DNA from: Alphaproteobacteria bacterium
GTDB taxonomy: Bacteria; Pseudomonadota; Alphaproteobacteria; UBA828
Length of the DNA: 64,000 nucleotides
Assembly: GCA_965216915.1 (NCBI GenBank)
Contig: CBDCGS010000011.1
Location: 523,230 to 587,229, forward strand
Direction of reading: 5' to 3'
In this document: in pieces, positions 1 to 64,000 of the stretch
Layout of the letters: each line of letters begins with the position of its first letter
How positions within the stretch are numbered: position 1 is the stretch's first letter
The notes under the pieces: generated by a model
What the model was told of the DNA's origin: nothing
Databases searched by the model: none
The model's input: only the letters and a program-made list of their open reading frames with translations
Program-made: the position numbers and the translations under genes

Positions 1-373
1 GATCGTGGGGATCGGAACGGTCGAGCTCGCCCTGTTGCCGCCACTCCTCGAGGCTACCCAAGCCTGGCCGACCGGGGGTCGAATCGTCCTGGTGCTCGTC
101 GTTCTCGCCCCGCTCGGGATGCTGCTCGGGATGCCGTTCCCGATGGGGCTCAAGGCGCTCGGCGCCACGGCGCCGGATGATGTGCCATGGGCCTGGGCGA
201 TCAACGGCTGCGCGTCGGTGATAAGCGCGGTGCTTGCAGCCTTGATTGCGGTGCATATCGGCTTCACGCTTGTGATGGTGTGCGCGCTCGCGCTTTATCT
301 GCTCGCGGCGCTCACGTTTGTGACGGGCGCGTCGCTCGGCCCGCGAACGACCGCCGAGATGAGGGACGGATGA
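1..373 (+). CDS. Membrane protein, C-terminal fragment; the 5' end lies outside the window. Hydrophobic TM-like segments.
   Basis: The ORF is open to the window edge (in-frame codons before the first GTG). Hydrophobic stretches LVLVVLAPLGMLLGMPF and VMVCALALYLLAALTFV. The stop overlaps the next ATG (ATGA at 370-373). Confidence 0.4.
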   Translation, partial: IVGIGTVELALLPPLLEATQAWPTGGRIVLVLVVLAPLGMLLGMPFPMGLKALGATAPDDVPWAWAINGCASVISAVLAALIAVHIGFTLVMVCALALYLLAALTFVTGASLGPRTTAEMRDG

Positions 374-1089
374 AGTTTTTGGTCTTGCAGCACATTGCCG
401 TGGAACATCCGGGCATTTTTCGCACCTTCATGAAAGCCGACGGCGTTGCCTGGGACACGGTGGAGCTCGACGAAGGTGACACGATTCCGTCCCTCGAAGG
501 CTACGACGCCATCTTCTCGATGGGGGGGCCGATGGACGTGTTCGACGAGGCGGAGCACCCCTGGCTCATCGACGAGAAGGCCGCCATCCGAGAGGCCGTC
601 GTCGAGCGGGACATGCCGTTTCTCGGGGTCTGCCTCGGCCATCAGCTGCTCGCCGAAGCGCTGGGTGGGACGGTGGGCCGCATGGCCGAGCCCGAGGTCG
701 GGATCATGAGCGTGCGCCTCACCGAGGCCGGCCACGCCGACCCCCTGCTCAAGGGGCTCGACAACGCGGTGACTTGCCTACAGTGGCACGGCTGCGAGGT
801 GGTGGAGATGCCCGAGAACAGCGTCGTATTGGCGCGCTCGGACGTCTGTCCGATCCAGGCCTTTCGCGTGGGCGCACGGGCCTACGGATTGCAGTATCAC
901 GTGGAGTTGACCGACACCACGATTGGGGATTGGGCGGCGGTTCCCGCCTATGCCGCCTCGCTGGAGGCGAGCTTCGGCGCAGAGGGTTTGGCCACGCTCG
1001 AAGCGGACGCCGCAATGCACATGGCCGGCTTCAACGAGAACGCGCGCCGGCTTTACGACAATTTCGCGGCTCTGGTTCGGGCCGGCTGA
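370..1089 (+). CDS. Class I (type 1) glutamine amidotransferase, GMP-synthase-like GATase1 domain protein
   Basis: Motif GVCLGHQLL (nucleophile Cys in G-x-C-x-G) and a downstream His region (LQYHVE). The ATG at 370 overlaps the upstream stop; size is ~239 aa. Confidence 0.8.
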   Translation: MKFLVLQHIAVEHPGIFRTFMKADGVAWDTVELDEGDTIPSLEGYDAIFSMGGPMDVFDEAEHPWLIDEKAAIREAVVERDMPFLGVCLGHQLLAEALGGTVGRMAEPEVGIMSVRLTEAGHADPLLKGLDNAVTCLQWHGCEVVEMPENSVVLARSDVCPIQAFRVGARAYGLQYHVELTDTTIGDWAAVPAYAASLEASFGAEGLATLEADAAMHMAGFNENARRLYDNFAALVRAG

Positions 1090-1810
1090 GGTCTGACTGT
1101 AGCCACACGTCGAGGAACGCCTCGAACCAGGCGCGGACCGCGGGATCGTGGCGGTCCGCGGCGGCCTGCTGCTCGTCGGCACTTTGGGCTTCCGGTCTCG
1201 CGAGATCGCGTTGCGCGTTCTCGTGAGTCACCCAGCGCTGGAGGATGTCGGGCCGCATCTCCGGGTGGAATTGCACCCCATAGGCAGAGCGACCGTAGCG
1301 GAACGCCTGGTTGTAGAAGGTCTCGCCGCAGGCAAGAAGCACGGCATCGCTTGGCAGGTCGAAGCCGTCCCGATGCCACTGATAGGCGTGGAATGGAGCC
1401 GGGAACAGGGGTGACCGTGGTTGGGCCGGGAAGATCGCATGATAGCCAACTTCAACCGTCCCGGCGGAGTGGCGCCAGACACGCCCACCGAGCGCCTGGG
1501 CCAGGAGCTGCGCGCCCAGGCATATCCCGAGAATCGGCACACCGGCGTCCGATTGTGCGCCGATCCATTCGGTCTCCGCGGTGAGAAAGGGATGCTCGTC
1601 CGTGTCCCCGACGCTCATCGGGCCGCCGAACACGACCGTCGCGACGAACCCCTCGGGCCTGCCGTCGACCAGGCGCGGCAGCGGATCGCCGAGCAGCGGG
1701 CAGCAAACGTCCGTCGCGTAGCCCCGCGCCCTGAGCGCATCGCCGACCGCACCCGACGAGGCCGCCTCCGAATGGGTGACCAGAACGATTCGCTCGGATT
1801 TCCGATGCAT
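1031..1810 (-). CDS. Class I glutamine amidotransferase (second, divergent paralog), convergent with the previous gene and overlapping it by 59 bp
   Basis: Motif GICLGAQLL and FHPE (catalytic His-Glu region); 259 aa. Confidence 0.75.
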   Translation of the reverse strand: MHRKSERIVLVTHSEAASSGAVGDALRARGYATDVCCPLLGDPLPRLVDGRPEGFVATVVFGGPMSVGDTDEHPFLTAETEWIGAQSDAGVPILGICLGAQLLAQALGGRVWRHSAGTVEVGYHAIFPAQPRSPLFPAPFHAYQWHRDGFDLPSDAVLLACGETFYNQAFRYGRSAYGVQFHPEMRPDILQRWVTHENAQRDLARPEAQSADEQQAAADRHDPAVRAWFEAFLDVWLQSDLSRPEPEPRNCRKAGARSR

Positions 1811-2058
1811 GCCGATTGCTCAAAACCGTCTCATGCGCTGGGCAAGGAGCCTCCCATAGCAGGCACCTTCCAAACCAGGCAAGAGGCCGGGAACATCGTG
1901 CGAGCGCGTCGCGCGCCGCCCGGAATTTTGCAGGTGTCGCGCTCGGGGTCGCGGTGATAGGATTCGAGGGGCAGGCGTCGTGCAAACGGCGCGCGGTACC
2001 GGGCGGCGCACAATTTGTCGCCGTAGCCCGGGGCTGAACTGCTTGGGGGGAGGTTGCC

Positions 2059-4545
2059 ATGGAGCACCAGATTTATCTGGTCGTGCTGGGCTTGTTTGCC
2101 CTTCTCCTGATCGCGAGCCTGCTGCACCCGCTCTCGCGCCGCATCAACTTCCCGTTCACCGTGCTGCTTGCGCTCGCCGGCGTGGTGCTCGGCGTCATCG
2201 TGATGTTTGTGCCGAACCCGCAAAGCGCGGGACTGGTCGGCGAGTTCCTGTTCTCGCTCAAGACGCTCGACATCACGTCCGATGCCGTCTTCTTCTTGTT
2301 CCTGCCGGCGCTGATTTTCGAATCGGCGATGAGCATCAATGTTCGGCATCTGATGAAGGACATCTCGCCGATTCTGATGCTTGCGGTCATCGGCCTTCTC
2401 ATCTCGACCTTTGCCGTCGGCGCCGCGCTGACCTCGGTGTCCGATGTCGGTTTCGTCGCGTGCCTCCTTCTCGGTGCGATCATCTCGGCCACCGACCCGG
2501 TCGCGGTCGTCGCCATCTTCAAGGACCTCGGCGCGCCGAAACGCCTGACGATCCTGGTCGAGGGCGAGAGCCTGTTCAACGACGCGACGGCGATCGTGCT
2601 GTTCACGATCCTCGCGGGCGTCCTGATCGCAGGCACGGAGGCGAGCGCCGGCAGCGCCTTCGTCGACTTCATCCGTGTGTTCTTTGGCGGCATTGCGGTG
2701 GGCCTCGTCGCCGCGCGGGCGGTCGCCTGGATCATCGGCCAATTGCGCAACATGCCGCTCGTCGAGATCACGCTCACCGTGGTCTTGGCCTACCTCTCGT
2801 TCCTGATCGCGGAGCACTATCTCCACGTCTCGGGCGTCATGGCGGTGGTCACCGCGGGCCTCGTGATGGGCTCCTACGGGCGCACCAAGGTCTCGCCGGC
2901 GACCTGGCACGGCTTGCATGAGACCTGGGAGCAGCTTGGCTTCTGGGCGAACTCGCTGATTTTCTTCCTGGTCGGCATCCTGGTGCCGCAAGTGCTGAAG
3001 GATATGACCGTCGGGCAGGCGATCGCACTCATCGTGCTGGTCGCGGTGGCTTTCACCGCGCGCTTCGTCGTGCTGTTCGGCGTGCTCCCGGTGATGATCC
3101 GGATGCGGCTCGCCCAGCCGGTGAGCGCCGCCTTCCGCACCATCATGTTCTGGGGCGGCTTGCGCGGCGCCGTGTCGTTGGCGCTGGCGCTGCTGATCTT
3201 TGAGAACGCCGGTGTCTCCGAGGAGATCAAGCACTTCGTCGTCGTCATCGTCACCTGCTTCGTGCTCGTGACGCTCTTCATCAACGCGACGACGATCCGC
3301 TTCATCATGGAGATCTTCGGGCTGGACAAGCTTTCGCCGGCAGACGCTGCGGTGCGGGACCGCGTGATGGCGCTCTCCTTGGCGGGGATCAAGGAGCAGA
3401 TCCAAACCGTGACCGAGGCTCAGCAGATGGCGCCTGAGCTCAGCCGCGCGCTCGTCGATGACTATGATAGGCGACTCTCCGCGATCGAGAGCCAGATCGA
3501 GCACAGCGTCGCCCTGTCCGACGACGATCGGGTGAAGATCGGCCTCGGCACGCTGGTCAACCGCGAACGTCAGGCCTATCTGAAGCGCTTCTCCGACGGC
3601 GTGTCGTCGGACGAGATCACCCGCGCACTCCTGCACCAGGTCGACGTGCTGGAGGACGGGCTCAAGTCCGGTGGCGTCGACGGCTATGAGGCCGCGGTGC
3701 GCGAGCGCCTCGGGTTCGACCTGGGCGTGCGGCTCGCGATGACGATCCAACGCCGCTTCGGCTCGACGGCCTTGCTGGCGCGGCGGCTCGCGGAACGCTT
3801 CGAGGTGCTGATCGCCGCGCAGAGCGCCATGCGCGAGCTCAGCGCGTATGCCGCCGCGAACCTCGGCTCGGTGATCGGCGACACCGCCGTCGCGCAGCTT
3901 GAGCAGGTGCTCGCGACGCGACAAGAGCTCACTGACCGTGCGGTCGAGGCGCTCAAGCTGCAATATCCGGATTATTACGACGCCGTTCAGCGCTGCCATC
4001 TGGGCCGCGTCGCGACCCGCCTCGAGGACCTCAACTATCGACGCATGCTAAGCGAGCAGGTAATCAGCGAGGCGATCTTCGACACGCTCCAATCCGAGTT
4101 GGATCGCCGGGCCAGCGAGCTCGACACCACGCCACAGCTCGATCTCGGCCTCGAGCCCGAGAAGATGGTCGCCAAGGTGCCGTTCTTCGAGCAGCTGGAT
4201 CAGGCCCGGATCCGGGAGATCGCCGCGCAGCTCAAACCGAGGCTCGTGCTTCCCGACGAGTTCGTGGTGCGCAAAGGCGATACGGGCGATGCGATGTACT
4301 TTGTCTCGACCGGCGCCGTCGAGGTCCAAGTCGCCGGTGGCGAGCCGGTTCGCATCGGAAGCGGCGACTTCTTCGGCGAGATCGCGCTGGTGCGTGAGAC
4401 ACCGCGCGTCGCCGATGTTCGCGCTCTCGGTTATTGCCAGGTCCTCGCGCTTTATGCTCGCGATTTCAGGCGGCTCATGGAGCGCAACCCGGACCTGCGG
4501 GAGACCATTGAGCGGGTCGCCGCGGAACGGCTCAGCGACGGCTGA
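2059..4545 (+). CDS. CPA1-family Na+/H+ (cation/proton) antiporter, NhaP-type, with a C-terminal cyclic-nucleotide-binding (cNMP) domain
   Basis: About 420 aa of multi-TM exchanger sequence (ATDPVAV, LVEGESLFNDATAIV). A long regulatory linker is followed by the cNMP motif FFGEIALV...R.A.V..A. A strong RBS GGGGGGAGG precedes the ATG at 2059. Confidence 0.85.
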   Translation: MEHQIYLVVLGLFALLLIASLLHPLSRRINFPFTVLLALAGVVLGVIVMFVPNPQSAGLVGEFLFSLKTLDITSDAVFFLFLPALIFESAMSINVRHLMKDISPILMLAVIGLLISTFAVGAALTSVSDVGFVACLLLGAIISATDPVAVVAIFKDLGAPKRLTILVEGESLFNDATAIVLFTILAGVLIAGTEASAGSAFVDFIRVFFGGIAVGLVAARAVAWIIGQLRNMPLVEITLTVVLAYLSFLIAEHYLHVSGVMAVVTAGLVMGSYGRTKVSPATWHGLHETWEQLGFWANSLIFFLVGILVPQVLKDMTVGQAIALIVLVAVAFTARFVVLFGVLPVMIRMRLAQPVSAAFRTIMFWGGLRGAVSLALALLIFENAGVSEEIKHFVVVIVTCFVLVTLFINATTIRFIMEIFGLDKLSPADAAVRDRVMALSLAGIKEQIQTVTEAQQMAPELSRALVDDYDRRLSAIESQIEHSVALSDDDRVKIGLGTLVNRERQAYLKRFSDGVSSDEITRALLHQVDVLEDGLKSGGVDGYEAAVRERLGFDLGVRLAMTIQRRFGSTALLARRLAERFEVLIAAQSAMRELSAYAAANLGSVIGDTAVAQLEQVLATRQELTDRAVEALKLQYPDYYDAVQRCHLGRVATRLEDLNYRRMLSEQVISEAIFDTLQSELDRRASELDTTPQLDLGLEPEKMVAKVPFFEQLDQARIREIAAQLKPRLVLPDEFVVRKGDTGDAMYFVSTGAVEVQVAGGEPVRIGSGDFFGEIALVRETPRVADVRALGYCQVLALYARDFRRLMERNPDLRETIERVAAERLSDG

Positions 4546-4634
4546 GCCCCCAACCGCGCACGACACACCCCCATCCGACTTAACTCGTTGTTATCCAAGG
4601 CGTTTAACGTGCCCTTAAGTGCCGATAGCGCATC

Positions 4635-4895
4635 ATGATGAGCGATAGGGTTAATCGTGCGGTGTTCGGAGGACTCCTCGATATGTTGTCAAATCGCTCG
4701 ATCGAAACGCTTCTGGATCTGGCCGAGAACAAGCTCTCGGCGATTGTGCCTTTCGACCGCGACGACATGCGCGAGATTCGGACGTTGGAGCTTTGCATCG
4801 AGGAGCTGCGCGCGCTCAAGACGGGCGGACGGGACGGTCAGGCGAAGGGCCGACCGCGTGCACCCAAGCGCGAGCCCCAGCGCCTATCGGCCTGA
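4635..4895 (+). CDS. Hypothetical small protein (86 aa) in a lower-GC strip next to the IS element
   Basis: ORF with double ATG start and no clear SD; charged and helical composition; no recognisable family. Confidence 0.3.
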   Translation: MMSDRVNRAVFGGLLDMLSNRSIETLLDLAENKLSAIVPFDRDDMREIRTLELCIEELRALKTGGRDGQAKGRPRAPKREPQRLSA

Positions 4896-5013
4896 CGAGC
4901 TGCCCGCGCACCGCCCGACGGTGGTGCCAAACCTCTCTCTCATTGGAATTGACGCCAGTGCGTCGTCGCAGGTGATTCCGCCTACTTGGGATTTGCTCTA
5001 GAGCGTGATCCAT

Positions 5014-5580
5014 CTAGATTGAAGCGTATCCGGCATTTCGGATGAAGTTTTGGCATTCCTGAGGGCTGACGTTGTCGAGCAATTTGCCGATGCGCTGCCA
5101 GGTTGCGTCAACGGTGCGTTCCTCGGCCTTGCGTAGCAAAGATTTGAGCTTGGCGAAGAGCTGCTCGATGGGGTTCAGGTCGGGCGAGTAGGGCGGCAGG
5201 AACAAGAGCTTGGCGCCGGCGGCCCGGATCGCGCGGCGAACCTGGCGCCCCTTGTGCGAACCCAGGTTATCCATGATCACGATATCGCCCGGACGGAGCG
5301 TCGGCACCAGGAACTGTTCGACATAGGCCAGGAAACTTCGGCCGTTGATCGGCCCGTCGAAGACACAGGGCGCGTCGATGCGGTCGTGACGGAGCGCGGC
5401 CAGGAAGGTCAACGTGCGCCAGCGCCCCTGCGGCACCCTGGCAAGGAGCCGCTCTCCCTTCCGGCAACGGCCATAGAGGCGCGTCATGTTGGTCTTGGCC
5501 CAGGTCTCGTCGATGAAGACCAGGCGCGTGGGATCGAGCCGGCCCTGATATTTCTTCCAGCGCGCCCGCCGGCGCACCAC
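5014..5580 (-). CDS. IS630-family transposase, DDE catalytic part (OrfB), in the +1 frame relative to OrfA
   Basis: DDE region: [30 protein letters not shown]. This frame is open upstream through the A8 run, so a fused transposase would be made if one A were dropped. Confidence 0.8.
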
Positions 5581-5581
5581 G

Positions 5582-5956
5582 TCAGGTCGGTCCTGCTCGC
5601 TGGCGTGCAGGCTTTTTTTTGAAGTTGATGCCCTCGTCGTTCAACAAACGCCAAAGCGAGCCATAGCTCGCCCGCACCCCGCGCTCCTGCAGTTCCGAGA
5701 CCAACGCACGCAGCGTGATGTCCGGTGAGGCGGCGAGCCGGTCCAGCAACCAGTCGCGCTCGCCAAGCAGCAAACGCGGCAGCCGGCTGCCCATCGGCTT
5801 CGCAGCAACGCTGCCCGTCGCTCGGTAGCGCTGCGACCACTTCACAACGCTCGAAACGCTCACACCAAAGTGAGACGCAACCTCCCGAACAGGCTGACCC
5901 GCCTCAACCCGAGCAACAACACGAGAACGAAGATCCTCCGAATAGGCTCGTGCCAT
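5582..5956 (-). CDS. IS630-family transposase, N-terminal HTH part (OrfA); terminates 9 codons after an A8 run
   Basis: Helix-turn-helix N-terminus typical of IS630 (SEDLRSRVV...[21 protein letters not shown]). Minus-strand A8 at 5613-5620. Confidence 0.8.
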
Positions 5957-6049
5957 CCATACTGGCCTCCTTCTCCAGCCAGCATCTTGAATCAGTTTTC
6001 TCGCCCCTTGGGAATCCCCACAAACGATTCAACTAAACTGAATCGTGCT

Positions 6050-8032
6050 CTAGCGCGGAATAATCCGCTCCGGCGGAAAATCCAGGATCACCGACGTTCC
6101 GACCCCAACCTCGCTTTCGATGTCGAGCACGCCGTCGTGGAGTTGCATCATCGACGCGGACAGCGGCAAACCAAGACCAGTGCCCTCATACTTGCGGCTG
6201 AGCGCGCTATCCACCTGGCCGAACGCCGAGAGCGCCTTCGGGATGTCTTTTCGATCGATGCCGATCCCGGTATCGGCGACGATAATCCTGTAGCCGGTTC
6301 TCTCATCGGCCTCGGCAGAAATCGTGACGGATCCGCCCGGCGGCGTGAATTTGACGCCGTTCGAAAGCAGGTTGAGAAGAATCTGCCGAATCTTCGTCTC
6401 GTCGCCACCGAGTCTGGGAAGCTGCTCATCGACATTGTTGATCATTTCGACTTCGGCGGCCTCTGCGCGCGGCTTGAGCAGGCGGATACAGGCCGTGGCC
6501 ACGATCCGGATATCGACTGGGCGATTTTCAAGATCGAGCGCGCCCGCTTCCGCTTTCGAATAATCGAGAATGTCATTGATGACGCCGAGCAGATGCGTGC
6601 CGCTCACATGGATGTCCCGGACATAGTCCGTGTACGCCTGGCTTCCGAGCGGACCGAATAGCTCGTTCTTGAGTATTTCGGAAAATCCGATGATCGCGTT
6701 GAGCGGAGTCCTAAGCTCGTGGCTCATGTTCGCGAGAAACTCGGTCTTGGCACGGCTCGCAAGCTCCGAGATCTCGTGCGCGCGCCGGGCTTCCTCCTCC
6801 GCAAGGCGCAACTCGGCTTCGCGGGATTTCATCTTGGTGATGTCGTGCCAGATTTCGATGACGCCGCCACTGCCCGACCGCTCGGTCGTGATTTGCACCC
6901 AACGATTGTCGGCGAGCTCGATTTCAACATCGTGACGCGCGCGCCTGTGATGCTCCACTTGCTTGTCGATAAACCCGCGCACGTCCTCCGGCGACCCGGC
7001 GAACAAGCCCGCGTCCCCCGCCGCTTCCATCAAGTCGCCAAAACGCGACCCAGACACAACCGACTTGGGATCCCGCGACAGGAAGCTCGCATAGGGGCTA
7101 TTGCAAAGCACCAACTTGTCGTCGCAATCGTAAAGCGCGAAGCCTTGGGGAATGATCTCGATGGCTTGCACCAGTCGTGCCTGCGCCTCAGAGAGGCGAG
7201 CCTCGGTCTCGGTGGCTTCGGTGACATCCGTCGCCGTGCCGCGATACCCTTGGAACGTGCCTGTTGCTTCGTCGAAGACCGGAACCCCGCTTAGCCTGAA
7301 CAGACGCACACCGCCGTCGGTGTCAACCAGGCGATAGAACACCTCGCGAAACGGCACGCGCGAGCCCGGGTACGGATGCTGCTTCCGGTTGGCTTCCGCA
7401 AAGCCCTCGAAATCACCGAATTCGAACAGGCATGTGCCAATCAGCAGGCGCGCCGGAAGGCCGACGATCTCCGTAAAACGCTCCGAGACGAACGTGAACT
7501 TGAAAGCCTGATCGACCTCCCACACCCAGTCGAAGGTCAAGCGTGCGATGTCGTCGAACCGGGCGCGGGCGAGCCTGAGCTCGTCGGATTTCCGGTCCGC
7601 AACGCCATGAAACAAACCGATGACCAGAGCCGGCCCGTCTTCGGACGCGGGTAACGGCCAGTAGTGGCCGATGATCATTTGGTGGTCCGCCCCATCGTCC
7701 CGCAACGCATGCTCGAACTCGCACGGCCTCCCGACCTTGAGCGCGTGGGTGATCGCAGCCTTCGGCGAAAGCGCGAGTTCGGGCGTGCTGTCAGAACGGG
7801 CCGGATCGTTGCGCTCAACCAGCGCGCGGTAGGCGGCGTTCGCGTGAACCAGAATCCCATCTTGGTCGGCGACGAAGGCGGCGGGCCCGTGTTCGAACGC
7901 GAAGGCGAACCAAGGCTCGTTCAGCGTTCCGCGGATTGTGTCTCGCCCACTTCGCGCGGAATCGAGCCGCGGGTGCGGAACAATCCGCGCGGTCTCCGTC
8001 TCGGCGGAGTGGGAAGACCCTGGCTTAGCCAT
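6050..8032 (-). CDS. Cytoplasmic PAS-domain sensor histidine kinase (multi-PAS, HisKA, HATPase_c)
   Basis: H-box HELRTPLNAIIGFSE; N/G boxes LLNLLSNGVKFT, DTGIGI, GTGLGL. Several PAS-like segments and no TM segment. The chosen start MAKPGSS at 8032 is 4 nt from the upstream stop; the longer track ORF (to 8605) is a Ser/Arg-rich frame artefact. Confidence 0.85.
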   Translation of the reverse strand: MAKPGSSHSAETETARIVPHPRLDSARSGRDTIRGTLNEPWFAFAFEHGPAAFVADQDGILVHANAAYRALVERNDPARSDSTPELALSPKAAITHALKVGRPCEFEHALRDDGADHQMIIGHYWPLPASEDGPALVIGLFHGVADRKSDELRLARARFDDIARLTFDWVWEVDQAFKFTFVSERFTEIVGLPARLLIGTCLFEFGDFEGFAEANRKQHPYPGSRVPFREVFYRLVDTDGGVRLFRLSGVPVFDEATGTFQGYRGTATDVTEATETEARLSEAQARLVQAIEIIPQGFALYDCDDKLVLCNSPYASFLSRDPKSVVSGSRFGDLMEAAGDAGLFAGSPEDVRGFIDKQVEHHRRARHDVEIELADNRWVQITTERSGSGGVIEIWHDITKMKSREAELRLAEEEARRAHEISELASRAKTEFLANMSHELRTPLNAIIGFSEILKNELFGPLGSQAYTDYVRDIHVSGTHLLGVINDILDYSKAEAGALDLENRPVDIRIVATACIRLLKPRAEAAEVEMINNVDEQLPRLGGDETKIRQILLNLLSNGVKFTPPGGSVTISAEADERTGYRIIVADTGIGIDRKDIPKALSAFGQVDSALSRKYEGTGLGLPLSASMMQLHDGVLDIESEVGVGTSVILDFPPERIIPR

Positions 8033-9197
8033 CGGCGCCGACCTGCTTGAGCGCGAAGAGATAATCAGAGCTCCGGCGCCAGCGTCGCAACACGCGATTG
8101 GCGTCGTGCTGGCGCGTCTTTCTATAGAGCTCGACCAATTCGCGATGCTGCGCGGCGCTCGGCTTCGCGCCGCCGTCACCTGCGCGCCGCGTAAGCTCGA
8201 AAATCGCCATGAACGTATCCGTGTCCAGGCCGATCGCACGGCAAAGCAGTGCCAAGGCTTCCCCGCCCGGCTCGAACAGAATGCGCCGGAGCAGCTTGGG
8301 GCGCAGACCGCTGAGCTTGCAGAGACCGGCCTCGAAGAGCGAAACCTCGCCCTGACGAAGCGCCTTGATGAGGAAGCTCGCATCGAGCTCGTCGAGCGCT
8401 GCGAGACGGTCGACGAGATCTTCCGGCTTGGTCGACGACGCGCCCTCGGAATCCTCGAGTTGGATCGCCGTCGCGGCTTCGATTGCATCGTCGAGCGATG
8501 ATGCGTCGATGTCGAAGTTGGCGGCGATGTGCTTTCTGAGAGCGGCGGAGACCCACCAGTACATCCGCTGCGCGAGATCTGTGGGCAAGTCTGGGCGCCG
8601 CACAAGCGGATTCTGGTAACTGTCCATTCGCTTGGATTCGCTCACCAGATATTCCATGACCTCGCGCGAGATGGCGGCACCATGGTTGTTGAGAAGGCTG
8701 GTGATCACATCTTCATCACCGGTCTCGACCAGCGCCTGCGACACTTCCTCGCTCACCGTGCTTCGCATCGACACGGCGAGCTGATGCTGCATGGTGCGAT
8801 GCTTGACGATTTCGATGAGATCGGCGTCCTGGAGAATCTGGTTTTGGATCAGGATCTGGTGGGCGACCTCGAATTCCTGATTGGCCAGCTCGACCACCAG
8901 CGCGTGCGGCGTGTCGGTCCGTGTGGCGAGCTGATCGGCCAGGCGCTTCCGTACCTCCATTTCGACGTCGTGGATGAGCTGACGCAAGATTTCGCCCATC
9001 AGGGCGCGTTCACGATCGCTCAGCATCTCGCCGTTTTTTAGGAACAAATCCTGAACGGCTTCGAACAAAGCACCGCGGCTATCCCGCGATCGATCGCGGG
9101 CGAGACGGAATAGCGTCTCCACGTCGAAATCCCCCGCGCGAAGGGCGTCGGCAACCAACGTCGGCATCGTCGCTTCTGATCTGCTCTCGATCGGCAT
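8025..9197 (-). CDS. Conserved hypothetical protein, resembles alphaproteobacterial DUF2336-type helical-repeat proteins; start uncertain (9197, 9167 or 9269)
   Basis: About 390-aa helical protein immediately upstream of the kinase. Family assignment is from memory only. Confidence 0.5.
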   Translation of the reverse strand: MPIESRSEATMPTLVADALRAGDFDVETLFRLARDRSRDSRGALFEAVQDLFLKNGEMLSDRERALMGEILRQLIHDVEMEVRKRLADQLATRTDTPHALVVELANQEFEVAHQILIQNQILQDADLIEIVKHRTMQHQLAVSMRSTVSEEVSQALVETGDEDVITSLLNNHGAAISREVMEYLVSESKRMDSYQNPLVRRPDLPTDLAQRMYWWVSAALRKHIAANFDIDASSLDDAIEAATAIQLEDSEGASSTKPEDLVDRLAALDELDASFLIKALRQGEVSLFEAGLCKLSGLRPKLLRRILFEPGGEALALLCRAIGLDTDTFMAIFELTRRAGDGGAKPSAAQHRELVELYRKTRQHDANRVLRRWRRSSDYLFALKQVGADG

Positions 9198-9420
9198 CGC
9201 CGCTTTCGCCTCGCGCAGAGGTAGTCCGTAGGCCGGAAGACACACCCGGCCCTTCTGCCGAATTACCACTCTGCGGGCTAAGATTTCGCTAACGCGGCGA
9301 TCGCCAGAGTCGCTGTAAACGCAAACGGAAACGAGCGTTCTGTGTCAACGGCGCCCCTGGTCAGGGAAACTCAGGACCGCGGATCCCCCGTCGGCGGCGG
9401 CAGGACCAAGCGTCGCGGGG

Positions 9421-10926
9421 TTACACGGCCTCCGACGTGAGCGTCACCGTATAGCCCCAGAGCCGCTCGACATGCTTGATGACGGCCTCGTTCGTCTCCT
9501 TCTCGAGCGGCACGCCGTCACGCTGTGTGTGGCGCAGCTTGAGGCTGCGATCGCCCTTCAAGTCGACATCGAGGACTTCGATGTTGGGCTCGGCGACGCT
9601 TAGATCGTGGGCGCGCGCAAGCGCGGCGCGCACCCGCCGATAGCCGACCTCATCGTGAATGTCCGAGACCGTGTAGTGGCTCTTCTTCTCCTCATCCCGC
9701 AGGACGAAGAGCTTGAGCGTGCGGATCACATGCGGGCTGAGATATTGCTGGATGAAGGATTCGTCGCGGTAGTTGGCCCAGGCGTCCTTGAGCGCTGCGC
9801 GCCAGTCGCCTGAGCCCGCGAGCTCGGGGAACCATTCCCGATCCTCCGCCGTGGGCACCTCGCACATGCGCTTAATGTCCGACATCATTGCGAAACCGAG
9901 TGCGTAGGGGTTGATGCCGCGATAGCGCCGATCGTCGAAATCGGCCTGGAACAGCACGTTCGAGTGACTGTGCAGGATCTCGAGCATCGCGCCCTCGGTG
10001 AGAAGGCCGCGATCGAACAGCTGGTTGGTGATGTAGTGATGCACGAAGGTCGCGCAGCCCTCGTTCATCACCTTGGTCTGTTTCTGCGGATAGAAATATT
10101 GTGCGATGTTGCGGACGATACGCAGCACCTCGCGCTCCCACGTCTTCAGGACGGGGCTGTTCTTTTCGACGAAGTAGAGAAGGTTCTCCTCGGGCAGCTT
10201 GAGCTTCGCGCGCTGGGTCTCCTCATCCGGCTCGGCGGGCTCCGGCGTGTCCTCATCGGCGCTCTTCGGCACGGTGCGCCAAAGGTCGTTGAACGTGCTC
10301 TCTTCGTTCTCACGTCGCAGACGCTCCCGCGCGTCGCGCTCGGATTGCGTCAGCTTGGGCGGTCGACGGTAGCGAAAGACGCCATGATCCATCACGGCGT
10401 GCGCGGCATCGAGGATCTCCTCGACCGCGCCGACCCCGTAACGCTCCTCGCAGCGGGCAATGTAGCTCTTCGCGAACTGGAGATACTCAAGAATGCCCTC
10501 GGCGTCGGTCCACTGGCGGAACAGCTCGTTGTTCTTGAAGAAGTGGTTGTGGCCGAACGCGGCGTGCGCCATCACCAAGGCCTGCAAGGCCATGGTGTTC
10601 TCTTCCATGTTGTAGCTGATGCAGGGGTTCGAATTGATGACGATCTCGTAGGCGAGCCCTGCGTAGCCTTTGCGATAGGCGCGCTCCTCGCGGGCGAAAC
10701 GCTTGCCGAATGACCAATGCTGGTACATCAGCGGCATACCGACGGAGGAGTAGGCATCCAGCATTTGCTCGGAGGAGATGATCTCGATCTGATTGGGATA
10801 GACGTCGAGTCCGAGATCCTCGAGCGCGACCTCCTCGATTGCGCGATAGGTGCGCTCGAGCGTGTCGAAATCCCACTCGGAGCCCTCGAAGAGCGGCGTG
10901 ACCTTTTTCTGCGCGACCGCGCTCAT
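9421..10926 (-). CDS. SpoVR-family protein (E. coli YcgB-like), third gene of the prkA operon
   Basis: Conserved SpoVR blocks (MPLMYQHWSFGK, YEIVINSNPCISYNMEENT, AHAAFGHNHFFKNN). The start ATG overlaps the upstream stop (ATGA). Confidence 0.9.
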   Translation of the reverse strand: MSAVAQKKVTPLFEGSEWDFDTLERTYRAIEEVALEDLGLDVYPNQIEIISSEQMLDAYSSVGMPLMYQHWSFGKRFAREERAYRKGYAGLAYEIVINSNPCISYNMEENTMALQALVMAHAAFGHNHFFKNNELFRQWTDAEGILEYLQFAKSYIARCEERYGVGAVEEILDAAHAVMDHGVFRYRRPPKLTQSERDARERLRRENEESTFNDLWRTVPKSADEDTPEPAEPDEETQRAKLKLPEENLLYFVEKNSPVLKTWEREVLRIVRNIAQYFYPQKQTKVMNEGCATFVHHYITNQLFDRGLLTEGAMLEILHSHSNVLFQADFDDRRYRGINPYALGFAMMSDIKRMCEVPTAEDREWFPELAGSGDWRAALKDAWANYRDESFIQQYLSPHVIRTLKLFVLRDEEKKSHYTVSDIHDEVGYRRVRAALARAHDLSVAEPNIEVLDVDLKGDRSLKLRHTQRDGVPLEKETNEAVIKHVERLWGYTVTLTSEAV

Positions 10927-12275
10927 CCAGTCGCTCCGGATGATTGGGCCGCGGCGACCGAGGGTTCGTTGCGCGCGGCGAAGAGCTGGCGAAACACCGG
11001 ATAAATGTCGGCCGGGCTCGCGATATGCTTCATCGCGAAATTGGGCCACGCCTCCTCGACGGGCTTGTAGGCTTGCCAGAGCACCGAGCCGCGCGGGCTC
11101 GACTTCAACTCATCGAGGCCGCGCTTGTCGATAATCTCGACATAGGCGTAGTACTGGCAAAGCGGCATCAGCTCCTCGGTGAGGATGCTCTGGCAGCGGC
11201 CGGCGTCGCCCGAATAGTCGTCACCGTCGGAAGCCTGGGCGCAATAGATGTTCCACTCCGAGGTGTTGTAGCGGTCGCGCACGATCTCCTGCATCTTGCG
11301 GAGTGCGGTGCTCACGACCGTGCCGCCGGTCTCGCGGGCGTAGAAGAACGTGTGCTCGTCGACCTCCTCGGCGTGATGCGTATGGCGGACGAAGACCACG
11401 TCGATCCGCTCGTAACGACGCTGCAGGAAAAGGTGGAGCAAGACGAAAAAGCGCTTCGCAAGATCCTTCTCGCGCTCGCCCATGGAGCCTGACACGTCCA
11501 TCAAGCAAAACATGACGGCGTTCGAGTTGGGCTCGGGGTGTGATTCGAACCGGTTGTAGCGAATGTCGACCGGATCGATGTAGGGCACCGTCCGGAGGCG
11601 GCGCGCCACGGTCTCGAGGAGCGCTTGCAGCGCCGCGAGCCTCTCCTCCTCTTCCGGGGTGCGCGGATCCTTCGCCTGCAGCGCCTCGATCTCGGCCCGC
11701 AGCAGGTCTTCCTCGTCCGTTTTCGGACGCCGGAGCGCGATGCGCCGGCCGAGCGCGTTGCGCATGGTACGGATCACGTTGAGGTTGGTCGGCGTGCCCG
11801 CCGTCGCAAAGCCGGCGCGGTGCGGCTTGTATTGCACCACCTCGCGCAGGCTGGTCTTCACGAGATCCGGCAGCTCCAAATCCTCGAAGAAAAGGTCGAG
11901 GAACTCCTCGCGCGAGAGCGTGAACTCGAACCCGTCCTCGCCGTCGCCCTGGTCGCTCGCCTCCTTGCCGCTTCCACCCCCGGCGCCGCCGCCGGCGGGT
12001 GGCTTCTTGATCTTGTCGCCGACCTGATACTCCTTGTTGCCGGGGAGAATCATGTCGCGCGTGCCGCCCGATTGGGCATGGCGCCACCGCGGCTCGCTGA
12101 TCCCCTTGGTCGGAATGCGAACCTGCTCGCCCGATCCCGCATCCGTGATGCTCTTCTCGGTGACGGACCGGTTGACCGCATCCTTCACAAGCGCCCGCGC
12201 GCGCCGGATGAAGCGTTGCCGGTTGCCGAGGCTCTTCTGCTTCGGGTTCCGGCGGCGGTCGATGAAAAAGGGCAT
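10923..12275 (-). CDS. YeaH/YhbH-family protein (DUF444; vWA-like)
   Basis: DUF444 signature regions (VMFCLMDVSGSM, gly-rich GGGAGGGSG). The ATG directly abuts the prkA stop (TAAATG). Confidence 0.9.
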   Translation of the reverse strand: MPFFIDRRRNPKQKSLGNRQRFIRRARALVKDAVNRSVTEKSITDAGSGEQVRIPTKGISEPRWRHAQSGGTRDMILPGNKEYQVGDKIKKPPAGGGAGGGSGKEASDQGDGEDGFEFTLSREEFLDLFFEDLELPDLVKTSLREVVQYKPHRAGFATAGTPTNLNVIRTMRNALGRRIALRRPKTDEEDLLRAEIEALQAKDPRTPEEEERLAALQALLETVARRLRTVPYIDPVDIRYNRFESHPEPNSNAVMFCLMDVSGSMGEREKDLAKRFFVLLHLFLQRRYERIDVVFVRHTHHAEEVDEHTFFYARETGGTVVSTALRKMQEIVRDRYNTSEWNIYCAQASDGDDYSGDAGRCQSILTEELMPLCQYYAYVEIIDKRGLDELKSSPRGSVLWQAYKPVEEAWPNFAMKHIASPADIYPVFRQLFAARNEPSVAAAQSSGATG

Positions 12276-14210
12276 TTAGCCGGCTTTCGAAACCCGCATG
12301 TACCACTCGACCAAGCGGCGAACCTGACGCTCGGTGTAGCCGCGATCGGTCATACGCTTGACGAAGTCGGCGTGCTTGCGGTCGGTCTCGCTGTCCTTCT
12401 TCGAGCCGAAGCTGATCACCGGCAACAGCTCCTCGACCTGGCTGAACATGCGCTTCTCGATGACGGTGCGCAGCTTCTCGTAGCTCGTCCAAGAAGGATT
12501 GGTGCCGTTGTTCTGGGCGCGCGCGCGCAGGCAGAACTTGACCACCTCGTTGCGGAAATCCTTCGGATTGGCAATGCCCGCGGGCTTCTCGATCTTTGAG
12601 AGCTCCGCATCGAGGACGGCGCGATCGAGCATCTGGCCGGTGTCGGGATCCTTGTAGTCCTGCTCCTCGATCCAAGCGTCCGCGTAGGCGATGTAGCGAT
12701 CGAACAGGTTCTGCCCATACTCGGTGTAGGACTCGAGGTAGGCCTTCTGGATCTCGTTGCCGATGAATTCCGCGTAGCGCGGCCCAAGCTCGGCCTTCAG
12801 GAACTCGAGATATTTGTTCTCGACATCCTCGGGAAATTGCTCGCGGCGCACGGCGCTCTCCAGCACGTACAAGAGGTGGACCGGATCGGCGGCCACCTCC
12901 TCGGTGTCGTGGTTGAAGGTCTCCGAGAGCACCTTGAACGCGAACCGAGTGGAAACGCCGGTCATGCCCTCGTCGACGCCCGCCGCGTCGCGATACTCCT
13001 GCATCGACTTGGCGTTGGGATCGCTGTCCTTGAGGTTCTCGCCGTCATAGATCCGCATTTTCGAGTGGAGCGACGAGTTCTCGTGCTCGTGCAGGCGGGT
13101 CAACACGGAGAAGCGGCTGAGAATGTTGAGGGTCTCGTCGGCGCAGGGCGCCTCCGCGAGCTCGCTGTCCTTGAGCAGCTTTTCGTAAATCCGCGTTTCC
13201 TCGGTGACGCGCAGGCAATAAGGCACCTTGACCACGCAGATCCGGTCGAGGAAGGCTTCGTTGTTCTTGTTGTTCTTGAACTGCTGCCACTCGGCCTCGT
13301 TGGAGTGCGCGAGCACGATGCCCTGGAAGGGGAGGCCACCGAAGGTCTCGGTGCCGACATAGTTGCCTTCCTGCGTCGCTGTGAGCAGCGGGTGCAGCAC
13401 CTTGATCGGCGCCTTGAACATCTCGACGAACTCGAGCAAGCCCTGGGTCGTGCGATTGAGGCCGCCGGAGAAGCTATAGGCGTCGGGATCGTCCTGGCTG
13501 AAGTGCTCGAGCTGGCGGATGTCGACCTTGCCGACGAGGGCAGAGACGTCTTGGTTGTTGTCATCGCCGGGTTCGGTTTTGGCGATGCCGATTTGGCGCA
13601 ACTTGGAGGGGTTCATTTTGACGACGGTGAAGCGGGACACATCGCCACCGAACTCGTCGAGGCGCTTGACCGCCCAAGGCGAGGCGCTGGCGCCGAGACG
13701 CCGCTTCGGAATGCCGTACTTCTCCTCCAGCACCGGCGCCATCTCCTCGCGATCGAAGAGACCGAGAGGTGATTCGAAAAGCGGGCTCGTTTGATCTCCG
13801 GCCTTCAGCACGTGGATCGGGTGCTTCTCCATCAGAAGCTTCAAACGCTCGGCGAGGCTCGACTTGCCGCCACCGACCGGGCCCAGCAGGTAGAGAATCT
13901 GCTTTCTTTCCTCAAGGCCCTGCGCGGCGTAGCGGAAAAAGCCGACGATGCGCTCGATGGTCTCTTCCATGCCGTGGAAGTCGCTGAACGCGGGATAGAC
14001 CTTGACGGTGCGGTTCAAAAAGATCCGGCCGAGGCGCGTGTCTTGGCTGGTATCGATGAGCTTCGGATCACCCACCGAGGCGACCATGCGCTCGGCCGCG
14101 CTCGCATACATCATCGGATCGTCGCGGCAACCGAGAAGGTAGTCTTGCAGGGTCATCTCCTCGGCTTCGTTCCGGGTGTAATACTCGGAAAAGAGATCGA
14201 TCACGTTCAT
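12276..14210 (-). CDS. prkA: PrkA-family serine protein kinase (E. coli YeaG-like), 644 aa
   Basis: Walker A LLGPVGGGKSSL and an extensive PrkA/YeaG-like sequence. The start was chosen at MNVIDLFSEYYTRNEAEEMT (ATG at 14208-14210). Confidence 0.9.
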   Translation of the reverse strand: MNVIDLFSEYYTRNEAEEMTLQDYLLGCRDDPMMYASAAERMVASVGDPKLIDTSQDTRLGRIFLNRTVKVYPAFSDFHGMEETIERIVGFFRYAAQGLEERKQILYLLGPVGGGKSSLAERLKLLMEKHPIHVLKAGDQTSPLFESPLGLFDREEMAPVLEEKYGIPKRRLGASASPWAVKRLDEFGGDVSRFTVVKMNPSKLRQIGIAKTEPGDDNNQDVSALVGKVDIRQLEHFSQDDPDAYSFSGGLNRTTQGLLEFVEMFKAPIKVLHPLLTATQEGNYVGTETFGGLPFQGIVLAHSNEAEWQQFKNNKNNEAFLDRICVVKVPYCLRVTEETRIYEKLLKDSELAEAPCADETLNILSRFSVLTRLHEHENSSLHSKMRIYDGENLKDSDPNAKSMQEYRDAAGVDEGMTGVSTRFAFKVLSETFNHDTEEVAADPVHLLYVLESAVRREQFPEDVENKYLEFLKAELGPRYAEFIGNEIQKAYLESYTEYGQNLFDRYIAYADAWIEEQDYKDPDTGQMLDRAVLDAELSKIEKPAGIANPKDFRNEVVKFCLRARAQNNGTNPSWTSYEKLRTVIEKRMFSQVEELLPVISFGSKKDSETDRKHADFVKRMTDRGYTERQVRRLVEWYMRVSKAG

Positions 14211-14312
14211 CGCTAGACCTGACCTTTCGGCGTATCGACGCCGCGGCTTGGAGCGACGCGGGGAGCGCCGCCATGTTTGGGCGGGGTGTGGACTGGTCTC
14301 CGGCAGCAACAC

Positions 14313-14744
14313 GCGCTTGCGTGTTCCCTCGAGCGGCCGGGCAGTCCCCGGTGATATGGCGCCGTCATCATGGGGTTCGTTGATTCCTCACGGCGTGCGT
14401 CGCCGCGTTCAAGAACCTGAAATGCGCACCATGTATTAGCGTCCGTTGCCTCTTAAATTAGGGTAAATATCGTTGAAAACAATAACAAATCATGAATTTC
14501 TTTCTGCAACGAAGAGTAAGTCGTTGTATTATTTCGTATATTGCGCTAGATTCCAGCAACGAGTCAGCACAATGCAACCATCGAACGAGTAGAAAAATCT
14601 CTATAATTATCAATAGATTATAAGGCGGCACGCACACAGCCGCCCCCAGCGAGCGACGCCTTAAATTTGCCGCATTTTTCTCATTATTCTCTTGGAAATA
14701 CTCGGCATGCCGCCTGGCGCCGAAATCCGGCGCGCGCGGGCGCG
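14313..14744. promoter_or_regulatory. AT-rich (low-GC) non-coding island between the hydantoinase operon 3' end and the prkA start; contains the prkA promoter and a long leader
   Basis: GC content drops abruptly (e.g. TTAAATTAGGGTAAATATCGTTGAAAACAATAACAAATCATGAATTTC) in an otherwise GC-rich region. No ORF with coding character is present. Confidence 0.4.
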
Positions 14745-17700
14745 TCAGCCGGCAGCCTCGCGCGAGCGCCCGTAGGCTTGGAGTCCCTCCGGCGTGACGA
14801 AGCCGTCCAGCAGATCCTCCCGGATGGCATCGTCATCGCGCTCTTTCGGGTCGCCCCAACCGCCACCGCCGGGCACCCGCACGAGGATCTGATCGCCGCG
14901 ATGAAGTGCGATGTTGACGAATTTCGTCGGGCTGACCGTGCCGAACACCTCCTTGAAGGTGCGGAAATCATCGTCGCCGACCCGCTTGACGAAGAACCCC
15001 GTGGGCGCGCCCGGCTGGCCACTCATGAGGCCGAAGGGCCCCTCGGTGATGCGATCCGTCAACGCGCTGACACTGACCTCGTCGGCAACCACCTCGAACT
15101 GCCGCCAGCAACCGAGGCCGCCGCGCCACTTGCCGGCGCCGCCCGAGTCCGGGCGGATCTCGTATTTGAGGACGCGTAAGGGGAAGCGGGTCTCGAACAC
15201 CTCGATCGGCGTCGCTCGGATCGTGCTCGCATGGGCGCAGCAAAGCGCGGTGTTGCCATCCTTGCCGAGCCGGCCACCCCAACCGCCACCCTCCAGCTGG
15301 TAGTGGGTCCAATAATCGCCCGTGTCCGGGTGAATACCGCCGAGCAGCAGGTTGCAGGCCGTGCCGCCCTCGGCAGCGCTCACCATCTCGGGGACGGCTT
15401 TCGCGAGCGCCTGCTGCACCGCGGCGATGATCCGCGGTTGCCCTTCGGTGTTGCCCGCGACGCTCGGCGCCGGAAACACCGGGTTCGCGACCGTTCCGGG
15501 CGGTGCGACGACGCGCAGCGGTTTAAAGCACCCGCTATTGAGCGGCACGTCGCGCGCGCAGAGCGTCTGCAGCACCGCGGTGCAGCCGGCGGCGGCCGTC
15601 GCGACATAGGTGACGTTGATTGGGCCGCGCGCCTGCTTGTCCGACTCCGAGAGGTCGACGACGATCTCCTCGTCCCGGATGTGCACGGTCGGGCGGAAAT
15701 AGTAGCGCTCGGCGGTGACCCCATCGTCCTCGAAATAATCCTCGGCCTTGTAGATGCCGTTCGGAAGCTTTCCGATCTCGCTCCGCATCCACTGCTCCGC
15801 ATGGTCGACCAGCGCGTCGCAAATTCGCTCGAAGGTCTCGATGCCCAAGCGCTCCACAAGGGCGCTGAGGCGCTGCTCGGCGGTGTTGAGCGAGCCGATC
15901 ATCGCGTGGAAGTCACCCCAGGTGGTGTTCGGCGTGCGGTGATTGGCGAGCGCGATGCGCCAGACATCCTTCACATATTCGCCGCGCGAGATCAGCTTCA
16001 CCGGCGGCAGCCGCAAGCCCTCTTGAAACACCTCCGTCGCCGTGCTCGCGAACGAGCCGACCGCCATGCCGCCGATCTCCGCGATATGCGCGATGTTCGC
16101 CGCATAGCCGACAAGCGTGTCGCCGACGAAAACCGGCTTCATCAGCAGATGCTCGGGCATGTGGCACTGACCGCGGTAGGGGTCGTTGTGAACGATCACA
16201 TCGCCCGGCTCGATCGGGTCGTCCATCTCCTTCACGCAAAGCGGCACGGTGTGGAGTCCGGCACAGATGATCGCGGGGTTCATCTCGGCCTGGCCGACCA
16301 TGCGCAGCTGCCGATCGAACAGGCAGCACGAGAAGTCGCGCGACTCGCTGAAGATGGGCGAATAGGCGGTGCGCACCATCGCGCTTTCCATCTCGTCGCA
16401 GATGTTGCCGAGCGCGTTGTTGACCACGGTCAGCGTCACCGGATCTTGCTCGGGCGCGAGCCGGCCGGTGCCGACGGCCGCGGCGGCCTGCGGGAGGCTC
16501 ACGATCAGGCTGCCGTCCGCCCCGATCTCGACCGTGCTCTGCGGCGGCACGAGCGTCGTGGAGTCCATCTCGTCGATGATCGCCGGCCCCGCGATCGTGG
16601 CGCCCGCCGCCAGCGCCGCACGGCGATAGACCGGCGTCTCGAGCGGCTCGGCGTCGTCGAAATAAACCGCGCGGTGCGCATGCGGCTCTCCCGAGCCCGT
16701 GGCCGGCGCGCGCAATCTCGCGTCGGTCTGCTCCTCGCCGCGCGCGATCACGCGCACCTCGGTCAGCTCCGCAACCTTGTCGCGGAGCGCGTAGCCATAG
16801 AGCTCCTCGTGCTGCCGGTGCAGGCCTTCGAGCGCGCGGGCGAACGCAGCCTCGTCGAGCGACAACGTGTCGAGCTGCACGAGCTCGCCGAAGTTCTGCC
16901 CCATGTAGCGCATGTTGAGGAAGCCGGTCACCGTCGCGTCACCCGCCAGACCGTCGCGCTTCAGCTCCGCGACCGCCTCGTGGGCCAGGGTCTCGAGCTG
17001 CCCATTCAAGGCGGCGAGATCGACCGTGTCCGAGCGATGGTTGACGGTGCGGGCCCGGTCAACCCGCAGGTCGGTGAGCAGCGTGCCGAGCGCCGAGCAG
17101 AGGCCGGGATGCGGCGGGACCACCACCTTCCGCATGTCGAGCGGCGCCGCGACGTCGACCGCATGCAGCGGTCCGGCGCCGCCGAAGGCGATCAGCGCAT
17201 AGTCGCGATGGTCGATCCCGCGCTCGACGGTCATGAGCCGGATGGCGTCGGCCATGTTCTCGGCCGCCGTTTCGAGGATCGCGCGCGCGGTTTCCACCGC
17301 CGTGAGGCCGAGCTCCTTGCCGAGCCCGCCCACGGCCTCGTGAGCGCGGGCCGCATCCAACCTCATCTCGCCGCCGAGAAAGTAGTCGGGATCGAGCCTG
17401 CCGAGCACCACGTTCGCGTCCGTCACCGTCGGCTCGGTGCCGCCGCGCCCGTAGCAGGCCGGACCCGGGTCGGCGCCCGCGCTGCGCGGGCCGACCCGCA
17501 GCAAGCCACCGACATCGACGTAAGCGATCGAGCCGCCGCCCGCGCCGATGGTCGTGTAGTCGATGAAGAGCGCGCTCACCGGCACACCCCATTCAACCTC
17601 ATATTCCGTCGTGGAGCCGAAAGCGCCGTCGGTGATGAGCCCGACGTCGCAGCTGGTGCCGCCCATGTCGAGCGTGACGCCATTGCCGTCCGCGTGATCC

Positions 17701-18530
17701 CGCGCGAAGCGCGCGCCGGCGATGACGCCGCCGGCGAGCCCCGACAGGAGCAGCTGCACCGGCACATCGCCGGCCGATTCGGCCTGAACATGGCCACCGT
17801 TCGATTTCATGAGCGAGAGCGGCGCGTCGATGCCCGCATCCCCCAGGTCGGCCGAGAGGCGGCCGACGAAGCGGTCGATGATCCGCTTGATGAACGCATC
17901 GGTAATCACCGTCGCGCTGCGCTGGTATTCGCGCCAAATCGGGCAGACGTGATGCGAGAGCGAGACCGGCAGATCCGGGAAGCGCCCGGAGAGATAGGCG
18001 CCGATCGCCTCCTCGTGACGCGGATCGACGTAGGAGAACAGAAGATTGACCGCCACCGCCCAATCGGTGTCGGGCGCGGCCTCGAGCCAGCCGGCGACCC
18101 AATCGCCCAGTCTCGCAAGCTCGGCGTCCGCGAGCGCGATCAGCACGTTGCCCTTGTGGTCGACGCGCTCGCGGATCCCGAACACGTGCCGGCGCAGCAC
18201 ACCGGCCGAGGGTTTCTCCCAGGCCGGGTTGTAGGCCTCCTTGCGCGCGATCAGGCCGATGATCGGAACGTCCTGAACGCCCTCGGTGCCGACATAGAGC
18301 ACCGTCGCGCCCTTCTTCTGCAATCGCGCGTTGGTCGCGATGGTGGTGCCGAGCACGATGCGCCCAATCTCGTCGGGCGCGAGATCGCTCTGCCGGAGCG
18401 CGGCGAGCGGCGCCTGCGCGGGCTCCTTCGGCGTGGAAGCGACCTTGACGGTGCGGATCTCTCCCGTCTGGTCGTCGAGCGCGACGAGATCGGTGAAGGT
18501 GCCGCCGGTGTCGATGCCGACCCTATACAT
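14745..18530 (-). CDS. Fused hydantoinase A (HyuA-like) + hydantoinase B (HyuB-like) / 5-oxoprolinase-like ATP-dependent amidohydrolase, 1261 aa
   Basis: The N-terminal half matches the Hydantoinase_A fold (MYRVGIDTGGTFTDLV). The C-terminal half is Hydantoinase_B-like. This single-polypeptide architecture is like eukaryotic 5-oxoprolinase. A strong RBS GGGAGGGG precedes the ATG. Confidence 0.85.
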   Translation of the reverse strand: MYRVGIDTGGTFTDLVALDDQTGEIRTVKVASTPKEPAQAPLAALRQSDLAPDEIGRIVLGTTIATNARLQKKGATVLYVGTEGVQDVPIIGLIARKEAYNPAWEKPSAGVLRRHVFGIRERVDHKGNVLIALADAELARLGDWVAGWLEAAPDTDWAVAVNLLFSYVDPRHEEAIGAYLSGRFPDLPVSLSHHVCPIWREYQRSATVITDAFIKRIIDRFVGRLSADLGDAGIDAPLSLMKSNGGHVQAESAGDVPVQLLLSGLAGGVIAGARFARDHADGNGVTLDMGGTSCDVGLITDGAFGSTTEYEVEWGVPVSALFIDYTTIGAGGGSIAYVDVGGLLRVGPRSAGADPGPACYGRGGTEPTVTDANVVLGRLDPDYFLGGEMRLDAARAHEAVGGLGKELGLTAVETARAILETAAENMADAIRLMTVERGIDHRDYALIAFGGAGPLHAVDVAAPLDMRKVVVPPHPGLCSALGTLLTDLRVDRARTVNHRSDTVDLAALNGQLETLAHEAVAELKRDGLAGDATVTGFLNMRYMGQNFGELVQLDTLSLDEAAFARALEGLHRQHEELYGYALRDKVAELTEVRVIARGEEQTDARLRAPATGSGEPHAHRAVYFDDAEPLETPVYRRAALAAGATIAGPAIIDEMDSTTLVPPQSTVEIGADGSLIVSLPQAAAAVGTGRLAPEQDPVTLTVVNNALGNICDEMESAMVRTAYSPIFSESRDFSCCLFDRQLRMVGQAEMNPAIICAGLHTVPLCVKEMDDPIEPGDVIVHNDPYRGQCHMPEHLLMKPVFVGDTLVGYAANIAHIAEIGGMAVGSFASTATEVFQEGLRLPPVKLISRGEYVKDVWRIALANHRTPNTTWGDFHAMIGSLNTAEQRLSALVERLGIETFERICDALVDHAEQWMRSEIGKLPNGIYKAEDYFEDDGVTAERYYFRPTVHIRDEEIVVDLSESDKQARGPINVTYVATAAAGCTAVLQTLCARDVPLNSGCFKPLRVVAPPGTVANPVFPAPSVAGNTEGQPRIIAAVQQALAKAVPEMVSAAEGGTACNLLLGGIHPDTGDYWTHYQLEGGGWGGRLGKDGNTALCCAHASTIRATPIEVFETRFPLRVLKYEIRPDSGGAGKWRGGLGCWRQFEVVADEVSVSALTDRITEGPFGLMSGQPGAPTGFFVKRVGDDDFRTFKEVFGTVSPTKFVNIALHRGDQILVRVPGGGGWGDPKERDDDAIREDLLDGFVTPEGLQAYGRSREAAG

Positions 18531-18732
18531 CGGCCCCTCCCTTCGCGCTTGCCTCGGCGACCTCAGCCATGAGACGGCGCTTCACCCCGGCGCAGCTCTC
18601 CTCGCAGAACTTTTCGCCGGGAAACTCGTCGTCCGCCCAGTAGGCGCGCGCCATCATGATGCCGCAGAACGAGCAGTTGAAAATACGCGTGTCGTACCAG
18701 GCCAGGTCGAACGGGACCCACTTGCCGCTCAT
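18523..18732 (-). CDS. Small Cys4 (zinc-ribbon-like) protein, 69 aa, translationally coupled to the fused hydantoinase
   Basis: Motif C-x2-C ... C-x3-C (FNCSFCG ... KFCEESC). RBS GGAGGAGG precedes the ATG. The 3' end overlaps the hydantoinase start by 8 nt. Confidence 0.55.
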   Translation of the reverse strand: MSGKWVPFDLAWYDTRIFNCSFCGIMMARAYWADDEFPGEKFCEESCAGVKRRLMAEVAEASAKGGADV

Positions 18733-18824
18733 GCCGCCCGCCTCCTCCCATCGGGTTTGTTGGCGAGGAGGTTTTCACGCGTCGCAGCGGGGGTCAACTG
18801 GGCCGCACGGCCTCGGCCCTGTGG

Positions 18825-19070
18825 CTACCCGCCGCCGATCCGCGGCAGGAAGCAGACCTCGCTGTCGGGCTTGACCGGCGAGAAGAGCGCGTCCTGGTGG
18901 ATCTCGCCGTCGATCGCGACGGCCATGCCGTCCTCCAGCCACGGCCCCATCGCCGGGAAGCGCGCCTGAAGCGCGCGGATGACATCGCGCACGTTCGTGG
19001 CCGTGACCTCCACCTCGGTCTCGCCGTCCGCGAAGGCGGCGAGACCGCCTGTGAGCAGCACCTTCACCAT
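18825..19070 (-). CDS. MoaD/ThiS-family ubiquitin-like sulfur-carrier protein, 81 aa, C-terminal Gly-Gly
   Basis: Beta-grasp pattern MVKVLL...V.....GGG. The end CFLPRIGGG parallels MoaD VAFFPPVTGG. RBS GGAGGAG upstream. Confidence 0.8.
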   Translation of the reverse strand: MVKVLLTGGLAAFADGETEVEVTATNVRDVIRALQARFPAMGPWLEDGMAVAIDGEIHQDALFSPVKPDSEVCFLPRIGGG

Positions 19071-19109
19071 CGCCCGCGGCTGCTCCTCCGCCGCGGTTGC
19101 GCGCGCGCC

Positions 19110-21407
19110 CTAGTCGTCCCCGCCGCCCTCATGATCGAGCGCCGCGAGGAGACGCGGCGGCGACATCGGCAGATCGCTCATGCGCACGCCGGTGGCGTCG
19201 GCAACGGCGTTGGCGACAGCCGCCATGGGCGGGATGATCGGCACCTCGCCGACGCCACGCACGCCGAACGGATGGGTCGGGTTCGGCACCTCGACGATGA
19301 CCGCGTCGATCATCGGCAGGTCGGATGCGACCGGCATGCGATAATCGAGGAAGCCCGGGTTCTCGAGGCGGCCCTCGTCGTCGTAGATGTACTCCTCGTT
19401 GAGCGCCCAGCCGATGCCTTGGGCGGCACCGCCCTGGATCTGGCCCTCGACGTAGCTCGGGTGGATCGCCTTGCCGGCATCCTGCACCGCGGCGTAGCGG
19501 AGCACGGTGACCCGGCCGGTCTCGCGATCGACCTCGACATCGCAAATGTGCGTGCCGAAGCCTGGGCCGGCGCCCTGCGCGTTGATCTGCGCATGACCCA
19601 TGATCGGGCCACCGGTCTTGCCGGCCTGAGCCGCGATCTCCGCGAGCGAAAGCGGCTCGAACTCGCCGGCGTTGCTGCCGGCGGGCTTCGCATGGCCATC
19701 CTCCCAGACGACGGCGTCCTCGGCGATGTCCCAGATCTTGGCGGCGCGGGCGCGCATTTGACTGACCACATCTTCCGCCGCCTGAACCACGGCCATGCCG
19801 GTGGCAAACGTCACGCGGCTGCCGCCCGTGAGGAAGGTGTAGCCGAGCGAGCTCGTGTCGGCGACGAGCGGGCGCACCCGCTCGAGGTCGATGCCCAGCA
19901 CCTCGGCCGCCATCATGGCGAGCGAGGCGCGCGAGCCGCCGATGTCGGGATTGCCCTCGATCACCGTCGCGGTGCCATCCTCGTTGATGTTGATGCTCGC
20001 GCAGGATTCGCCGCCGATGTTGAACCAAAAGCCCGAAGCGACGCCGCGCCCCTGGTTCTCGCCGAGCGGGACGCTGTATTGCGGGTGGTTTTGCGCGGCA
20101 TCGAGGGTCTCGATAAAGCCGATCGGCCCGAATTCGGGCCCATGCAGGGTGCGCGTGCCCTCCTTGGCCGCGTTCTTCCGGCGGAAGTCGAGCGGGTCGA
20201 TGTCGAGCTTGCGCGCGAGCTCGTCAAGCACGATCTCGACGCCGAATTCCGCGATCGGTGCGCCCGGCGCCCGATAGGCCGCCACCTTCGGCCGATTGAC
20301 CACCACGTCGTAGCCGACGACCTTGGCGTTGTCGATGTCGTAGGGCGCGAAGGCGCACATGCAGCCGGGCAGGATCGGCGAGCCAGCAAAGGCGCCGGCC
20401 TGATATTTGAGCTCCGCCTCGGCGGCCGTGATGCGGCCGTCCTTGGTGGCGCCGATCTTGATCCAGGTGGTGCCGCCCGAGGTCGGGCCGGAGGCGCGAA
20501 ACACCTCCTCGCGCGACATCACGATCTTCACCGGCCGGCCGGTCTTTTTGGCGAGCAGCACGGCGAGCGGCTCGATGTAGACGACCGTCTTGCCGCCGAA
20601 GCCGCCGCCGATCTCCGACGGCGTCACGCGGATCTCCGAAAGATCCATGGCCAGCAGATTGGCGATGTAGGAACGCACCGTGTACTGGCCTTGGGTCGTG
20701 CACCAGACCTGGCACTGGCCATCCTCGGAGACGCTCGCGACCGCGGCATGGGGCTCGATATAGCCCTGATGCACGGGCTTGGTGGAAAAGCGACGCTCGA
20801 CGATCACGTCAGCCTTCGCGAAGCCCGCTTCCACATCGCCCTTGTCGAGATCGACCCGCTTCGCGACGTTGGAGGGCTTGGTCGGCGCCGGCTCGACCCC
20901 CTGGGTGATCTGATCGTCGTGGAGCACGGGCGCGTCCGGTTCCATCGCCTTCTCGACGTCGATCACGTGAGGCAGCACCTCGTAGTCGACCTTGATGAGC
21001 TTGAGCGCCTCCTTGGCGATGGCCGGCGAGGTGGCGGCGACGGCGGCGAGCGCGTGGCCGTCATAGAGCACCTTGTCGCGCGCCATGACGTTGCAGGACA
21101 TGTCGCGGAAATTCACCAGCACCTCGCCCGCGGGCAGCCAATCGGCCGGCGGGAGCGGCGGCATGTCGTCACCGGTGATCACCGCCTTGACGCCCGGCAG
21201 GGCCCGCGCCGCCGACGTGTCGATCGACTTGATGCGCGCGTGGGCGTGAGGGCTCCGCAGCACCCGCCCGACGAGCATGCCGGGCAGTGAGAAATCGGCG
21301 CCGAATTTTGCGCGTCCGGTGACCTTGTCCACCCCGTCGGGCCGCACGGGCCGCTTGCCGACCCATTTGAGATCGCCGTTTTGCGCGTCTTTCAGTGCCG
21401 TTGCCAT
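19110..21407 (-). CDS. Molybdopterin-dependent oxidoreductase large (MoCo-binding) subunit, xanthine dehydrogenase / CoxL / aldehyde oxidase family
   Basis: About 765-aa protein with the typical N-terminal a/b-hammerhead and MoCo-binding regions. The ATG overlaps the small-subunit stop (TGATG). Confidence 0.9.
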
Positions 21408-21886
21408 CACGCATCTCCTCTCATGTCGGCCGCCGCGAGCATCACGGCCCGTATCACTTTGTCATACCCGGTGCAGCGGCAGAGATTGCCAGCCAGCCAG
21501 TAACGTGCCTCGGTTTCGGTCGGGTTGGGATGGCGCTCGAGCAGCGACTTCGCCGCGATCAAGAGGCCCGGCGTGCACACCCCGCATTGCAGCGCCGCTT
21601 CCTCGAGGAAGCGTTGCTGGAGGGGATGGAGCGTCTCGCCATCGGCCATCCCCTCGATGGTCTCGACCGAGCGGCCCCGGGCCTCGGCGCCAAGCACGAG
21701 GCAGGAGCACACCAGCCTGCCGTCGAGCAACACACTGCATGCGCCGCAATCGCCGGTGCTGCAGCCTTCCTTGCTGCCCGTCAACCCAAGCTCGTCGCGG
21801 AGCACGTCCAGCAACGTTTCCTCCGCCGTGCACAAAAACTCGACCGGCTCGCCGTTGACCGTCGTTTCGACGTGATATTTCGCCAT
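21407..21886 (-). CDS. (2Fe-2S)-binding small subunit of the molybdenum hydroxylase (CoxS-like)
   Basis: Two [2Fe-2S] motifs: C-x4-C-x2-C...C ([12 protein letters not shown]) and QCGVCTPG / CRCTGY. Confidence 0.9.
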
Positions 21887-22756
21887 CTAACCGTTCCTCG
21901 CACGCTCGAGGGCGATCCCGGCGGCGCGGCGTGCCAAGACGCCTGCCACCTTGACGCGGTATTCGACCGTGCCTCTCTTGTCATCGATCGGGTTGCACGC
22001 CGCGCTCGCCGCGGCCGCCAGCTTCTCGAGCGCCGGCGCGTCGACTGGCGTGCCGATCAGCGCGTCGGCGCCCTCCGTCACCAGGAGAGGACGCGGGGCG
22101 ACCGCGCCGAGACCGACGCGTGCCTCCGTGCAGACGCCATCGCCATCGAGCGTCAGGTTGACGCCCGCACCCACGACCGCGATATCCATCTCGGTCCGGG
22201 GAATAAAGCGCAGGTAAGCGTCGCCGCGTCCGGCCGCCTTGCCGGGAAGCGTGAACGACACCACGAACTCACCGCGCTGAAGCACGGTCTCACCCGGCGC
22301 GGTCACGAACTCCTCGACCGGAACCGTGCGCCGGCCGTCGGGGCCCGCAACGTTGCACACGGCGCCCGCAGCGATCAGGGCCGGCACCGTGTCGGCGGCC
22401 GGCGACGCGTTGCAAAGATTGCCGCCGAGCGATGCGCGCCCTTGGATCTGGGTCGAGCCGATCAGCTCGGTCGCCTCGACGACGCCGGGCCAGGCCGCCT
22501 TGAGCGCCTCGTGCTCGCCGATCTCGGCGCCCGTCGCCGCAGCCCCGATGTGAAACGAGCCATTTTCCTCCGTGATCGCGCGGACCTCGGGGATCTGCTT
22601 CACGTCGACGATCACCGCCGGTTCGATCATGTCGAGCCGGAGCTGGACCAGCAGATCCGTGCCGCCAGCCAGCACCTTTGCCCCGCCGTTCGCATCTGCG
22701 AGGCATCGCACCGCCTCGTCCACCGACGTCGGCGCTTCATACCGTTGTGTCACCAT
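21887..22756 (-). CDS. FAD-binding medium subunit of the molybdenum hydroxylase (CoxM-like, FAD_binding_5 + CO_deh_flav_C)
   Basis: Motif AGGTDL and the typical CoxM length (289 aa). Its stop abuts the small-subunit ATG. Confidence 0.9.
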
Positions 22757-22954
22757 CCTGGCGTCTATCTCCCTCGCCTAAATTCGCCCTCTCGCCATGA
22801 GAACATGGCGCGCGTCTTTTTCCGCGCACAGGCAGCGATAGTCTACCGCCACCGCCCAAGGGACGCGACCGCTTGTCTACGGCAAGAATACGAAAATGGC
22901 CAGGCCGGAACGGCGCGTGCGTGGCGTAGAGTAGCGCGCGATGAGGTCAGCTCC

Positions 22955-23416
22955 GTGAAAGCCCTGCTCCAGCGTGTGTCGAGCGCCTCGGTCGCGGTGG
23001 ACGGCGAGACCATCGCCGCCATCGGCCGCGGTCTCCTCGTCCTCGTCTGCGCCGAGCCAGGGGACGGCGCGGCGGATGTGGAATACCTCGCCCGCAAGCT
23101 CGCTCAGCTGCGGATCTTCCCCGACGATGCCGGCAAGATGAACCGCTCGGTGGTGGACGTTGGGGGCGCGGTCCTGCTGGTGAGCCAATTCACCTTGGCA
23201 GCCGATTGTCGGCGCGGCAACCGGCCGTCCTTCTCCGGCGCGGCGGCGCCCGCAGAGGCGAAGCCCCTGCTGGAATCGGTCAGGGCTGCGCTTCGCGCGG
23301 CGGGTCTTTCCGTTGAATGCGGCGCCTTCGGCGCAGACAGCGCCGTCAGCCTGACCAACGACGGCCCGGTGACGATTTGGCTCGACTCGTCCGCGCGTGC
23401 CGAGGGCCGCCGGTGA
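22955..23416 (+). CDS. dtd: D-aminoacyl-tRNA deacylase
   Basis: Strong similarity to Dtd ([38 protein letters not shown]). GTG start with a GAGG SD 8 nt upstream. The longer track ORF is a run-on artefact. Confidence 0.85.
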
Positions 23417-23487
23417 TTGTCGGATCGCGGCCGGGCGCCTAGGATCAGCTCGGTTCACGAATCGTTTCGGCGAGAAGGGGGTCTCTC

Positions 23488-25053
23488 ATGGCACGCGGCC
23501 CGGAGCTGCCATCAGTCCGTCAGCTGGGTGAGATCGCGGCGGATTTCGGCCTCGATCTGACCGACGACGAACTCGGTCTTCAGCGCGATGCGATGCGGGG
23601 TGCACTCGCGAGCCTGCGCCGGATCGATGATCTCACGGAGGAGCGTCCGCGCGTCAAATACCCGCGCACCCCGGGTTATCGGCCGGAACCGGAGGACAAC
23701 CCCTACAACGCCTGGTACTGGCGCACCGATATTGAAGGCGCCTCAGAGGGCATTCTCGCCGGGTTCGATATCGGGGTGAAGGACGTGGTGTCCGTCGCGG
23801 GCGTGCCGATGATGAACGGCGCGCGCGTGATCGAAGGCTTGGTGCCGACGGTCGATGCCACCATCGTCACGCGCATCTTGGACGCGGGCGGGCGGATCGT
23901 CGGCAAGACCGCCTGCTCGGATTTTTCGTTCTCGGGCGGCGGGCACACCAGCGGCTACGGGCCGGTCCGCAATCCGCGCAAGCCCAGCCATGCGCCGGGC
24001 GGCTCCTCGAAAGGGAGCGGCGCCGCGCTCGCGGCCGGCGATGTGCCCATGGCCATCGGCGGGGATCAGGGCGGCTCGATCCGCATTCCGGCATCTTGGT
24101 GCGGCGTGGTTGGCCACAAGGCGACCTACGGGCTCGTCCCCTACACGGGCTGCATGATGATCGAGATGACGCTCGACCACATCGGCCCGATGGCCGGCAC
24201 CGTGGAGAACGTCGCGCGGCTTCTCACCGCGATCGCCGGCCCCGACCCCTTGGATCCGCGCCAGCGCGGCGTCATCCCCGAGGACTATGTGCGGGACTAC
24301 ATGCCCGCGATCGGCGCAGGCTGCGAGGGGCTTCGCGTCGGGGTGCTGCGCGAGGGCTTCGGCCAGACGGACGAGAGCTTCGGTGCGCTCGCCCTGCCGG
24401 GCAGCGATCCGGCGGTCGATGCCAAGGTGGAAGCGGCGGTTCAGCGCCTGGAAGCGGCCGGCGCAAAGGTCGCGGACGTGTCGGTGCCCATGCACTTCGA
24501 CGGCCTTGCGATCTGGTTCGCGGTTGCGGCCGAAGGAGCGACCGAGTTCATGATCAAGGGCTACGGCGCTGGCACCAATTGGTCGGGCTACTACGATGTT
24601 CCGCAGATCGAGCACATGGCGAAGAGCTACCGCACGCGCCCGAACGATCTGCCGCTCACCGTCAAGAACGTCCTTCTGCTCGGTGAGTATCTAAAACGCA
24701 ACTATTTTGGTCGGTACTATGCGAAGGCGCAAAACCTGAAGGGCAAGCTCACGCGGGCCTATGACGCGGTTCTCGATTCCGTCGACGTCTTGGTGTTGCC
24801 GACCATTCCGCATCTTCCCGGTGAGATCCCGGGCTATGACGCTGATTTCGGCGAGTACATGTTCCGCGCGCTCAACATGCTCAACAACACGCCGCAGTTC
24901 AATTTGACCGGACACCCCGCGATCAGCGTCCCATGCGGCGCCTCCGACGACTTGCCGGTTGGCTTCCAGGTGGTGGGCCGGCATTTCGACGACCTCACCG
25001 TGCTGCGTGTGGCCGATGCCGTGGAGAAGAGCGGCGACTGGCGCTCGCTATGA
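23488..25053 (+). CDS. Amidase (amidase-signature family)
   Basis: AS-family Ser-cisSer-Lys signature region GGSSKGSGAALAAG..GGDQGGSIRIPAS. Confidence 0.9.
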   Translation: MARGPELPSVRQLGEIAADFGLDLTDDELGLQRDAMRGALASLRRIDDLTEERPRVKYPRTPGYRPEPEDNPYNAWYWRTDIEGASEGILAGFDIGVKDVVSVAGVPMMNGARVIEGLVPTVDATIVTRILDAGGRIVGKTACSDFSFSGGGHTSGYGPVRNPRKPSHAPGGSSKGSGAALAAGDVPMAIGGDQGGSIRIPASWCGVVGHKATYGLVPYTGCMMIEMTLDHIGPMAGTVENVARLLTAIAGPDPLDPRQRGVIPEDYVRDYMPAIGAGCEGLRVGVLREGFGQTDESFGALALPGSDPAVDAKVEAAVQRLEAAGAKVADVSVPMHFDGLAIWFAVAAEGATEFMIKGYGAGTNWSGYYDVPQIEHMAKSYRTRPNDLPLTVKNVLLLGEYLKRNYFGRYYAKAQNLKGKLTRAYDAVLDSVDVLVLPTIPHLPGEIPGYDADFGEYMFRALNMLNNTPQFNLTGHPAISVPCGASDDLPVGFQVVGRHFDDLTVLRVADAVEKSGDWRSL

Positions 25054-25098
25054 GGGTGGGCGCGAGCAACGCCGCCCGGATGGCATAGCCGGGGCCGC

Positions 25099-25830
25099 AT
25101 GAGCGATCGCTTCGAGATCATCGTCGTCGACGATGAGCGGGAAATCCGAGACATGGTCGGCGAGTATCTGCGCGACCAGGGCTTCTCGGTGAGAACCGCC
25201 AACGGCGGTGGCGAGCTGCGTTCCTGCATCGAGGAGAAGACCGCCGATCTCGTGCTGCTCGATGTCCGCATGCCGGGCGAGGACGGGCTGACGCTCGCGC
25301 GCTATCTGCGCGAGCACACGGACGCCGCGATCGTCATGCTGACGGCCGCGGGCGAGGTGACCGAACGCATTGTCGGGCTCGAGATGGGCGCCGATGACTA
25401 CATAGCGAAACCGTTCAACCTGCGCGAACTCCTCGCGCGCATCAAAGCAGTGCTGCGTCGCTCAGGCAAAGCGGACGCAGAGCCTCCCCGCGAAGAACAA
25501 GCGGGTGGCGGCGCCAACGAGGTCCGGTTTGGCGAATGCGTGCTGCGGCTTGATTCGCACAAGCTCGTGCAGCGCGATGGTGAGGAGCTCACGCTCACCT
25601 CGATGGAGTTCGACCTTCTCGAGACCTTCGCGCGCAACCCGAACCGGGTGCTGAGCCGCGACCAGCTGCTCGACCTTGCCCACAACCGCGACTGGGAGCC
25701 CTTCGACCGCAGCATCGACATCCGCATTTCACGCATCCGGCGCAAGATCGAGAAAGACCCTAAGACGCCGCGCATCATCAAGACGGTGCGCGGCGCGGGC
25801 TACATGTTCGTGCCGGACGGAGACGCCTGA
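25099..25830 (+). CDS. OmpR-family two-component response regulator (REC + winged-helix)
   Basis: Receiver motifs (DDE..., LVLLDVRMPGEDG, KPF) and a C-terminal wHTH (TVRGAGYMF). Confidence 0.9.
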   Translation: MSDRFEIIVVDDEREIRDMVGEYLRDQGFSVRTANGGGELRSCIEEKTADLVLLDVRMPGEDGLTLARYLREHTDAAIVMLTAAGEVTERIVGLEMGADDYIAKPFNLRELLARIKAVLRRSGKADAEPPREEQAGGGANEVRFGECVLRLDSHKLVQRDGEELTLTSMEFDLLETFARNPNRVLSRDQLLDLAHNRDWEPFDRSIDIRISRIRRKIEKDPKTPRIIKTVRGAGYMFVPDGDA

Positions 25831-27773
25831 TGAGCGAGCCCGCCGGCGGACGCGAACCGCACGGGGCGGTCGCGCCGACGACCATCGGCGAGGCGCACTT
25901 CGAGGGTCTTCTCGACGGCATCCCCGAGCGTGTGGCCTACCTCGATCTCGACCTCAACTATCTCTATGTGAACGAAGCATACGCGCACTTCATGAAGCGG
26001 CCGAAGTCCGAGATCATCGGGCGAAACCTGGCCGAGATTCGCGGCGCAGAGGCGACCGCGATGGTGCGCGACCACGTCACCCGCACCCTGGCCGGCGAAC
26101 AGGTGCGCTGGGAAGGCTGGCACAGCTACACGACCGGCACGCAACGCTTCATCGAGCGCTATTACAGCGTGCACCGCAACGCCAGTGGCACGCCTGAGGG
26201 CTTTCGCATCTTCGTGCGTGACCTCACCGAGCTGAAACAGGCGGAACAGTCGCTCCGGGAAAGCGAGCAGCGGTTTCGCGCAATCGCGGCGGCCCACCCG
26301 GTGCCCCTGATCATCACGCGCATCAGCGATGGGCGTGTGCTTTTCGCAAACAGCCCATTCCTAAAGCTCATCGGCGCAAAGCCGGACACGCTCACCGGGC
26401 GGCCAAGCGCCACGCTCTTCGCCGACAGCGAGCGCGGCAATCTCTTTGCCAGCGGTTTTCAGGAGGGGAGTTTTCCGGACGGTCTCGAAGTGCAGATGAC
26501 CAAGACCGACGGCACCATCTTTTGGGCCTCGCTGACGGCGCGGCGCATCGCGTTCGACAGCGAGCAGGCGGTCGTGACGAGCGTTGTCGACCTGACCGAG
26601 CGGCGCAACGCAGAGCAGGAAATCGCGCGCCAGCGGGAGGCGCTGCACCAAAGCGAGAAGCTGAGCGCGCTCGGCTCGCTCCTATCCAACGTGGCGCATG
26701 AGCTGAACAACCCGCTGTCGGTCGTGCTCGGCCACTCGCAAATTCTCGCGGAATCGGACCATGGCGCGCCGGTCACCGAGCGCGCGGCGAAGATTCAGAG
26801 CGCGGCGAAGCGCTGCGCCGGGATTGTCCGCACCTTCTTGAGCCTGGCACGCAACGAGGAATCGCTGCAGCGGCCGGTCTCGCTCAACGAAATCGTCGGC
26901 AACGCGCTGACCTTGATGGATTACGGCCTGCGCACGGCGGGGATCGAGGTGGTCACGGATCTTGCCGACGACCTGCCTGAAACCAGCGCCGATGCGGATC
27001 AGATCCCGTTGGTCGCGACAAACCTGCTCCTCAACGCCCAGCAAGCGCTGCAAGATTTCCCCGAGCCGCGCAAGCTTTGGATCAAGACCGATGTCGATGA
27101 AAGCCGCACCAATGTGCGCCTCACGGTGGCCGACAACGGCCCCGGCGTACCGGCCGACATGCGCGAGCGGATCTTCGAGCAATTCGTGACCAGCAAGCCC
27201 CACGGCCGCGGCACCGGCGTCGGCCTCGCGGTTTCCCAATCGATCCTGTCGGCGCATGAGGGGAAGATCACCGTCACGGACACGCCGGGCGGCGGCGCGA
27301 CGTTTGTCGTAAGCCTCCCCATCGTCGCGGCCACGGGGGTGGCGCTGCCGCGCCGGGCAGAGCCGGATGAGATCATGCCGCCCTCGGTCGGCCACGGTCA
27401 GGCGCTGCTCATCGTCGAGGACGAGCCCGACGTCTCGGACATGCTCGCCGAGATGCTCACGCCCGACGGCTTCGACGTCTATGTCGCCGAGAGCGGCCGC
27501 GCCGCCGTTAGACTGCTCGGTGACCGCGATTTCGGCATCATCATCAGTGACCTGCGCATGCCCGACATGGATGGGCCCGCGCTCTTTCGCTGGATCCAGA
27601 AAGAACGGCCCCATCTGGTCGACGGCGTCATCTTCGTCACCGGCGACATGCTCAGCGCCGCCTCCCGGCAATTTCTCGACACGGCATCTCGTCCCCATCT
27701 CGAGAAACCGCTGAACCCGGCCGATGTGCGCCGCGCCGTCGGGCGCATCGTCCAAAGCGACGCCGAGCTATGA
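25830..27773 (+). CDS. Hybrid sensor histidine kinase (2x PAS, HisKA, HATPase_c, C-terminal receiver)
   Basis: H-box VAHELNNPL; G boxes DNGPGV, GTGVGL; C-terminal REC (IVEDEPDV...ISDLRMPDMDG). The start overlaps the regulator stop (TGATG). Confidence 0.9.
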   Translation: MSEPAGGREPHGAVAPTTIGEAHFEGLLDGIPERVAYLDLDLNYLYVNEAYAHFMKRPKSEIIGRNLAEIRGAEATAMVRDHVTRTLAGEQVRWEGWHSYTTGTQRFIERYYSVHRNASGTPEGFRIFVRDLTELKQAEQSLRESEQRFRAIAAAHPVPLIITRISDGRVLFANSPFLKLIGAKPDTLTGRPSATLFADSERGNLFASGFQEGSFPDGLEVQMTKTDGTIFWASLTARRIAFDSEQAVVTSVVDLTERRNAEQEIARQREALHQSEKLSALGSLLSNVAHELNNPLSVVLGHSQILAESDHGAPVTERAAKIQSAAKRCAGIVRTFLSLARNEESLQRPVSLNEIVGNALTLMDYGLRTAGIEVVTDLADDLPETSADADQIPLVATNLLLNAQQALQDFPEPRKLWIKTDVDESRTNVRLTVADNGPGVPADMRERIFEQFVTSKPHGRGTGVGLAVSQSILSAHEGKITVTDTPGGGATFVVSLPIVAATGVALPRRAEPDEIMPPSVGHGQALLIVEDEPDVSDMLAEMLTPDGFDVYVAESGRAAVRLLGDRDFGIIISDLRMPDMDGPALFRWIQKERPHLVDGVIFVTGDMLSAASRQFLDTASRPHLEKPLNPADVRRAVGRIVQSDAEL

Positions 27774-27840
27774 GGGCAAATACGCACCCCGACCCCCGCC
27801 GTTCGCGAGCGGCGTTCTCTTAGGCCAGCCGTCGGGGTCC

Positions 27841-29271
27841 ATGGCCGAATTCGCCGAATACACGCACCACGACGCGGTCGGTCTCGCCGACCTGATCGCG
27901 CGGCGCGAGGTCTCCGTGCGGGAGGTTGTCGAGGCTGCACGCGAGCGGATCGCCCTGCTCAACACACGTCTCTCCGCGGTTGTCTCTCACATGGACGAAG
28001 AAGCCGAGCGCCTCGTGACCGCACATGCTGCCGGACCGTTCGCGGGCGTCCCCTTCCTCCTCAAGGATCTCGGCCTTCTTTATGCCGGCCACACGTTGAC
28101 CAATGGGAGCCGCTTCTGGCGCGACTTCGTGCCGGATCATCACAGCACGCTGACCGAGCGCTACCTGGCCGCGGGTTTGGTGGTTCTGGGCAAGACGAAC
28201 ACACCGGAGCTCGGGCTCGCCGCCGAGACCGCATCCGTGGCGCTCGGAGCCTGCCACAATCCCTGGGCGCCCGCGCGCAGCGCCGGCGGCTCGAGCGGTG
28301 GCGCGGCCGCGGCCGTGGCCGCGCGTATGGTGCCGATGGCCCATGCCAGCGACGGCGGCGGCTCGATCCGGATTCCGTCGGCGAACTGCGGCGTCTTCGG
28401 GTTGAAGCCGACGCGCGCCCGCAACCCTATCGGCCCCGATGTCGGGGAAGGCTGGAGCGGTCTTGCAACGCATCACTGCATCAGCATCAGCGTGCGGGAT
28501 AGCGCGGCGCTCCTCGATGCAACCCAGGGCGCGGCCCCCGGGGACCCTTACTGGGCCCCGCCACCCTCGCGCCCGTTCGCCGAAGAGGTGACGCGGGATC
28601 CGGGCATGCTGCGCATCGGTTTGATCCGGCAGGCCCCAAGCGGCACGCCGGTCGATCCCGCTTGCCTAGCGGCTGTCGACGAAGCGGCAAGGCTCTGCGA
28701 ATCGCTCGGTCATCGGGTCGAGGAGGCGCGCTTCGCCATCGATTGGGACGCGCTCGTCGAGGGCCTGCTCACGATCGTCAGTTGCAATACGGGCCACGCT
28801 CTGGAACTGCGCGCCGCCGCACGCGGTCGCGCGGCCCGCCCCGATGACGTCGAGGCGGTGACCTGGCAATTCGCGGAGCGCGGAAAGAGGCTCGGCGGAA
28901 CCGCCTACCCCGCGGCGTTGCTGGCGATGCATACGGTGGGGCGCCAGGTCGCAGACACGTTCATGCATCATGATGTGATCTTGTCGCCGACCCTCGCCGA
29001 GCCGCCCCTGCCCCTCAACACGCTCGACATGATGAGCGACGACCTCGACGCCTATAACGAACGCACGATGCAGGCGATCCCGTTCACCGGGATCTACAAT
29101 GTGTCCGGTTGCCCGGCGATGTCGGTCCCCCTGATCTGGAGCGGCGATGGCTTGCCGATTGGGATCCAGTTCGGCGCGTCGTTCGGCCGCGAGGACACGT
29201 TGATCCGCCTTGCCGGGCAGCTTGAGCGCGCGCGCCCCTGGGCCAGACGCGTGCCGCCAATGGCGCGCTAG
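27841..29271 (+). CDS. Amidase (amidase-signature family), paralog of 23488-25053
   Basis: Signature GGSSGGAAAAVAA...SDGGGSIRIPSA. The start was chosen at MAEFAEY (27841); the track ORF begins earlier. Confidence 0.85.
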   Translation: MAEFAEYTHHDAVGLADLIARREVSVREVVEAARERIALLNTRLSAVVSHMDEEAERLVTAHAAGPFAGVPFLLKDLGLLYAGHTLTNGSRFWRDFVPDHHSTLTERYLAAGLVVLGKTNTPELGLAAETASVALGACHNPWAPARSAGGSSGGAAAAVAARMVPMAHASDGGGSIRIPSANCGVFGLKPTRARNPIGPDVGEGWSGLATHHCISISVRDSAALLDATQGAAPGDPYWAPPPSRPFAEEVTRDPGMLRIGLIRQAPSGTPVDPACLAAVDEAARLCESLGHRVEEARFAIDWDALVEGLLTIVSCNTGHALELRAAARGRAARPDDVEAVTWQFAERGKRLGGTAYPAALLAMHTVGRQVADTFMHHDVILSPTLAEPPLPLNTLDMMSDDLDAYNERTMQAIPFTGIYNVSGCPAMSVPLIWSGDGLPIGIQFGASFGREDTLIRLAGQLERARPWARRVPPMAR

Positions 29272-29308
29272 ACCGGATGGGCCAGGGTCTTCGTCCGAGC
29301 GGCCACGC

Positions 29309-30532
29309 TCACACGATGTCGCCGAGCGCGATCACCACGAACTTCAGGTAACCCGATTCAGGCAGCATCGCGTGCACCGGATGGTCGGGGCCGGCGCTTG
29401 CCTCCCGGATGATCCGCCCCTGGCGCCCGTCATCGCGGATTCCACGCGCGGCGGCTTCGCGAAATGCCTCCGGTGCGATGGAATGAGAGCAGGAGGCGAG
29501 CGCCAGAAAGCCGCGCGGCGCGACCAGGCGCGCGGCGAGGCGTGCGAGCTTCCGATAGCCGCGGAGCGCTTGCTTGGCCTCCTTTCGGCTCTTCGCAAAG
29601 GCCGGCGGATCGGCGACCACGACATCGAAGCGCTGCGTCTCCTGGGCCAGCGCCTCGAGCGCGCTGAACCCGTCCGCACGCTCGAACCGACAGGGCGCCG
29701 CCGGCCCCAACCGCCGCGCGGCGGCCTCGGCAAGCGCAACCGCCGCCGCCGACCGCTCGACCCCGACGACGGCGCGCGCCCCGGCCGCTGCGGCGAGGAG
29801 CGCAAATCCACCAGTGTGACAATAGACATCCAGCAAATCTCGTCCGCGCGCGAGGGTCGCGACGAAGCGCCGGTTGTCGCGTTGGTCGAAGAACCAGCCG
29901 GTCTTTTGACCGGCGACCACGTCGGCGAACATGGAGACGCCGTCCTCGACGACGGTGAGCGGTGTTGCGACCGCGCCTTCGACGATCGCCGGCTCGCTCT
30001 CGAGGCCCTCGAGCGTGCGCCCGCGGCCATCCCGACGGAACACGAGCCCCCGCGGTGCGAGCGTCTCGGCGAGCGCATCGCGCAGACGGTCGACCATGGC
30101 TTCGGCGCCGGCCGAATTGATCTGGCACACCACGACGTCACCGTAGCGATCGATTGCGACACCCGGCAGGCCGTCGGCCTCCGCATGCACCAAGCGATAA
30201 TACGGGTCCTCGTAGAGGGCGGCGCGGAGCGCCAATGCGTCCGCAATCCGCGCGCCGATGAAACCCGCGTCGATGGAGGTCGCCGCATTACGGCTCAGCA
30301 GCCGGGCCGCGATCAGGGCGTGTGGATTGAACGTTGCGACGCCGAGCTGCTCGCCGCCCGCATCGACCACGGTCACGAGCGTGCCCGGCGACAGAGACCG
30401 CGCATCACCCTCCATCACGATCTCGTTCGAGTAGATCCAAGGATGGCCGCGGCGAAGCCGCGCGCTACGCCCCTTGATGAGGTGTATCGCCGGGCGGGCG
30501 GACGGCACGTCCGGCTCAAAGGCACTGACCAC
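29309..30532 (-). CDS. Class I SAM-dependent rRNA methyltransferase, RlmI/RlmK-like (PUA-like N-terminus + MTase)
   Basis: SAM-binding region DVYCHTGGFAL, motif DPPAF and an N-terminal PUA-like region. Confidence 0.8.
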   Translation of the reverse strand: MVSAFEPDVPSARPAIHLIKGRSARLRRGHPWIYSNEIVMEGDARSLSPGTLVTVVDAGGEQLGVATFNPHALIAARLLSRNAATSIDAGFIGARIADALALRAALYEDPYYRLVHAEADGLPGVAIDRYGDVVVCQINSAGAEAMVDRLRDALAETLAPRGLVFRRDGRGRTLEGLESEPAIVEGAVATPLTVVEDGVSMFADVVAGQKTGWFFDQRDNRRFVATLARGRDLLDVYCHTGGFALLAAAAGARAVVGVERSAAAVALAEAAARRLGPAAPCRFERADGFSALEALAQETQRFDVVVADPPAFAKSRKEAKQALRGYRKLARLAARLVAPRGFLALASCSHSIAPEAFREAAARGIRDDGRQGRIIREASAGPDHPVHAMLPESGYLKFVVIALGDIV

Positions 30533-30562
30533 GAGATTAAAGCTCCAGCGGGTCGCGCCGGC

Positions 30563-32305
30563 TCAGAAGCCGAGCGCGACCCCTTCGCGACGTGGATCGG
30601 CGCCGCCCTCGAGACGCCCCTCCGTCACACGGATGGCGTGCAGACCGCTGGTGAGCCGGCGAACGATGACCGCGTGGCCGAGCGCCTCCAGCTGCGGCTG
30701 CAAGGCCGCGAGCGGCGTGTCGGCTTCGAGCTCGGTCGGGCCGTTCCGGTTGACGTGACGCGGCAGGCTCAGCGCGGCTTGCGCGTCGAGATCCCAGTCA
30801 AGCATGGCAATGATCGACTGGGTGACAAAGCCGATGATACGTGAGCCGCCGGGCGAGCCGATCACCGCGTAGAGCTTGCCGTCCTGATCGAAGATCACCG
30901 TCGGCGACATCGACGAGCGCGGCCGCTTGCCGCCCTCGACGCGGTTTGCGATGGCCTGCCCGTTGTCGGACGCCGCGAAGGAAAAATCGGTGAGCTGGTT
31001 GTTGAGCAAGAAGCCGCGCACCATCAGGCGCGAGCCGAAGGGACGCTCCACGCTTGTCGTGAACGAAACCGCGTTTCCGCGCGCATCGACCACCGAGATG
31101 TGACTGGTCGACGGAAGCTCCGGAGAGAGACCGTCGGCGCTGGCATGCGCGGTCGTGCCCGGCGGAAAGCCGGGGATCGCCTCGTCCATCGCGCGGTCCG
31201 CCGCGATCAATGCCGAGCGCGACGCCAAATAATCGGGCGCGAGCAAGCCCGCGACGGGAACCCGCACGAAATCCTCGTCCGCCATGTAGCGATTGCGGTC
31301 GGCGAAGGCGAGCCGGCTTGCCTCCGAGATCAGGTGCACGGCCTCCACGCTGCCGGGCGCCAGTGCAGCCAGGTCGAAGCGCTTGAGAAGGCCGAGGATC
31401 TGCAGCGTCGTCAGCCCGCCCGAGCTCGGCGGGCCCATGCCGCAGACCAGATAGCCGCGGTAATTGAGGCAGACGGGATGGCGCTCACGCGGCTGATAGG
31501 TGTCGAGGTCGACGGGTCCGAGCAGCCCCGGATTGTTCGGCGCATCGCGCACGGCGGCAACGATGTCGCGGGCGATCGGGCCCTCGTGCAGCGCATCGGA
31601 ACCCTCGCGGGCGATCGCGCGCAGGGTCTGCGCATAATCCGGGTTGCTCAGGCGCTCTCCGGCCTGCTGCGGGGTGCCGTCGTCGCGAAAGAAATAGGCG
31701 CGCGCGGCCGGATATTCGGCGAGATCGGGCGTCGCCTCGATCATCCGGGCCATGCGGGGGGAGATCGTGAAGCCCTTGTCCGCCAGGGCGATCGCGGGCT
31801 CGAAAAGGCGCGCCCAGGGGCTGCGGCCATGAAGGCGATGGACGCGCTCCAGCATGCGGACGACGCTCGGCGTGCCGACCGGCAGGCCGCCGACCGCGGC
31901 GTCGGTCCAGCCGCGCGGCGTGCCGTCGGCGCCGATGAAGAGGTCTTCCGAGGCCAGCACCGGCGCCGTCTCACGGCCGTCGAAGCTTTGCAGCGTGTCG
32001 CGCTCGGCGTCGTAGTAGAGGAGGAAGCCACCGCCCCCGATCCCAGACGATTGCGGCTCGACAAGGCCGAGCACCATCTGCGCCGCGATCGCCGCGTCGA
32101 TGGCGCCGCCGCCCTGCCGCAGCACCGCGAGCCCAACCTCGGTCGCGAGCGGGTTGGCGGCCGCGATCATCGCGGTCGCGGCGCGTGCCGGCGCGGCCGG
32201 GGCGGTCTCAACCGCGGCGTCTGTTGCTGCGGCCGGCACGCTCAGGCAAAGCGAGAGCGCGACCGCGAGGGTCGTTAGGGTGCAGCGCGCGCTCGAGATG
32301 CTCAA
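30563..32305 (-). CDS. ggt: Gamma-glutamyltransferase (secreted/periplasmic)
   Basis: Catalytic-threonine region TTHISVVD and small-subunit motifs (GSPGGSRII). Signal peptide present; the start appears to be TTG. Confidence 0.9.
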   Translation of the reverse strand: MSISSARCTLTTLAVALSLCLSVPAAATDAAVETAPAAPARAATAMIAAANPLATEVGLAVLRQGGGAIDAAIAAQMVLGLVEPQSSGIGGGGFLLYYDAERDTLQSFDGRETAPVLASEDLFIGADGTPRGWTDAAVGGLPVGTPSVVRMLERVHRLHGRSPWARLFEPAIALADKGFTISPRMARMIEATPDLAEYPAARAYFFRDDGTPQQAGERLSNPDYAQTLRAIAREGSDALHEGPIARDIVAAVRDAPNNPGLLGPVDLDTYQPRERHPVCLNYRGYLVCGMGPPSSGGLTTLQILGLLKRFDLAALAPGSVEAVHLISEASRLAFADRNRYMADEDFVRVPVAGLLAPDYLASRSALIAADRAMDEAIPGFPPGTTAHASADGLSPELPSTSHISVVDARGNAVSFTTSVERPFGSRLMVRGFLLNNQLTDFSFAASDNGQAIANRVEGGKRPRSSMSPTVIFDQDGKLYAVIGSPGGSRIIGFVTQSIIAMLDWDLDAQAALSLPRHVNRNGPTELEADTPLAALQPQLEALGHAVIVRRLTSGLHAIRVTEGRLEGGADPRREGVALGF

Positions 32306-32324
32306 CGGAGCGAGGCTCCGCGCC

Positions 32325-33572
32325 TCAGCGGACGTAGATGTGGACCTCGTTGGTCCGTGCGCTCGTGCTCGTGGTCGCCGAGAGCGTGACCCGGCTCGAG
32401 GGCAGGCCCATCTCGGTCAGCGATTGCAGCACGGCATTGGCGTTGCGCTTGGCGGCGCTCGAGCCGAGCGCCACATCCGCCGGGCTGCCCTGATTGGGCG
32501 CGACCGCCACGAGATCGAACATGCTCGAGGGCCGGCGCTCCAACGCCGTCGAAACCGCCGCATAGAGCGCCTGCCGGTACTCCACGTCGGGACGGTCGAA
32601 GCGGATCACGACCAGCGGCCGCCGGTCCGCGAGCGCAATGCCCGGTTCGAGCGGCGGCGTCGGCTCGCGCTGCGCCGCCTCGCCCTGAAGCGACGCACGC
32701 TCGATCCCGCGGTTGCTCAGGCTCGGCCCGACATACTCGCCATTCTTGATCGCGAGCGAGAGGCTCGTCAGGTTGCGCCGCTCCGCATTCACATATTCGG
32801 TGTAGCGGCCGATCGTGCCCTGGATGTCACCGAGCAGGCGGTCGATCAGCACCATCGAGCGGTTGACCTCGTCCTCGATCGCGGCGAGCTGGCGGTGGTC
32901 CTCGTCGACCGCACCTTGCAAGCTGTAGGTCGCGCGCACCGATTCGAGGAGATAGGAGGCCATGGCCGAATCGCTCGCCGTGTGATTGCCGAGCGTGTTC
33001 AGCGACGCGATGTCCGTGAGCAAGCGGTCGAGCTCGCTCTGCGCGGCGTTCCACTGGCTCACCAGCACCGGGTTGCCCGGCGTCGTGCCGATGCGCAGCC
33101 GCGCGTTGATTGCCGCAACCGTCGCGAAATAGTTCTGCGAGTTCTGCCGTGCGGTGTTGCGGAACGTCTCGAGATCGATCTGGCGGCTGCGAATGGTTGC
33201 GTTGAGCGCGCCGAGTTCCGCACGCTGCTGCGCAACCTTGGCGCCGACGAACGTGCCGGTCTGCCCGGCCAACGGCTGGGCGCTCGGTTCGAAGGCGCTG
33301 ACCGTCGTCGCGCTTTGACCGAACACGGGATCGCCCGCCGCCTCGCCCGGCGACGGCTCGATGGTGACCTCGGTGCCGTTCCCCGACGGATCCTCGCCGG
33401 TGAGCGACGGCCAGAGGTCGGCGCAGCCCGCGAGCATCAGCGCGCACGCCGCAAGCGAGGCCGCGGCAACGCCCCGCCGCCGCGCCCGCGCGTCGCCGGG
33501 GGCGTCGGAGCCCCTCCTATGTCCGGGTTTCACCAAGGCTTCGTAAGTCTGTGCGGACAATCGTTTTGTCAA
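32325..33572 (-). CDS. Lipoprotein with a long coiled-coil region and a C-terminal OmpA-like (peptidoglycan-associated) domain; start uncertain (TTG at 33572 or GTG ~33535)
   Basis: Lipobox LAGC after a basic n-region; C-terminal OmpA-like block (DLVAVAPNQGSPADVALGSSAAKRNANAVLQSL). Confidence 0.6.
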   Translation of the reverse strand: MTKRLSAQTYEALVKPGHRRGSDAPGDARARRRGVAAASLAACALMLAGCADLWPSLTGEDPSGNGTEVTIEPSPGEAAGDPVFGQSATTVSAFEPSAQPLAGQTGTFVGAKVAQQRAELGALNATIRSRQIDLETFRNTARQNSQNYFATVAAINARLRIGTTPGNPVLVSQWNAAQSELDRLLTDIASLNTLGNHTASDSAMASYLLESVRATYSLQGAVDEDHRQLAAIEDEVNRSMVLIDRLLGDIQGTIGRYTEYVNAERRNLTSLSLAIKNGEYVGPSLSNRGIERASLQGEAAQREPTPPLEPGIALADRRPLVVIRFDRPDVEYRQALYAAVSTALERRPSSMFDLVAVAPNQGSPADVALGSSAAKRNANAVLQSLTEMGLPSSRVTLSATTSTSARTNEVHIYVR

Positions 33573-33793
33573 TTCGCTCGGTGGCGCGGATGGTAACCAC
33601 AGGACAATCGCTCAAACAAGCCGGTTTTGAAAGGATAACCTGCGGTCTTGGTGGAGGGAACCGGGCGCGCGGTGGCCGGTGAGGCGGAGGTTTCGGACAC
33701 GGCGCGCTCACCCCGCGGCAGCTCACTTGCGGCGGTTCGGCGATTTCGCTACCTTCGCGCCGCCGGTCGGGCGCCGCATCGCGCGGCCAGGAC

Positions 33794-33870
33794 GCGCCCG
33801 TAGCTCAGCTGGATAGAGCACCAGACTACGAATCTGGGGGTCGGGAGTTCGAATCTTCCCGGGCGCGCCA
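33794..33870 (+). tRNA. tRNA-Arg (anticodon ACG)
   Basis: Cloverleaf readable by eye: acceptor GCGCCCG/CGGGCGC, D-arm GCTCAGCTGGATAGAGC, anticodon loop CTACGAA, T-arm GGGAG-TTCGAAT-CTTCC, discriminator G and encoded CCA. Confidence 0.9.
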
Positions 33871-34245
33871 TTCCTTCCAAAGAGGATAGAGACCTCTCTC
33901 GGCGTTCACTTGGTCCTCGATTGACAGACAAGATCGCGCCATGGTGCGACATGTGCGCATCGTCTCACGACAAGCTGCGGGGAGCTCGGCATGAGTGCGC
34001 GTCAATCCGGCTGGTTCCGCCGACCAAAAACGACAAACGAGAAACGGCAGAACGCCGATGTTGCGGGCGACAACGGCGGCGCGAGCGCGGCAGTGAAAGG
34101 ACGCGTGAGAGGCGGCAAGGGAAAGGCCCGGTTGGCCGACCATCGTGACGATGAGGTGCCCGCGTCCAAACGCGATCGCTCACGGGGAAAACGCACGCAG
34201 AGTAACGTCCGCGGATGAGCCGCTCACGCCTGCTCGGGATTTGCT

Positions 34246-34770
34246 CTAGGAGGTCCAGAGCGTTGGCTCGTTCCAGGCGCGGGGGACGCGGAGCGTCCCG
34301 CGGCGCTTGGGCCTGGTGCGTCGCAGCGTGATCGACTGCCAGGCGTCGCGCCATTCCGCGGGCAAGGCAAAGGGCGCTGCAACCGCGCGCTCCGCCTGGA
34401 AGCCGAAACGTCCGTAATAGGCCGGATCACCGAGCACGAAGACGTGGTCGACGCCGGTGGATCGCAACCGGTCGAGGCCCCTCCGAACGAGCGCGCTACC
34501 GACGCCCCGTCCCTGCCAGGCCGGTGCGACCGCGAGCGGGCCGAGCAGCGCGGCGGCATCGCCGCCGTCGCTCACGCCGCATGGGGTGAAGGCGCCATGT
34601 CCGATGAGTGCGGCCTCAGCGATCGCAACCAGCGAGAGCACGCCGCGCGTCTCACGCAGCAGGGCTCTCACGAGAGGGCGGAGCTCTTCGTCCGGAAAGG
34701 CCTCCGGATAGAGCCGCTCGATCTTTGCGGCGTCGCTCGAAACGCCGTCACGAATATCGAAGCCGGCCAT
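34246..34770 (-). CDS. GNAT-family N-acetyltransferase
   Basis: Acetyl-CoA binding motif QGRGVGSALV..L. Confidence 0.85.
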   Translation of the reverse strand: MAGFDIRDGVSSDAAKIERLYPEAFPDEELRPLVRALLRETRGVLSLVAIAEAALIGHGAFTPCGVSDGGDAAALLGPLAVAPAWQGRGVGSALVRRGLDRLRSTGVDHVFVLGDPAYYGRFGFQAERAVAAPFALPAEWRDAWQSITLRRTRPKRRGTLRVPRAWNEPTLWTS

Positions 34771-34883
34771 CGTCCCCTCACCCGCTTGACCGGCGCGCGC
34801 CGACCCGATCCGCGGTGCGCCCGCTCACACCGTCGAGGGTCTCTGAGGTGGTTCGCCTCATCACCGCGCCGCCTTGGCCTGGC

Positions 34884-35780
34884 CTACGGCGCCACGCCGG
34901 CCAGATGGTCATGCAAGAGCTCCGCAAATGTGTCCGCATGGTCGTTCCGCGGGCGATGGACGGGGAAGAGGAGCTTTAGCTCATAAGGCACCGCGGGTTC
35001 GAACGCGAGCGCGCGCACGCCCCGGCCGTCGAACAAGCGCGCGGTCAGCGGGTCGACGATGCCGATCCCCACGCCGTGGGCGGCGAGCCGGCAGATCGTG
35101 GCCGAAAACGTCGCTTCGATGACGATGTCCGGCTCGACGCCCGCGCTTTCGAAGGCCCGCAGAACGGTCATTTGCATCAAGCTGCTTTCGGCCAACGCGA
35201 TGAGCGGGACGCCGGACAGCGCGGGCGGGCTGATCGATGCGCTTCGCGATAGCGGGTGATCGAGCGGAACCACGCAAAGCGCACTGAGCGCCGGGAGATC
35301 ACGGGTCGCAACGCCCGGTGTGCCGGCCGGAACGACCGCGACGCCGAGGTCATAGCGCTGCAAGGTGAGCAGATCGCGGATCTCCGGCGACGACGCCGTG
35401 TCGAGCGTCACGACGACGCCCGGGTGGCTCTCCCGAAACCGCGCGATGACCGGCGGCAAGCAGCCGACGGATGCCGCAAGCGAGGCCGTGATGCGCAACT
35501 CCCCGGCGCGCCACCGCTTGATGTCCTCCGCCGCGCGCGCGATGCGGTCCAACCCCTCGTAGCTACGCTCCACCGTCCGGAAAAGCGCGACGGCATCGGG
35601 GGTCGCGGCGAGCTTCGCGCCTTTGCGATCGAAGAGGCGCAGGCCGAGCGCCGCTTCGAGATCGCGGATGAGCCGGCTCACCGCCGGCTGCGTGACGAAC
35701 ATCATGCCGCCGGCCGCGGTCATGCTGCCGGTCAGATAAACCGCCCGAAACGCTTCGACCTGCCGCAAGTTCAATCGCAT
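34884..35780 (-). CDS. LysR-family transcriptional regulator
   Basis: N-terminal HTH (LRQVEAFRAVYLTGSMTAAGGMMFVTQPAVSRLIRDLE) plus a substrate-binding domain. Confidence 0.9.
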   Translation of the reverse strand: MRLNLRQVEAFRAVYLTGSMTAAGGMMFVTQPAVSRLIRDLEAALGLRLFDRKGAKLAATPDAVALFRTVERSYEGLDRIARAAEDIKRWRAGELRITASLAASVGCLPPVIARFRESHPGVVVTLDTASSPEIRDLLTLQRYDLGVAVVPAGTPGVATRDLPALSALCVVPLDHPLSRSASISPPALSGVPLIALAESSLMQMTVLRAFESAGVEPDIVIEATFSATICRLAAHGVGIGIVDPLTARLFDGRGVRALAFEPAVPYELKLLFPVHRPRNDHADTFAELLHDHLAGVAP

Positions 35781-35888
35781 CGGTCAATCATAATATTTTG
35801 TTATGAACATGCTCAAGATTCGATTGGATTTGATGGCGTGCGTGCTCTTGACTGCCCCCGATCCGCTTCGTCGCAAATGGAGGAGACA

Positions 35889-36761
35889 ATGGCCCTTTCA
35901 ATCCGGCCCCTCGACGGACCGATGGGCGCCTTGGTCACCGGCCTCGATCTCCGGCGTCGCCCGAGCAACGCGGCGTTCTTCGCGATCTACCAGGCGATGG
36001 TCGACCACATCGCGATCGTGATCCCCGGCCTCGAGGAGAATATCGCCTGGCTCCGTGGCTTCGGCCGGCGGTTTGGCCCCCTGGTGCCGCATGTGCTGGA
36101 TCGGTACCACCACCCGGAGACGCCCGAGATCTCGGTGATCGCCCGCAACACCGGCACGCCAGACTCACGTCGAACGGCGAAGCCGGCGGGGGCGTACTGG
36201 CATTCTGACCTGAGCTACGCGCGCCGGCCCGCCGACGCCATTCTTCTCTACGCCTCGCGGGTTCCGCAGCGCGGCGGCGATACCGTCGCGGCCAACATGG
36301 CGCTCGCCTACGACGCTCTTCGCCCTGCGACCAAGCGTCGGTTGGCCGGCAAGACGGCGATCCACCGCTACGGTTGGAACACGGAGGGGGCAGCGCCGCG
36401 GCTGACCGCGCGGCAACGCGCCAGCCATCCCGATGCCGTCCACCCGGTCGTCCGAGTGCACCCGGTGTCGCGGCGGAAAATCCTGTTCGTGAGCCCCGGC
36501 TACACCGTGCGCATCAACGGGATGGAGCAGGCCGAGAGCGACGACCTTCTCGCCGAGATCTTCGAGCATGCGTTGGATCCGGCCTACCACTATCGCCATC
36601 GGTGGTCGGCCGGCACGTTGCTCGCCCTCGACAATCGTGCCTCGATGCACCTGGCTCTCGACGACTATGACGAGCCGCGACGACTGCTCCGCATGATCGT
36701 CGGCTGCACGGAAGGACGGTTGACCGGAGCGCCCGGCCCCGACCGCCAACAGCGCAATTAG
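35889..36761 (+). CDS. TauD/TfdA-family Fe(II)/2-oxoglutarate-dependent dioxygenase
   Basis: Conserved HxD (WHSDLSY) and a distal His region. RBS GGAGGAGACA precedes the ATG at 35889; the track ORF has a spurious 5' extension. Confidence 0.85.
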   Translation: MALSIRPLDGPMGALVTGLDLRRRPSNAAFFAIYQAMVDHIAIVIPGLEENIAWLRGFGRRFGPLVPHVLDRYHHPETPEISVIARNTGTPDSRRTAKPAGAYWHSDLSYARRPADAILLYASRVPQRGGDTVAANMALAYDALRPATKRRLAGKTAIHRYGWNTEGAAPRLTARQRASHPDAVHPVVRVHPVSRRKILFVSPGYTVRINGMEQAESDDLLAEIFEHALDPAYHYRHRWSAGTLLALDNRASMHLALDDYDEPRRLLRMIVGCTEGRLTGAPGPDRQQRN

Positions 36762-37279
36762 ATGTAATCGCCGGCTTCCCTGTCGATCGCGCGGCGCCAT
36801 TTGCTTTCGGCGTCGCTGTCGAAGACCAGCGCCGCGTCGCCATCAACCGTGATCCAGTCGCCGCGCGCGATCTCACCCTCGAGTTGGCCGGGGCCCCAGC
36901 CGGCATAGCCGAACGCGAGCAGTACTTGAGCCGGCCCCGCGCCGCGCGCGATATCCTCCAGCACCTGCGGACGGTTGGTGAACGCGATCGACGGATCGAT
37001 GACCCGCGTGCCCTCGATGGCATAGTCCGGCGAGTGAAGCACGAAGCCGAGGCTTTGATCGACCGGACCGCCATAGTGCAGCGTGATAGTGCCGGAGGCG
37101 TCCTTCGCGTCGAGGCCGAACTCCTCGAGGAGCACGGCAAGCGGCCCGTCGGCGAACGGCCGGTTGACGATCAGGCCGAACGCGCCGCTTTCGTCGTGCT
37201 CGACGAGATAGATCACCGTCTCCTGAAACCGGGGATCGCCCATTCGCTCGGTCGCGACCAGCATGAAACCGGTCAGCAT
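36758..37279 (-). CDS. YqgE/AlgH-family protein (UPF0301/DUF179); may carry an N-terminal membrane-anchor extension (up to 37546)
   Basis: Family block FMLVATERMGDPRFQETVIYLVEHDESGAFGLIVNRP. The upstream in-frame region encodes a basic stretch plus the hydrophobic segment VAALLLVALIVATVV. Confidence 0.7.
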   Translation of the reverse strand: MLTGFMLVATERMGDPRFQETVIYLVEHDESGAFGLIVNRPFADGPLAVLLEEFGLDAKDASGTITLHYGGPVDQSLGFVLHSPDYAIEGTRVIDPSIAFTNRPQVLEDIARGAGPAQVLLAFGYAGWGPGQLEGEIARGDWITVDGDAALVFDSDAESKWRRAIDREAGDYI

Positions 37280-37401
37280 CTGCGCGCGCGGCGACGCGAT
37301 TTCCACGACCGTCGCGACGATCAGCGCGACCAGCAGCAGCGCCGCGACATGGTGCCGCGTCGCGCGGTGTTTTCGAAGCGCCGCGGCCACGCGGGCGGCC
37401 C

Positions 37402-38091
37402 CTACTGGAGCCCGAGGAGCGCGGGAAGCTCCGCGAGCGTGGTGATCTCCGCATCGGGCTGCGAGGGAAGCCGCTCCCGACCCTGGCCGAAGCGGTTGCA
37501 CCATGCGACGCGAAAGCCGAACGCCGCCGCGCCGTTCGCGTCCCATGCGTTGGAGGACTGAAAGCTGACCCGCTCGGGTGCGACGCCCAAGCGATCGACC
37601 ACCAGCTGATAGACCGAGGGATGGGGCTTGTAGATGCCGACATCCTCCACTGAGAGCACAGCATCGAGCGAGCCGCCGATCCCGGCGGCGCTGACCGCGG
37701 CATCGAGCATCTTGGGCTCGCCGTTCGAGAGGATCGCCGTCTTGATGCCGCGCGCCTTCAGGTCGCTGAGCAATGTCGGCACCTCAGGATAGGCCTCCAG
37801 GCTGAGATAGGCGTCCATCAGCTTCTCGCGAAGCGCCGGATCGTCGATCCCGACCGCTTCCATCGCGTAGTCGAGCGCCTCGCCCGTGACCTGCCAAAAG
37901 GCCGTGTATTGCCCCATGAGGCTGCGCAGCCAGGTGTACTGAAGCTGCTTGACGCGCCACACGTCAGAGAGCCGCGCCGCCTTCTCACCCAATGCCGCGC
38001 TGTGACGCTGTGCCGCGGAGTTGTAATCGAAAAGCGTGCCGTAGGCGTCGAACACGCATGCGCCGATATCGGTGAAACGGGGATGCGCCAT
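37402..38091 (-). CDS. Haloacid dehalogenase type II (L-2-haloacid dehalogenase-like HAD hydrolase)
   Basis: HAD motif I CVFDAYGTLFD and HAD-II features. The start was chosen at MAHPRF. Confidence 0.85.
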   Translation of the reverse strand: MAHPRFTDIGACVFDAYGTLFDYNSAAQRHSAALGEKAARLSDVWRVKQLQYTWLRSLMGQYTAFWQVTGEALDYAMEAVGIDDPALREKLMDAYLSLEAYPEVPTLLSDLKARGIKTAILSNGEPKMLDAAVSAAGIGGSLDAVLSVEDVGIYKPHPSVYQLVVDRLGVAPERVSFQSSNAWDANGAAAFGFRVAWCNRFGQGRERLPSQPDAEITTLAELPALLGLQ

Positions 38092-38196
38092 GTCGGTCTC
38101 TTCCGTCGCTCCAGCATTCCAAGCAGGCGCACTATACCTCGCGCGCGACAACCAGTCGTCGCCCGGCGAGACACCTTTGCGTGACTGGCGACGCGC

Positions 38197-38415
38197 CTAC
38201 TTATGGCGGAAGGTGATGCGGCCCTTGGTGAGATCGTAGGGGGTCATCTCGACGTCGACCCGATCGCCCACAAGCACGCGGATCCGGAACTTGCGCATCT
38301 TGCCGGCGGGCCGAGCAATGATCTCGTGGCCATTGTCGAGGCGCACACGAAACATCGTGTCGGGCAGCTTCTCGGTGACCGTCCCCGAGAACTCGAGAAG
38401 ATCCTCTTTGGCCAT
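38197..38415 (-). CDS. infA: Translation initiation factor IF-1
   Basis: Near-identical to the IF-1 consensus ([15 protein letters not shown]...MFRV.LDNGHE..A...GKMRK..IR...GDRV..E..PYDL.KGRI..R). Confidence 0.95.
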
Positions 38416-38646
38416 GAACCCCCTTGGCGTCGCCCTATCCGCGGCCCGGTCGGCGGCCCGCCGGTGCGGCTACGGCGCTGCTGAACCTGCCCATTCGCAA
38501 GTCCGCGCGGGTTGTCGCATATGGTGAGCGATTTGTTAAGGCCGTTTCCGCGGTGGGCGTCCCCGCGATCGCCATGGCAATGCAAAGAGTTCGTTAACCA
38601 GAACAAGCTATGGTTGTGACGCTCCCCTTGGGTTTGGTGAGTCACG

Positions 38647-39021
38647 ATGGCAACCGGCACAGAAATATACATCTGCAAAAAAGGCCAGAAGCTCGAGGAC
38701 GGGCGCATGGAGTTCGTGCCCGAGCGGATGGACAGGAACCGCGCGCAACTGGACGCGCGGGAGCGGATGGATCGCGACGAGAGTATCGCGAAGATCGGCT
38801 ATTACGCGGTGGACGACGAGGGCAATTTCAAGCCGATCCACACCGCCGAAAGTCCGATGGTCAACGACGCAAGCAAGCCCGCGCAAAAGGCCAAGCAGAG
38901 CAATGGCGCATCCGCCGGACGCCGCTCATCCGGGGCGGCATCAGCCGGCACGAAAGGACGCAAGCCAAAACGGTCTCTCATGGCGCGTCTGCTCGACCTC
39001 GTGACAGAGGAAGCGCGCTAG
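38647..39021 (+). CDS. Hypothetical protein, 124 aa
   Basis: ORF with a weak SD (GGTGAG) and a charged, low-complexity C-terminus; no family recognised. Confidence 0.4.
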   Translation: MATGTEIYICKKGQKLEDGRMEFVPERMDRNRAQLDARERMDRDESIAKIGYYAVDDEGNFKPIHTAESPMVNDASKPAQKAKQSNGASAGRRSSGAASAGTKGRKPKRSLMARLLDLVTEEAR

Positions 39022-39133
39022 CCACGCCAAGCCGCGCCGCACCGCTACGGCGCCAGCACCTCCTTTCGATCGCAAAGCAGCCGGCACACGGCCTGTTCGC
39101 CTGCCCATGTCACGGTGCTATGGTGCCGTCGCC

Positions 39134-40225
39134 ATGGCACATCTACGCCTGACGGGTTTGGAAAAACGTTACGGGCGCGTGGACGCGCTCCGAGGCGTCG
39201 ACATCGAGGTCGAGGACGGCGAGTTCTATGTCCTCTTCGGCCCCAGCGCCGCCGGCAAGACCACGACGTTTCGCACGATCGCCGGGCTCGAGACGCCCGA
39301 CGCCGGGACCGTTGAGCTCGATGGCCAGGACCTCGGGCCCATCTCGGTCAAGCGGCGCGACATGGCGATGGTGTTCCAAAGCTTCGCGCTTTATCCGCAC
39401 CTGACGACACATCAGAACCTGGCCTATCCGCTGCGCGAAATGCGCCTGCCGCGCAAGGAAATCGATGCCCGCGTGCGCGAGACGGCCGAGCTGCTTCGGA
39501 TCACCCATACGTTGGACCGCCGCCCCGCCTCGTTGAGCGGCGGCGAGCAGCAGCGGCTCGCGATCGGCCGTGCAATCATCCGCCGGCCACGTCTCTTCCT
39601 CTTCGACGAGCCCTTGACCAACCTCGACGCCAAGCTCCGCCACGACATGCGCGCCGAGTTCAAACGCCTGCACCGGGAGATCGGCACGACGATGCTCTAT
39701 GCCACGCCCGACCAGCTCGAGGCGCTGAGCATGGGCCAGCGCATCGCCGTGATCCGAGACGGCCGCATCTCGCAGGTCGGCACACCGCAAGAACTCTACA
39801 ACGCGCCGGTCGACCGTAACGTCGCGGCACTGGTCGGGGACCCGCCGATCAATCTCGTGCCGGGGCGGTTCGTGCCCGGTGCCGACCATCCTCGCATCGT
39901 CCTGCCGTTCGTGGAGCTCGACGCCCGCGGCTGGCACAACCAGCTCCAGGGTTTCGCGCCGGAGGACGAGCTTTTGGTCGGCATACGTCCGCACGACCTT
40001 TCGCTCGCCGACACGGAGCAAACGGGCTTCACCGCGACCATCGAGATCACCGAACCGCAGGGCGACATCACGGTCTTGGACCTGAGTGCGGCCGGCGCGC
40101 CTTTGCGGATGGTGGTTCCCGAGGCTGCGGGCGCGGCCTACGCGCCGGGCGACACGATCCGTGTCGCGCTCGACCCACGCGCGACACGGCTCTTTATGAG
40201 CGACTCGGGAATGCTGGTGGCATAG
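39134..40225 (+). CDS. ABC transporter ATP-binding protein (MalK/UgpC-like, carbohydrate uptake type)
   Basis: Walker A GPSAAGKTT, signature LSGGEQQRLAIGRA, Walker B LFLFDEP and a C-terminal TOBE-like domain. Confidence 0.9.
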   Translation: MAHLRLTGLEKRYGRVDALRGVDIEVEDGEFYVLFGPSAAGKTTTFRTIAGLETPDAGTVELDGQDLGPISVKRRDMAMVFQSFALYPHLTTHQNLAYPLREMRLPRKEIDARVRETAELLRITHTLDRRPASLSGGEQQRLAIGRAIIRRPRLFLFDEPLTNLDAKLRHDMRAEFKRLHREIGTTMLYATPDQLEALSMGQRIAVIRDGRISQVGTPQELYNAPVDRNVAALVGDPPINLVPGRFVPGADHPRIVLPFVELDARGWHNQLQGFAPEDELLVGIRPHDLSLADTEQTGFTATIEITEPQGDITVLDLSAAGAPLRMVVPEAAGAAYAPGDTIRVALDPRATRLFMSDSGMLVA

Positions 40226-40327
40226 GATTAATAAGGGGAGCGCGGCTTGTCCGCGGACATGAGCGGCCGGCCCAGATCGGACAGATAAGAGCCGCTTTCG
40301 AGACCAACCAAGAATGGGAGTGACAGA

Positions 40328-41761
40328 ATGAGACTGACACTGAACGGGAGAACGACGCTCGCCGCCGGCGCGCTGGCGCTCGTCGTCGGGAGCGCGGCGT
40401 CGGGGCTGGCCTCCGCCAAGGAGATCGTCATCAACATGGCGGCGCCCGACTGGCCGCCGACGCGGATCATGCAAGATCTCGCGAACACCATGTACAAGGC
40501 GCCAAGCGGCAACGACGTGAAGCTCGTGATCGACTTCATTCCGTGGCCCAACTACTACGAAAAGCTCGCCGCCTCGCTCACCTCGGGCGAGGAGAAGTAT
40601 CAAATGGCGGTGAGCGACAGCCAATGGCTCGGCGCCAACATCGAGGGTGGCTACTACCTCAAGCTCAACGACTACATCGACGCCGACCCCGAGCTGCAGG
40701 CCGTGTTTGCGGAGCTGCATCCGAACCTGATCGCGTCCTACTCGACCTATCCGCACCGCACGGAGAATTTCTACGGGCTGCCGCAGATGCCCGACGTGCT
40801 GGTTGTGTACTACCGCAAGGACCTCTTCTGCGACGCGGGCGAGCAGGCGGCGTTCAAGGAGCGCTATGGCTACGACCTGCCATGCGATCCGCAAGACATG
40901 AACAATGTCGATTGGAGCCAGGTCGCCAACTTCGGTGAGTTCTTCCGCCGTTCGTCGGGCGACACGCTCGCCGGCGAAGCCCTGACCGACGATTTCTATG
41001 GAATCGCCTATCAGGCCGGCAAGGGCTACGACTTCAGCACCATGCAGATCAACGGCTTTATCTGGCAGCATGGCGGAAGCATTTGGGACGAGACCCAGGA
41101 GCCGGACGGTCAGGCCCTCGGTGTGGTGAACTCCGACACCGCGGTGACGGCGTTCGAGCACTATCTCTCGCTGCTCCAACACATGCCGCCCGTGGTCCAA
41201 ACCGGCACCATGGACATCTTCAAGGTCGACGAGCTCTTCCGCGAGGGCAAGGTTGCCTGGATCATCCAGTGGATCGGCTTCGGTGAATCGGCGATCTCGG
41301 CCGACACTTCGAAGGTGCATGACCGGGTCGACTTCGCGATGATGCCGGGCCTTCGCGCCGACGATGGCAGCATCACCCGTTGGTCGAACATCGGTGGGCA
41401 GCCGTTCGTGCTCACCACCTGGAACAACGATGAGGTCATCCAGGAGGCGCTCGATCTCTGCAAATGGTGGCTCTCCAAGGAGACCCAGAAGCTCTTCGCG
41501 CAGCGCGGTGGCCAAAGTGGGTTGAAGAGCGTGTATGGAAGCGCCGAATACGCCTCCTATCGCCCGTGGAACCATGCGTTTGGGCCGAGCCTCGATTGGC
41601 AGAAGGACGTGTGGCACATTCCCGAGTTCTTCGAGCTGCTGGTGCAGCAGCAAGAGGAGTTCGACAAGGCCATCACGGGCCAGATCTCGGCGAAAGAGGC
41701 CCTCGATAACATCGCGAACTTCCAGGACGAGCTCCTGCGCGATGCCGGGCGCATCGAGTAG
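40328..41761 (+). CDS. ABC transporter substrate-binding protein (extracellular solute-binding protein family 1)
   Basis: Signal peptide and SBP_bac_1-like composition. RBS GGGAG upstream. Confidence 0.9.
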   Translation: MRLTLNGRTTLAAGALALVVGSAASGLASAKEIVINMAAPDWPPTRIMQDLANTMYKAPSGNDVKLVIDFIPWPNYYEKLAASLTSGEEKYQMAVSDSQWLGANIEGGYYLKLNDYIDADPELQAVFAELHPNLIASYSTYPHRTENFYGLPQMPDVLVVYYRKDLFCDAGEQAAFKERYGYDLPCDPQDMNNVDWSQVANFGEFFRRSSGDTLAGEALTDDFYGIAYQAGKGYDFSTMQINGFIWQHGGSIWDETQEPDGQALGVVNSDTAVTAFEHYLSLLQHMPPVVQTGTMDIFKVDELFREGKVAWIIQWIGFGESAISADTSKVHDRVDFAMMPGLRADDGSITRWSNIGGQPFVLTTWNNDEVIQEALDLCKWWLSKETQKLFAQRGGQSGLKSVYGSAEYASYRPWNHAFGPSLDWQKDVWHIPEFFELLVQQQEEFDKAITGQISAKEALDNIANFQDELLRDAGRIE

Positions 41762-41772
41762 CGTTTGACCTT

Positions 41773-41800
41773 GTGAGGGGGCGCGCCCGCGTCCCCTCAC
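41773..41800 (+). terminator. Intergenic GC-rich stem-loop between the binding-protein and permease genes (possible attenuating terminator / mRNA-stabilising hairpin)
   Basis: Perfect 8-bp stem GTGAGGGG / CCCCTCAC with a 12-nt loop, followed by ATTCCTCTC. Confidence 0.45.
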
Positions 41801-41848
41801 ATTCCTCTCGCATCCACGTCAAGCGCGGCTCGTCCGCGCGCCCGAGAC

Positions 41849-42760
41849 ATGGCCTCCTACACACCGGACACCGGCAACTTTCTCGAGCGCTTCTTCGCGC
41901 AGAACCGCGGCCCGATTCTGGTCGCGCCGGCGCTCGCCGTGCTGGTGCTGATGAACATCTTCCCGCTGCTCTGGTCGTTCGGCCTGAGCTTCTATCGCTA
42001 CCGCGCGAACCGCATCAAAGAGCCCGAGTTCGTGTGGTTCCGCAATTACGAGAAGGTGCTTTCGGATTCGACGGTCTGGGAGCGCTTTCAAACGACCGCG
42101 CTCATCGTCACCATCGACGTGCTGCTGCAGCTCGTTGTGGGCTTCCTGCTGGCGTTGCTCTTTGAAAAGGCGTTTCCGGGCCGGCGCGTTCTCCTGATGC
42201 TCGTGCTGACCCCGATGATGCTCAGCTTCGTCGCGGTCGGCGCCTTCTTCCGCTACTACTACGAGCCGACCTTTGGTCTCTTGAGCCAGGCGGTGAAGGC
42301 GATCACCGGCGAGCCGTTCATCCTGCTCGGCTCCCCGGCCGGCGCGATCGCCGCCATCATCTTCGCGGACGTCTGGATGTGGTCGCCGTTCGTCATGCTG
42401 CTGGTGCTTGCGGGCCTGGTCAGCGTGCCGAAGCATCTCTACGAGGCCGCCGAGATCGACCGTGCCTCCTGGTGGCGCCGCTTCTGGACGATCACCTTCC
42501 CCTATATCCGGGGGCTGTTGCTCCTCGCGATCCTCTTCCGCACGATCGAGGCGTTCAAGCTGTTCGACATCGTGTTCCTCATCACAGAGGGCGGGCCGGG
42601 CACCTCGACCGAGACCATCGCGGTTTACGTCTACCGGGTCGCGTTCCAGTACTTCAAGACAAGCGAGTCGGCGGCGCTGGGTTATATCCTCCTGTTCGTG
42701 GTGATCGTGCTGACCAACCTCTACCTCTACTTCGTCCGACGAAGAGCGGAGGAGCCGTAG
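41849..42760 (+). CDS. ABC transporter permease (MalF/UgpA-like)
   Basis: Multi-TM protein with an EAA-like loop (YEAAEIDRASWWRRFWTITFP). Confidence 0.9.
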   Translation: MASYTPDTGNFLERFFAQNRGPILVAPALAVLVLMNIFPLLWSFGLSFYRYRANRIKEPEFVWFRNYEKVLSDSTVWERFQTTALIVTIDVLLQLVVGFLLALLFEKAFPGRRVLLMLVLTPMMLSFVAVGAFFRYYYEPTFGLLSQAVKAITGEPFILLGSPAGAIAAIIFADVWMWSPFVMLLVLAGLVSVPKHLYEAAEIDRASWWRRFWTITFPYIRGLLLLAILFRTIEAFKLFDIVFLITEGGPGTSTETIAVYVYRVAFQYFKTSESAALGYILLFVVIVLTNLYLYFVRRRAEEP

Positions 42761-42761
42761 C

Positions 42762-43631
42762 ATGGCGCGTAGGCGACGCGAGATCGGAAAGGCCGGCTGG
42801 GGGCGCTCAGGTTTCGCGCTGATCATCAGCTTCATCTACTTCTTCCCGGTGCTGTGGATCATCCTGACCGCATTCAAATCCCACACGGATGCGCTCTCGA
42901 TCCCGCCCAAGTTCATTTTCACGCCGACCTTCGAGAATTTCGTCGGCGTGTTCTCGCGCGCCTATCAGCGTGGCGGCGAGGCGGTCGATACCGGCTTCGA
43001 CCTCTTCTTCTTCAACAGCGTCTTCGTCGCCGGCGTCTCGGTGCTGGCCGCCCTGATCATCGGCACGATCGCGGCTTATGGCTTCTCGCGCTGGCCTCTC
43101 AAGGGCAACGACACCTACATGTTCATCATCCTGACGACGCGCATGTTGCCGCCGATCATCGTCATCATCCCGATCTTCATCATGTTCCGGGTGACGGGGC
43201 TTTCGGGCAGCTATGTCGGGATCATCCTGCTCTACACGGCGTTCAACCTGCCGTTCACGATCTGGATGATGAAGAGCTTCTTCGACGAAATCCCGCGCGA
43301 GGTGGAGGATGCCGCGCGCATGGATGGCAGCTCCGAGACCAAGATTTTCTTCCGAATATGCCTGCCGCAGGTGAAGGCCGGCGTCGCGGCGACCGCGGTG
43401 TTCGGCCTCATCCTCACCTGGAACGAATTCCTCTTCGCCCTGTTGCTGACCGGCCGCGACACGCGCACCGTCCCGGTCGCGATGGCCCAGACGATCGGCG
43501 GCGACATCGGCGTGCGTTGGGGCCTCTTGGCCGCGATCGAGACTCTCTTCCTCATCCCCGTCGTGATCGTCACGTTCCTGCTGCAGAACCAGCTTCTGCG
43601 CGGCGTGACCTTCGGCACGATCAAGCGCTGA
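42762..43631 (+). CDS. ABC transporter permease (MalG/UgpE-like)
   Basis: EAA loop DEIPREVEDAARMDGSS; the start lies 1 nt after the previous stop. Confidence 0.9.
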   Translation: MARRRREIGKAGWGRSGFALIISFIYFFPVLWIILTAFKSHTDALSIPPKFIFTPTFENFVGVFSRAYQRGGEAVDTGFDLFFFNSVFVAGVSVLAALIIGTIAAYGFSRWPLKGNDTYMFIILTTRMLPPIIVIIPIFIMFRVTGLSGSYVGIILLYTAFNLPFTIWMMKSFFDEIPREVEDAARMDGSSETKIFFRICLPQVKAGVAATAVFGLILTWNEFLFALLLTGRDTRTVPVAMAQTIGGDIGVRWGLLAAIETLFLIPVVIVTFLLQNQLLRGVTFGTIKR

Positions 43632-43644
43632 GGCGGCACCGGCC

Positions 43645-44739
43645 ATGGCGGATATCGAGCTCCGTGCCCTCACCAAGCGCTTCGGCAGCCTGACGGCCGT
43701 CGACGATATCGACCTCGACATCGAGGCCGGCGAGGTGATGTGTCTGCTCGGCCCCTCGGGCTGCGGCAAGACCACGACGCTTCGCATGATCGCGGGCCTC
43801 GAGGACATCACGGCCGGCGACGTCTACATCGCCGGCAAGCGCGTCAACGACCTCGGCCCGTCGGAGCGCGACATTGCGATGGTGTTCCAATTCTACGCGC
43901 TTTATCCGAGCCTCACGGTCGCCGAGAACCTGGCCTTCCCGCTGCACGCCGAGCGCATCTCGAAGAGCGAGATCGAGACACGGGTCAACCGGATCGCCGG
44001 GCTGCTCGATCTGACGGCCGTGATGGATCGCATCCCGGGCCGGCTTGCCGAGGGCGAGAAGCAGCGCGTCGCGGTGGGACGCGCGATCATCCGCGACCCG
44101 CAATGCTTCCTCTTCGACGAGCCGTTGAGCCGTCTCGATATTGCCGTGCGCCAGGAGATGCGCGGCCAGATCAAGCAGCTCCTGCGCGGTCTCCACAAGG
44201 CGACGGTGATCGTGACCCACGACCAGATCGAGGCGCTCACCATCGCCGATCGGGTCGCCGTGATGCGCGACGGCATCATCGAGCAGGTCGCGAGCCCCCA
44301 TGACATCTTCGCGCGGCCGAGCAATGTGTTCGTCGCGGGCTTTATCGGCACACCCCAGATGAACTTGCTGGAGGCGGAGGCGCGGGGCGCCGCCGACGGG
44401 ATCTTGCAGGTACAGATGCTCGGGCAGGACGTCGCGCTGCCGGTCGGCGAGAGCGCCGCATGCCGGGTCGATGCCGCGTCGCGCGGCCTGACCGTCGGCA
44501 TTCGTCCGCGCGGCCTTGTGGCGACGGAAACACCCGATGCCACGACGCTCTCAGGCGACGTTGATTTGATCGAGCCCATGGGCGCAGAGACCCTGATCCA
44601 TATGCGAACCGGCAGCCAGGACGTTCGGATCGTCGCCGATCACCGCGCGAACATCAGCGTCGGCGACACCATTCATGTCCGCGCCGTCGAGGGCCAGGTC
44701 CACCTTTTCGGCGCCGACGAAGCGAGGATTTCGGCATGA
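43645..44739 (+). CDS. ABC transporter ATP-binding protein (second MalK-like ATPase of the same locus)
   Basis: Walker A GPSGCGKTT, signature LAEGEKQRVAVGRA, Walker B LFDEP. Confidence 0.9.
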   Translation: MADIELRALTKRFGSLTAVDDIDLDIEAGEVMCLLGPSGCGKTTTLRMIAGLEDITAGDVYIAGKRVNDLGPSERDIAMVFQFYALYPSLTVAENLAFPLHAERISKSEIETRVNRIAGLLDLTAVMDRIPGRLAEGEKQRVAVGRAIIRDPQCFLFDEPLSRLDIAVRQEMRGQIKQLLRGLHKATVIVTHDQIEALTIADRVAVMRDGIIEQVASPHDIFARPSNVFVAGFIGTPQMNLLEAEARGAADGILQVQMLGQDVALPVGESAACRVDAASRGLTVGIRPRGLVATETPDATTLSGDVDLIEPMGAETLIHMRTGSQDVRIVADHRANISVGDTIHVRAVEGQVHLFGADEARISA

Positions 44740-45050
44740 GTGAGATCGAGCAAGGGCATGTCGCCGCCGCGCCCGCACGCACCATGTCGCGGCGCACCGC
44801 GCGGCTCGTGGTGCTCTCGATCATCCTGCTCTGCTTGCTGGCGCTCCTGTTCATTTTTCAGCCGGTGTGGCGGCCGCTCTTCTCGGCCGGCTGCGTGATG
44901 GTCGTCGTCGGCGGCCTCGCGTTTAATCTCGTGCCCTTCGCGAACACGCAAAACCCGGTTGGGCGGGTCCTGAAGGTGGGCGGAATCGTGCTGGCGATCC
45001 TCGCGGTGGTCGTGCTCATCGCGATCGGCTGCGTCGAGTTCATTCTCTAA
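44736..45050 (+). CDS. Small membrane protein (2 TM), translationally coupled to the ATPase (ATGA)
   Basis: Hydrophobic segments LVVLSIILLCLLALLFIF and GGIVLAILAVVVLIAIG. Confidence 0.5.
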   Translation: MSEIEQGHVAAAPARTMSRRTARLVVLSIILLCLLALLFIFQPVWRPLFSAGCVMVVVGGLAFNLVPFANTQNPVGRVLKVGGIVLAILAVVVLIAIGCVEFIL

Positions 45051-45061
45051 AGGAGACCGCG

Positions 45062-45529
45062 ATGTCGAGCGATGCCCGCGCGCATTATGTCCGCCTTGTG
45101 GAGGAAGAGTATTTCGGGAGCGTGAGCCGCGCAGACGTCGCCGGCGCGCTCGCCTGCTTCACCGACGACGCCACGGTCACGATCTTCCACGGCGACGCCG
45201 TGCCCCGCGTCTTCAAGAAGACGCCCGGGGCCGACGAAACGCCACTCTCGCGCTTCTTCGAGCACCTCGTGGCGAACTATGAGCCGCGGTTCACCGAGTT
45301 CGTGCATTACATCGAACCCGAGGCCGGGCGTTGCGCCGCGCGCTTTCTCGTCACCCTGACACCGCGAGCGGAGTCCGCTTACCGCGACGCGGGCGTGCAG
45401 CGCTTACGCAACTGCAACTTCTTCGAATGCCGCGATGGGCGCATCCGGGACATGATCGTCTATTACACCAACCCGGGCTCGGCCGGCGAGGCGGTTGGTC
45501 CCCGCCCCACCGGCTTTCCCAAGGCCTGA
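45062..45529 (+). CDS. NTF2-like / SnoaL-like fold protein
   Basis: Strong RBS AAGGAGA. Length and composition are typical of SnoaL-like domain proteins; the family call is tentative. Confidence 0.6.
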   Translation: MSSDARAHYVRLVEEEYFGSVSRADVAGALACFTDDATVTIFHGDAVPRVFKKTPGADETPLSRFFEHLVANYEPRFTEFVHYIEPEAGRCAARFLVTLTPRAESAYRDAGVQRLRNCNFFECRDGRIRDMIVYYTNPGSAGEAVGPRPTGFPKA

Positions 45530-45558
45530 GGCCCGGCCACGCTCAGGAGGCGGCGTGC

Positions 45559-46095
45559 TTAGGCCGCCTCGGTGAATGCCCGCTCCTTCACATGGGCAAG
45601 CATGGTGTCGGCGTCGGAGACCTCGAACGGATCATCCTCGACATTGTCGCCGAGCCCCGGCTCGACGAACATTTGCGTGATCTCACCGTCCTCCACCAGC
45701 ATCGAATAGCGCCAGCTGCGGTAGCCGAAACCGAGATTGTCCTTGTCGACGAGCATGCCCATGAGGCGTGTGAACGTTGCCGAGCCGTCGGGCAGCATCG
45801 TCACCTTCTCGACGCCGAGCGAGCCCGCCCAGCGGAACATGACAAAGGCATCGTTCACGGCGAGGCAGATCACCTCGTCGACCCCGGCATCGATGAACGC
45901 ATCGTGGAGTTCCTCGAAGCGGGGGAGATGGGTCGAGCTGCAGGTCGGCGTGAAAGCGCCCGGCAGGGCGAATACGACCACGCGCCGGCCGTCAAAAATC
46001 TCGGATGAGCGCCGGTCCTGCCAGCGGAAAGGGTTCGGGCCCTCCACGCTTTCGTCACGGACACGGGTTTTGAACACGACATCGGGGACACGCAT
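45559..46095 (-). CDS. Peroxiredoxin, Prx5-like (AhpC/TSA family thiol peroxidase)
   Basis: Peroxidatic Cys motif PGAFTPTCS. RBS GGGAGG precedes the ATG at 46095. Confidence 0.85.
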   Translation of the reverse strand: MRVPDVVFKTRVRDESVEGPNPFRWQDRRSSEIFDGRRVVVFALPGAFTPTCSSTHLPRFEELHDAFIDAGVDEVICLAVNDAFVMFRWAGSLGVEKVTMLPDGSATFTRLMGMLVDKDNLGFGYRSWRYSMLVEDGEITQMFVEPGLGDNVEDDPFEVSDADTMLAHVKERAFTEAA

Positions 46096-46116
46096 GGCGA
46101 GGCCTCCCATTTTCCG

Positions 46117-46152
46117 ATAATTGCTGCTATTCCTTATTTAGAATCGTTCTAA
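46117..46152. promoter_or_regulatory. Candidate OxyR-type (LysR) operator upstream of the peroxiredoxin: ATAA-N6-CTAT-N7-TTAG-N7-CTAA, including the palindrome TAGAATCGTTCTA
   Basis: Four half-site-like elements at ~10-11-bp spacing, 22-57 bp upstream of the prx start codon, inside an AT-rich divergent region. Confidence 0.35.
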
Positions 46153-46422
46153 TGTTTGACAAGGCCTGTGACCCACATTTTTTCGCGCCCCGGCCCCTGC
46201 AGGCTGATCCGCCGACCGTCAAACGCCCGCCTTTGACGGTAGAAGATCGCTCCTAAATTTTCCAAAACATATAAATAATTACAATAGAAACTTGCACGAT
46301 CAATCCTTTATTATTGGATTTTCTCGAAGCGATTTATTGAATTCGGGCAGCTATCATGACAATACGGCCACGTGAATACCGAACTTACTTGAGACCTTGA
46401 ACATCGATCGGGTGCTACGTTA

Positions 46423-46548
46423 ATGGGCAACATATTCATGGCCGTCATCGCACTCTTCAGTGTTCTCGCCGTCAGCGTCGCGGTCGTGTACATGATTGCG
46501 ACCGGCACATTTCCGACGAGCCTCGACGCGCTGATGGACATGTTCTAG
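46423..46548 (+). CDS. Unannotated 41-codon micro-ORF encoding a hydrophobic single-TM peptide (MGNIFMAVIALFSVLAVSVAVVYMIATGTFPTSLDALMDMF)
   Basis: ATG...TAG ORF immediately upstream of hyuA in the AT-rich leader; below the ORF-track length cut-off. Confidence 0.3.
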   Translation: MGNIFMAVIALFSVLAVSVAVVYMIATGTFPTSLDALMDMF

Positions 46549-46671
46549 GCGGCCGGTCCGGCGAAAACGGCCGGCTCCGGCCCTCGGGCCGCGCTGGCAC
46601 GCGCCAAGTGGCTCGACGTGGCCGCGGTTTCACCCCAATATCTGCGCTCTGTGAAACCGGCGGGGCCGAGA

Positions 46672-48774
46672 ATGACTGGTGACGAGCGCGCACGGATCGG
46701 CGTGGATATCGGCGGCACCTTCACCGATGTGGTGCTGGAGCGCGCCGGTGCGCGCTTCACGGCGAAGGTGCTGACCACGCCCCAGGCGCCCGAGGACGGC
46801 GTGCAAAACGGCCTTTCGCGCGTCATGGACCAGGCCGGCGTCACTCCCGACGCGGTTTCCCTGGTGATTCACGGCACCACCCTCGCGACCAACGCCCTGA
46901 TTGAGCGCAAGGGCGCGAAAACGGCGCTCATCACCACCGAGGGTTTTCGTGATTCAATTGAAATGGGCACCGAAAGCCGCTTCGAGCAATACGACATCTA
47001 CATGGAAAAGCCGACACCGCTCGTGCCACGGCACCTGCGCGTGCCGGTGGCCGAGCGGCTCAACGCAGCCGGCGAGGCGGTGCTACCGCTCGACGAGGCT
47101 AGGCTGCGCGCGGTCGCGGGCGAGCTGGCGAGCGCCGGCGTGGAGAGCATCGCGATCGGCTTTCTCCACAGTTATGTGAACCCGGCGCACGAGGAACGCG
47201 CGAGAGAGATTCTGAGCGAAGTCCTCCCTGACGTGCCGACGTCGCTCTCCTGCGAGGTGGCGCCGGAAATGCGCGAATATGAGCGCTTCTCGACCGCCTG
47301 CGCGAACGCCTATGTCCAGCCGGTGATGGCGCGATACCTGAAGCGGCTGGAAGCGCAGCTCCGCACCCAGGGCTTCGACTGCCCGCTGTTCGTGATGTTG
47401 TCGGGCGGCGGCGTGACCGATATCGAGACCGCCGTGCGCTTCCCTATCCGCCTCGTCGAATCGGGTCCGGTGGGGGGCGCGGTGTTCGCGAGCGACGTTG
47501 CCAAGCGATCAGACCTCGATCGCGTGCTCTCGTTCGACATGGGCGGCACGACGGCGAAGATCTGCTTCATCGACAATGCGCAGCCGCAAACGGCGCGCAG
47601 CTTCGAGGTCGCCCGCGCGCACCGCTTCCTCAAGGGTAGCGGGTTGCCGCTGCGCATCCCCGTGATCGAAATGGTCGAGATCGGCGCAGGTGGCGGGTCG
47701 ATCGCCAAGGTCGATCAGCTCGGCCGTATCACGGTCGGCCCGGAGAGCGCAGGCGCCGACCCCGGCCCGGCCTGTTATGGCCAGGGCGGCACAGCACCGG
47801 CGGTGAGCGATGCCGATGTCGCGCTCGGCCGCATCGACCCCGACGCATTTTCGGGCGGCCGCATCGCCCTCGACGCGGATGCCGCGGCGCAGGCGCTCGG
47901 GCGCGACGTCGGCGAGGCACTCGGCCTCGAGCCTCGCATCGCCGCGCTTGGCATCAGTGAAATGGTCGATGAGAACATGGCGAGCGCCGCGCGCGTGCAT
48001 GCGATCGAGATCGGCGCAACACTTGGCGAGCGCACCATGATCGCCTTTGGTGGCGCCGCGCCCCTGCATGCCGCGCGGCTCGCCGAAAAGCTCGAGATGG
48101 ACCGGGTGATCGTGCCGACCTCCGCCGCGGTTGGCTCGGCGGTGGGCTTCCTGCGCGCGCCGGTGGCCTACCAAGTCATCCACACCGCCTACCAAACCCT
48201 TTCGACATTCGATCCCGCCGCGGCAAACCGCGCGCTCGACGCGATGCGTGCCGAAGCCGAGGCCATCGTCGCGCGCGGCGCGCCTGGCGAGCCCACGGAG
48301 GAAACGCGCACCGCGTTCATGCGCTATCTCGGGCAGGGTCACGAGGTGCCGGTCCCGCTGCCGGTGCGGACATGGCAAGCCAGCGATACGGCGCTCATCC
48401 GTGACGCGTTCGAGGAGGCCTACGAACGGCTCTACGGGCGTATCATCCCGGAGCTCGATCTCGAGATCGTGAGCTGGTCCGTTCAGGTGGCGGCCGTTCC
48501 CTCCGTCACGGCCGCGAACGGCGCGGGTATCGTCGCCTCAACGCCGGCGGCGCACGGGACCCGGCAAGTCTTGGATCCCGGCCGCGGCGGGCTGGTCGAT
48601 GCCGCCCTATACCGGCGCGAAGACCTGTCCGCAGGCGCACGCATCGAGGGGCCGGCGCTGATCCTGGAGACCGACACCACGACGGTGGTGAGCGCGGCAT
48701 TTGCCGCAGCCGTGGACGCGCAAGGGTTCATCGTGATGGAGCGGCGCACAGAAAATACCGGAGACAGCCCATGA
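46672..48774 (+). CDS. Hydantoinase A / N-methylhydantoinase A-like (HyuA; oxoprolinase family beta-type subunit)
   Basis: N-terminal motif IGVDIGGTFTDVVL and an extensive Hydantoinase_A-like sequence. Start is either ATG 46672 or GTG 46618. Confidence 0.9.
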   Translation: MTGDERARIGVDIGGTFTDVVLERAGARFTAKVLTTPQAPEDGVQNGLSRVMDQAGVTPDAVSLVIHGTTLATNALIERKGAKTALITTEGFRDSIEMGTESRFEQYDIYMEKPTPLVPRHLRVPVAERLNAAGEAVLPLDEARLRAVAGELASAGVESIAIGFLHSYVNPAHEERAREILSEVLPDVPTSLSCEVAPEMREYERFSTACANAYVQPVMARYLKRLEAQLRTQGFDCPLFVMLSGGGVTDIETAVRFPIRLVESGPVGGAVFASDVAKRSDLDRVLSFDMGGTTAKICFIDNAQPQTARSFEVARAHRFLKGSGLPLRIPVIEMVEIGAGGGSIAKVDQLGRITVGPESAGADPGPACYGQGGTAPAVSDADVALGRIDPDAFSGGRIALDADAAAQALGRDVGEALGLEPRIAALGISEMVDENMASAARVHAIEIGATLGERTMIAFGGAAPLHAARLAEKLEMDRVIVPTSAAVGSAVGFLRAPVAYQVIHTAYQTLSTFDPAAANRALDAMRAEAEAIVARGAPGEPTEETRTAFMRYLGQGHEVPVPLPVRTWQASDTALIRDAFEEAYERLYGRIIPELDLEIVSWSVQVAAVPSVTAANGAGIVASTPAAHGTRQVLDPGRGGLVDAALYRREDLSAGARIEGPALILETDTTTVVSAAFAAAVDAQGFIVMERRTENTGDSP

Positions 48775-50519
48775 CGGCCTCCCAGAGCGCGCTCGAGCGC
48801 ATCCAGACCCAGATCATGTGGAACCGCTTGATCGCGGTCGTCGAGGAGCAGGCGCAAACGCTGCTGCGAACCGCGTTCAGTACCACGGTCCGCGAGGCCG
48901 GCGATCTCTCGGCCGGCGTGTTCGACGTCGAGGGGCGGATGCTGGCGCAGGCCGTTACCGGCACCCCGGGGCACGTCAACTCGATGGCGGTCTCGGTGAA
49001 GCACTTCCTCGAACGCTATCCCAACGAAGAGATGCGCGAGGGCGACGTCTTCATCACCAACGACCCTTGGCTCACCTGCGGGCATCTTCACGACCTCACC
49101 GTCGTGACCCCGGTCTTCAAGAAAGGCCGCATCATCGGGTCATTCGCCTGCACGGCCCATATCGTCGATATCGGCGGGCGCGGGTTTGGGCCGGACGCGC
49201 GCTCGGTGTTCGAGGAGGGCCTCTACATTCCGATCATGCCGCTTGCGCGCGAAGGGCGGATCAATCGGGACCTGCTCGAGATGGTGCGATGGAACGTGCG
49301 AGAGCCACTTCAGGTCGAAGGGGACATCTTCTCCCTGATCGCCTGCAACCGCGAGGGCGCGCGCCGGCTCAACGCGATGATGGACGAGTTCAGCCTCGAC
49401 GACTTGCAGGCGCTCGCTGACGACATCATCACCCGCTCACGCGAGGCCACGCTGACAGCCATCCGCGCACTACCCTTCGGCACTTACCGCCATTCCCTCA
49501 CGATGGACGGCTATAACGAGCCCATCGACCTCGTCGCCGCGACGACAATCAGCGAGGACGGCATCCACACCGATTTTGAGGGCACCTCGCCGGCGAGCAA
49601 TCACGGCATCAACGTCGTGCTCAACTACACGACCGCCTACACCAGCTTCGGTGTGAAATGCATCGTCGCCAAGGACGTGCCCAACAATGCCGGCTCGCTG
49701 AGCCCGATCACGGTTTCGGCGCCTGAAGGCTCCATTCTCAACGCACCACGGCCTTGGCCGGTCGCCTCGCGCCATGTCATCGGCCACCTGCTGCCCGATT
49801 TGGTATTCGGCTGCCTGCACCAGGCGATCCCCGGACAGGTGCCTGCGGAAGGCGCGGCCTCGCTGTGGATCGTCCAGCTCCGGGGCGGCGCGACGGCGGT
49901 CGATGCCGAGGCGCGCCGGAACTCGGAGATCGACTGGCCGGAGTTCGAAATCGCGCTCTTCAACTCGGGCGGTGCGGGGGCGCGGCCGAAGCGTGATGGC
50001 CTGTCGACGACGGCGTTTCCGAGCGGCGTGCGCACGATGCCGGTGGAGGCCTCTGAGACCGTGGCGCCGATCGTCATCTGGCGCAAGGAGATGGCGCGCG
50101 ACAGCGGCGGCGCGGGTGAATTGCGCGGCGGGCTTGGCCAGGTGATGGAAATCGCCGGCGCGGAGGGTGCGCCCTTCAGCGTGCTGGCTCAGTTCGAGCG
50201 CATCGACCATCCGGCCCGCGGCCGCGCGGGCGGCGGCAACGGCGCACCCGGGGCCATCGCGCTCGCCTCCGGCACGCGCCTGCGTGGCAAAGGCCAGCAG
50301 ACCATCCCGACCCACGACCGGCTTCGCTTGGCGCTCCCCGGCGGCGCCGGCTATGGCGATCCGTTTGCCCGTGACGCGACGGCGGTTGCGGACGACGTCC
50401 TGAACGACCTGGTCACGCCGGAGACCGCGCGCCGCGACTATGGGGTCGTGGTCTCCGCCGACGGCACGATCGACGAGGCGGCCACCGCAGCGCTTCGTGG
50501 CGGCGGCGCCAAGTCCTAG
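48771..50519 (+). CDS. Hydantoinase B / oxoprolinase-like (HyuB), coupled to HyuA by an ATGA overlap
   Basis: Hydantoinase_B-like sequence (DPWLTCGHLHD, FNSGGAGARP). Confidence 0.9.
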   Translation: MTASQSALERIQTQIMWNRLIAVVEEQAQTLLRTAFSTTVREAGDLSAGVFDVEGRMLAQAVTGTPGHVNSMAVSVKHFLERYPNEEMREGDVFITNDPWLTCGHLHDLTVVTPVFKKGRIIGSFACTAHIVDIGGRGFGPDARSVFEEGLYIPIMPLAREGRINRDLLEMVRWNVREPLQVEGDIFSLIACNREGARRLNAMMDEFSLDDLQALADDIITRSREATLTAIRALPFGTYRHSLTMDGYNEPIDLVAATTISEDGIHTDFEGTSPASNHGINVVLNYTTAYTSFGVKCIVAKDVPNNAGSLSPITVSAPEGSILNAPRPWPVASRHVIGHLLPDLVFGCLHQAIPGQVPAEGAASLWIVQLRGGATAVDAEARRNSEIDWPEFEIALFNSGGAGARPKRDGLSTTAFPSGVRTMPVEASETVAPIVIWRKEMARDSGGAGELRGGLGQVMEIAGAEGAPFSVLAQFERIDHPARGRAGGGNGAPGAIALASGTRLRGKGQQTIPTHDRLRLALPGGAGYGDPFARDATAVADDVLNDLVTPETARRDYGVVVSADGTIDEAATAALRGGGAKS

Positions 50520-52126
50520 GCTTCGCCCTCGGTTTCGACCACGAAGCAGTCGATCCCGCGGCCGCGCAGCGCGGCGCATTGCTCGCGCGCCACGGTCTCG
50601 CTCGTCGGCGTCGTGCGCAGCCGGTAGAAAACGCCCTTCTCGGGACCGAGATCCGCACGCGCCACATCCGGCTTCTGGCCGACGAAGAGATCCGGCGCCA
50701 TTGACTGTAGCTCGCTCCAGGCTTCGAGGGCGCCCTCGTGACTGCGGCGTGCGACGAGCTGCACCTGATATCCGCCGGCTGGCAGCGCCTGCGGCGCGGC
50801 GCCGCCCAACGCAGCGGGTGCGAGTTGCGGCAGCGGGACGCGGGACGCGGGCTTCGCGGCCACGGTGGCCGCCGCATCGGCGTTGGGCCGCGCCGGTGCC
50901 GGCCTTGCGGCGGACGGGGCGGCGGTGGGCTGCGGCGAGACCTCCTCCTGCGTCGCGTTGTTCGAAGCCGCAGGCGATGGCTCGGCGGTGTCGGCAGCGG
51001 CTTGCACGATTGGCTGCGCCTCGGCCGGGGGCTTGGGCGCGGCGTAGGCGACCGGCACCATGGCGGCGGGATCTTCACGCCATGCGGGCGCCGGCTCGGC
51101 CTGCGCCACCACGGGCTCGTCCGACGTCGGCTCGACGGGAGCGACGGCCGCGGGAGCGGGCTCGGGGTCGGGCGCCATCGTCGTTGGGGCGCTCACGGCC
51201 GCGGTTTGCCGGGGGCGCGGGTCTGCCGTCGGCGCGGCGGGTTCAGCAGGTTCGGCGGACAATGGCTGGACGCGAACCGCCTCCGCCGGCGCAGGCGTGC
51301 CCTGCTCCGGCTCCGCGGCTGCGGTTTGCCGCGGGCTGGCCCGGCGTTCGCTAAGCGCTGAGTAGAACGCAATGTTGGCGGCCACCTCCTCCTCGGAAAG
51401 GTCCAGGGCGGCGACTTTCTCGGCGGCTTCACGATCGCCGGCGAGGCCCAGCGCCAGAGCCAAGTTCTGGCGGGTGCGCGCGGTCGCATACGGAGATTTG
51501 GCGGCCTTCGTGAGAACCGCGATCGCCTCGCTCACCTGACCCGACAGAGCAAGCGAGAGACCATAGTTGTTGTTTAGCGAGATGTTATCGGGCCGCATCC
51601 GAAGGCCCACGCGATAGCTCTCTTGCGCCTCGCTATGGCGGCTCAACAGATCGAGCGCAACACCACGGCCATTGAGAGCCCGATGATCTTCGGGCACTTC
51701 AGCGAGGAGCGTGTCGTAGACCTCCAGCGCCTCGTCGCCGCCGCTCATGCCGATCAGGCTGCTGCCCAACCCAAACATGATCTCCCGCCGGTTGGGCGGA
51801 TTGACGGCAAGCGCCCGCCGATAGGCATGCACGGCATCGGCATGGGCACCCCTCATGGCGTGGGCGCGGGCCAGCCCAACCAGCGGCTCAGGTGCGGAGG
51901 GATCGCTCTCGTGGGCGGCTTGATAGATTTGCGCCGCGTTTTCCGCTTTGCCGTTGGCCATCGCGATGTCGGCGATGCGGAGAAGACTGTTTGTGTCGCC
52001 GTCGCGCTCGGACACTTGCGAGTCCGGCGCGGTGTTCATGTTCGCGCAGGCGGCAAGCACGATCATGGCGGAGGCAACGGCGGCAGCCGACCGAAGCCGA
52101 CCTCGAACCCAACGAGTGGCGATCAT
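50516..52126 (-). CDS. TPR-repeat lipoprotein with a Pro/Ala-rich linker and a C-terminal SPOR (peptidoglycan/septum-binding) domain
   Basis: Lipobox LAAC; several TPR-like helices (AIAVLTKAAKSPYA...); SPOR-like C-terminus (GGYQVQLVARRSHEGALEAWSELQS...FYRLR). Confidence 0.75.
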   Translation of the reverse strand: MIATRWVRGRLRSAAAVASAMIVLAACANMNTAPDSQVSERDGDTNSLLRIADIAMANGKAENAAQIYQAAHESDPSAPEPLVGLARAHAMRGAHADAVHAYRRALAVNPPNRREIMFGLGSSLIGMSGGDEALEVYDTLLAEVPEDHRALNGRGVALDLLSRHSEAQESYRVGLRMRPDNISLNNNYGLSLALSGQVSEAIAVLTKAAKSPYATARTRQNLALALGLAGDREAAEKVAALDLSEEEVAANIAFYSALSERRASPRQTAAAEPEQGTPAPAEAVRVQPLSAEPAEPAAPTADPRPRQTAAVSAPTTMAPDPEPAPAAVAPVEPTSDEPVVAQAEPAPAWREDPAAMVPVAYAAPKPPAEAQPIVQAAADTAEPSPAASNNATQEEVSPQPTAAPSAARPAPARPNADAAATVAAKPASRVPLPQLAPAALGGAAPQALPAGGYQVQLVARRSHEGALEAWSELQSMAPDLFVGQKPDVARADLGPEKGVFYRLRTTPTSETVAREQCAALRGRGIDCFVVETEGEA

Positions 52127-52186
52127 TGAAAACGTCCTGGGCGTTGTTGCGCGGCTGGATCATCTCGCCGGCCGCGCGCATAGGCG

Positions 52187-52696
52187 CTAATTACCGATCG
52201 GCAGGACGTCCAGAAAGAACATGGTTAGGAAAAGGAAAATTAGATAACAAGAGGTGTACAAAAGCACATCCGACCACGAAAGAGCCCGGCGCTTTGGGCT
52301 GGGTGCTACGATGTCGGACAAATCGTCGAGCGTCTCTGCCTCGGTCGATCCTGGGTCGTCCGGATCGGAGACCGAGAGGGCGGCCTCGGCCGCGAGCGTC
52401 TCGACCGGCGGTTCTGGAACCTCAAGGTCGTCTGCGGCCACCTGCGGCGTGTCGGCCTTGTCGCTCTTAGGTATCTCGATCGTGGCCTTTGCCGCACCCG
52501 GCTGCGAGGCGGCCGCCGGCGTGCGGGTGCGCTTTATCATGGCGCCGGTGAGCGAAGCGGCGGGCTTCTGAAGATCCTCGGCGTTGCCGGTCTTCGACGC
52601 TTCGACGCCGGTTTCGCCCTCGGCGGGCACCGGATCTGGCTGAGAAAGCGATGCGGCTTTCCCGGTCGGCAAGGCTTTGGCGGAGTCGGCAGCCAT
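52187..52696 (-). CDS. Hypothetical acidic, Pro/Ala-rich (disordered) protein with a single C-terminal TM segment (tail-anchored)
   Basis: Low-complexity N-terminus and C-terminal hydrophobic LLYTSCYLIFLFLTMFFLDVL. The start was chosen at MAADSAK; it lies 5 nt after the RHH gene stop. Confidence 0.45.
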   Translation of the reverse strand: MAADSAKALPTGKAASLSQPDPVPAEGETGVEASKTGNAEDLQKPAASLTGAMIKRTRTPAAASQPGAAKATIEIPKSDKADTPQVAADDLEVPEPPVETLAAEAALSVSDPDDPGSTEAETLDDLSDIVAPSPKRRALSWSDVLLYTSCYLIFLFLTMFFLDVLPIGN

Positions 52697-52701
52697 CGGG
52701 C

Positions 52702-53094
52702 CTATTCCCTTGCGCTCTTGCGCTTGAGGTCGAACGGCGAGCTCAGGCAGTCGCAGGTGGCGTCGCACACCTGCAAGGCAACCTCATCGAGATGCCGATC
52801 GAGCGCTTCGACCAGAATGTCCTGCATGCTCTTTCGCAAAAGCGTGCTCGCGAGACGCAGGCGCTGGTGAGTATCGCGATCGAGCTTGACGGATGCTTTG
52901 ACGCGGTTATCACGCCGAGACCCCAGGCCCAACCGTTGTTTGCCCCTGTGTGCCAGAAGCGGGAACTGAATCGCCGGAGGCGTTGCGACATCGTCGGCCC
53001 GCAAGCGCCGATCGGGGCCGAATGTCGACGGCAGCGCGCCGCCCTTGGCCGCGAGGAGCGTGCTGGCGAGATGATCCGCATCGCCTTGGCTCAA
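52702..53094 (-). CDS. Small putative ribbon-helix-helix DNA-binding protein (ParG-like partner of the ParA ATPase); TTG start overlapping the ParA stop
   Basis: Predicted beta-strand-helix-helix region KASVKLDRDTHQRLRLASTLLRKSMQDILVEALDRHL; translationally coupled (TTGA). Confidence 0.45.
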   Translation of the reverse strand: MSQGDADHLASTLLAAKGGALPSTFGPDRRLRADDVATPPAIQFPLLAHRGKQRLGLGSRRDNRVKASVKLDRDTHQRLRLASTLLRKSMQDILVEALDRHLDEVALQVCDATCDCLSSPFDLKRKSARE

Positions 53095-53876
53095 CGGTAG
53101 GCCCTCGCACGCTCAGCGGTGGTAGGGTCCTCAACGGACTCGCCCGTTGCATCGTCCGTCGTGCCGTCGGGCGAGACGGGAACGTCCTCACTCGGGGAAA
53201 GCGCGGTTTCAAGCTGGCGAATGGTGTGCCCGGTCGGAAGCCGCTTATCACCGATCGACTTGCCGAGCTGCTGCGCCACATAGGCCCAGAGCTCCTCGAT
53301 TTCGGCGGCGGAGCGTTCCGCCTTGGGAAGCTCCATGACGGTCCGCCCATCGATCATGCTGGCGGCGAAATCCGTCCGCTGGTGAACGATGGCGGGCGCA
53401 ACGGTGCCATGCTGCGAGAGCGCGATGGCGGCCTCGCCCGTGATGCGTGCGCGGGCCGAGGCGCCGTTGACCACGAAGACCAGCCGCTTGTCGAGTTGCT
53501 CCACCAACTCCACGGTCGCCCCGGCGGCGGAAAGATCGTGCGGGCTTGGGCGCACGGGAATGATGACCAGATCGGCGCAGCGCACGACCTCGACGATCGT
53601 CGTCGTGATGGCCGGCGGCGTGTCGATGACCACGAGCTCGATGCCCTTTTCGGCGAGTTCTGCGAGGGCATCGGGCAGCTGAGAAACATAGGTGCGCGCG
53701 AAGACGGGCGTGTCGACGGGGCGCGCGTTCCACCACACCGACAGACTGCCCTGCGGATCGGTGTCGACCAGCGCGACCGGGCCGGCGCCCGCCCGCTCGG
53801 CTTGTACTGCCAAATGGCCGCATAGGGTCGTCTTGCCCGATCCGCCCTTCTGCGATGTCACCGCTATTACCTGCAT
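53091..53876 (-). CDS. ParA/MinD-family ATPase (small type-Ib ParF-like), orphan (no ParB)
   Basis: Deviant Walker A SQKGGSGKTT; motifs DTDPQGS and VIDTPP. RBS GAGGTGG 5 nt upstream of the ATG. Confidence 0.85.
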   Translation of the reverse strand: MQVIAVTSQKGGSGKTTLCGHLAVQAERAGAGPVALVDTDPQGSLSVWWNARPVDTPVFARTYVSQLPDALAELAEKGIELVVIDTPPAITTTIVEVVRCADLVIIPVRPSPHDLSAAGATVELVEQLDKRLVFVVNGASARARITGEAAIALSQHGTVAPAIVHQRTDFAASMIDGRTVMELPKAERSAAEIEELWAYVAQQLGKSIGDKRLPTGHTIRQLETALSPSEDVPVSPDGTTDDATGESVEDPTTAERARAYR

Positions 53877-53930
53877 AGGTTCCACCTCGCCCCACGGCCT
53901 GAGGGCCTGGCCAATTTCCGCAAAATCGTC

Positions 53931-53970
53931 AACTAAGCTAGCTTGTGGTTGCTAAGTTTTCGCTAGTGAC
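53931..53970. promoter_or_regulatory. Candidate operator / partition-site-like motif cluster upstream of the ParA gene: perfect 10-bp palindrome AAGCTAGCTT plus repeated GCTAAG/GCTAG half-sites
   Basis: Sequence AACTAAGCTAGCTTGTGGTTGCTAAGTTTTCGCTAGTGAC, 55-95 bp upstream of the parA-like start. Confidence 0.3.
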
Positions 53971-54218
53971 TTCCGGTGATTTTCGAAAATTGTCTCCAGA
54001 AGGCGAAATTAAGCTGTCAGTTCGCACGATGTTTCTTTAAAAATTCTTACCAAGCAGCAGTTAACCCTTCGTGCGCTGCGCGGATGCGTGCCGGAGCGGC
54101 GCGCCTGGCACCCCAGTACACTTCGTTGACAACCCGCAACACCCGAGACTGAATCGGGCGAAGGAGGCCGGCTGCCCCGAGCCGATGGGGAGCCGCGACA
54201 TGGAACGAGGAGCACATC

Positions 54219-55304
54219 ATGAAATGGGCTGGGGCGGCATTCGCCATCGCGCTCGGTGCGGCGACGGTGGCCGCCGCCGAGGAGGCGGTGGTCAACGTCT
54301 ACAACTGGTCGGACTACATCGACGAGGAGCTCTTGGTCGAGTTCGAGGCCGAGACCGGGATCAAGGTGGTCTACGACGTCTTCGATTCGAACAACATTCT
54401 CGAAACCAAGCTGCTGACCGGCAAATCGGGCTACGACGTGGTGGTGCCGAGCGGCACCTTCCTGGCGCGACAGATCCAGGCCGGCGTGTTTCAGGAGCTG
54501 GACAAAGCCAAGCTAACGAACCTCGGCAACATGGACGCCGCGATCATGGACCGGGTGAAACGCTGGGACCCGAGCAATTCCTACGCGGTCAATTACATGT
54601 GGGGCACCACAGGGTTCGGCTACAACACCGCCAAGATCGCCGAGCGCATGGCGGATGCGCCCGTTGGCTCGTGGCGCATGATGTTCGATCCGGCGGTCGT
54701 GGCCCGCTTTGCCGACTGCGGCGTCTACCTCATGGATGAGCCCGACGAGGTCATCCCCGCCGTGCTCAACTATCTGGGCGAAGATCCGGATTCGAAGGAC
54801 GTCGACGTCATCGCCAAGACCGAGCCGGTGCTCATGGCGATCCGCCCCTATATCCGCAAGTTCCACAACTCGGCTCAGATCAACGACCTCGCCAATGGCG
54901 ACATCTGCCTCACCATGGGCTGGTCGGGCGACATGCTGCAGGCGCGCGATCGGGCGGTGGAGGCCGAAAACAATGTCGACATCGCCTATGTGATCCCGAG
55001 CGAGGGCGCGCTGATGTGGTTCGACATGATGGCGGTGCCGGCGGATGCGCCGCACCCGGAGAATGCCCACGCCTTTATCAACTACATCATGCGGCCGGAC
55101 GTGATTGCGCGCGCCTCCAACTACGTCTACTACGCCAACGGGAACGCGGCCGCAACGCCGCTACTCGAGGCGGATCTGGTTGAGGATGAGGGCATTTATC
55201 CGCCCGATTCGGTCAAGGCCAAGCTCTACATCACCGACCCGATGCCGCCCAAGACGCAACGCTTCGTCAACCGCCTGTGGACGCGGGTCAAGAGCGGGAA
55301 CTGA
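54219..55304 (+). CDS. Polyamine ABC transporter substrate-binding protein (PotF/PotD-like, putrescine/spermidine)
   Basis: Signal peptide and PotD/PotF-family blocks (VYNWSDYI, YDVVVPS, WGTTG). RBS GAGGAG upstream. Confidence 0.9.
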   Translation: MKWAGAAFAIALGAATVAAAEEAVVNVYNWSDYIDEELLVEFEAETGIKVVYDVFDSNNILETKLLTGKSGYDVVVPSGTFLARQIQAGVFQELDKAKLTNLGNMDAAIMDRVKRWDPSNSYAVNYMWGTTGFGYNTAKIAERMADAPVGSWRMMFDPAVVARFADCGVYLMDEPDEVIPAVLNYLGEDPDSKDVDVIAKTEPVLMAIRPYIRKFHNSAQINDLANGDICLTMGWSGDMLQARDRAVEAENNVDIAYVIPSEGALMWFDMMAVPADAPHPENAHAFINYIMRPDVIARASNYVYYANGNAAATPLLEADLVEDEGIYPPDSVKAKLYITDPMPPKTQRFVNRLWTRVKSGN

Positions 55305-55329
55305 TCGGGAGGACGGCGGCCGGGCCGTC

Positions 55330-56448
55330 ATGATGAGAGACCCGGCCCCGTCGGAGGCGCCACGGGCGGAGACTTCGGTTCGGATCGCGGGCGTCTCTAA
55401 AAGCTTCGGCGACATCGTCGCCGTAGACGACGTCTCGCTGGACATCGCAACGGGCGAATTTTTCGCGCTGCTGGGGCCGTCGGGGTGCGGCAAGACGACG
55501 CTGCTGCGCCTGCTCGCCGGGCTCGAGACGCCGAGCGACGGCGCGATCCTGATCGACGGTGCCGACGTGACGCGGCTCCCGCCCTACCGCCGGCCCGTCA
55601 ACATGATGTTTCAATCCTACGCGCTGTTCCCGCATATGACGGTCGCCGGCAACATCGCGTTCGGGCTCAAGCAGGACCGCGTGCCGCGGCGCGCGCTTCG
55701 GCAGCGGGTCGACGAAGCCCTCGCGCTCGTCCAGCTCACCGAGCTCGCGGAGCGGAAGCCGCACCAGCTCTCCGGTGGCCAGCGCCAACGCGTGGCGCTC
55801 GCCCGCAGCCTGGTCAAGGAGCCGCGCCTGCTGCTGCTGGACGAGCCGCTGGCAGCCCTCGACAAAAAGCTGCGCGAGGAAACCCAGTTCGAGCTTATGG
55901 CGATCCAGCGGCGCGTGGGCATCACCTTCGTCATCGTCACCCACGACCAGCAAGAGGCCATGACGATGGCGAGCCGCATCGCCGTGATGGAGCGCGGCCG
56001 CATCGTCCAGGTGGGCACGCCGACGCAGATCTATGAGGCACCGGCATGCCGCTATGTGGCTGAGTTCATTGGTGATGTGAACATTTTCGAGGGGCACGCC
56101 ACGCGCATCGAGGGAGACCGGGTGGAAATCGGCTCGCCGGACACGGGCGCGACGCTCATCGCGACCGCGACACCCAACGGCTTGACCGCGGGCGAGCGCG
56201 TGTGGCTCGCCGTCCGGCCTGAGAAGATTGTGCTTTCCAGCGAGCCGAACCAGGGCTCCTGGAACGGATTGACCGGTGAGGTTGCCGAGGTCGCCTATCT
56301 CGGCAACGCCTCGGCTTATCGTGTGCGCCTCGACAACGGCCGCATGATCACCGCGCGCCGTGCCAACGCAGATGCAGGCACCGCGCGATCCGACGGACGG
56401 GTCCATCTGTCGTGGCCGCCCGACGCGAGCATCCTGCTCCGCTCCTAG
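55330..56448 (+). CDS. Polyamine ABC transporter ATP-binding protein (PotA/PotG-like)
   Basis: Walker A GPSGCGKTT, signature LSGGQRQRVALARS, Walker B LLLDEP. Confidence 0.9.
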   Translation: MMRDPAPSEAPRAETSVRIAGVSKSFGDIVAVDDVSLDIATGEFFALLGPSGCGKTTLLRLLAGLETPSDGAILIDGADVTRLPPYRRPVNMMFQSYALFPHMTVAGNIAFGLKQDRVPRRALRQRVDEALALVQLTELAERKPHQLSGGQRQRVALARSLVKEPRLLLLDEPLAALDKKLREETQFELMAIQRRVGITFVIVTHDQQEAMTMASRIAVMERGRIVQVGTPTQIYEAPACRYVAEFIGDVNIFEGHATRIEGDRVEIGSPDTGATLIATATPNGLTAGERVWLAVRPEKIVLSSEPNQGSWNGLTGEVAEVAYLGNASAYRVRLDNGRMITARRANADAGTARSDGRVHLSWPPDASILLRS

Positions 56449-57374
56449 GCGCGCGGGCGCGGCCGGCGGGCTGGCCGACGCTCGATTCCGGGGCGGCGCG
56501 CGCCGTCCTCATTCTTGTTCCGTTCTTGTGGCTGCTGCTGTTCTTCCTCGTCCCGTTCTTGATCACGCTCAAGATCAGCGTGGCCGAGACGTTGATCGCG
56601 ATGCCGCCCTACTCGCGCCTACTCGACTGGGGCGAGGGCTCTTGGCCGTCCTTCTTGGTCTCGTTCGACAATTACGCCCTGCTCGCCGAGGACGACCTCT
56701 ACATCAGGGCGTATCTCAGCAGCCTGAAGATCGCTGCGATCTCGACCGCGATCACGCTCGCGCTCGGCTTTCCCATCGCCTACGCGATGGCGCGCGCGCC
56801 GCGGGCCTGGCGGGGCGCGCTCGTGATGCTCGTGATCCTGCCGTTCTGGACGTCGTTCCTGATCCGGGTCTACGCCTGGATCGGCATCCTCAAGAACGAG
56901 GGCCTGCTCAACAATGCGCTGATGTGGCTCGGCCTGACCGACGGGCCACTCGTGATCCTCAACACCGACATCGCGGTCTATATCGGCATCGTCTACTCGT
57001 ACCTGCCGTTCATGATCTTGCCGCTTTACGCGACGCTCGAGCGGATGGACGAATCGCTCTTGGAGGCGGCGGCCGATCTCGGCTGCCGCCCCGCCAAGGC
57101 GTTCTGGGTGATCACCGTGCCGCTCGCCAGGCCGGGCATCATCGCTGGCTCGTTTCTCGTGTTCATTCCGGCCGTCGGCGAGTTCGTCATCCCGGATTTG
57201 CTCGGCGGCTCTGGCACGCTGATGATCGGCCGCACGCTTTGGACGGAGTTCTTCGCCAATCGTGACTGGCCGGTGGCGTCGGCCGTCGCGGTCATCCTGC
57301 TGCTGCTCTTGATCGTGCCGATCGTGCTGTTTCAGCGTCATCAGCAGGCCGCCCGGCTGCGGGAGGCCGGGTGA
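56412..57374 (+). CDS. Polyamine ABC transporter permease (PotB/PotH-like)
   Basis: 6-TM permease with an EAA-like loop (LEAAADLGCRPAKAFW). Confidence 0.85.
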   Translation: MAARREHPAPLLGARARPAGWPTLDSGAARAVLILVPFLWLLLFFLVPFLITLKISVAETLIAMPPYSRLLDWGEGSWPSFLVSFDNYALLAEDDLYIRAYLSSLKIAAISTAITLALGFPIAYAMARAPRAWRGALVMLVILPFWTSFLIRVYAWIGILKNEGLLNNALMWLGLTDGPLVILNTDIAVYIGIVYSYLPFMILPLYATLERMDESLLEAAADLGCRPAKAFWVITVPLARPGIIAGSFLVFIPAVGEFVIPDLLGGSGTLMIGRTLWTEFFANRDWPVASAVAVILLLLLIVPIVLFQRHQQAARLREAG

Positions 57375-58197
57375 TGGAGCGGCGCCTCAGCCTCACCAAC
57401 CTCACCGCGCTGACCCTCGGCTTCGCGTTTCTCTACATCCCGATCTTGCTGCTCATCGCTTACTCGTTCAACGAATCGCGCCTGGTCACGGTGTGGGGCG
57501 GCGTGTCGACCAAATGGTACGGCGAGCTTGCCCGCAACACGGCAATCCTCGACGCGGCATGGATGACCGTGAAGGTCGGCCTCGTCTCCTCGACCGTCGC
57601 GCTCGTGCTCGGCACGGTCGCGGGCCTTCTGCTGGCCCGCATGGCGCGCTTTCCCCGGACGCACGCTCTTCACCGGCATGGTCTATGCGCCGCTCGTCAT
57701 GCCCGAGGTGATCACGGGGCTCTCATTGCTTCTGCTCTTCGTGTCGCTCGATTGGACGCGGCGGGTTTTGGACGATCACGGTCGCCCACGCCACCTTCTC
57801 GATGGCCTATGTCGCCGTGGTCGTGCAGTCGCGCCTCGTGACCATGGACCGCTCGATCGAGGAAGCGGCGATGGATCTCGGCGCGCCGCCGGTCAAAACC
57901 TTCTTCGCGGTCACCCTGCCCATCATCAAGCCGGCGCTGATCGCGGGGTGGCTCCTCGCCTTCACACTCTCGCTCGACGACCTCGTCATCGCCTCGTTCA
58001 CCAGCGGACCGGGCGCGACGACGCTCCCGATGAAGATCTACTCCCAAGTGCGCCTCGGCGTAACGCCCGAGATCAACGCGGTCTCGACGATCTTGGTCGG
58101 CATCGTCGCGACAGGCGTGATCGCGGCGAGCCTCCTCAACAAACGCGCGCTCCTGAGGCGCGCGCGCGACGTGAGGCTTGCGGGACGCGATCATTAG
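57371..58197 (+). pseudogene. Polyamine ABC transporter permease (PotC/PotI-like) interrupted by two +1 frameshifts (at ~57654-57657 and ~57755-57768)
   Basis: The PotC-like sequence is continuous only across three frames. MMERRL...ARMARFP is in frame 2; GRTLFTGMVYAPLVMPEVITGLSLLLLFVSLDWT is in frame 0; GGFWTITVAHATFSMAYVAVVVQSRL...EAAMDLGAPP...SLDDLV is in frame 1. The first shift lies in a CCCC run. Confidence 0.6.
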
Positions 58198-58221
58198 CAC
58201 TCCCGTTGGCGACACAACAGA

Positions 58222-58833
58222 ATGGACGATGCCCATGCGCCTCTACGACTTCGCCAAATCGGCAACGGCTACAAGATTAGGCTCATGCTCAACCACCTAC
58301 AGATCGCCTACGAGCGGGTTGAGCTGAACATCGTCGAAGGCGAGACCCGTACGCCCGAATTCCTCGCGAAGAACCCGATCGGCCGGATCCCCACCCTGGA
58401 GCTTGACGACGGCACCTGCCTCGCGGAATCGGACGCGATCTTGTTCTATCTCGCACGTGACACGGACTATCTGCCGGCCGATCGGCTCGGGCAAAGCCAG
58501 GTGCTACAATGGATGTTCTTCGAGCAGTATTGTCACGAGCCATACATCGCCGTCGTGCGGTTTTGGCATTTTTCGGGCCGGGCGGAGGCCATGCAGGCCG
58601 AAATTCCGGCCCGCACGGAGCGCGGCTATCAGGCGCTCGGCGTCATGGAGCAGCACTTGGCGGCGAACGACTTTTTCGTCGGCGGGCGCTACTCCATCGC
58701 CGACATCGCGCTCTACGCCTACACCCACGTGGCGGAGGAGGGTCGGTTCGACCTCGCGCGTTTTCCAGCCATCCTCGCCTGGCTCGACCGGGTGAAGAGC
58801 CAGCCCCGCCATATTCCCATCACGCAAATCTAG
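58222..58833 (+). CDS. Glutathione S-transferase; the native N-terminus is apparently disrupted by a 1-nt deletion (canonical MRLYDFAKS start is in another frame)
   Basis: GST N- and C-domain blocks (PEFLAKNPIGRIPTLELDDG, ESDAILFYLA). The ATG at ~58235 encodes MRLYDFAKS in the -1 frame and then terminates. The conserved S-GNGYKIRL continues only in the track frame. Confidence 0.7.
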   Translation: MDDAHAPLRLRQIGNGYKIRLMLNHLQIAYERVELNIVEGETRTPEFLAKNPIGRIPTLELDDGTCLAESDAILFYLARDTDYLPADRLGQSQVLQWMFFEQYCHEPYIAVVRFWHFSGRAEAMQAEIPARTERGYQALGVMEQHLAANDFFVGGRYSIADIALYAYTHVAEEGRFDLARFPAILAWLDRVKSQPRHIPITQI

Positions 58834-59531
58834 GGTCGGTCTGGACGCGGTGCGCGGAGGTGCGGCGTGAGCCACCATTCGGTGAGCCTCACGCCGCGGA
58901 CGATGAAGAAGGTCATCACCAGATAGATCACGCCTGCCATGGCGAAAAGCTCGATCGGCATGTAGGTGCGCGCGATGATGGTGCGCGCGACACCCGTGAG
59001 GTCGAGCAGCGTGATCGTGCTCGCGAGCGCGCTGCCCTTGAGCATGAGGATGATCTCGTTGCCGTAGGCCGGCAGCGCCTGGCGGATCGCGAGCGGCATC
59101 ACGATGCGCCGGAATGCCTGCCAGCGCGACATGCCGAGTGCCCGGGCAGCCTCGATCTCGCCATGCGGCACACTCCGGATGCCGCCGCGGACGATCTCGG
59201 TCGTGTAGGCCGCCGTGTTGAGGCTGAAGGCGATGATCGCACACCAATAGGGTTCGCGCAGAATGGGCCAGAGCACGCTTTCCCGCACCGTCGCGAATTG
59301 AGAGAGGCCGTAGTAGACGAGGAAAATCTGCACCAGCAGCGGGGTGCCGCGAAAGAAGAACACATAGCCATAGGCCGGGCCGTTGAGCCACCAGAGCCCG
59401 GAGGTGCGCATCGCGGCGAGCGGCAACGCCAGCACCATTCCGATCGCCAAGGAGAGAGCGACGAGCTGCAGCGTGAGGCCGGCCCCCTCCAAGAGGCGCG
59501 GCACGCTGTCGGCCATCACGCCAAAGTCCAT
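58830..59531 (-). CDS. Polar amino acid (His/Arg/opine-type) ABC transporter permease (HisM-like)
   Basis: EAA loop EAARALGMSRWQAFRRIVMP; 5 TM segments. Confidence 0.85.
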   Translation of the reverse strand: MDFGVMADSVPRLLEGAGLTLQLVALSLAIGMVLALPLAAMRTSGLWWLNGPAYGYVFFFRGTPLLVQIFLVYYGLSQFATVRESVLWPILREPYWCAIIAFSLNTAAYTTEIVRGGIRSVPHGEIEAARALGMSRWQAFRRIVMPLAIRQALPAYGNEIILMLKGSALASTITLLDLTGVARTIIARTYMPIELFAMAGVIYLVMTFFIVRGVRLTEWWLTPHLRAPRPDRP

Positions 59532-60223
59532 CAGACGGCCCGCCTGACGCCGCGCTCGACGCGCCGCTCGAGAAGATGGATCCCGGCCATCGAAATCGCG
59601 GTCATGCAAAGATAGATGACCGCGGCCGCGAGATAGAACGTGAAGGGCTCTTTCGTGTAGCTGACGGCGATCGCGCTCTTGCGCATCAGCTCGTCCAGAC
59701 CAACCACGGAGACCAGCGCGGTATCCTTGAGAAGCACGAGAAAGAGGTTGCCGAGGCCGGGCAAGGCGAAGCGCCAGACCTGCGGCAGGAGGATCCGCTG
59801 GAACGTCTGCCAGCGGCTCATGCCGAGCGCGCGGGCGGCCTCGGCTTGCCCCTTGGGCACGGCGAGGAAGGCGCCGCGAAACACCTCGGTGGCATAGGCA
59901 CCGAAGGTGAGGCCAAGCGCGATCATGCCGGCGACGAAGGGCGTGACCTCGATGTAGGCGTCGTAGCCGACACCCCGCGCGATGCTCTGAACGAGCAGCG
60001 AGAGGCCGAAGAAGACGATGAGCACGACGAGAAGCTCAGGCACGCCGCGCACCACGGTGGTGTAGACCTCCCCAATCGAGCGAAGCACGAGGTTCCGCGA
60101 GAGTTTTGCCGCCGCGCCGAGAAGACCGAGCACGATCCCGACCCCGAAGGAGGCCGCGGTCAGCTCCACGGTGAGCAGGGCGCCCGCCGCGAGCTGCGCC
60201 TCGAACCCGTGCAGGTCGATCAT
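59531..60223 (-). CDS. Polar amino acid ABC transporter permease (HisQ-like)
   Basis: EAA loop AEAARALGMSRWQTFQRILLPQ. Confidence 0.85.
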   Translation of the reverse strand: MIDLHGFEAQLAAGALLTVELTAASFGVGIVLGLLGAAAKLSRNLVLRSIGEVYTTVVRGVPELLVVLIVFFGLSLLVQSIARGVGYDAYIEVTPFVAGMIALGLTFGAYATEVFRGAFLAVPKGQAEAARALGMSRWQTFQRILLPQVWRFALPGLGNLFLVLLKDTALVSVVGLDELMRKSAIAVSYTKEPFTFYLAAAVIYLCMTAISMAGIHLLERRVERGVRRAV

Positions 60224-60297
60224 CGATCGGGATCAACGAGGAAGCGGCGCATCCGCGGTGGAGCCGCCGATGCGCCGCTTCTCGGGTTCACGCCCAG

Positions 60298-61059
60298 CTA
60301 GTAGATGCTGAAAGGGAAGTACCGAGCGTTGATTTCTTCGTAGGTGCCGTCCGCGAGAATCGCGGCGAGCGCATCGTTCAGCCGCTGCAGGAGGGCCGTG
60401 TCGTCCTTGCGCACGGCGATGCCGATGCCGTCGTCGAGGCTATAGCCGTCGCCAAAGAACTCAAATCCGGCGCCATCCTCGGTCTGGAGCCACTCGTAGA
60501 GCACCAGCCCATCGGCGAAGAGAGCATCCAACCGGCCGTTGGCCATATCCAGGTTCGCGTTCTCCTGGGTGTCGTAGAGCTTGATCTCGGCGTCGTCGGC
60601 CAGATTGTCCTCAAGCCAGCCGGCGGCGACGGTCGCGCGCTGCGTGCCGATGGTCTTTCCGCTGAGATTGTTGGGATCGAGGCCGGAGCCCTTCGGGCCG
60701 ACGAAGCGCACGAGGTTGCTGTAGTACTTGTTCGTGAAGCTCACCGCCTTTTTGCGTTCATCGGTGATCGACATGCTGGCGACGATCGCATCATATTTGT
60801 TGGCGAGGAGCGCCGGGATAATGCCGTCCCAATCCTGTGCGATAAGCTCGCAGGTCACGTTCATTTTTTCGCAGAGCGCCCGCGCGATCTCGACATCGAA
60901 TCCACCGAGCGCGCCGGTTTCGTCGATGAAGTTGAACGGCGGGTAGGCACCCTCCGTGCCGATCCGCACGGTCTCGGCCTTCGCGACCTGCGTGCCGGTG
61001 ACGACGCCCATCGCGACGATCGCGGCGCCAAGCAATCCCACCATGAACCGATTCATCAT
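60298..61059 (-). CDS. Amino acid ABC transporter substrate-binding protein (family 3; Lys/Arg/Orn/His-type)
   Basis: Signal peptide MMNRFMVGLLGAAIVAMGVVTGTQVAKA and SBP_bac_3 blocks (IGTEGAYPPFNF). RBS GGGGAGA upstream. Confidence 0.85.
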   Translation of the reverse strand: MMNRFMVGLLGAAIVAMGVVTGTQVAKAETVRIGTEGAYPPFNFIDETGALGGFDVEIARALCEKMNVTCELIAQDWDGIIPALLANKYDAIVASMSITDERKKAVSFTNKYYSNLVRFVGPKGSGLDPNNLSGKTIGTQRATVAAGWLEDNLADDAEIKLYDTQENANLDMANGRLDALFADGLVLYEWLQTEDGAGFEFFGDGYSLDDGIGIAVRKDDTALLQRLNDALAAILADGTYEEINARYFPFSIY

Positions 61060-61136
61060 CAATCTCCCCAGATCGTTCTTCATAGGATGTACAACGTTGA
61101 GAGCGGCTGCGGCCCGCGTCAAGCGCGCCGTGCACG

Positions 61137-61922
61137 TCAAAGCTCCTGGGAGAGGAACTGGCGGAGGCGGTCCGAGCGCGGGTTCCCGAACAGCTCGGCC
61201 GGCGGACCCTCCTCCTCCACGGCGCCGTCGTGGAGAAACACCACACGGCTCGCGACCTCGCGGGCAAAGGCCATCTCGTGGGTCACGAGCAGCATGGTCC
61301 GCCCTTCTCCCGCGATGTCGCGGATCACCTTGAGCACTTCGCCGATGAGTTCAGGATCGAGCGCGGAGGTGGGCTCGTCGAACAGCATCAAGCGTGGCTC
61401 CATGGCGAGCGCCCGGGCGATTGCGGCGCGTTGCTGCTGTCCGCCCGAGAGGTGCGCGGGATAATGGCCAAGCTTATCGCCGAGACCGACGCGCTCCAGG
61501 AGGGCGCCCGCGCGGTCGCGCGCCTCGGCCTTGGAAAGGCCGAGAACCCGGACAGGCGCTTCCGCGACGTTCTGCAGCACCGTCATGTGGCTCCAGAGAT
61601 TGAAGCTCTGGAACACCATGCCAGCCTGCGCGCGGATACGGTCGACCTGCCTCTGGTTGGCCGGCACCTGCCCACGCCGCGTGCGCCTCATTTCGATCAG
61701 CTCGCCGCCAACGCGCACTTCGCCGGAATCGGGGATTTCCAGGAGATTGATGCAGCGCAGCAACGTGCTCTTGCCTGAGCCGGATGAGCCGACGATTGCG
61801 ATGACGTCGCCGTCGTCGGCGGAGAGCGAGACCCCGCGCAGCACCTCGACGGCGCCGAAGCTCTTGTAGAGATCGCGCACGCTGAGCGCCGAGGCATCGC
61901 TCTGGCCAGCCGCATCGGTCAT
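61137..61922 (-). CDS. Amino acid ABC transporter ATP-binding protein (HisP-like)
   Basis: Walker A GSSGSGKST, signature LSGGQQQRAAIARA, Walker B LFDEPTSALD. Confidence 0.9.
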   Translation of the reverse strand: MTDAAGQSDASALSVRDLYKSFGAVEVLRGVSLSADDGDVIAIVGSSGSGKSTLLRCINLLEIPDSGEVRVGGELIEMRRTRRGQVPANQRQVDRIRAQAGMVFQSFNLWSHMTVLQNVAEAPVRVLGLSKAEARDRAGALLERVGLGDKLGHYPAHLSGGQQQRAAIARALAMEPRLMLFDEPTSALDPELIGEVLKVIRDIAGEGRTMLLVTHEMAFAREVASRVVFLHDGAVEEEGPPAELFGNPRSDRLRQFLSQEL

Positions 61923-61938
61923 GCCCCCACACTACGGA

Positions 61939-61963
61939 AAAACGGGCCGTCGGGCACCGTTTC
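61939..61963 (-). terminator. Putative rho-independent terminator downstream of the PuuB-like gene (minus strand)
   Basis: GC-rich hairpin (AAACGG...GCC..GGC..CCGTTT). On the minus strand it is followed by a run of 5 T. Confidence 0.45.
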
Positions 61964-61985
61964 GATCGGGTGGGAGCGGAGAACC

Positions 61986-63290
61986 TCAGAGAAGGTCGCG
62001 CAGCGCGTAGTAGCGCATCCCGAGCACCAGCAGCGGCCAACGCAGCAGCGTGCCGCCGGGCCAAGCGGGTTGCGGCAGTCGCGCGAACACATCGAAGCGC
62101 TCGGCCGTGCCCGCGATCGCCTCGGCGACGAGCTTGCCCGCGAAGCTCGCCATCCCGACGCCGTGACCCGAATAACCCTGCGCATAATAGAGTTCGGGTG
62201 CAGCCCGGCCGAAGCTCGGCATGCGCGCACGGGTGATCGCGAGCGTCCCGCCCCAGGCATGATCGATCCCCACATCGGCGAGCTGTGGAAACACCCGAAG
62301 CATGCGCCTGCGAACAAAGCCCTTCAGATCCCGCGGAAAACTGCGGCTGTAGCTCTCGCCACCGCCGAATAGGAGCCGCCGATCGGCCGAAAGCCTGTAA
62401 TAGTCGATCACGAACTTGGTGTCGGAGACCGCCTCATCGCCCGGAATCAGGGCGTGCGCACGCGCGTCGCCGAGCGGTGCGGTGGCGAGGATGTAGTTGT
62501 TGATCGGCATGATGCGCCCGGCGATGCGCGGCACCAGCCGATCCAGATATCCGTTGCACGCGAGGAGAACCCGATCGGCGCAGACCGTGTGGCCCGACGC
62601 ACGAAGTGCCCAGGGCGGGCCGCTGCCGATCGTCTCGACCGCCGCCTGCTCATGGATCGCTGCTCCGGCAGCGGACGCCGCGCGGCCGAGGCCGAGGGCG
62701 TAGTTGAGGGGATGAAGATGTGCCGCCCCGGTGTCGACGTAGCCGCCGTGATAGCGTGTCGTGGCGACCCGCCCGGCGAGCGCCGCCTTGTCGAGCGGCT
62801 CGATCGCCTGGTAGCGGTATGTGGTGTGCAGGTGCGCCGCATAGCGGGCGAGAAAGCCCGCGTGGCGCGCCCGATGCGCGGCATGAATGATCCCGGGCTT
62901 GAGGTCGCAGGCGATGCGGTGCTGCGCGATCAGCGCCTTGACGCAGGCCTTCGCCTCCTCAGCCAATGCCCATAGAGCTTGCGCCGCGTCCATGCCGAGC
63001 TCCGCCTCGAGCGCCGTTTGGATGCGCCGCTGACCCGAGCCGAGCTGGCCGCCATTGCGGCCGGAGGCGCCGCCGCCCACACGGCGCGCCTCGAGGAGCA
63101 CGGTGTCGTAACCCCACTCGGCGAGGTGCAGTGCCGCCGAGAGCCCCGTATAGCCGCCGCCGACAATCGCGACATCGGCGCGGCGGTCGGCAGTCAGCGT
63201 GGGCCAAGCCGGACGCTCGACCGCGCTCGCCTCGTAGTAACTCGGGGTCTCGCCATCATGTTGCGCGTAGCGCGGACCGGAGCGCAGCAC
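61986..63290 (-). CDS. FAD-dependent oxidoreductase, gamma-glutamylputrescine oxidase (PuuB)-like / DadA-family
   Basis: Dinucleotide-binding motif DVAIVGGGYTGLSAALHLAEWG. The preceding TPSYYEAS parallels the PuuB N-terminus. Start is a GTG ~14 nt after the upstream stop; the track ORF has a spurious Arg-rich extension. Confidence 0.8.
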   Translation of the reverse strand: MLRSGPRYAQHDGETPSYYEASAVERPAWPTLTADRRADVAIVGGGYTGLSAALHLAEWGYDTVLLEARRVGGGASGRNGGQLGSGQRRIQTALEAELGMDAAQALWALAEEAKACVKALIAQHRIACDLKPGIIHAAHRARHAGFLARYAAHLHTTYRYQAIEPLDKAALAGRVATTRYHGGYVDTGAAHLHPLNYALGLGRAASAAGAAIHEQAAVETIGSGPPWALRASGHTVCADRVLLACNGYLDRLVPRIAGRIMPINNYILATAPLGDARAHALIPGDEAVSDTKFVIDYYRLSADRRLLFGGGESYSRSFPRDLKGFVRRRMLRVFPQLADVGIDHAWGGTLAITRARMPSFGRAAPELYYAQGYSGHGVGMASFAGKLVAEAIAGTAERFDVFARLPQPAWPGGTLLRWPLLVLGMRYYALRDLL

Positions 63291-63304
63291 CTCAGGGCAC
63301 CGGT

Positions 63305-64000
63305 TCAGACCGCGAGCAGCAGATATTCCCGCTCCCAGGAGCTCACCACGCGCAGATAGGCGTCGTACTCGGCCGAGACGACCTCCCGCAGGCCCCGCAC
63401 GAACGGCGCACCGAGCATGGCGCGGGCCTCCGCCGAGGCGCCGAAGCGCTCGAGCGCATCGGTGAGGTCGAGCGGCAGCGTCGCGTAATGATCGGTGCCA
63501 TCGTCGGCCACGGGGCGCGACGCCTCGACGCCGGTCGTCATACCGAGATAGCCCGCCGCGAGAGAGGCGGCAATCGCGAGATAGGGGTTGGTGTCCGAGC
63601 CCGGCACGCGGTTCTCGATGCGCCGATCGTCCGGTCCCGAATCGGGAATGCGCAAGCCGCACAGCCGGTTGTCGTAGCCCCACGCGAGGTTGAACGTCTT
63701 GTCACCGCCGAAGCGAATACGCCGGTACGAATTCACGTTCGGCGCGATCAGCGGCATCAGCGCGGGCAGATGCGCCTGCAAGCCGCCGAGATAGCTGAAA
63801 AAGAGCGGCGTCTCCCGCCCCGTTGCACTCGAGAACACATTGTCGCCGTTCGCCACGTCGTACACCGACTGGTGGAGATGCAGGGCGCTCCCGGGTTGGT
63901 TCTGCATCGGCTTCGCCATGAATGTGGCGTAGAAGCCGTGGCGCTGCGCGGTCTGCCGCACCGTGCGCTTGAAGAGGAACACCTGGTCGGCGATCTCGAG
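63305..64000 (-). CDS. Glutamine synthetase family protein (gamma-glutamylputrescine synthetase PuuA / GlnA-like), C-terminal part; the 5' end lies beyond the window
   Basis: GS catalytic-domain blocks (NPYLAIAASLAAG, SWEREYL). Confidence 0.8.
   Translation of the reverse strand, partial: LEIADQVFLFKRTVRQTAQRHGFYATFMAKPMQNQPGSALHLHQSVYDVANGDNVFSSATGRETPLFFSYLGGLQAHLPALMPLIAPNVNSYRRIRFGGDKTFNLAWGYDNRLCGLRIPDSGPDDRRIENRVPGSDTNPYLAIAASLAAGYLGMTTGVEASRPVADDGTDHYATLPLDLTDALERFGASAEARAMLGAPFVRGLREVVSAEYDAYLRVVSSWEREYLLLAV

Follow-up and report, generated by a model that had tools for sequence, protein, structure and literature searches.

Hydroxylases of the xanthine dehydrogenase (XDH) family take the substrate oxygen from water and pass electrons via two [2Fe-2S] clusters to FAD. 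The known three-subunit enzymes that the locus described here resembles in subunit set and domain architecture are 4-hydroxybenzoyl-CoA reductase, CO dehydrogenase, 6-hydroxypseudooxynicotine dehydrogenase and quinoline 2-oxidoreductase. To our knowledge, a MoaD-like fourth gene is part of no described operon of these three-subunit hydroxylases. Sulfur carriers with a C-terminal Gly-Gly, such as CysO, QbsE and PdtH, are tied to one sulfur-transfer pathway. Moreover, MoaD paralogs have been found strictly adjacent to aldehyde ferredoxin oxidoreductase (AOR) genes (Iyer, Burroughs and Aravind 2006; PMC1779556).

Among the ATP-dependent cyclic-amide hydrolases, caprolactamase CapAB, bacterial OplAB and eukaryotic 5-oxoprolinase belong to the same family as the hydantoinase of this locus and presumably share its mechanism, in which an amide carbonyl is activated at the expense of ATP before it is hydrolysed. 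Eukaryotic oxoprolinase is an A-B fusion, as is the enzyme studied here, whereas CapAB is the product of two genes, without a small subunit. The ATP-binding motifs DxGGTxTD, DxGGT and GxxPGP (the P1, P2 and adenosine motifs) have been defined for these proteins (PMC8453981). In the same superfamily, AcxC and Apc-gamma are small extra subunits with a four-Cys zinc-finger motif that lies far from the active site and is presumed to be structural; the hydrolase (Hyd) branch is stated to have only two subunits, without gamma orthologs (PMC5214803).

The locus is a cluster of six minus-strand genes that occupies 8 kb of the window, by which we mean the whole 64,000-nucleotide stretch of DNA that was analysed. 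Its features are as follows.

21887-22756, minus strand: FAD subunit, 289 aa; XDH/CO-dehydrogenase-family medium subunit by Pfam; module A, gene 1
21407-21886, minus strand: 2Fe-2S (FeS) subunit, the small subunit, 159 aa; two [2Fe-2S] domains by Pfam; module A, gene 2
19110-21407/21410, minus strand: Mo subunit, the molybdopterin-binding large subunit, 765 aa (ATG at 21407) or 766 aa (GTG at 21410); module A, gene 3
18825-19070, minus strand: ThiS/MoaD-like β-grasp protein, 81 aa, C-terminus ...PRIGGG; module A, gene 4
18733-18824, minus strand: spacer of 92 nt, the module boundary
18523-18732, minus strand: Cys4 mini-protein, 69 aa, predicted zinc finger; module B, gene 1
14745-18530, minus strand: fused hydantoinase A/B (HyuAB), 1261 aa, ATP-dependent cyclic-amide hydrolase family; module B, gene 2
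22756-18825, minus strand: module A as a whole, the FAD, 2Fe-2S and Mo subunits plus the ThiS/MoaD-like gene
18732-14745, minus strand: module B as a whole, the Cys4 gene plus the fused HyuAB gene

An earlier note, made from the sequence alone, had described this set of genes, and much of its description holds. The six ORFs are present, and their Pfam domains agree with the identities assigned to them; the profile-HMM check that it proposed for each protein gives Pfam matches far above cut-offs, with only the Cys4 protein left without a family. The abutting and overlapping junctions are likewise borne out within each module. The stop codon of the FAD gene abuts the start of the FeS gene (TAGATG, read from the sequence), and at the following junction (GTGATG) the FeS and Mo genes overlap by 1 nt if the ATG start is used or by 4 nt with the GTG start; a public protein of 765 aa that is 100% identical to the Mo subunit (P0009) starts at the ATG. 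The Cys4 and HyuAB genes overlap by 8 nt. Gaps of 39 nt and 92 nt separate the MoaD-like gene from the Mo gene before it and the Cys4 gene after it, respectively. In addition, none of the six products is assigned by a curated equivalog model.

The best overall explanation of the 8 kb is that it consists of two independently conserved modules that are adjacent only in this lineage (probability about 0.75). The evidence comes from two sets of related loci, almost all from metagenome-assembled genomes and none from the window's own species. The module-B set comprises 39 genome loci with a fused hydantoinase (69–89% identity), 34 of which have upstream DNA. The module-A set comprises 85 loci with the Mo subunit (67–78% identity), 80 of them with at least 350 nt downstream. 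None of the 39 hydantoinase loci has a Mo-hydroxylase gene (FAD, FeS or Mo) or a MoaD-like gene within 10 kb of the fused hydantoinase, and none of the 85 Mo-subunit loci has a Cys4 gene or a close HyuAB. The modules are co-localised in 0 of 124 related loci. Because each module is conserved separately and the two are never combined in related loci, the six-gene order is most readily seen as a lineage-specific juxtaposition. The earlier note had read the cluster as one tightly coupled operon for a single hydroxylase-then-ring-opening route, and had stated that this idea would fall if close homologs were never co-localised in other genomes. Just this pattern is seen in the related loci, and the single route is not supported; tight coupling is borne out inside each half but finds no support for the six genes as one unit.

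Module A contains the complete domain set of the three-subunit XDH/CO dehydrogenase family, with scores far above Pfam cut-offs. The FAD subunit matches FAD_binding_5 (156 bits) and CO_deh_flav_C (86 bits), the FeS subunit matches Fer2_2 (99 bits) and Fer2 (32 bits), and the Mo subunit combines Ald_Xan_dh_C, MoCoBD_1 and MoCoBD_2. In most related loci an FAD-subunit homolog (57–76% identity) lies upstream of the Mo gene, and the FeS subunit is 70–80% identical. The order of the genes, FAD, FeS and Mo, is that of coxMSL, and the GVGE motif is conserved as well: GVRGVGEVP of the Mo subunit aligns with GAKGVGESP of CO dehydrogenase (1n5w/1zxi), so that the active-site glutamate near the C-terminus, which we take to be Glu763 in CO dehydrogenase, is kept. 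Because of this alignment, the hydroxylase looks catalytically competent. N-heterocycles, aromatic compounds and aldehydes are all candidate substrates.

None of the module-A hydroxylase subunits reaches an NCBIfam equivalog cut-off; XdhB, the best model for the FAD subunit, stays below its cut-off of 310 with a score of 194 bits. The best solved relative of the Mo subunit is the alpha subunit of 4-hydroxybenzoyl-CoA reductase (1rm6), and both the score of this match (only 356 bits) and the 289-aa length of the FAD subunit distinguish the enzyme from known three-subunit XDH-family hydroxylases. Two specific assignments were rejected. For CO dehydrogenase (CoxL form I), the diagnostic loop AYRCSF(R) reads AAYRAPG here, with Ala in place of the Cu-binding Cys, and the Mo subunit also falls short of NCBIfam CO_dehy_Mo_lg (319 bits, cut-off 991). 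For 4-hydroxybenzoyl-CoA reductase, the scores are 498 against a cut-off of 995 for alpha, 141 against 405 for beta and 164 against 258 for gamma; moreover, the alignment of the FAD subunit with the beta model is split in two and does not begin before profile position 153.

The product of the last gene in module A is the ThiS/MoaD-like protein (Pfam ThiS, 33.2 bits, cut-off 22.5). A homolog directly follows the Mo gene, 8–259 nt downstream, in 71 of the 80 related loci, which represent very different environments, and 67 of these 71 homologs have GG as their last residues before the stop codon. Module A thus recurs as a unit. The Pfam-scanned ORFs, which cover most, not all, of the 64 kb, contain no XdhC/CoxF/CoxD, MoaE or MoeB domains, in line with the earlier claims that XdhC/CoxF/CoxD genes are absent and that the MoaD-like gene has no MoaE or MoeB partner. 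Nor was a partner E1 (MoeB/ThiF) or MoaE found near the MoaD-like gene in annotated relatives, and the annotated related loci inspected have no JAMM or rhodanese gene alongside it.

In our proposal, the MoaD-like protein would be a sulfur carrier, active as a C-terminal thiocarboxylate and dedicated to the Mo cofactor of the module-A enzyme. The sulfur would go into the pterin dithiolene during its synthesis or into the Mo=S ligand, and the protein could functionally replace the XdhC-type maturation genes that are absent from module-A operons. As no MoeB/ThiF or MoaE gene was seen near it, this sulfur-carrier role is one that we purely infer. The arrangement resembles that of the AOR-linked MoaD paralogs (PMC1779556) in that the gene of a Gly-Gly ThiS/MoaD protein stays with that of a single pterin-dependent enzyme, but the partner here is an XDH-family Mo hydroxylase and not a tungsten AOR. 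Its C-terminal Gly-Gly is also shared with CysO, QbsE and PdtH. Our literature searches found no description of a MoaD-like gene in XDH-family operons.

The 81-aa protein might instead be an ordinary MoaD that serves the cell as the small subunit of its molybdopterin synthase and has no enzyme-specific function. Its ThiS/MoaD fold family and C-terminal Gly-Gly would fit, as would the weak matches to the moaD model in 16 of 17 family members; at one related locus (L044), genes for MoaA, FdhD and a MobA/MocA-like protein lie a few kb upstream. However, against the NCBIfam moaD equivalog TIGR01682 the protein of the window scores 18.5 bits, with a cut-off of 66, and MoaE is adjacent in none of the loci inspected. 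Among solved proteins, its profile matches carriers of the CysO type best (4n6e_B and CysO, 3dwg_C), and MoaD ranks after them. Moreover, the position after the Mo gene is kept so widely that it runs counter to what would be expected of a housekeeping gene. An ordinary MoaD is therefore an unlikely identity for this protein, and a carrier dedicated to the hydroxylase remains the reading that we prefer.

In module B, the fused hydantoinase matches Pfam Hydant_A_N, Hydantoinase_A, Hydant_A_C and Hydantoinase_B far above cut-offs, with the hydantoinase A half spanning residues ~1–680 and the B half residues ~696–1250. All three ATP motifs are present: DTGGTFTD at residue 7, DMGGT at residue 288 and GADPGP at residue 352. 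Of the solved proteins, a fused 'N-methylhydantoinase' of 1288 aa (7hk5/9h03; 692 bits, E 9e-207) comes closest, and the alignment runs end to end, residues 1–1250 of HyuAB against 1–1251. The two enzymes (PDB 7hk5-7hka and 9h03 for the relative) have their A and B halves on one polypeptide, in the same order and with the same ATP motifs, but the match is moderate and non-orthologous, and only the 1288-aa chain of the PDB entries is matched. With regard to N-methylhydantoinase activity itself, this PDB match is accompanied by no curated model and by no creatininase gene in the window. A creatininase-family gene near module B was seen in one relative only (L001 and L005, on the same contig). 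Identification as caprolactamase was rejected, as the NCBIfam models for CapA (446 bits) and CapB (282 bits) both stay below their cut-offs of 1000. In the presumed mechanism, phosphorylation of the carbonyl by the A half would activate the ring of a cyclic amide for hydrolysis by the B half.

Upstream of HyuAB lies the gene for the Cys4 protein, which has the pattern C20-x2-C23-x19-C43-x3-C47 followed by a C-terminal helix and matches no Pfam or NCBIfam family. Among relatives with 48–93% identity, 19 positions are invariant (the four Cys and 15 others). Both small genes of the cluster are under purifying selection, with dN/dS of 0.06–0.4 for the Cys4 gene. Because its Cys and other positions are invariant and its dN/dS is this low, the Cys4 ORF is a real gene. 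Structure prediction confidently gives a small fold that resembles a zinc finger, with a helix after it. The spacing C-x2-C-x19-C-x3-C is TRASH-like; Ettema et al. are said to have described in 2003 the TRASH-type zinc finger as C-x2-C-x19-22-C-x3-C with a treble-clef-like fold.

The pairing of the Cys4 gene with the hydantoinase is constant. It lies directly upstream of HyuAB in all 34 genome loci with upstream DNA; the 8-nt overlap is found throughout the clade with 88–89% identity, and in most loci of the ~70% clade the spacing is 9–12 nt. Distant Cys4 relatives (L134 and L136) also adjoin hydantoinase genes, and the pairing persists down to 47% hydantoinase identity. The partner family has a size of 55–80 aa. 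One Cys4 homolog has no HyuAB downstream (L131/L132), and the protein can therefore occur without translational coupling. Our literature searches found no description of a hydantoinase with a zinc-finger partner.

From the coupling of the genes, we predict that the Cys4 protein physically associates with HyuAB; it would bind one Zn and be a small subunit with a role in the structure or assembly of the enzyme. The parallel is with AcxC and Apc-gamma: like them, the Cys4 protein is small, has four conserved Cys and is encoded beside an enzyme of the same superfamily. On the other hand, the spacing is C-x2-C-x49-C-x2-C in Apc-gamma, and the gamma subunits are 15–19 kDa in size as opposed to 7.5 kDa for the Cys4 protein. 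Homology to AcxC/Apc-gamma was rejected, since the Cys4 protein has no detectable sequence or fold similarity to them (Acetone_carb_G, 5l9w, 5svb).

A tiny ORF directly 5′ of an enzyme gene and overlapping its start might also be a regulatory upstream ORF, or encode a metal- or DNA-binding regulator, rather than a subunit. A hairpin can mask the ribosome-binding site of the Cys4 gene, and the protein has a basic stretch (VKRR), a C-terminal helix and a weak resemblance to the nucleic-acid-binding zinc fingers eL24 and MYM. Yet it is the amino-acid sequence that is conserved and not just the reading frame, as the invariant positions and the dN/dS values testify. In addition, the pairing is kept across distant hydantoinases, and the L131/L132 homolog occurs with no HyuAB downstream. 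A regulatory role is thus quite unlikely, and we favor the subunit.

Putting the proposals for the two small proteins together, the MoaD-like thiocarboxylate would install or repair the Mo=S or dithiolene sulfur without XdhC/PaoD/CoxF, and the Cys4 protein would be the first small zinc subunit reported for the hydrolase branch. We offer this combined model as speculative, and it is doubtful that it holds in full.

Sequence comparison also locates the boundary between the modules. Nucleotide similarity to the hydantoinase-module relatives starts only ~13–70 nt upstream of the Cys4 ATG (at ~18745, and at 18804 in one locus) and ends at the HyuAB stop. In the closest module-B clade, the gene upstream of Cys4 encodes a GFO/IDH/MocA oxidoreductase and no Mo enzyme; a homolog of this oxidoreductase was not found in the window. 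Neither a terminator-like nor a sigma-70-like promoter site is predicted between the modules, and no Rfam family, including Moco and other riboswitches, reaches its gathering threshold between or upstream of them. The only overlapping sub-threshold match is BTH_s19 on the plus strand (18878-18998; 17.9 bits, gathering score 153, E 0.45), which we take as chance. The spacer folds into two hairpins (z = -2.0), the second of which pairs with the Shine-Dalgarno sequence of the Cys4 gene. Co-transcription of both modules in this genome is possible, as they lie on the same strand with a 92-nt gap and no predicted terminator-like or promoter-like site.

The short gaps on one strand and the lack of predicted signals between the halves would also suit a single operon, in which the Mo hydroxylase turns an N-heterocycle into a lactam by oxidation beside the ring N and HyuAB then opens the ring. 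A hydroxylase followed by an ATP-dependent lactamase would be sensible biochemistry. An earlier oxidation step of the indoleacetate pathway was reportedly proposed by Ebenau-Jehle et al. in 2012 to need a Mo enzyme. A precedent for the chemistry is provided by 2-oxoindoleacetyl-CoA gamma-lactamases of the hydantoinase type, which act in anaerobic indoleacetate degradation (PMC5214803). Moreover, a Mo gene of the XDH family, though a different one, lies 2.5 kb downstream of Cys4-HyuAB in one distant relative (L129/L130), but the Mo subunit there is only 38% identical to that of the window, and a VapBC pair and an opposite-strand gene separate it from HyuAB. Given that the modules are co-localised in none of the related loci, that their neighborhoods are variable and specific to each module, and that similarity to relatives stops at the module boundary, the single operon is improbable.

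Two separate modules make our result mainly corrective: tight same-strand spacing in a single genome had suggested a new heterocycle pathway, and, because the two halves have separate evolutionary histories, the pathway inference drawn from this locus should not spread further. What is new is modest. One element is a widespread XDH-family operon with a dedicated diglycine β-grasp protein and without an XdhC-type gene; hundreds of contigs, from marine and soil metagenomes, matched this hydroxylase clade in one scan. The MoaD-like gene in place of the usual chaperone offers a handle on how cofactor sulfur is acquired in a common, uncharacterised Mo-hydroxylase clade. The other is a small unannotated zinc-finger family as the constant partner of N-methylhydantoinase-like fused enzymes, so that expressing fused hydantoinases, whether as biocatalytic lactamases or as diagnostic N-methylhydantoinases, may need co-expression of the Cys4 protein.

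Conserved neighbors that would point to a substrate were found for neither module among the related loci. Module-A neighbors are heterogeneous (by reading of the sequences, an enolase-superfamily-like protein, RidA, SDR, OYE and GMC). Near module B, genes for GFO/IDH/MocA and MR_MLE proteins recur, without a coherent pathway emerging. In the window, the downstream neighbor of the cluster is a PrkA-DUF444-SpoVR stress operon, and the amidases and GGT on the upstream side do not adjoin the cluster, with dtd, a two-component system and a methyltransferase lying in between. The suggestion that the cluster and its flanks form a nitrogen-salvage island is accordingly weak, as the flanks travel with neither module. 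Synteny of the flanks (dtd, amidase, PrkA) with the two sets of related loci is absent in all but one case. The exception, L073, has a PrkA gene that is arranged differently.

All six minus-strand open reading frames reported in the earlier note were found in place; we treat them as two modules separated by a short spacer:

22756-18825, minus strand: module A, the FAD, 2Fe-2S (FeS) and Mo subunits of a molybdenum hydroxylase and an 81-aa ThiS/MoaD-like protein
18824-18733, minus strand: intermodule spacer
18732-14745, minus strand: module B, a 69-aa four-cysteine (Cys4) mini-protein and a 1261-aa fused hydantoinase A/B (HyuAB)

The junctions are also as the note described them: the FAD stop codon touches the FeS start codon (TAGATG), the FeS and Mo genes overlap within GTGATG, and the Cys4 and hydantoinase genes overlap by 8 nt. 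On their 5' sides, the MoaD-like gene has a gap of 39 nt and the Cys4 gene one of 92 nt. Five of the six products contain the expected Pfam domains with scores far above the cut-offs, in agreement with the proposed gene identities; neither Pfam nor NCBIfam has a family for the Cys4 protein. All curated NCBIfam equivalog models (XdhABC, 4-hydroxybenzoyl-CoA reductase, CO dehydrogenase, glyceraldehyde dehydrogenase, MoaD, caprolactamase and acetophenone carboxylase) gave only sub-threshold scores, and therefore the cluster proteins can be placed in known superfamilies but not equated with any named enzyme.

Relatives of module B were collected by a GTDB scan (one genome per species) with the fused hydantoinase as the query. 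The resulting 39 loci, at 69–89% identity, come from metagenome-assembled genomes, all alphaproteobacterial or so labelled and several from sponges. When the six window proteins were compared with these loci using tblastn, the Cys4 gene turned out to be directly upstream of the hydantoinase gene in all 34 loci that have upstream DNA, and the FAD, FeS, Mo and MoaD-like genes were found within 10 kb in none of the 39. Nucleotide similarity between the window and these relatives runs from about 13–70 nt before the Cys4 ATG to the hydantoinase stop codon. Within the 88–89% clade, a same-strand gene for a GFO/IDH/MocA-type oxidoreductase, which has no homolog in the window, precedes Cys4.

Relatives of the Mo subunit number in the thousands. 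A metagenome scan yielded at least 600 matching stretches; 80 loci with 67–78% identity were retained from these and, with five others, made up a comparison set of 85. In this set the FAD and FeS genes usually lie 5' of the Mo gene. Of the 80 loci with at least 350 nt of downstream sequence, 71 have a homolog of the 81-aa protein 8–259 nt past the Mo gene. None of the 85 loci has a Cys4 gene, and their sole hydantoinase-like match is a 41%-identical paralog located 6.8 kb away in one locus. Judged by gene neighborhoods, each module is a conserved unit by itself, and their adjacency is specific to the window's lineage. The earlier note had viewed the six genes as one tightly coupled operon, an idea it would regard as refuted if close homologs never occurred together in other genomes; this is the outcome here, as across the 39 and 85 loci the two modules are never combined. 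What remains after the comparison is that two enzyme systems of known kinds, both with an under-described small accessory protein, have come to lie side by side in this lineage.

The same note had suggested a single catabolic route combining the hydroxylase with the ring-opening hydantoinase. The idea is reasonable, since it makes sense to hydroxylate a carbon beside the ring nitrogen and then open the resulting lactam with ATP, and there is a precedent in the hydantoinase-type gamma-lactamases known in anaerobic indoleacetate degradation (PMC5214803), but the comparative data give it no backing at the window locus. In a distantly related locus (L129/L130, approximately 7000-14195), downstream of Cys4-HyuAB come, in order, a VapB/VapC toxin–antitoxin pair, an opposite-strand AA_synth gene and an XDH-family Mo subunit. 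The latter (795 aa) is a different one, only 38% identical to that of the window over its first 161 residues, and because XDH-family Mo paralogs are so common its proximity is probably due to chance.

As for the module A enzyme, the nearest solved protein to the Mo subunit is 4-hydroxybenzoyl-CoA reductase alpha (356 bits), followed by CO dehydrogenase, 6-hydroxypseudooxynicotine dehydrogenase and quinoline oxidoreductase. Its GVGE motif is aligned with the GVGE of CO dehydrogenase, which contains the catalytic glutamate, whereas the AYRCSF loop of CO dehydrogenase is replaced by AYRAPG. The enzyme thus looks like a competent hydroxylase, and the loop replacement rules out a CO dehydrogenase. 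Nor is it a 4-hydroxybenzoyl-CoA reductase, as none of its three subunits comes near the corresponding cut-off. Some module A loci (L044, 8662-17217; L052, L064, L071, L075, L101 and L107–L110) have two or three tandem Mo-subunit paralogs that share a single FAD/FeS pair and a single MoaD-like gene; L044 is arranged as FAD, FeS, Mo, MoaD-like, Mo, Mo and L064 as FAD, FeS, Mo, Mo, MoaD-like.

The 81-aa protein belongs to the ThiS/MoaD family according to Pfam, yet it fails the MoaD equivalog model (18.5 bits against a cut-off of 66). The solved proteins nearest to its 17-member profile are CysO-type sulfur carriers and then MoaD, all of them weak matches. The family strongly conserves the motifs A-I-D-G-E-I-x-Q-D and S-E-V-x-x-x-P-x-I-G-G-G, and in 67 of the 71 homologs Gly-Gly immediately precedes the stop codon. 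The other four (L050, L055, L085 and L123) continue for 2–12 residues beyond the Gly-Gly; they resemble ubiquitin-like precursors that need C-terminal processing, although sequencing errors could also explain them. XdhC/CoxF-type, MoaE and MoeB genes are indeed absent from those window ORFs that were compared with Pfam, and none were seen in annotated module A relatives. MoaD paralogs linked to a single pterin enzyme are already known from aldehyde ferredoxin oxidoreductase neighborhoods (Iyer et al., PMC1779556); our literature search found no account of one tied to XDH-family operons. The most economical reading is that the 81-aa protein would serve as a dedicated sulfur carrier for the cofactor of the module A enzyme. 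It is unlikely that it represents a distinct cofactor-sulfuration route.

In module B, the fused HyuAB aligns end to end with the structure of a 1288-aa 'N-methylhydantoinase' (7hk5/9h03; 692 bits) and more weakly with caprolactamase, acetophenone carboxylase and acetone carboxylase subunits. All three ATP-binding motifs defined for caprolactamase (PMC8453981) are present. The window encodes a second hydantoinase system (46618-50519, plus strand), in which A (718 aa) and B (582 aa) are individual genes overlapping by 4 nt. It is preceded by an ABC transporter operon (39107-44739), a membrane ORF of 104 aa and a SnoaL-like gene. This pair has no Cys4 partner gene and is a distant paralog of the fused enzyme (only 37% and 27% identity).

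In the Cys4 protein the cysteines are spaced C-x2-C-x19-C-x3-C, and VKRR and a helix come after them. Among 13 sequences, down to 48% identity, 19 positions are invariant, including all four cysteines, and dN/dS against ten relatives is 0.06–0.4. The 8-nt overlap with HyuAB is kept in the entire 88–89% clade, while in most of the ~70% clade Cys4 lies 9–12 nt upstream. The family is small: it comprises 84 clusters at 90% identity, none of them named, and a search of 1.84 billion proteins returned only 46 representatives with E ≤ 1e-3. Distant members still adjoin hydantoinase genes. In L136 the Cys4 gene overlaps by 4 nt the start of a HyuA that is 47% identical to that of the window, and in L134 it is in one cluster with a fused hydantoinase. 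One member has lost this neighbor: the homolog at 50% identity in L131 (5029-5241) and L132 (7001-7213) has no fused hydantoinase downstream and is flanked by MR_MLE (enolase-superfamily) and Peptidase_S58 genes; in L132 a separate Hydantoinase_B gene lies 3.4 kb upstream on the opposite strand. Several clades have MR_MLE and GFO/IDH/MocA genes in the vicinity of Cys4/HyuAB. On a 1.8-kb contig (L135, 319-1134), between unrelated genes, a predicted 271-aa protein (P0234) joins a segment like the hydantoinase B C-terminus (…GGGGYGEP…) to a Cys4 domain; it could be a real fusion or a chimera that arose in assembly or gene calling.

A functional analogy for Cys4 is provided by the gamma subunits of acetone and acetophenone carboxylases, which are small four-cysteine zinc-finger proteins with a presumed structural role (PMC5214803). 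The paper on the acetophenone carboxylase structure describes hydantoinases as having two subunits only, without gamma subunits (PMC5214803). Based on this analogy and on the gene coupling, from which we infer an association with HyuAB, we propose that Cys4, although not homologous to the gamma subunits, may act as a small zinc subunit or an assembly factor for this fused-hydantoinase clade.

The 92-nt spacer has no counterpart in the relatives. It contains no predicted terminator-like or sigma-70-like site and no Rfam element, and the two modules may be transcribed together in this genome. Its fold is more stable than that of shuffled controls (z = -2.0). There are two hairpins, the first directly after the MoaD-like stop codon and lacking a U-tract, the second with a CCUCCUC that can base-pair with GGGAGGAGG, the Shine-Dalgarno sequence of Cys4.

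Immediately downstream of the HyuAB gene is a complete PrkA (678 aa)–DUF444/YeaH (450 aa)–SpoVR (542 aa) stress-response operon (9421-14312, minus strand). On the other side, the FAD gene is preceded by a divergently oriented D-Tyr-tRNA deacylase gene and, beyond it, in order, by genes for an amidase, a response regulator and hybrid kinase, a second amidase, a PUA-domain methyltransferase and gamma-glutamyltranspeptidase. The amidase, deacylase and transpeptidase genes had been interpreted as fitting a nitrogen-salvage island, a reading without comparative support because none of the flanking genes is conserved together with either module. Past the PrkA operon, about 9 kb from the cluster, is an IS630-type transposase (5014-5956, minus strand) split into HTH (5582-5956) and DDE_3 (5014-5580) ORFs, either by programmed frameshifting or as a disrupted copy. 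Further on, two convergent ORFs (187-1089, plus strand, and 1031-1810, minus strand) overlap at their 3' ends, and both match the class-I glutamine amidotransferase domain.

Follow-up and report, generated by a model that had tools for sequence, protein, structure and literature searches.

The locus described here raises the question of what a small ParA ATPase and a DNA-binding partner do on a chromosome, next to genes for a membrane-anchored protein and a SPOR-domain lipoprotein.

Gene organization of the locus

The window (the whole 64,000-nucleotide stretch that was analysed) belongs to a 1.79 Mb source contig. Four co-directional genes occupy positions 50516-53885 of its minus strand (Table 1), encoding the small ParA, a protein made of an N-terminal tail and a ribbon-helix-helix (RHH) domain, an acidic tail-anchored protein and a TPR-SPOR lipoprotein. 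They are closely packed: gene 2 begins inside the end of the ParA gene, with 4 nt (TTGA) in common, gene 3 begins 5 nt after the gene 2 stop and gene 4 follows after 60 nt. No terminator was found between them, and their co-transcription is likely, as inferred from sequence alone. This is the layout given in the preliminary description, and all four open reading frames were confirmed. Around the four genes lie those for hydantoinase A/B, a peroxiredoxin and ABC transporters, and the flanks tested contain neither rep nor mob nor integrase genes.

An alternative GTG start for ParA lies at 53885 (ORF 53091-53885). The ATG at 53876 is probably the one used, because a GAGGTG Shine-Dalgarno sequence is located upstream of it and a 261-aa database protein (P0003) begins there. 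The TTG start of gene 2 is well supported, since no other in-frame start exists upstream of the conserved N-terminal motif.

Table 1. Positions of the genes, protein features and upstream elements of the locus, numbered along the window.
Feature	Position	Strand	Details
ParA/ParF-type ATPase	53091..53876	(-)	261 aa from ATG at 53876
Gene 2, ParG-like partner	52702..53094	(-)	130 aa, TTG start
N-terminal partner motif of gene 2 (residues 8-22, HLASTLLAAKGGALP)	53029..53073	(-)	top PSSM match in whole window
RHH DNA-binding domain of gene 2 (residues 64-104)	52783..52905	(-)	alignment A3; HMM matches
C-x-C motif (C114, C116) after the RHH domain of gene 2	52747..52755	(-)	alignment A3
Gene 3, acidic Pro/Ala-rich tail-anchored protein	52187..52696	(-)	169 aa
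Variant partner motif in gene 3 (residues 44-56, KPAASLTGAMIKR)	52529..52567	(-)	13-mer PSSM
C-terminal TM helix of gene 3 (residues 144-162, VLLYTSCYLIFLFLTMFFL)	52211..52267	(-)	Kyte-Doolittle
Gene 4, TPR-SPOR lipoprotein	50516..52126	(-)	536 aa; Pfam TPR families + SPOR
Signal peptide of gene 4 with lipobox LAAC (Cys27)	52046-52126	(-)	
TPR repeats of gene 4	about 51407-52009	(-)	TPR_16 E=2.4e-16, TPR_2 7.9e-14
SPOR domain of gene 4 (residues 450-530)	50537-50779	(-)	29.2 bits vs cutoff 21
Divergent intergenic region upstream of ParA, shared with a potF-like gene	53877..54218	(.)	
12-bp perfect palindrome ATTTTCGAAAAT	53979-53990		in ParA upstream region

A partition pair of plasmid ancestry

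The ATPase carries the deviant Walker A motif SQKGGSGKTT (KGGSGKT core) and ends in a variable, acidic tail from about residue 206. It is matched by the Pfam families AAA_31, CbiA and VirC1, and scores 173.1 bits with NCBIfam ParA_partition, below the cutoff of 180. The profile of its family matches the TP228 ParA/ParF structures over their full length (E about 4e-21). An alignment of 24 ParA sequences (60-70% identity) leaves K10, G11, G12, G14, K15, D38, D40 and D85 invariant, and with them all catalytic residues.

The RHH domain at the C-terminus of gene 2, behind a flexible N-terminal tail, is recognized only weakly by Pfam (RH3_dom, E=0.049). A profile built from 20 orthologues matches solved RHH proteins, namely E73 (1.5e-5), TP228 ParG (1p94; 1.1e-3), omega and CopG, and the HMM matches also include the RHH domain of PutA.

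Matches to ParA were found in 3425 plasmid records, and outside the chromosomal clade nothing is closer to the pair than plasmid partition cassettes. In all seven plasmid relatives inspected, ParA is followed by an RHH protein, and an annotated rep gene is present in the fetched stretch of five of them. The neighbour-joining tree, which is unbootstrapped and contains only 7 plasmid sequences, places the chromosomal ParAs in one clade apart from those of plasmids, with sub-clades that match the architecture classes described below. The ATPase and the RHH protein are thus homologues of plasmid partition pairs of type Ib (ParF/ParG-like). The term 'ParF/ParG-like' used in the preliminary description therefore held. 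Its term 'orphan' held only in part, the RHH protein being the cognate type Ib partner, and its statement that a rep gene and plasmid context are missing is correct for the flanks tested, yet the pair itself is of plasmid-partition ancestry.

The resemblance to TP228 ParF/ParG and other (pTAR-like) type Ib systems extends to a small ParA without N-terminal DNA-binding domain and to a tailed RHH partner encoded downstream, with sequence-detectable homology for both proteins. The best plasmid relatives (55-64% ParA identity) even bear an identical N-terminal partner motif, found in 7/7 inspected. Unlike those systems, the module is chromosomal, on a contig without replicon genes, is persistently linked to periplasmic SPOR proteins and carries its partner peptide on membrane, SPOR and PAS-like proteins as well. 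The C-x-C motif after the RHH domain is a further difference; many chromosomal orthologues keep it and plasmid partners lack it.

A peptide shared by DNA-binding and membrane-bound partners

The N-terminal motif has the family consensus ASLTxxLLARKGxAxP and is common to the N-termini of plasmid RHH proteins, chromosomal RHH proteins and bitopic SPOR partners. A regular-expression search of 2.09 million six-frame residues gives 55 matches, and in about 44 cases the match lies at the N-terminus of the protein encoded directly after ParA. The motif is a candidate ParA-contact and ATPase-stimulating peptide. This role is inferred from position, conservation and analogy to other ParA/MinD partners, on which it is modelled (PMC11407121), and is supported by no experiment or structure model.

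Gene 3 has no matching family in Pfam or NCBIfam. Its product (pI 4.23, 27% Pro+Ala) contains a single hydrophobic helix with only about 7 residues beyond it. The 19-residue Kyte-Doolittle mean of this helix, 2.23, is the highest among the four window proteins, and orthologues at seven loci (L088, L089, L090, L004, L012, L028 and L048) have a matching C-terminal TM segment. These tail-anchored proteins contain a variant of the peptide, located in the window protein away from the extreme N-terminus. With a 13-mer PSSM trained solely on RHH and class-B partners (see below), 8/8 of them exceed the 99th percentile of 1665 control ORFs, which served as null; the null fraction for the window protein is 0.0018. 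We propose that gene 3 encodes a second, membrane-anchored ParA adaptor, a suggestion without experimental or structure-model support for contact between ParA and the peptide.

Conservation and linkage to SPOR proteins

Relatives of the window ParA occur in at least 591 species-level genomes, on contigs up to 5 Mb, and the best 80 of these loci were surveyed. The gene directly downstream of ParA encodes a partner with the N-terminal motif in 71 of the 77 testable loci. A SPOR gene running in the same direction lies within 3.4 kb in 43 of the 71 loci with enough downstream sequence, compared with no SPOR match in the remaining 356 kb of flanks. SPOR genes, whose products are binders of the septal cell wall, are thus persistently linked to the ParA module. 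Such a gene is absent nearby in the other 28 loci (about 40%), so that the SPOR partner is not fixed in every version. A cytoplasmic PAS_5-like protein is the product of the third gene in 22 of the 80 loci, and TPR-SPOR is present as well in three of them (L019, L024, L043).

The arrangement recurs across alphaproteobacterial orders, which places it far beyond chance, and each genome examined has different flanking genes. In the closest relative (L088), whose ParA is 76% identical, the four genes stand in the same order between wholly different flanks. Synteny had been named beforehand as a test of the module, and it held. Only near relatives of the window have the four genes in precisely this form, with a tail-anchored gene 3; other lineages have variant architectures.

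In 18 loci (class B), the partner is one bitopic protein composed of the N-terminal peptide, a linker, a TM helix, a Pro/Ala linker and a SPOR domain. These proteins have no RHH domain, and the TM-SPOR protein is the sole motif-bearing partner. Sphingomonadales-type loci combine ParA-RHH-TPR/SPOR with a divergent Sel1-SPOR gene. No membrane-spanning adaptor was found in them, and only gene order joins their cytoplasmic and periplasmic parts. The TPR-SPOR and Sel1-SPOR proteins bear lipoprotein or Sec signals and are therefore periplasmic. In the window lipoprotein the linker is 51% Pro+Ala; about 27 other loci have an orthologue of this protein downstream of their ParA/RHH genes.

The upstream intergenic region

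The region upstream of ParA contains, besides the palindrome, several TTTCG/TTTGCG boxes. Plasmid relatives have clear palindromes at the equivalent place, and in L088 the upstream region carries GGGTATTTGC twice (GGGTATTTGCGTC and GGGTATTTGCCGC). Neither a sigma-70 consensus nor a CtrA box was found there in the window. The region may be an operator or a centromere-like site for the RHH protein, as had been suspected for the palindrome, but the indications are only suggestive.

Comparison with known positioning systems

HubP of Vibrio is a single-TM, acidic, peptidoglycan-binding landmark that binds ParA1, ParC and FlhG (PMC8789113). The logic is similar: a single-pass membrane protein is fixed by a periplasmic peptidoglycan-binding domain and engages ParA-like ATPases through its acidic cytoplasmic part (PMC8789113). 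The acidic linkers on the cytoplasmic side of gene 3 and class-B proteins fit this scheme, as do the TPR repeats of the module. However, the module shows no sequence homology to HubP/FimV-type landmarks or to TipN-ParA of Caulobacter. In contrast to HubP-type landmarks, its peptidoglycan-binding domain is SPOR instead of LysM, its topology is opposite (adaptor N-terminus cytoplasmic), its proteins are small, with one defined short peptide in place of large repeat arrays, and its adaptors have a ParA of their own, encoded in the same operon.

PomXYZ of Myxococcus xanthus has one nucleoid ParA/MinD ATPase, two ATPase-activating partners and a link to the division site (PMC13170346), as is proposed here. 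Its partners are unrelated in sequence; PomXY forms a cytoplasmic cluster without membrane or peptidoglycan anchor, and the system involves no RHH protein. VirC1/VirC2 of Ti plasmids likewise pairs a ParA-like ATPase with an RHH partner. VirC2 has an RHH fold, and the two proteins bring a nucleoprotein complex to an envelope machine. Pfam VirC1 matches the N-terminal half of the window ParA (E=5.4e-7), whereas NCBIfam VirC1 gives 29 bits against a cutoff of 313, and no T4SS or relaxosome genes lie near the module.

The class-B partners resemble FtsN, DedD and DamX, with an FtsN-like short cytoplasmic N-terminus, TM helix, Pro-rich linker and SPOR domain. They were rejected as FtsN orthologues: the Caulobacter FtsN model gives 23-49 bits where it matches (cutoff 300), and L068 has no match. 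HU-CCDC81-TM-SPOR/LysM proteins of Bacteroidetes have been proposed as nucleoid-to-envelope anchors (PMC5499826). Unlike these and the bitopic SPOR division proteins, class-B proteins have a ParA-partner peptide at their cytoplasmic end and not a DNA-binding or FtsA-binding segment.

Proposed role and alternative explanations

We interpret the locus as a chromosomally domesticated type Ib partition module rewired towards the cell envelope, acting as a HubP-like landmark or positioning system. Its function is untested and inferred, and this reading could as well prove wrong as right. ParA-ATP dimers would coat the nucleoid, like plasmid type Ib ParAs, and the shared peptide would be the ATPase-activating contact through which two kinds of adaptor address a single ParA. 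One adaptor would be bound to DNA via its RHH domain, with the operator-like site in front of parA as the probable target; the other would be fixed in the inner membrane and tied to septal or denuded peptidoglycan. This tie would be direct in other lineages, through SPOR fusion, and indirect in the window, by way of the TPR-SPOR lipoprotein that is probably co-transcribed. For the window, the weakest step is the physical connection of this lipoprotein with the tail-anchored protein. As a stationary landmark, at either the division site or the new pole, the membrane adaptor may capture or locally discharge ParA, and so orient ParA-driven positioning of RHH-marked DNA relative to the closing septum. 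The whole would be a HubP/TipN-like arrangement assembled from plasmid partition parts.

Plain chromosomal type Ib partition is the strongest rival, although unlikely. ParA and the RHH protein would only segregate or position the stretch of chromosome with their own centromere-like site, and gene 3 and the SPOR genes would be neighbours or co-regulated passengers without ParA contact. The homology to working plasmid cassettes, the palindrome and box-like sequences upstream of parA and the many ParA-RHH loci without any SPOR gene agree with it. A DNA-only system cannot, however, account for the 18 RHH-less loci with TM-SPOR as the only motif-bearing partner, and it leaves the SPOR linkage and the gene 3 motif unexplained. 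Less plausible still is a mainly regulatory module without spatial function, in which the RHH protein represses an envelope operon (SPOR, TPR, Sel1) and ParA is a co-repressor or nucleotide-dependent switch, as in plasmid par autoregulation. Type Ib RHH partners such as TP228 ParG also repress transcription of their own operons; the similarity of gene 2 to ParG-type repressors and the close packing of the probably co-transcribed genes, with no terminator found, speak for this reading. It explains neither a ParA-contact motif on membrane and SPOR proteins unable to bind DNA nor the class-B loci that dispense with the RHH protein.

That the cassette is a partition system left behind by an integrated plasmid or ICE and now in decay, with the SPOR gene adjacent by accident, can be practically ruled out. 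Close plasmid homologues exist and the flanking genes vary between genomes, but the ORFs are intact, the catalytic residues are invariant, the chromosomal copies form one clade structured by gene architecture, relatives reside in at least 591 genomes on contigs up to 5 Mb, no rep, mob or integrase genes lie within the flanks tested and the SPOR association is recurrent. A decayed plasmid cassette without SPOR link would have refuted the preliminary description; the plasmid ancestry is real, but the cassette is undecayed and SPOR-linked, including the class-B fusions. The positioning or tethering module suggested there is thus supported as a reading, its function remaining an inference. The claim that no such system has been described also held, in that no description of a ParA-SPOR module was found in the literature searched, Pfam or NCBIfam. 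The module, which resides in the chromosomes of many Alphaproteobacteria, points to an undescribed link between nucleoid and cell envelope.

Organization of the gene cluster

The cluster consists of four co-directional, tightly packed genes on the minus strand; the preliminary description of this arrangement held in every detail that could be checked. Their coordinates are collected in the table, together with those of other features of the window and of related loci. The first gene product belongs to the ParA/MinD P-loop ATPases, a membership met by the deviant Walker A motif SQKGGSGKTT (beginning at residue 10), by residues K10, G11, G12, G14, K15, D38, D40 and D85, all invariant in a 24-sequence alignment, and by Pfam matches to AAA_31 and CbiA; VirC1 was matched as well. 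A mechanical ORF call would start it at an alternative GTG at 53885. The TTG start of gene 2 appears sound because no other in-frame start precedes the conserved N-terminal motif.

No family was found for gene 2 or gene 3 in Pfam or NCBIfam. The gene 3 protein has a pI of 4.23 and 27% Pro+Ala, and its sole hydrophobic helix, residues 144-162, lies near the C-terminus. Gene 4 encodes a signal peptide with the lipobox LAAC, TPR repeats, a linker of 51% Pro+Ala and a SPOR domain (PF05036, 29.2 bits against a gathering cutoff of 21, residues 450-530). The criterion for a bacterial lipoprotein, [LVI][ASTVI][GAS]C, is met by MIATRWVRGRLRSAAAVASAMIVLAAC; the lipobox was read by eye, and most gene 4 orthologues have lipoboxes too. 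The promoter scan found no sigma-70 consensus, and no terminator was found inside the four-gene cluster.

Past the RHH domain, gene 2 carries a C-x-C motif (consensus G-x-C-x-C-L), which is present in most chromosomal partner proteins and missing from the plasmid partners and the Sphingomonadales versions (alignment A3, of gene 2 orthologues). An RHH dimer would join four such cysteines, which could possibly make a metal, Fe-S or redox site, an inference from sequence alone. The GC content of the window is 0.58-0.63 in the first 15 kb and 0.65-0.70 in the remainder, with dips to 0.578 at 14-15 kb and at 46-47 kb (46001-47000). Two CtrA-box-like sites (TTAA-N7-TTAA) also occur in the window, where 0.68 are expected by chance; they have no relation to the ParA locus.

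Positions of the cluster genes and of further features in the window and in numbered loci (L) carrying relatives of the window ParA
Feature	Record	Position	Strand	Remark
ParA, 261 aa	window	53091-53876	minus	ATG at 53876 preceded by GAGGTG; matches database protein P0003
Gene 2 (RHH partner), 130 aa	window	52702-53094	minus	TTG start overlapping ParA stop (TTGA)
Gene 3 (tail-anchored), 169 aa	window	52187-52696	minus	starts 5 nt past gene 2
Gene 4 (TPR-SPOR lipoprotein), 536 aa	window	50516-52126	minus	starts 60 nt past gene 3
C-x-C motif	window	52747-52755		gene 2 residues 114-116
Palindrome ATTTTCGAAAAT	window	53979-53990		perfect, 12 bp, upstream of parA
CtrA-box-like sites	window	4580-4618		24 nt apart; one perfect, one single-mismatch
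PAS_5-like third gene	L001	9263-10060		class C
PAS_5-like third gene	L003	1851-2474		class C
Sel1-repeat+SPOR gene	L057	4658-5836	minus	secreted
Sel1-repeat+SPOR gene	L071	7187-8248	minus	secreted
TM-SPOR gene	L046	4691-6496		class B, extra periplasmic segment
N-motif + TM helix gene, 141 aa	L030	6714-7139		Inquilinaceae chromosome
Palindrome ACGCAAATACGTATTTGCGT	L086	about 2350-2430		Deefgea plasmid
Palindrome AAGCACGCATGCGTGCTT	L092/L093	about 2400-2460		Xanthomonas and E. coli plasmids
Two GGGTATTTGC boxes	L088	about 5890-5950		chromosomal
ParA locus	L051	3.51/3.69 Mb		complete Parvibaculaceae chromosome
ParA locus	L065	3.44/3.61 Mb		complete Parvibaculaceae chromosome

A type Ib partition pair of plasmid ancestry

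Sequence homology shows that ParA and its RHH partner are a type Ib partition pair of plasmid ancestry. The ParA family profile matches the solved TP228 ParA/ParF structures (5u1g, 4dzz) over the full length (positions 1-199, E about 4e-21); the structures of Soj, McdA and MinD are matched around the P-loop only. The type Ib criterion of a small ParA (about 200-260 aa) that lacks an N-terminal HTH and is homologous to ParF is met. So is that of a downstream partner in which an unstructured N-terminal tail is combined with an RHH DNA-binding domain, a layout equal to that of the plasmid homologues. A profile of 20 gene 2 orthologues matches RHH proteins only, among them TP228 ParG (1p94, E=1.1e-3), E73, omega and CopG.

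A tblastn search of PLSDB with ParA matched 3425 plasmid records, the best plasmid ParAs (55-64% identical) coming from Comamonas, Deefgea, Methylomonas, Acidiphilium, Xanthomonas pXCV19 and E. coli. All seven plasmids inspected encode, after ParA, a small "hypothetical" protein that consists of an N-terminal tail and an RHH domain. Five of the seven stretches carry an annotated replication-initiator gene; that of Lichenicola has a DnaB-like helicase gene only, and that of pXCV19 no annotated initiator. The plasmid partners open with the motif of the window gene 2 (HLASTLLAAKGGALP), as MSKTASLTSGLVAKKGQAAP in Deefgea, KASSLSAGLIAKKGQAVP in Comamonas and KKPAALSADLVAVKGAAVP in Defluviicoccus. 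The criterion of plasmid residence is not met: the source contig is 1.79 Mb long and orthologues lie on contigs of 1-5 Mb.

Chromosomal conservation

At E<=1e-20, 7959 proteins matched ParA in a protein search; the best-matching 120 are 63-80% identical and derive mostly from alphaproteobacterial metagenomes. Scanning one genome per GTDB species with a pattern confirmed at least 591 ParA loci. The best 80 belong to Stellaceae, Sneathiella, Kiloniellales, Kordiimonas, Parvibaculaceae, Sphingomonadales, Rhodospirillaceae, Pelagibius, Inquilinaceae and others, and several are carried by contigs or chromosomes 1-5 Mb long. A neighbour-joining tree places all 88 chromosomal ParAs in a single clade, which excludes the seven plasmid ParAs and whose sub-clades coincide with gene architecture. 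This tree has no bootstrap support values and few plasmid sequences (seven), and is thus indicative only.

Because the flanking genes vary from genome to genome, the cluster itself is the conserved unit. In the window, the flanks encode hydantoinase A/B, peroxiredoxin and ABC transporters, and no replication (rep), mobilisation (mob) or integrase genes were found in them. A protein search with gene 2 retrieved only gene 2 itself, and its orthologues were therefore sought through synteny and custom HMMs.

Two further observations concern copy number and position. The metagenome-assembled genome KW1-S21_141 has two contigs (L016 and L018), each with a ParA of the window family, possibly a paralogue pair or a binning artefact. 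In two complete Parvibaculaceae chromosomes, about 95% of the record length precedes the locus, a position that might be origin-proximal if these records begin at dnaA.

Partner architectures and linkage to SPOR genes

HMMs for the partner protein, the SPOR domain, the TPR region and the PAS-like domain were built from the loci and mapped on all of them, giving four architectures. In class A (Sphingomonadales and others), ParA is followed by the RHH protein and a TPR+SPOR lipoprotein, usually with a divergent secreted Sel1+SPOR gene 1-2 kb upstream; in Kordiimonas, the Sel1+SPOR gene lies between the RHH and TPR+SPOR genes on the opposite strand. In class B (18 loci, including Parvibaculaceae and Pelagibius), there is no RHH protein and ParA is followed by a single bitopic protein, which runs from the N-terminal partner motif (for example MSKKPAPLTSDLLVRKGEATPSS) through an often-acidic linker, a TM helix and a Pro/Ala linker to SPOR. 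Class C, which counts 25 loci (22 from the set of 80 genome loci) and has Sneathiella and Stellaceae among its carriers, comprises ParA, RHH and a protein with a Pro/Ala-rich N-terminal part and a PAS_5-like C-terminal domain; three Kiloniellales loci add a downstream TPR+SPOR gene. Class D, the window and its relatives, has ParA, RHH and a tail-anchored acidic protein, with or without TPR+SPOR. Within it, L088 (ParA 76% identical) has the identical four genes in identical order. L004 has its TPR+SPOR gene divergent and upstream, and L090 has, also divergent and upstream, only a TPR lipoprotein (269 aa) in which no SPOR was detected. No SPOR gene lies within the flanks of L012, L028 and L048. 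When six related SPOR-class proteins were run against Pfam, SPOR was confirmed in all.

Where 600 nt or more of sequence follow ParA, the motif-bearing partner lies directly 3' of it in 71/77 genome loci. Among the loci with at least 2.5 kb downstream, 43/71 have a co-directional SPOR gene within 3.4 kb, and the other 356 kb of flanks gave zero SPOR matches. The remaining 28 (about 40%) have no SPOR gene nearby. The preliminary description had linked the ParA/RHH pair to the SPOR gene and named four-gene synteny as the check. The linkage holds as a recurrent, not a universal, feature; the synteny holds in L088, other lineages having variant architectures. Lipoprotein or Sec signals are present on the TPR-SPOR and Sel1-SPOR proteins, which places these in the periplasm.

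Several variants deserve separate mention. The C-terminal domain of the class C third protein is only weakly like PAS_5/DUF1457 (Pfam E=0.0025-0.022); the protein is cytoplasmic and occupies the place of the tail-anchored protein, and such proteins may be a third kind of ParA client. Secreted Sel1-repeat+SPOR proteins occur in Sphingomonadales and Kordiimonas loci, L057 and L071 among them. Immediately downstream in L090, on the opposite strand, lies a gene for a Sel1-like repeat protein that lacks SPOR; L004 has a 304-aa gene in this position. The class-B proteins of L046, L058, L060 and L066 have an extra conserved periplasmic segment of ~90 aa between TM helix and SPOR (VDVVRLEPSGEAVIAGRA...GDWVF.P...L..G.H.F.LV), which resembles a beta-sandwich module. 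In L030 the protein after ParA has the N-motif and a TM helix only, with neither RHH nor SPOR, and is read, from its sequence alone, as a putative minimal membrane adaptor.

A peptide shared by the ParA partners

One short peptide, ASLTxxLLARKGxAxP, heads the plasmid and chromosomal DNA-binding partners as well as the bitopic SPOR proteins. A permissive regular expression gave 55 matches in 2.09 million six-frame residues from all loci, of which about 44 are the N-terminus of the gene right after ParA. At the positions of ..RKGxAxP left free by the expression, G occurs in 32/32, A in 32/32 and P in 30/32 distinct training instances. The best match anywhere in the window is the gene 2 N-terminus.

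A variant of the peptide is also present in the second, membrane-anchored partner, and the window thus has two motif-bearing partners. With a 13-mer PSSM trained on RHH and class-B partners only, and 1665 control ORFs as the null, all eight tail-anchored gene-3 proteins exceed the 99th percentile of the controls; the window variant, KPAASLTGAMIKR, has a null fraction of 0.0018. The full 16-mer PSSM did not give significance for the gene-3 proteins, and among the gene-3 classes the 13-mer core is significant for the tail-anchored class only. The PAS-like proteins have, in the equivalent place, a looser ASLxxhxhRR element, which is only sometimes significant (a qualitative comparison). That the shared peptide is the ParA contact is a reasonable inference, for which there are no interaction data.

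A candidate operator upstream of parA

The region upstream of parA contains a perfect palindrome and TTTCG/TTTGCG boxes. Measured against a type Ib centromere, with its repeated sites for the partner beside the operon, palindrome and boxes are present, there is no clear repeat array, and there are no binding data. The repeat finder returned only weak repeats, k-mer counts pointed to ATTTGC/TTTCG boxes that are suggestive only, alignment of the upstream regions of five relatives gave no solid conserved block, and no CtrA box was found upstream of parA. The plasmid relatives have strong palindromes in the equivalent place, just upstream of parA. The chromosomal L088 has two boxes like the Deefgea half-site, so that the operator type may possibly have been inherited along with the genes, again a sequence-based inference.

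Comparison with known systems

The window module works like type Ib systems and descends from them, but differs in not residing on a plasmid. ParA scores 173.1 bits on the equivalog NF041546 ParA_partition, just under its cutoff of 180, which is thus not met. ParABS (type Ia) was rejected for the window pair: the partner is the 130-aa RHH protein, without any ParB family match, and the absence of ParB claimed from the first reading held. Other assignments of ParA fared no better: Pfam MipZ covers residues 6-44 (the P-loop) only, and scores fell far below threshold for MinD (TIGR01968, 26 bits vs 212.9; PRK10818, 14.6 bits vs 508), BcsQ (59.9 vs 157.85) and VirC1 (29.1 vs 313). Nor does the C-terminal tail, acidic and variable as judged without a helix-prediction program, point to a MinD-type amphipathic membrane-targeting helix. 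The flanks are devoid of cellulose, Tad and T4SS genes, which speaks against Bcs (BcsQ with the TPR protein BcsC), Tad/Cpa (TadZ/TadD, a TPR lipoprotein) and VirC. Gene 4 is not an FtsN (17.2 bits; cutoffs 300 for NF050813 and 107.65 for TIGR02223), nor are the class-B proteins, four of five tested scoring 23-49 bits on NF050813 and that of L068 having no NCBIfam match.

The closest functional precedent for the proposed septal landmark is Vibrio HubP, a single-TM, highly acidic landmark with peptidoglycan-binding LysM and TPR repeats, which binds ParA1, ParC and FlhG (PMC8789113). PomXYZ has been singled out as the exceptional ParA/MinD system in having two ATPase-activating partners (PMC13170346), and the HU-CCDC81-TM-SPOR proteins of Bacteroidetes have been proposed as nucleoid-envelope anchors (PMC5499826). 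The cargos listed in a 2024 review of ParA/MinD systems are chromosomes, plasmids, the divisome, carboxysomes, flagella, chemoreceptor arrays, and conjugation machinery and pili; peptidoglycan is absent from it (PMC11407121). In the literature searched, partners of the kind acquired by the window module are not described for any ParA, and searches on ParA-SPOR or orphan alphaproteobacterial ParA systems, on chromosomal type Ib systems and on HubP turned up no description of this module; coverage was incomplete and an existing description is not excluded.

Proposed mechanism and alternative explanations

Type Ib homology, chromosomal conservation, persistent SPOR linkage and fusion of the partner peptide to TM-SPOR proteins are shown. 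The mechanism proposed on this basis is hypothetical. ParA-ATP would bind the nucleoid, the RHH protein would mark a site on the DNA, probably in the operator-like stretch that precedes parA, and the membrane adaptor would display the shared peptide at the inner membrane. Denuded glycans, which are enriched at septa, are the ligands of SPOR domains (FtsN, DamX, DedD, RlpA), and these domains would hold the envelope part in place at the division site or new pole. By discharging or capturing ParA, such a fixed landmark at the septum would give direction, with respect to the closing septum, to the ParA-driven movement of the DNA marked by the RHH protein. The mechanism has weak points. No membrane-spanning adaptor was found in class A loci, about 40% of loci are without SPOR, and the connection of gene 3 to the TPR-SPOR lipoprotein is unexplained, because gene 3 exposes only about 7 residues to the periplasm.

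Three other explanations were weighed. A chromosomal partition system acting on DNA only is unlikely, as it cannot account for the class-B loci, which lack RHH. Less likely still is a purely regulatory RHH/ParA switch for an envelope operon, which leaves the motif on membrane proteins unexplained. The possibility that the cluster is a decaying plasmid or ICE remnant is practically ruled out: a decayed plasmid cassette, the outcome that would have refuted the preliminary description, is contradicted by the conservation, the clade structure and the intact catalytic residues.

The bolder form of our preferred reading is an unrecognised machine coupling nucleoid to septum in many Alphaproteobacteria. 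A domesticated plasmid ParA would be activated through one shared peptide by two adaptor classes, one on a chromosomal site, the other spanning the inner membrane and fixed by SPOR to septal (denuded) peptidoglycan. We put this forward tentatively, the balance of evidence still leaning against it.

Implications

The module is easily testable, with small proteins and a candidate interaction peptide of 16 residues. Natural variants are at hand (with or without RHH, SPOR fused or separate, PAS-like adaptors), as are culturable carriers in Sphingomonas, Novosphingobium, Kordiimonas, Sneathiella and Pelagibius.

Bacteria rely mainly on ParA/MinD ATPases as positioning engines. If the nucleoid-to-septum reading is true, the closing septum or new pole would guide where ParA places DNA or, the other way round, the nucleoid would guide where an envelope complex is placed; the activating partner would read the state of the cell wall, a first among ParA/MinD systems. 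A ParA partner peptide grafted on membrane proteins that bind septal peptidoglycan would be a new class of partner, and the module would clearly exemplify how a plasmid partition kit is put to use in the cell biology of the host. For the coordination of the nucleoid with constriction and pole formation in Alphaproteobacteria, a question only partly answered in orders that lack Min or classical nucleoid-occlusion proteins, the module would offer a concrete handle.

Follow-up and report, generated by a model that had tools for sequence, protein, structure and literature searches.

The window that we analysed, a 64-kb stretch of DNA with a GC content of 65.7 %, carries on its + strand a potFGHI-like operon (54.2-58.2 kb) with a GST gene 3' of potI. 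As deposited, neither potI nor the GST gene can be read in a single frame, and the locus raises the question of whether the organism is losing a putrescine importer and its neighbour or whether the deposited sequence is wrong. We find that the three single-base indels responsible are probably a local patch of consensus indel errors, with potI and GST intact in the organism. The operon, the GST gene and the three indels are laid out as follows:

54219..55304, + strand, potF-like periplasmic putrescine-binding protein, 361 aa, intact
55330..56448, + strand, potG-like ATPase, 372 aa, intact
56412..57374, + strand, potH-like permease, intact; longest ORF, the true start may be further downstream
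57374..57652, + strand, first potI segment, frame 2, residues 1-93; 73 % identity to the orthologue in L001, a related pot locus
57650..57656, + strand, indel site 1, insertion of a T or C within TTTCCCC
57657..57759, + strand, second potI segment, frame 0, about residues 95-128; encodes GRTLFTGMVYAPLVMPEVITGLSLLLLFVSLDWT
57760..57762, + strand, indel site 2, insertion of a G or C within CGGCGGG (57759-57765)
57763..58197, + strand, third potI segment, frame 1, residues ~130-273, stop at 58195-58197; 87 % identity to L001
58235..58260, + strand, GST start, frame 2, MRLYDFAKS
58261..58262, + strand, indel site 3, deletion of one G; the deposited GG should be GGG (TCG GGC AAC) in the family frame
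58261..58833, + strand, GST remainder, frame 1, GNGYKIRL... to the stop

The order potF-potG-potH-potI is common to all related loci and is that of the PotFGHI putrescine ABC importer of E. coli. PotF matches NCBIfam PotF NF007962 over residues 2-360 (profile 7-369 of 370), PotG matches PotG NF008621 (profile 20-375 of 377) and PotH matches PotH NF007963 (profile 27-311 of 317); the exact PotG product is present in the public protein collection (P0128). Once its frame is repaired, PotI has the EAA-loop region EEAAMDLGAPP and aligns end to end with the E. coli PotFGHI/PotC family. The window differs from the E. coli system in two respects, namely that its proteins score under the NCBIfam equivalog cut-offs and that its deposited potI is broken into three frames. 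Judged by sequence, the predicted substrate of the importer is putrescine.

An earlier note on this DNA had described two frame breaks in potI and one in GST, and these breaks are real, at or beside the positions proposed there, over a span of 612 bases. The deposited potI requires three frames, frame 2 from ATG 57374, frame 0 from ~57657 and frame 1 from ~57762 to the stop, and a six-frame codon-usage Viterbi segmentation finds both potI switches and the GST switch (~58255) independently. In the orthologues of the locus comparison, as in the nine orthologues from L001-L012 that we aligned at the DNA level, potI occupies a single frame, and across sites 1 and 2 the window gene aligns colinearly, base for base, with its orthologues. 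The alignment reads TTTCCCCGG in the window against TTCCCCGG or TTTCCCGG in the relatives at site 1, where the relatives have TTCCCC or TTTCCC; the extra T or C therefore falls within 57650-57656, in line with the switch that had been placed in a CCCC run at ~57654. The second switch, whose position the note did not give, can now be placed at 57760-57762 in a GG/C/GGG context with no long run, with ACGCGGCGGGTTTTGG in the window against GCGCG-GGGC or GCGCG-CGGC in the same nine orthologues. Both switches are +1, as had been claimed, and each corresponds to one extra base, that is, to an insertion.

Removing the two bases restores a PotI of 273 aa. Removal at site 2 brings back Gly130, a residue that all 69 orthologues share, and the second segment, like the 36 codons that are out of frame as deposited, is 86 % identical after repair to the L001-L003 orthologues. 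The repaired protein aligns to NCBIfam PotI NF007889 in a single stretch (residues 11-270, profile 14-279 of 281, E 1.6e-94), Pfam BPD_transp_1 PF00528 spans residues 80-255, and the alignment with E. coli PotC (8y5f_C) likewise runs in one stretch over residues 13-256. Its score of 316.6 bits lies under the 476-bit NCBIfam equivalog cut-off, and on its sequence the repaired protein is PotI-like, short of a certified equivalog.

The GST gene shows the opposite lesion. Its canonical start and its conserved continuation lie in different frames, as the earlier note had seen, and an alignment of 14 homologues confirms that one G has been deleted at 58261-58262. The family N-terminus in this alignment is M(R/K)LYDFxESGNGYK: MRLYD is present in 11 of the 14 and M(L)(R/K)LYD in the others, while all 14 have xxSGN.YK. 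The public gene call (P0123) is instead a 203-aa ORF from ATG 58222 with an out-of-frame N-terminus, in which the first 9 residues are replaced. With one G inserted the protein is 199 aa long and contains GST_N (PF02798) at 1-75 and GST_C (PF00043), both complete and colinear, and it aligns with PDB 3m3m_A over residues 3-196; only after this insertion does the gene combine the two domains and the family N-terminus that mark a cytosolic GST. It resembles the bacterial GSTs 3m3m, 3m8n and 4hz2 and, more distantly, YfcG (Nu class) in its GST_N and GST_C domains, its N-terminal SGNGYK motif and its length (199-200 aa). It departs from them by five substitutions at columns invariant in the family and, as deposited, by a first beta-strand (MRLYDFAKS) that lies out of frame with the rest. 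GC is 58 % in the 5' half of the gene, lower than in its neighbours, and the closest homologues, at 79 % identity, come from Kiloniellales MAGs. GST and the His/Arg-type ABC genes downstream are absent from L001-L005, and synteny with the nearest relatives stops at the 3' end of potI; GST may be an accessory gene that was acquired recently or is drifting.

One explanation for frame changes in otherwise readable genes is that the cell decodes them, with ribosomal or transcriptional slippage restoring potI and GST, or with a functional split permease. The window does contain one genuine slippage gene, so that recoding is in use elsewhere in this organism:

5014-6029, - strand, IS630-family transposase, split at an A8 run (5613-5620)

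Here two frames join at TTC AAA AAA AAG, and one A fewer would fuse them. The best plasmid IS630 homologues from finished genomes all match in two pieces, and the RefSeq CDS of the IS630 of Methylosinus trichosporium OB3b, 949 nt long, has the same A8 run. Because the A8 run and the two-frame layout are kept in finished genomes, we regard this split as a native programmed slippage site and not as damage. A conserved frame change at a slippery motif, as recoding demands, is thus found at the IS630 A8 run and at none of the three indels. No slippery heptamer or long run occurs at any of the three sites, and the relatives' potI and all 118 full-length GST homologues (198-212 aa) are single-frame. 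In potI, moreover, two shifts of the same sign 110 nt apart would both need decoding, and the frame-0 segment lacks independent translation signals for a sensible protein. With neither conservation nor slippery motifs, programmed or tolerated frameshifting at potI and GST is effectively excluded.

The remainder of the window was examined for similar lesions. The Viterbi scan detected no other frame change without a stop on the + strand. Of the 40 other genes scanned against Pfam, 32 showed essentially full-length domain coverage, and eight either gave no match or lacked the first part of a domain; three of these eight, at 39179, 53091 and 5014, were examined further and are explained by start choice or by the IS630 split. 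The earlier statement that all other genes in the window are intact is therefore borne out by the scan and by domain coverage, save for one more split gene, the IS630 transposase, whose split is native.

Three further candidate frameshifts, on the - strand, were rejected. The one at 38.6-39.2 kb reflects the start choice of an ABC ATPase. The one at 52.2-53.9 kb corresponds to three separate genes (ParA-like, RHH-like and hypothetical). These are the three ORFs divergent from potF at 52187-53885 on the - strand, in three successive frames: a ParA-like ATPase (264 aa), a 130-aa ORF that has no Pfam match and that, read from its sequence, is a possible ribbon-helix-helix protein, and a hypothetical protein of 193 aa with a hydrophobic stretch at its C-terminal end. 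The candidate at 18.5-19.1 kb resolves into separate small genes, a 69-aa ORF and an 81-aa MoaD/ThiS-like ORF. The latter ends in GG (18825-19070) and adjoins a fused A+B hydantoinase/oxoprolinase gene (14745-18530, - strand, 1261 aa), which is also adjoined by a molybdoenzyme trio of the xanthine dehydrogenase family (19110-22756). A second hydantoinase/oxoprolinase system lies at 46672-50519 on the + strand; here A (700 aa) and B (582 aa) are encoded by two genes instead of one. The window also carries at 9421-14210 (- strand) an intact tandem trio of PrkA (AAA plus kinase C-terminal domain), DUF444 (YeaH-like) and SpoVR-like proteins, the conserved prkA-yeaH-ycgB stress module.

For three points placed at random in 64 kb, the chance of a span of no more than 612 bp is about 3(d/L)^2 = 2.7e-4; the clustering is not due to chance and points to a local cause. 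The longest coding homopolymers in the window (G7 and six 6-mers) are all in frame, which points to a local patch and not to a genome-wide homopolymer problem. We searched the cluster for repeats, inverted repeats, mobile elements and duplicated segments and found nothing meaningful. No abrupt break in composition was seen there either, apart from the low-GC stretch in the 5' half of GST, and a search for a common sequence or methylation-like motif at the three sites returned only GGACG, which is expected by chance about once every 250 bp at this GC.

It is conceivable that the local cause is structural, with a chimeric join, or the collapse of a strain variant, where the conserved pot operon meets the strain-variable accessory region. 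The indel cluster straddles exactly the point at the 3' end of potI where synteny with L001-L005 ends, which speaks for such a mis-assembly. Every lesion is nonetheless a single base and not a breakpoint, the base-by-base colinearity of potI runs through both of its sites, and the cluster is free of repeats, IS elements, duplicated segments and abrupt composition changes. We consider a structural mis-assembly very improbable.

The indels may alternatively be real and very recent. The population would then carry a +1 insertion at each of two sites in potI and a -1 deletion in GST, brought to fixation by drift or because selection disfavoured the uptake of putrescine. The PotFGHI importer would be non-functional, and GST, if it is made at all, would begin at ATG 58222 with 13 foreign residues at its N-terminus. 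In favour of this view, the deposited sequence does contain the indels, public gene calling has yielded the broken ORFs, slippage occurs naturally at short runs and a second hit would be neutral once potI was broken. Young bacterial slippage-frameshift pseudogenes do look like this to the extent that their ORFs are disrupted at short runs with little other divergence. They do not resemble the present locus in another respect, as here two adjacent unrelated genes take three hits and the rest of the operon, potF, potG and potH, is untouched.

A gene that has been released from selection should accumulate substitutions as well as indels. We counted the deviations of the proteins at columns conserved among their homologues, with a leave-one-out comparison. 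Repaired PotI deviates at 0 of 122 columns that are at least 95 % conserved (115 homologues) and is among the cleanest sequences in the leave-one-out comparison; PotF has 0 deviations (77 conserved columns), PotH 1 (100 columns) and PotG 2. Identity to the nearest orthologue, in L001, is 82 % for PotI, 80 % for PotH, 78 % for PotF and 70 % for PotG. In bacterial mutation spectra the ratio of indels to substitutions is roughly 1:10. At this ratio three neutral indels in 612 bp should come with about 9 hits at conserved PotI columns, and none is found. Beyond its indels PotI has undergone no further decay, and this clean record at 122 conserved columns excludes an old pseudogenisation.

The GST profile is less clean. 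After repair, five of the 86 conserved columns carry a deviating residue in GST (V15I, L18M, N49I, G76D and S100C), and this count ties for the highest among 119 sequences with a median of 1. This excess is a weak hint of relaxed constraint, or plain lineage divergence. The substitutional decay expected of a fixed pseudogene is thus absent from PotI and borderline in GST, and the mild excess at invariant positions, the lower GC and the non-syntenic position of GST are what a dispensable accessory gene undergoing real inactivation might show. Even so, three independent indels within 612 bp of two unrelated genes, unaccompanied by substitutions in PotI, are improbable as neutral events. We regard recent inactivation in the cell as unlikely, though it is the first alternative to consider.

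Real indels could also have arisen together in one localised event, for example a ~0.6-kb patch of error-prone repair or recombination where the core pot operon borders the accessory GST. We consider this a distinctly long shot. If true, it would mean an instant knockout of putrescine import in an uncultured alphaproteobacterium with a pure-indel signature and no substitutions.

Related sequences offer an independent view of the lesions. By exact look-up the public protein collection contains the broken products, namely a PotI N-fragment of 155 aa, a PotI C-fragment of 131 aa (P0122, the ORF from ATG 57802) and the 203-aa GST ORF, and does not contain the repaired 199-aa GST. Each broken product is a singleton 90 %-identity cluster, and all come from one contig of 1,786,248 bp that is at NCBI and ENA without protein names; the intact neighbour products are likewise singletons. 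No strain of the same species was found in the collections searched, where the nearest relatives show ~80-83 % amino-acid identity and are unannotated MAGs of uncultured Alphaproteobacteria or Rhodospirillales. The closest matches reach at most 80 % for PotH (scan of genome contigs) and at most 83 % for PotI and 79 % for GST (search of 5.8 billion proteins, in which the best JGI match is 81 %). The note had proposed that orthologues sharing the indels would reveal a fixed pseudogene; none of the available relatives, which are at most 83 % identical, shares them.

Two of the 80 related pot loci (L039 and L050) have split pot genes and the other 78 have none. Both belong to the 11 loci that we counted as long-read, against 0 of the 69 counted as isolate or short-read, the class having been read by us from the record names; the absence of split genes from these 69 loci also argues against real inactivation. 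In L039 potF and potI are each broken by a single extra base (positions 4158 and 6975), and in L050 potI is broken by one extra T (7162-7184), 12 nt from the equivalent of site 1. The two loci are from Microflora Danica MAGs, which were built from Nanopore reads only with Flye and one round of Medaka (PMC12313526). L044, from another Nanopore-only Microflora Danica MAG, has frameshifts at 1408, 1778 and 11018 by the codon-usage scan alone, two of them 370 bp apart. The single-base frameshifts of these three loci affect pot genes and genes beside them.

The closest relative of the pot operon, L082 (ENA ERZ25072384), is on contig ctg338117_4x_l, whose name suggests a coverage of 4x. Its potF and potG are each split by a frameshift, ~900 bp apart (~2768-2811 and ~3700), and its potG and potH are called as one 686-aa product. 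In another relative (P0001) a frameshifted potH is fused with potI. Clusters of single-base frameshifts in this operon thus recur in long-read metagenome assemblies and not in the operon of cultured bacteria.

The confinement of like frameshifts to long-read metagenome assemblies leads us to favour a consensus error in the window too. Long-read consensus is known to keep indels that fragment gene calls, especially below ~40x (Sereika et al. 2022, PMC9262707). The lesions of the window share with the consensus errors of Nanopore or low-coverage HiFi assemblies (PMC9262707, PMC12313526) that they are single-base indels at short runs without substitutions and that they split conserved genes, and the same operon is hit in L039, L050 and L082. 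Artefacts should consist of indels alone and leave full conservation once reverted, and this is the pattern observed. Further arguments for an artefact are that potF, potG and potH, useless without PotI, are nevertheless intact and clean, and that the source is a single contig without protein names, similar to the unannotated long-read MAGs of the nearest relatives. The size of this contig and the pattern of the databases that carry it suggest that it is itself a long-read assembly.

Several observations weigh against consensus error. The window is otherwise clean over its 64 kb, with the three errors inside 612 bp; the assembly is generally good, and some particular local cause must therefore be assumed for a three-error patch. 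No site is a run longer than 2-4 bases, unlike the long homopolymers at which such errors classically occur, and short runs are also preferred by real frameshift mutations. The five GST deviations could, finally, mean relaxed constraint on a gene that is truly dying.

The earlier note had offered a low-quality or mis-assembled stretch or a recent decay of the putrescine locus as the two possible causes. This pair fits the data, which narrow it further, with old decay excluded and structural mis-assembly unsupported. What is left standing is a base-level consensus error, which we favour, or very recent, nearly simultaneous real mutations. With consensus error as the cause, the indels would have arisen in sequencing or assembly and not in the cell, as base-level errors limited to a ~0.6-kb patch of a long-read metagenome contig, and low coverage or strain-mixed reads would be the likely source. 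Strain-variable content on the GST side, where synteny ends, could perhaps give mixed read support, although this is speculation. In the organism itself, potI and GST would be intact, and the locus would encode an ordinary putrescine ABC importer of the PotFGHI type and, after it, a YfcG/Nu-like GST.

The finding is an ordinary one and none of the readings is novel. It has consequences nonetheless, since two fragments of PotI and a GST with a wrong N-terminus are obtained from the contig as deposited and are already singleton "proteins" in public collections. Reverting the indels, testing the repaired proteins for decay at family-conserved columns and comparing the frequency of split orthologues between long-read and isolate assemblies provides a cheap triage of such cases that needs no reads. 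For the biology of this lineage the inference at stake is polyamine uptake: if the indels are consensus errors, the transporter would be wrongly scored as broken from the deposited sequence, and if the lesions are real, it would instead be wrongly scored as present.
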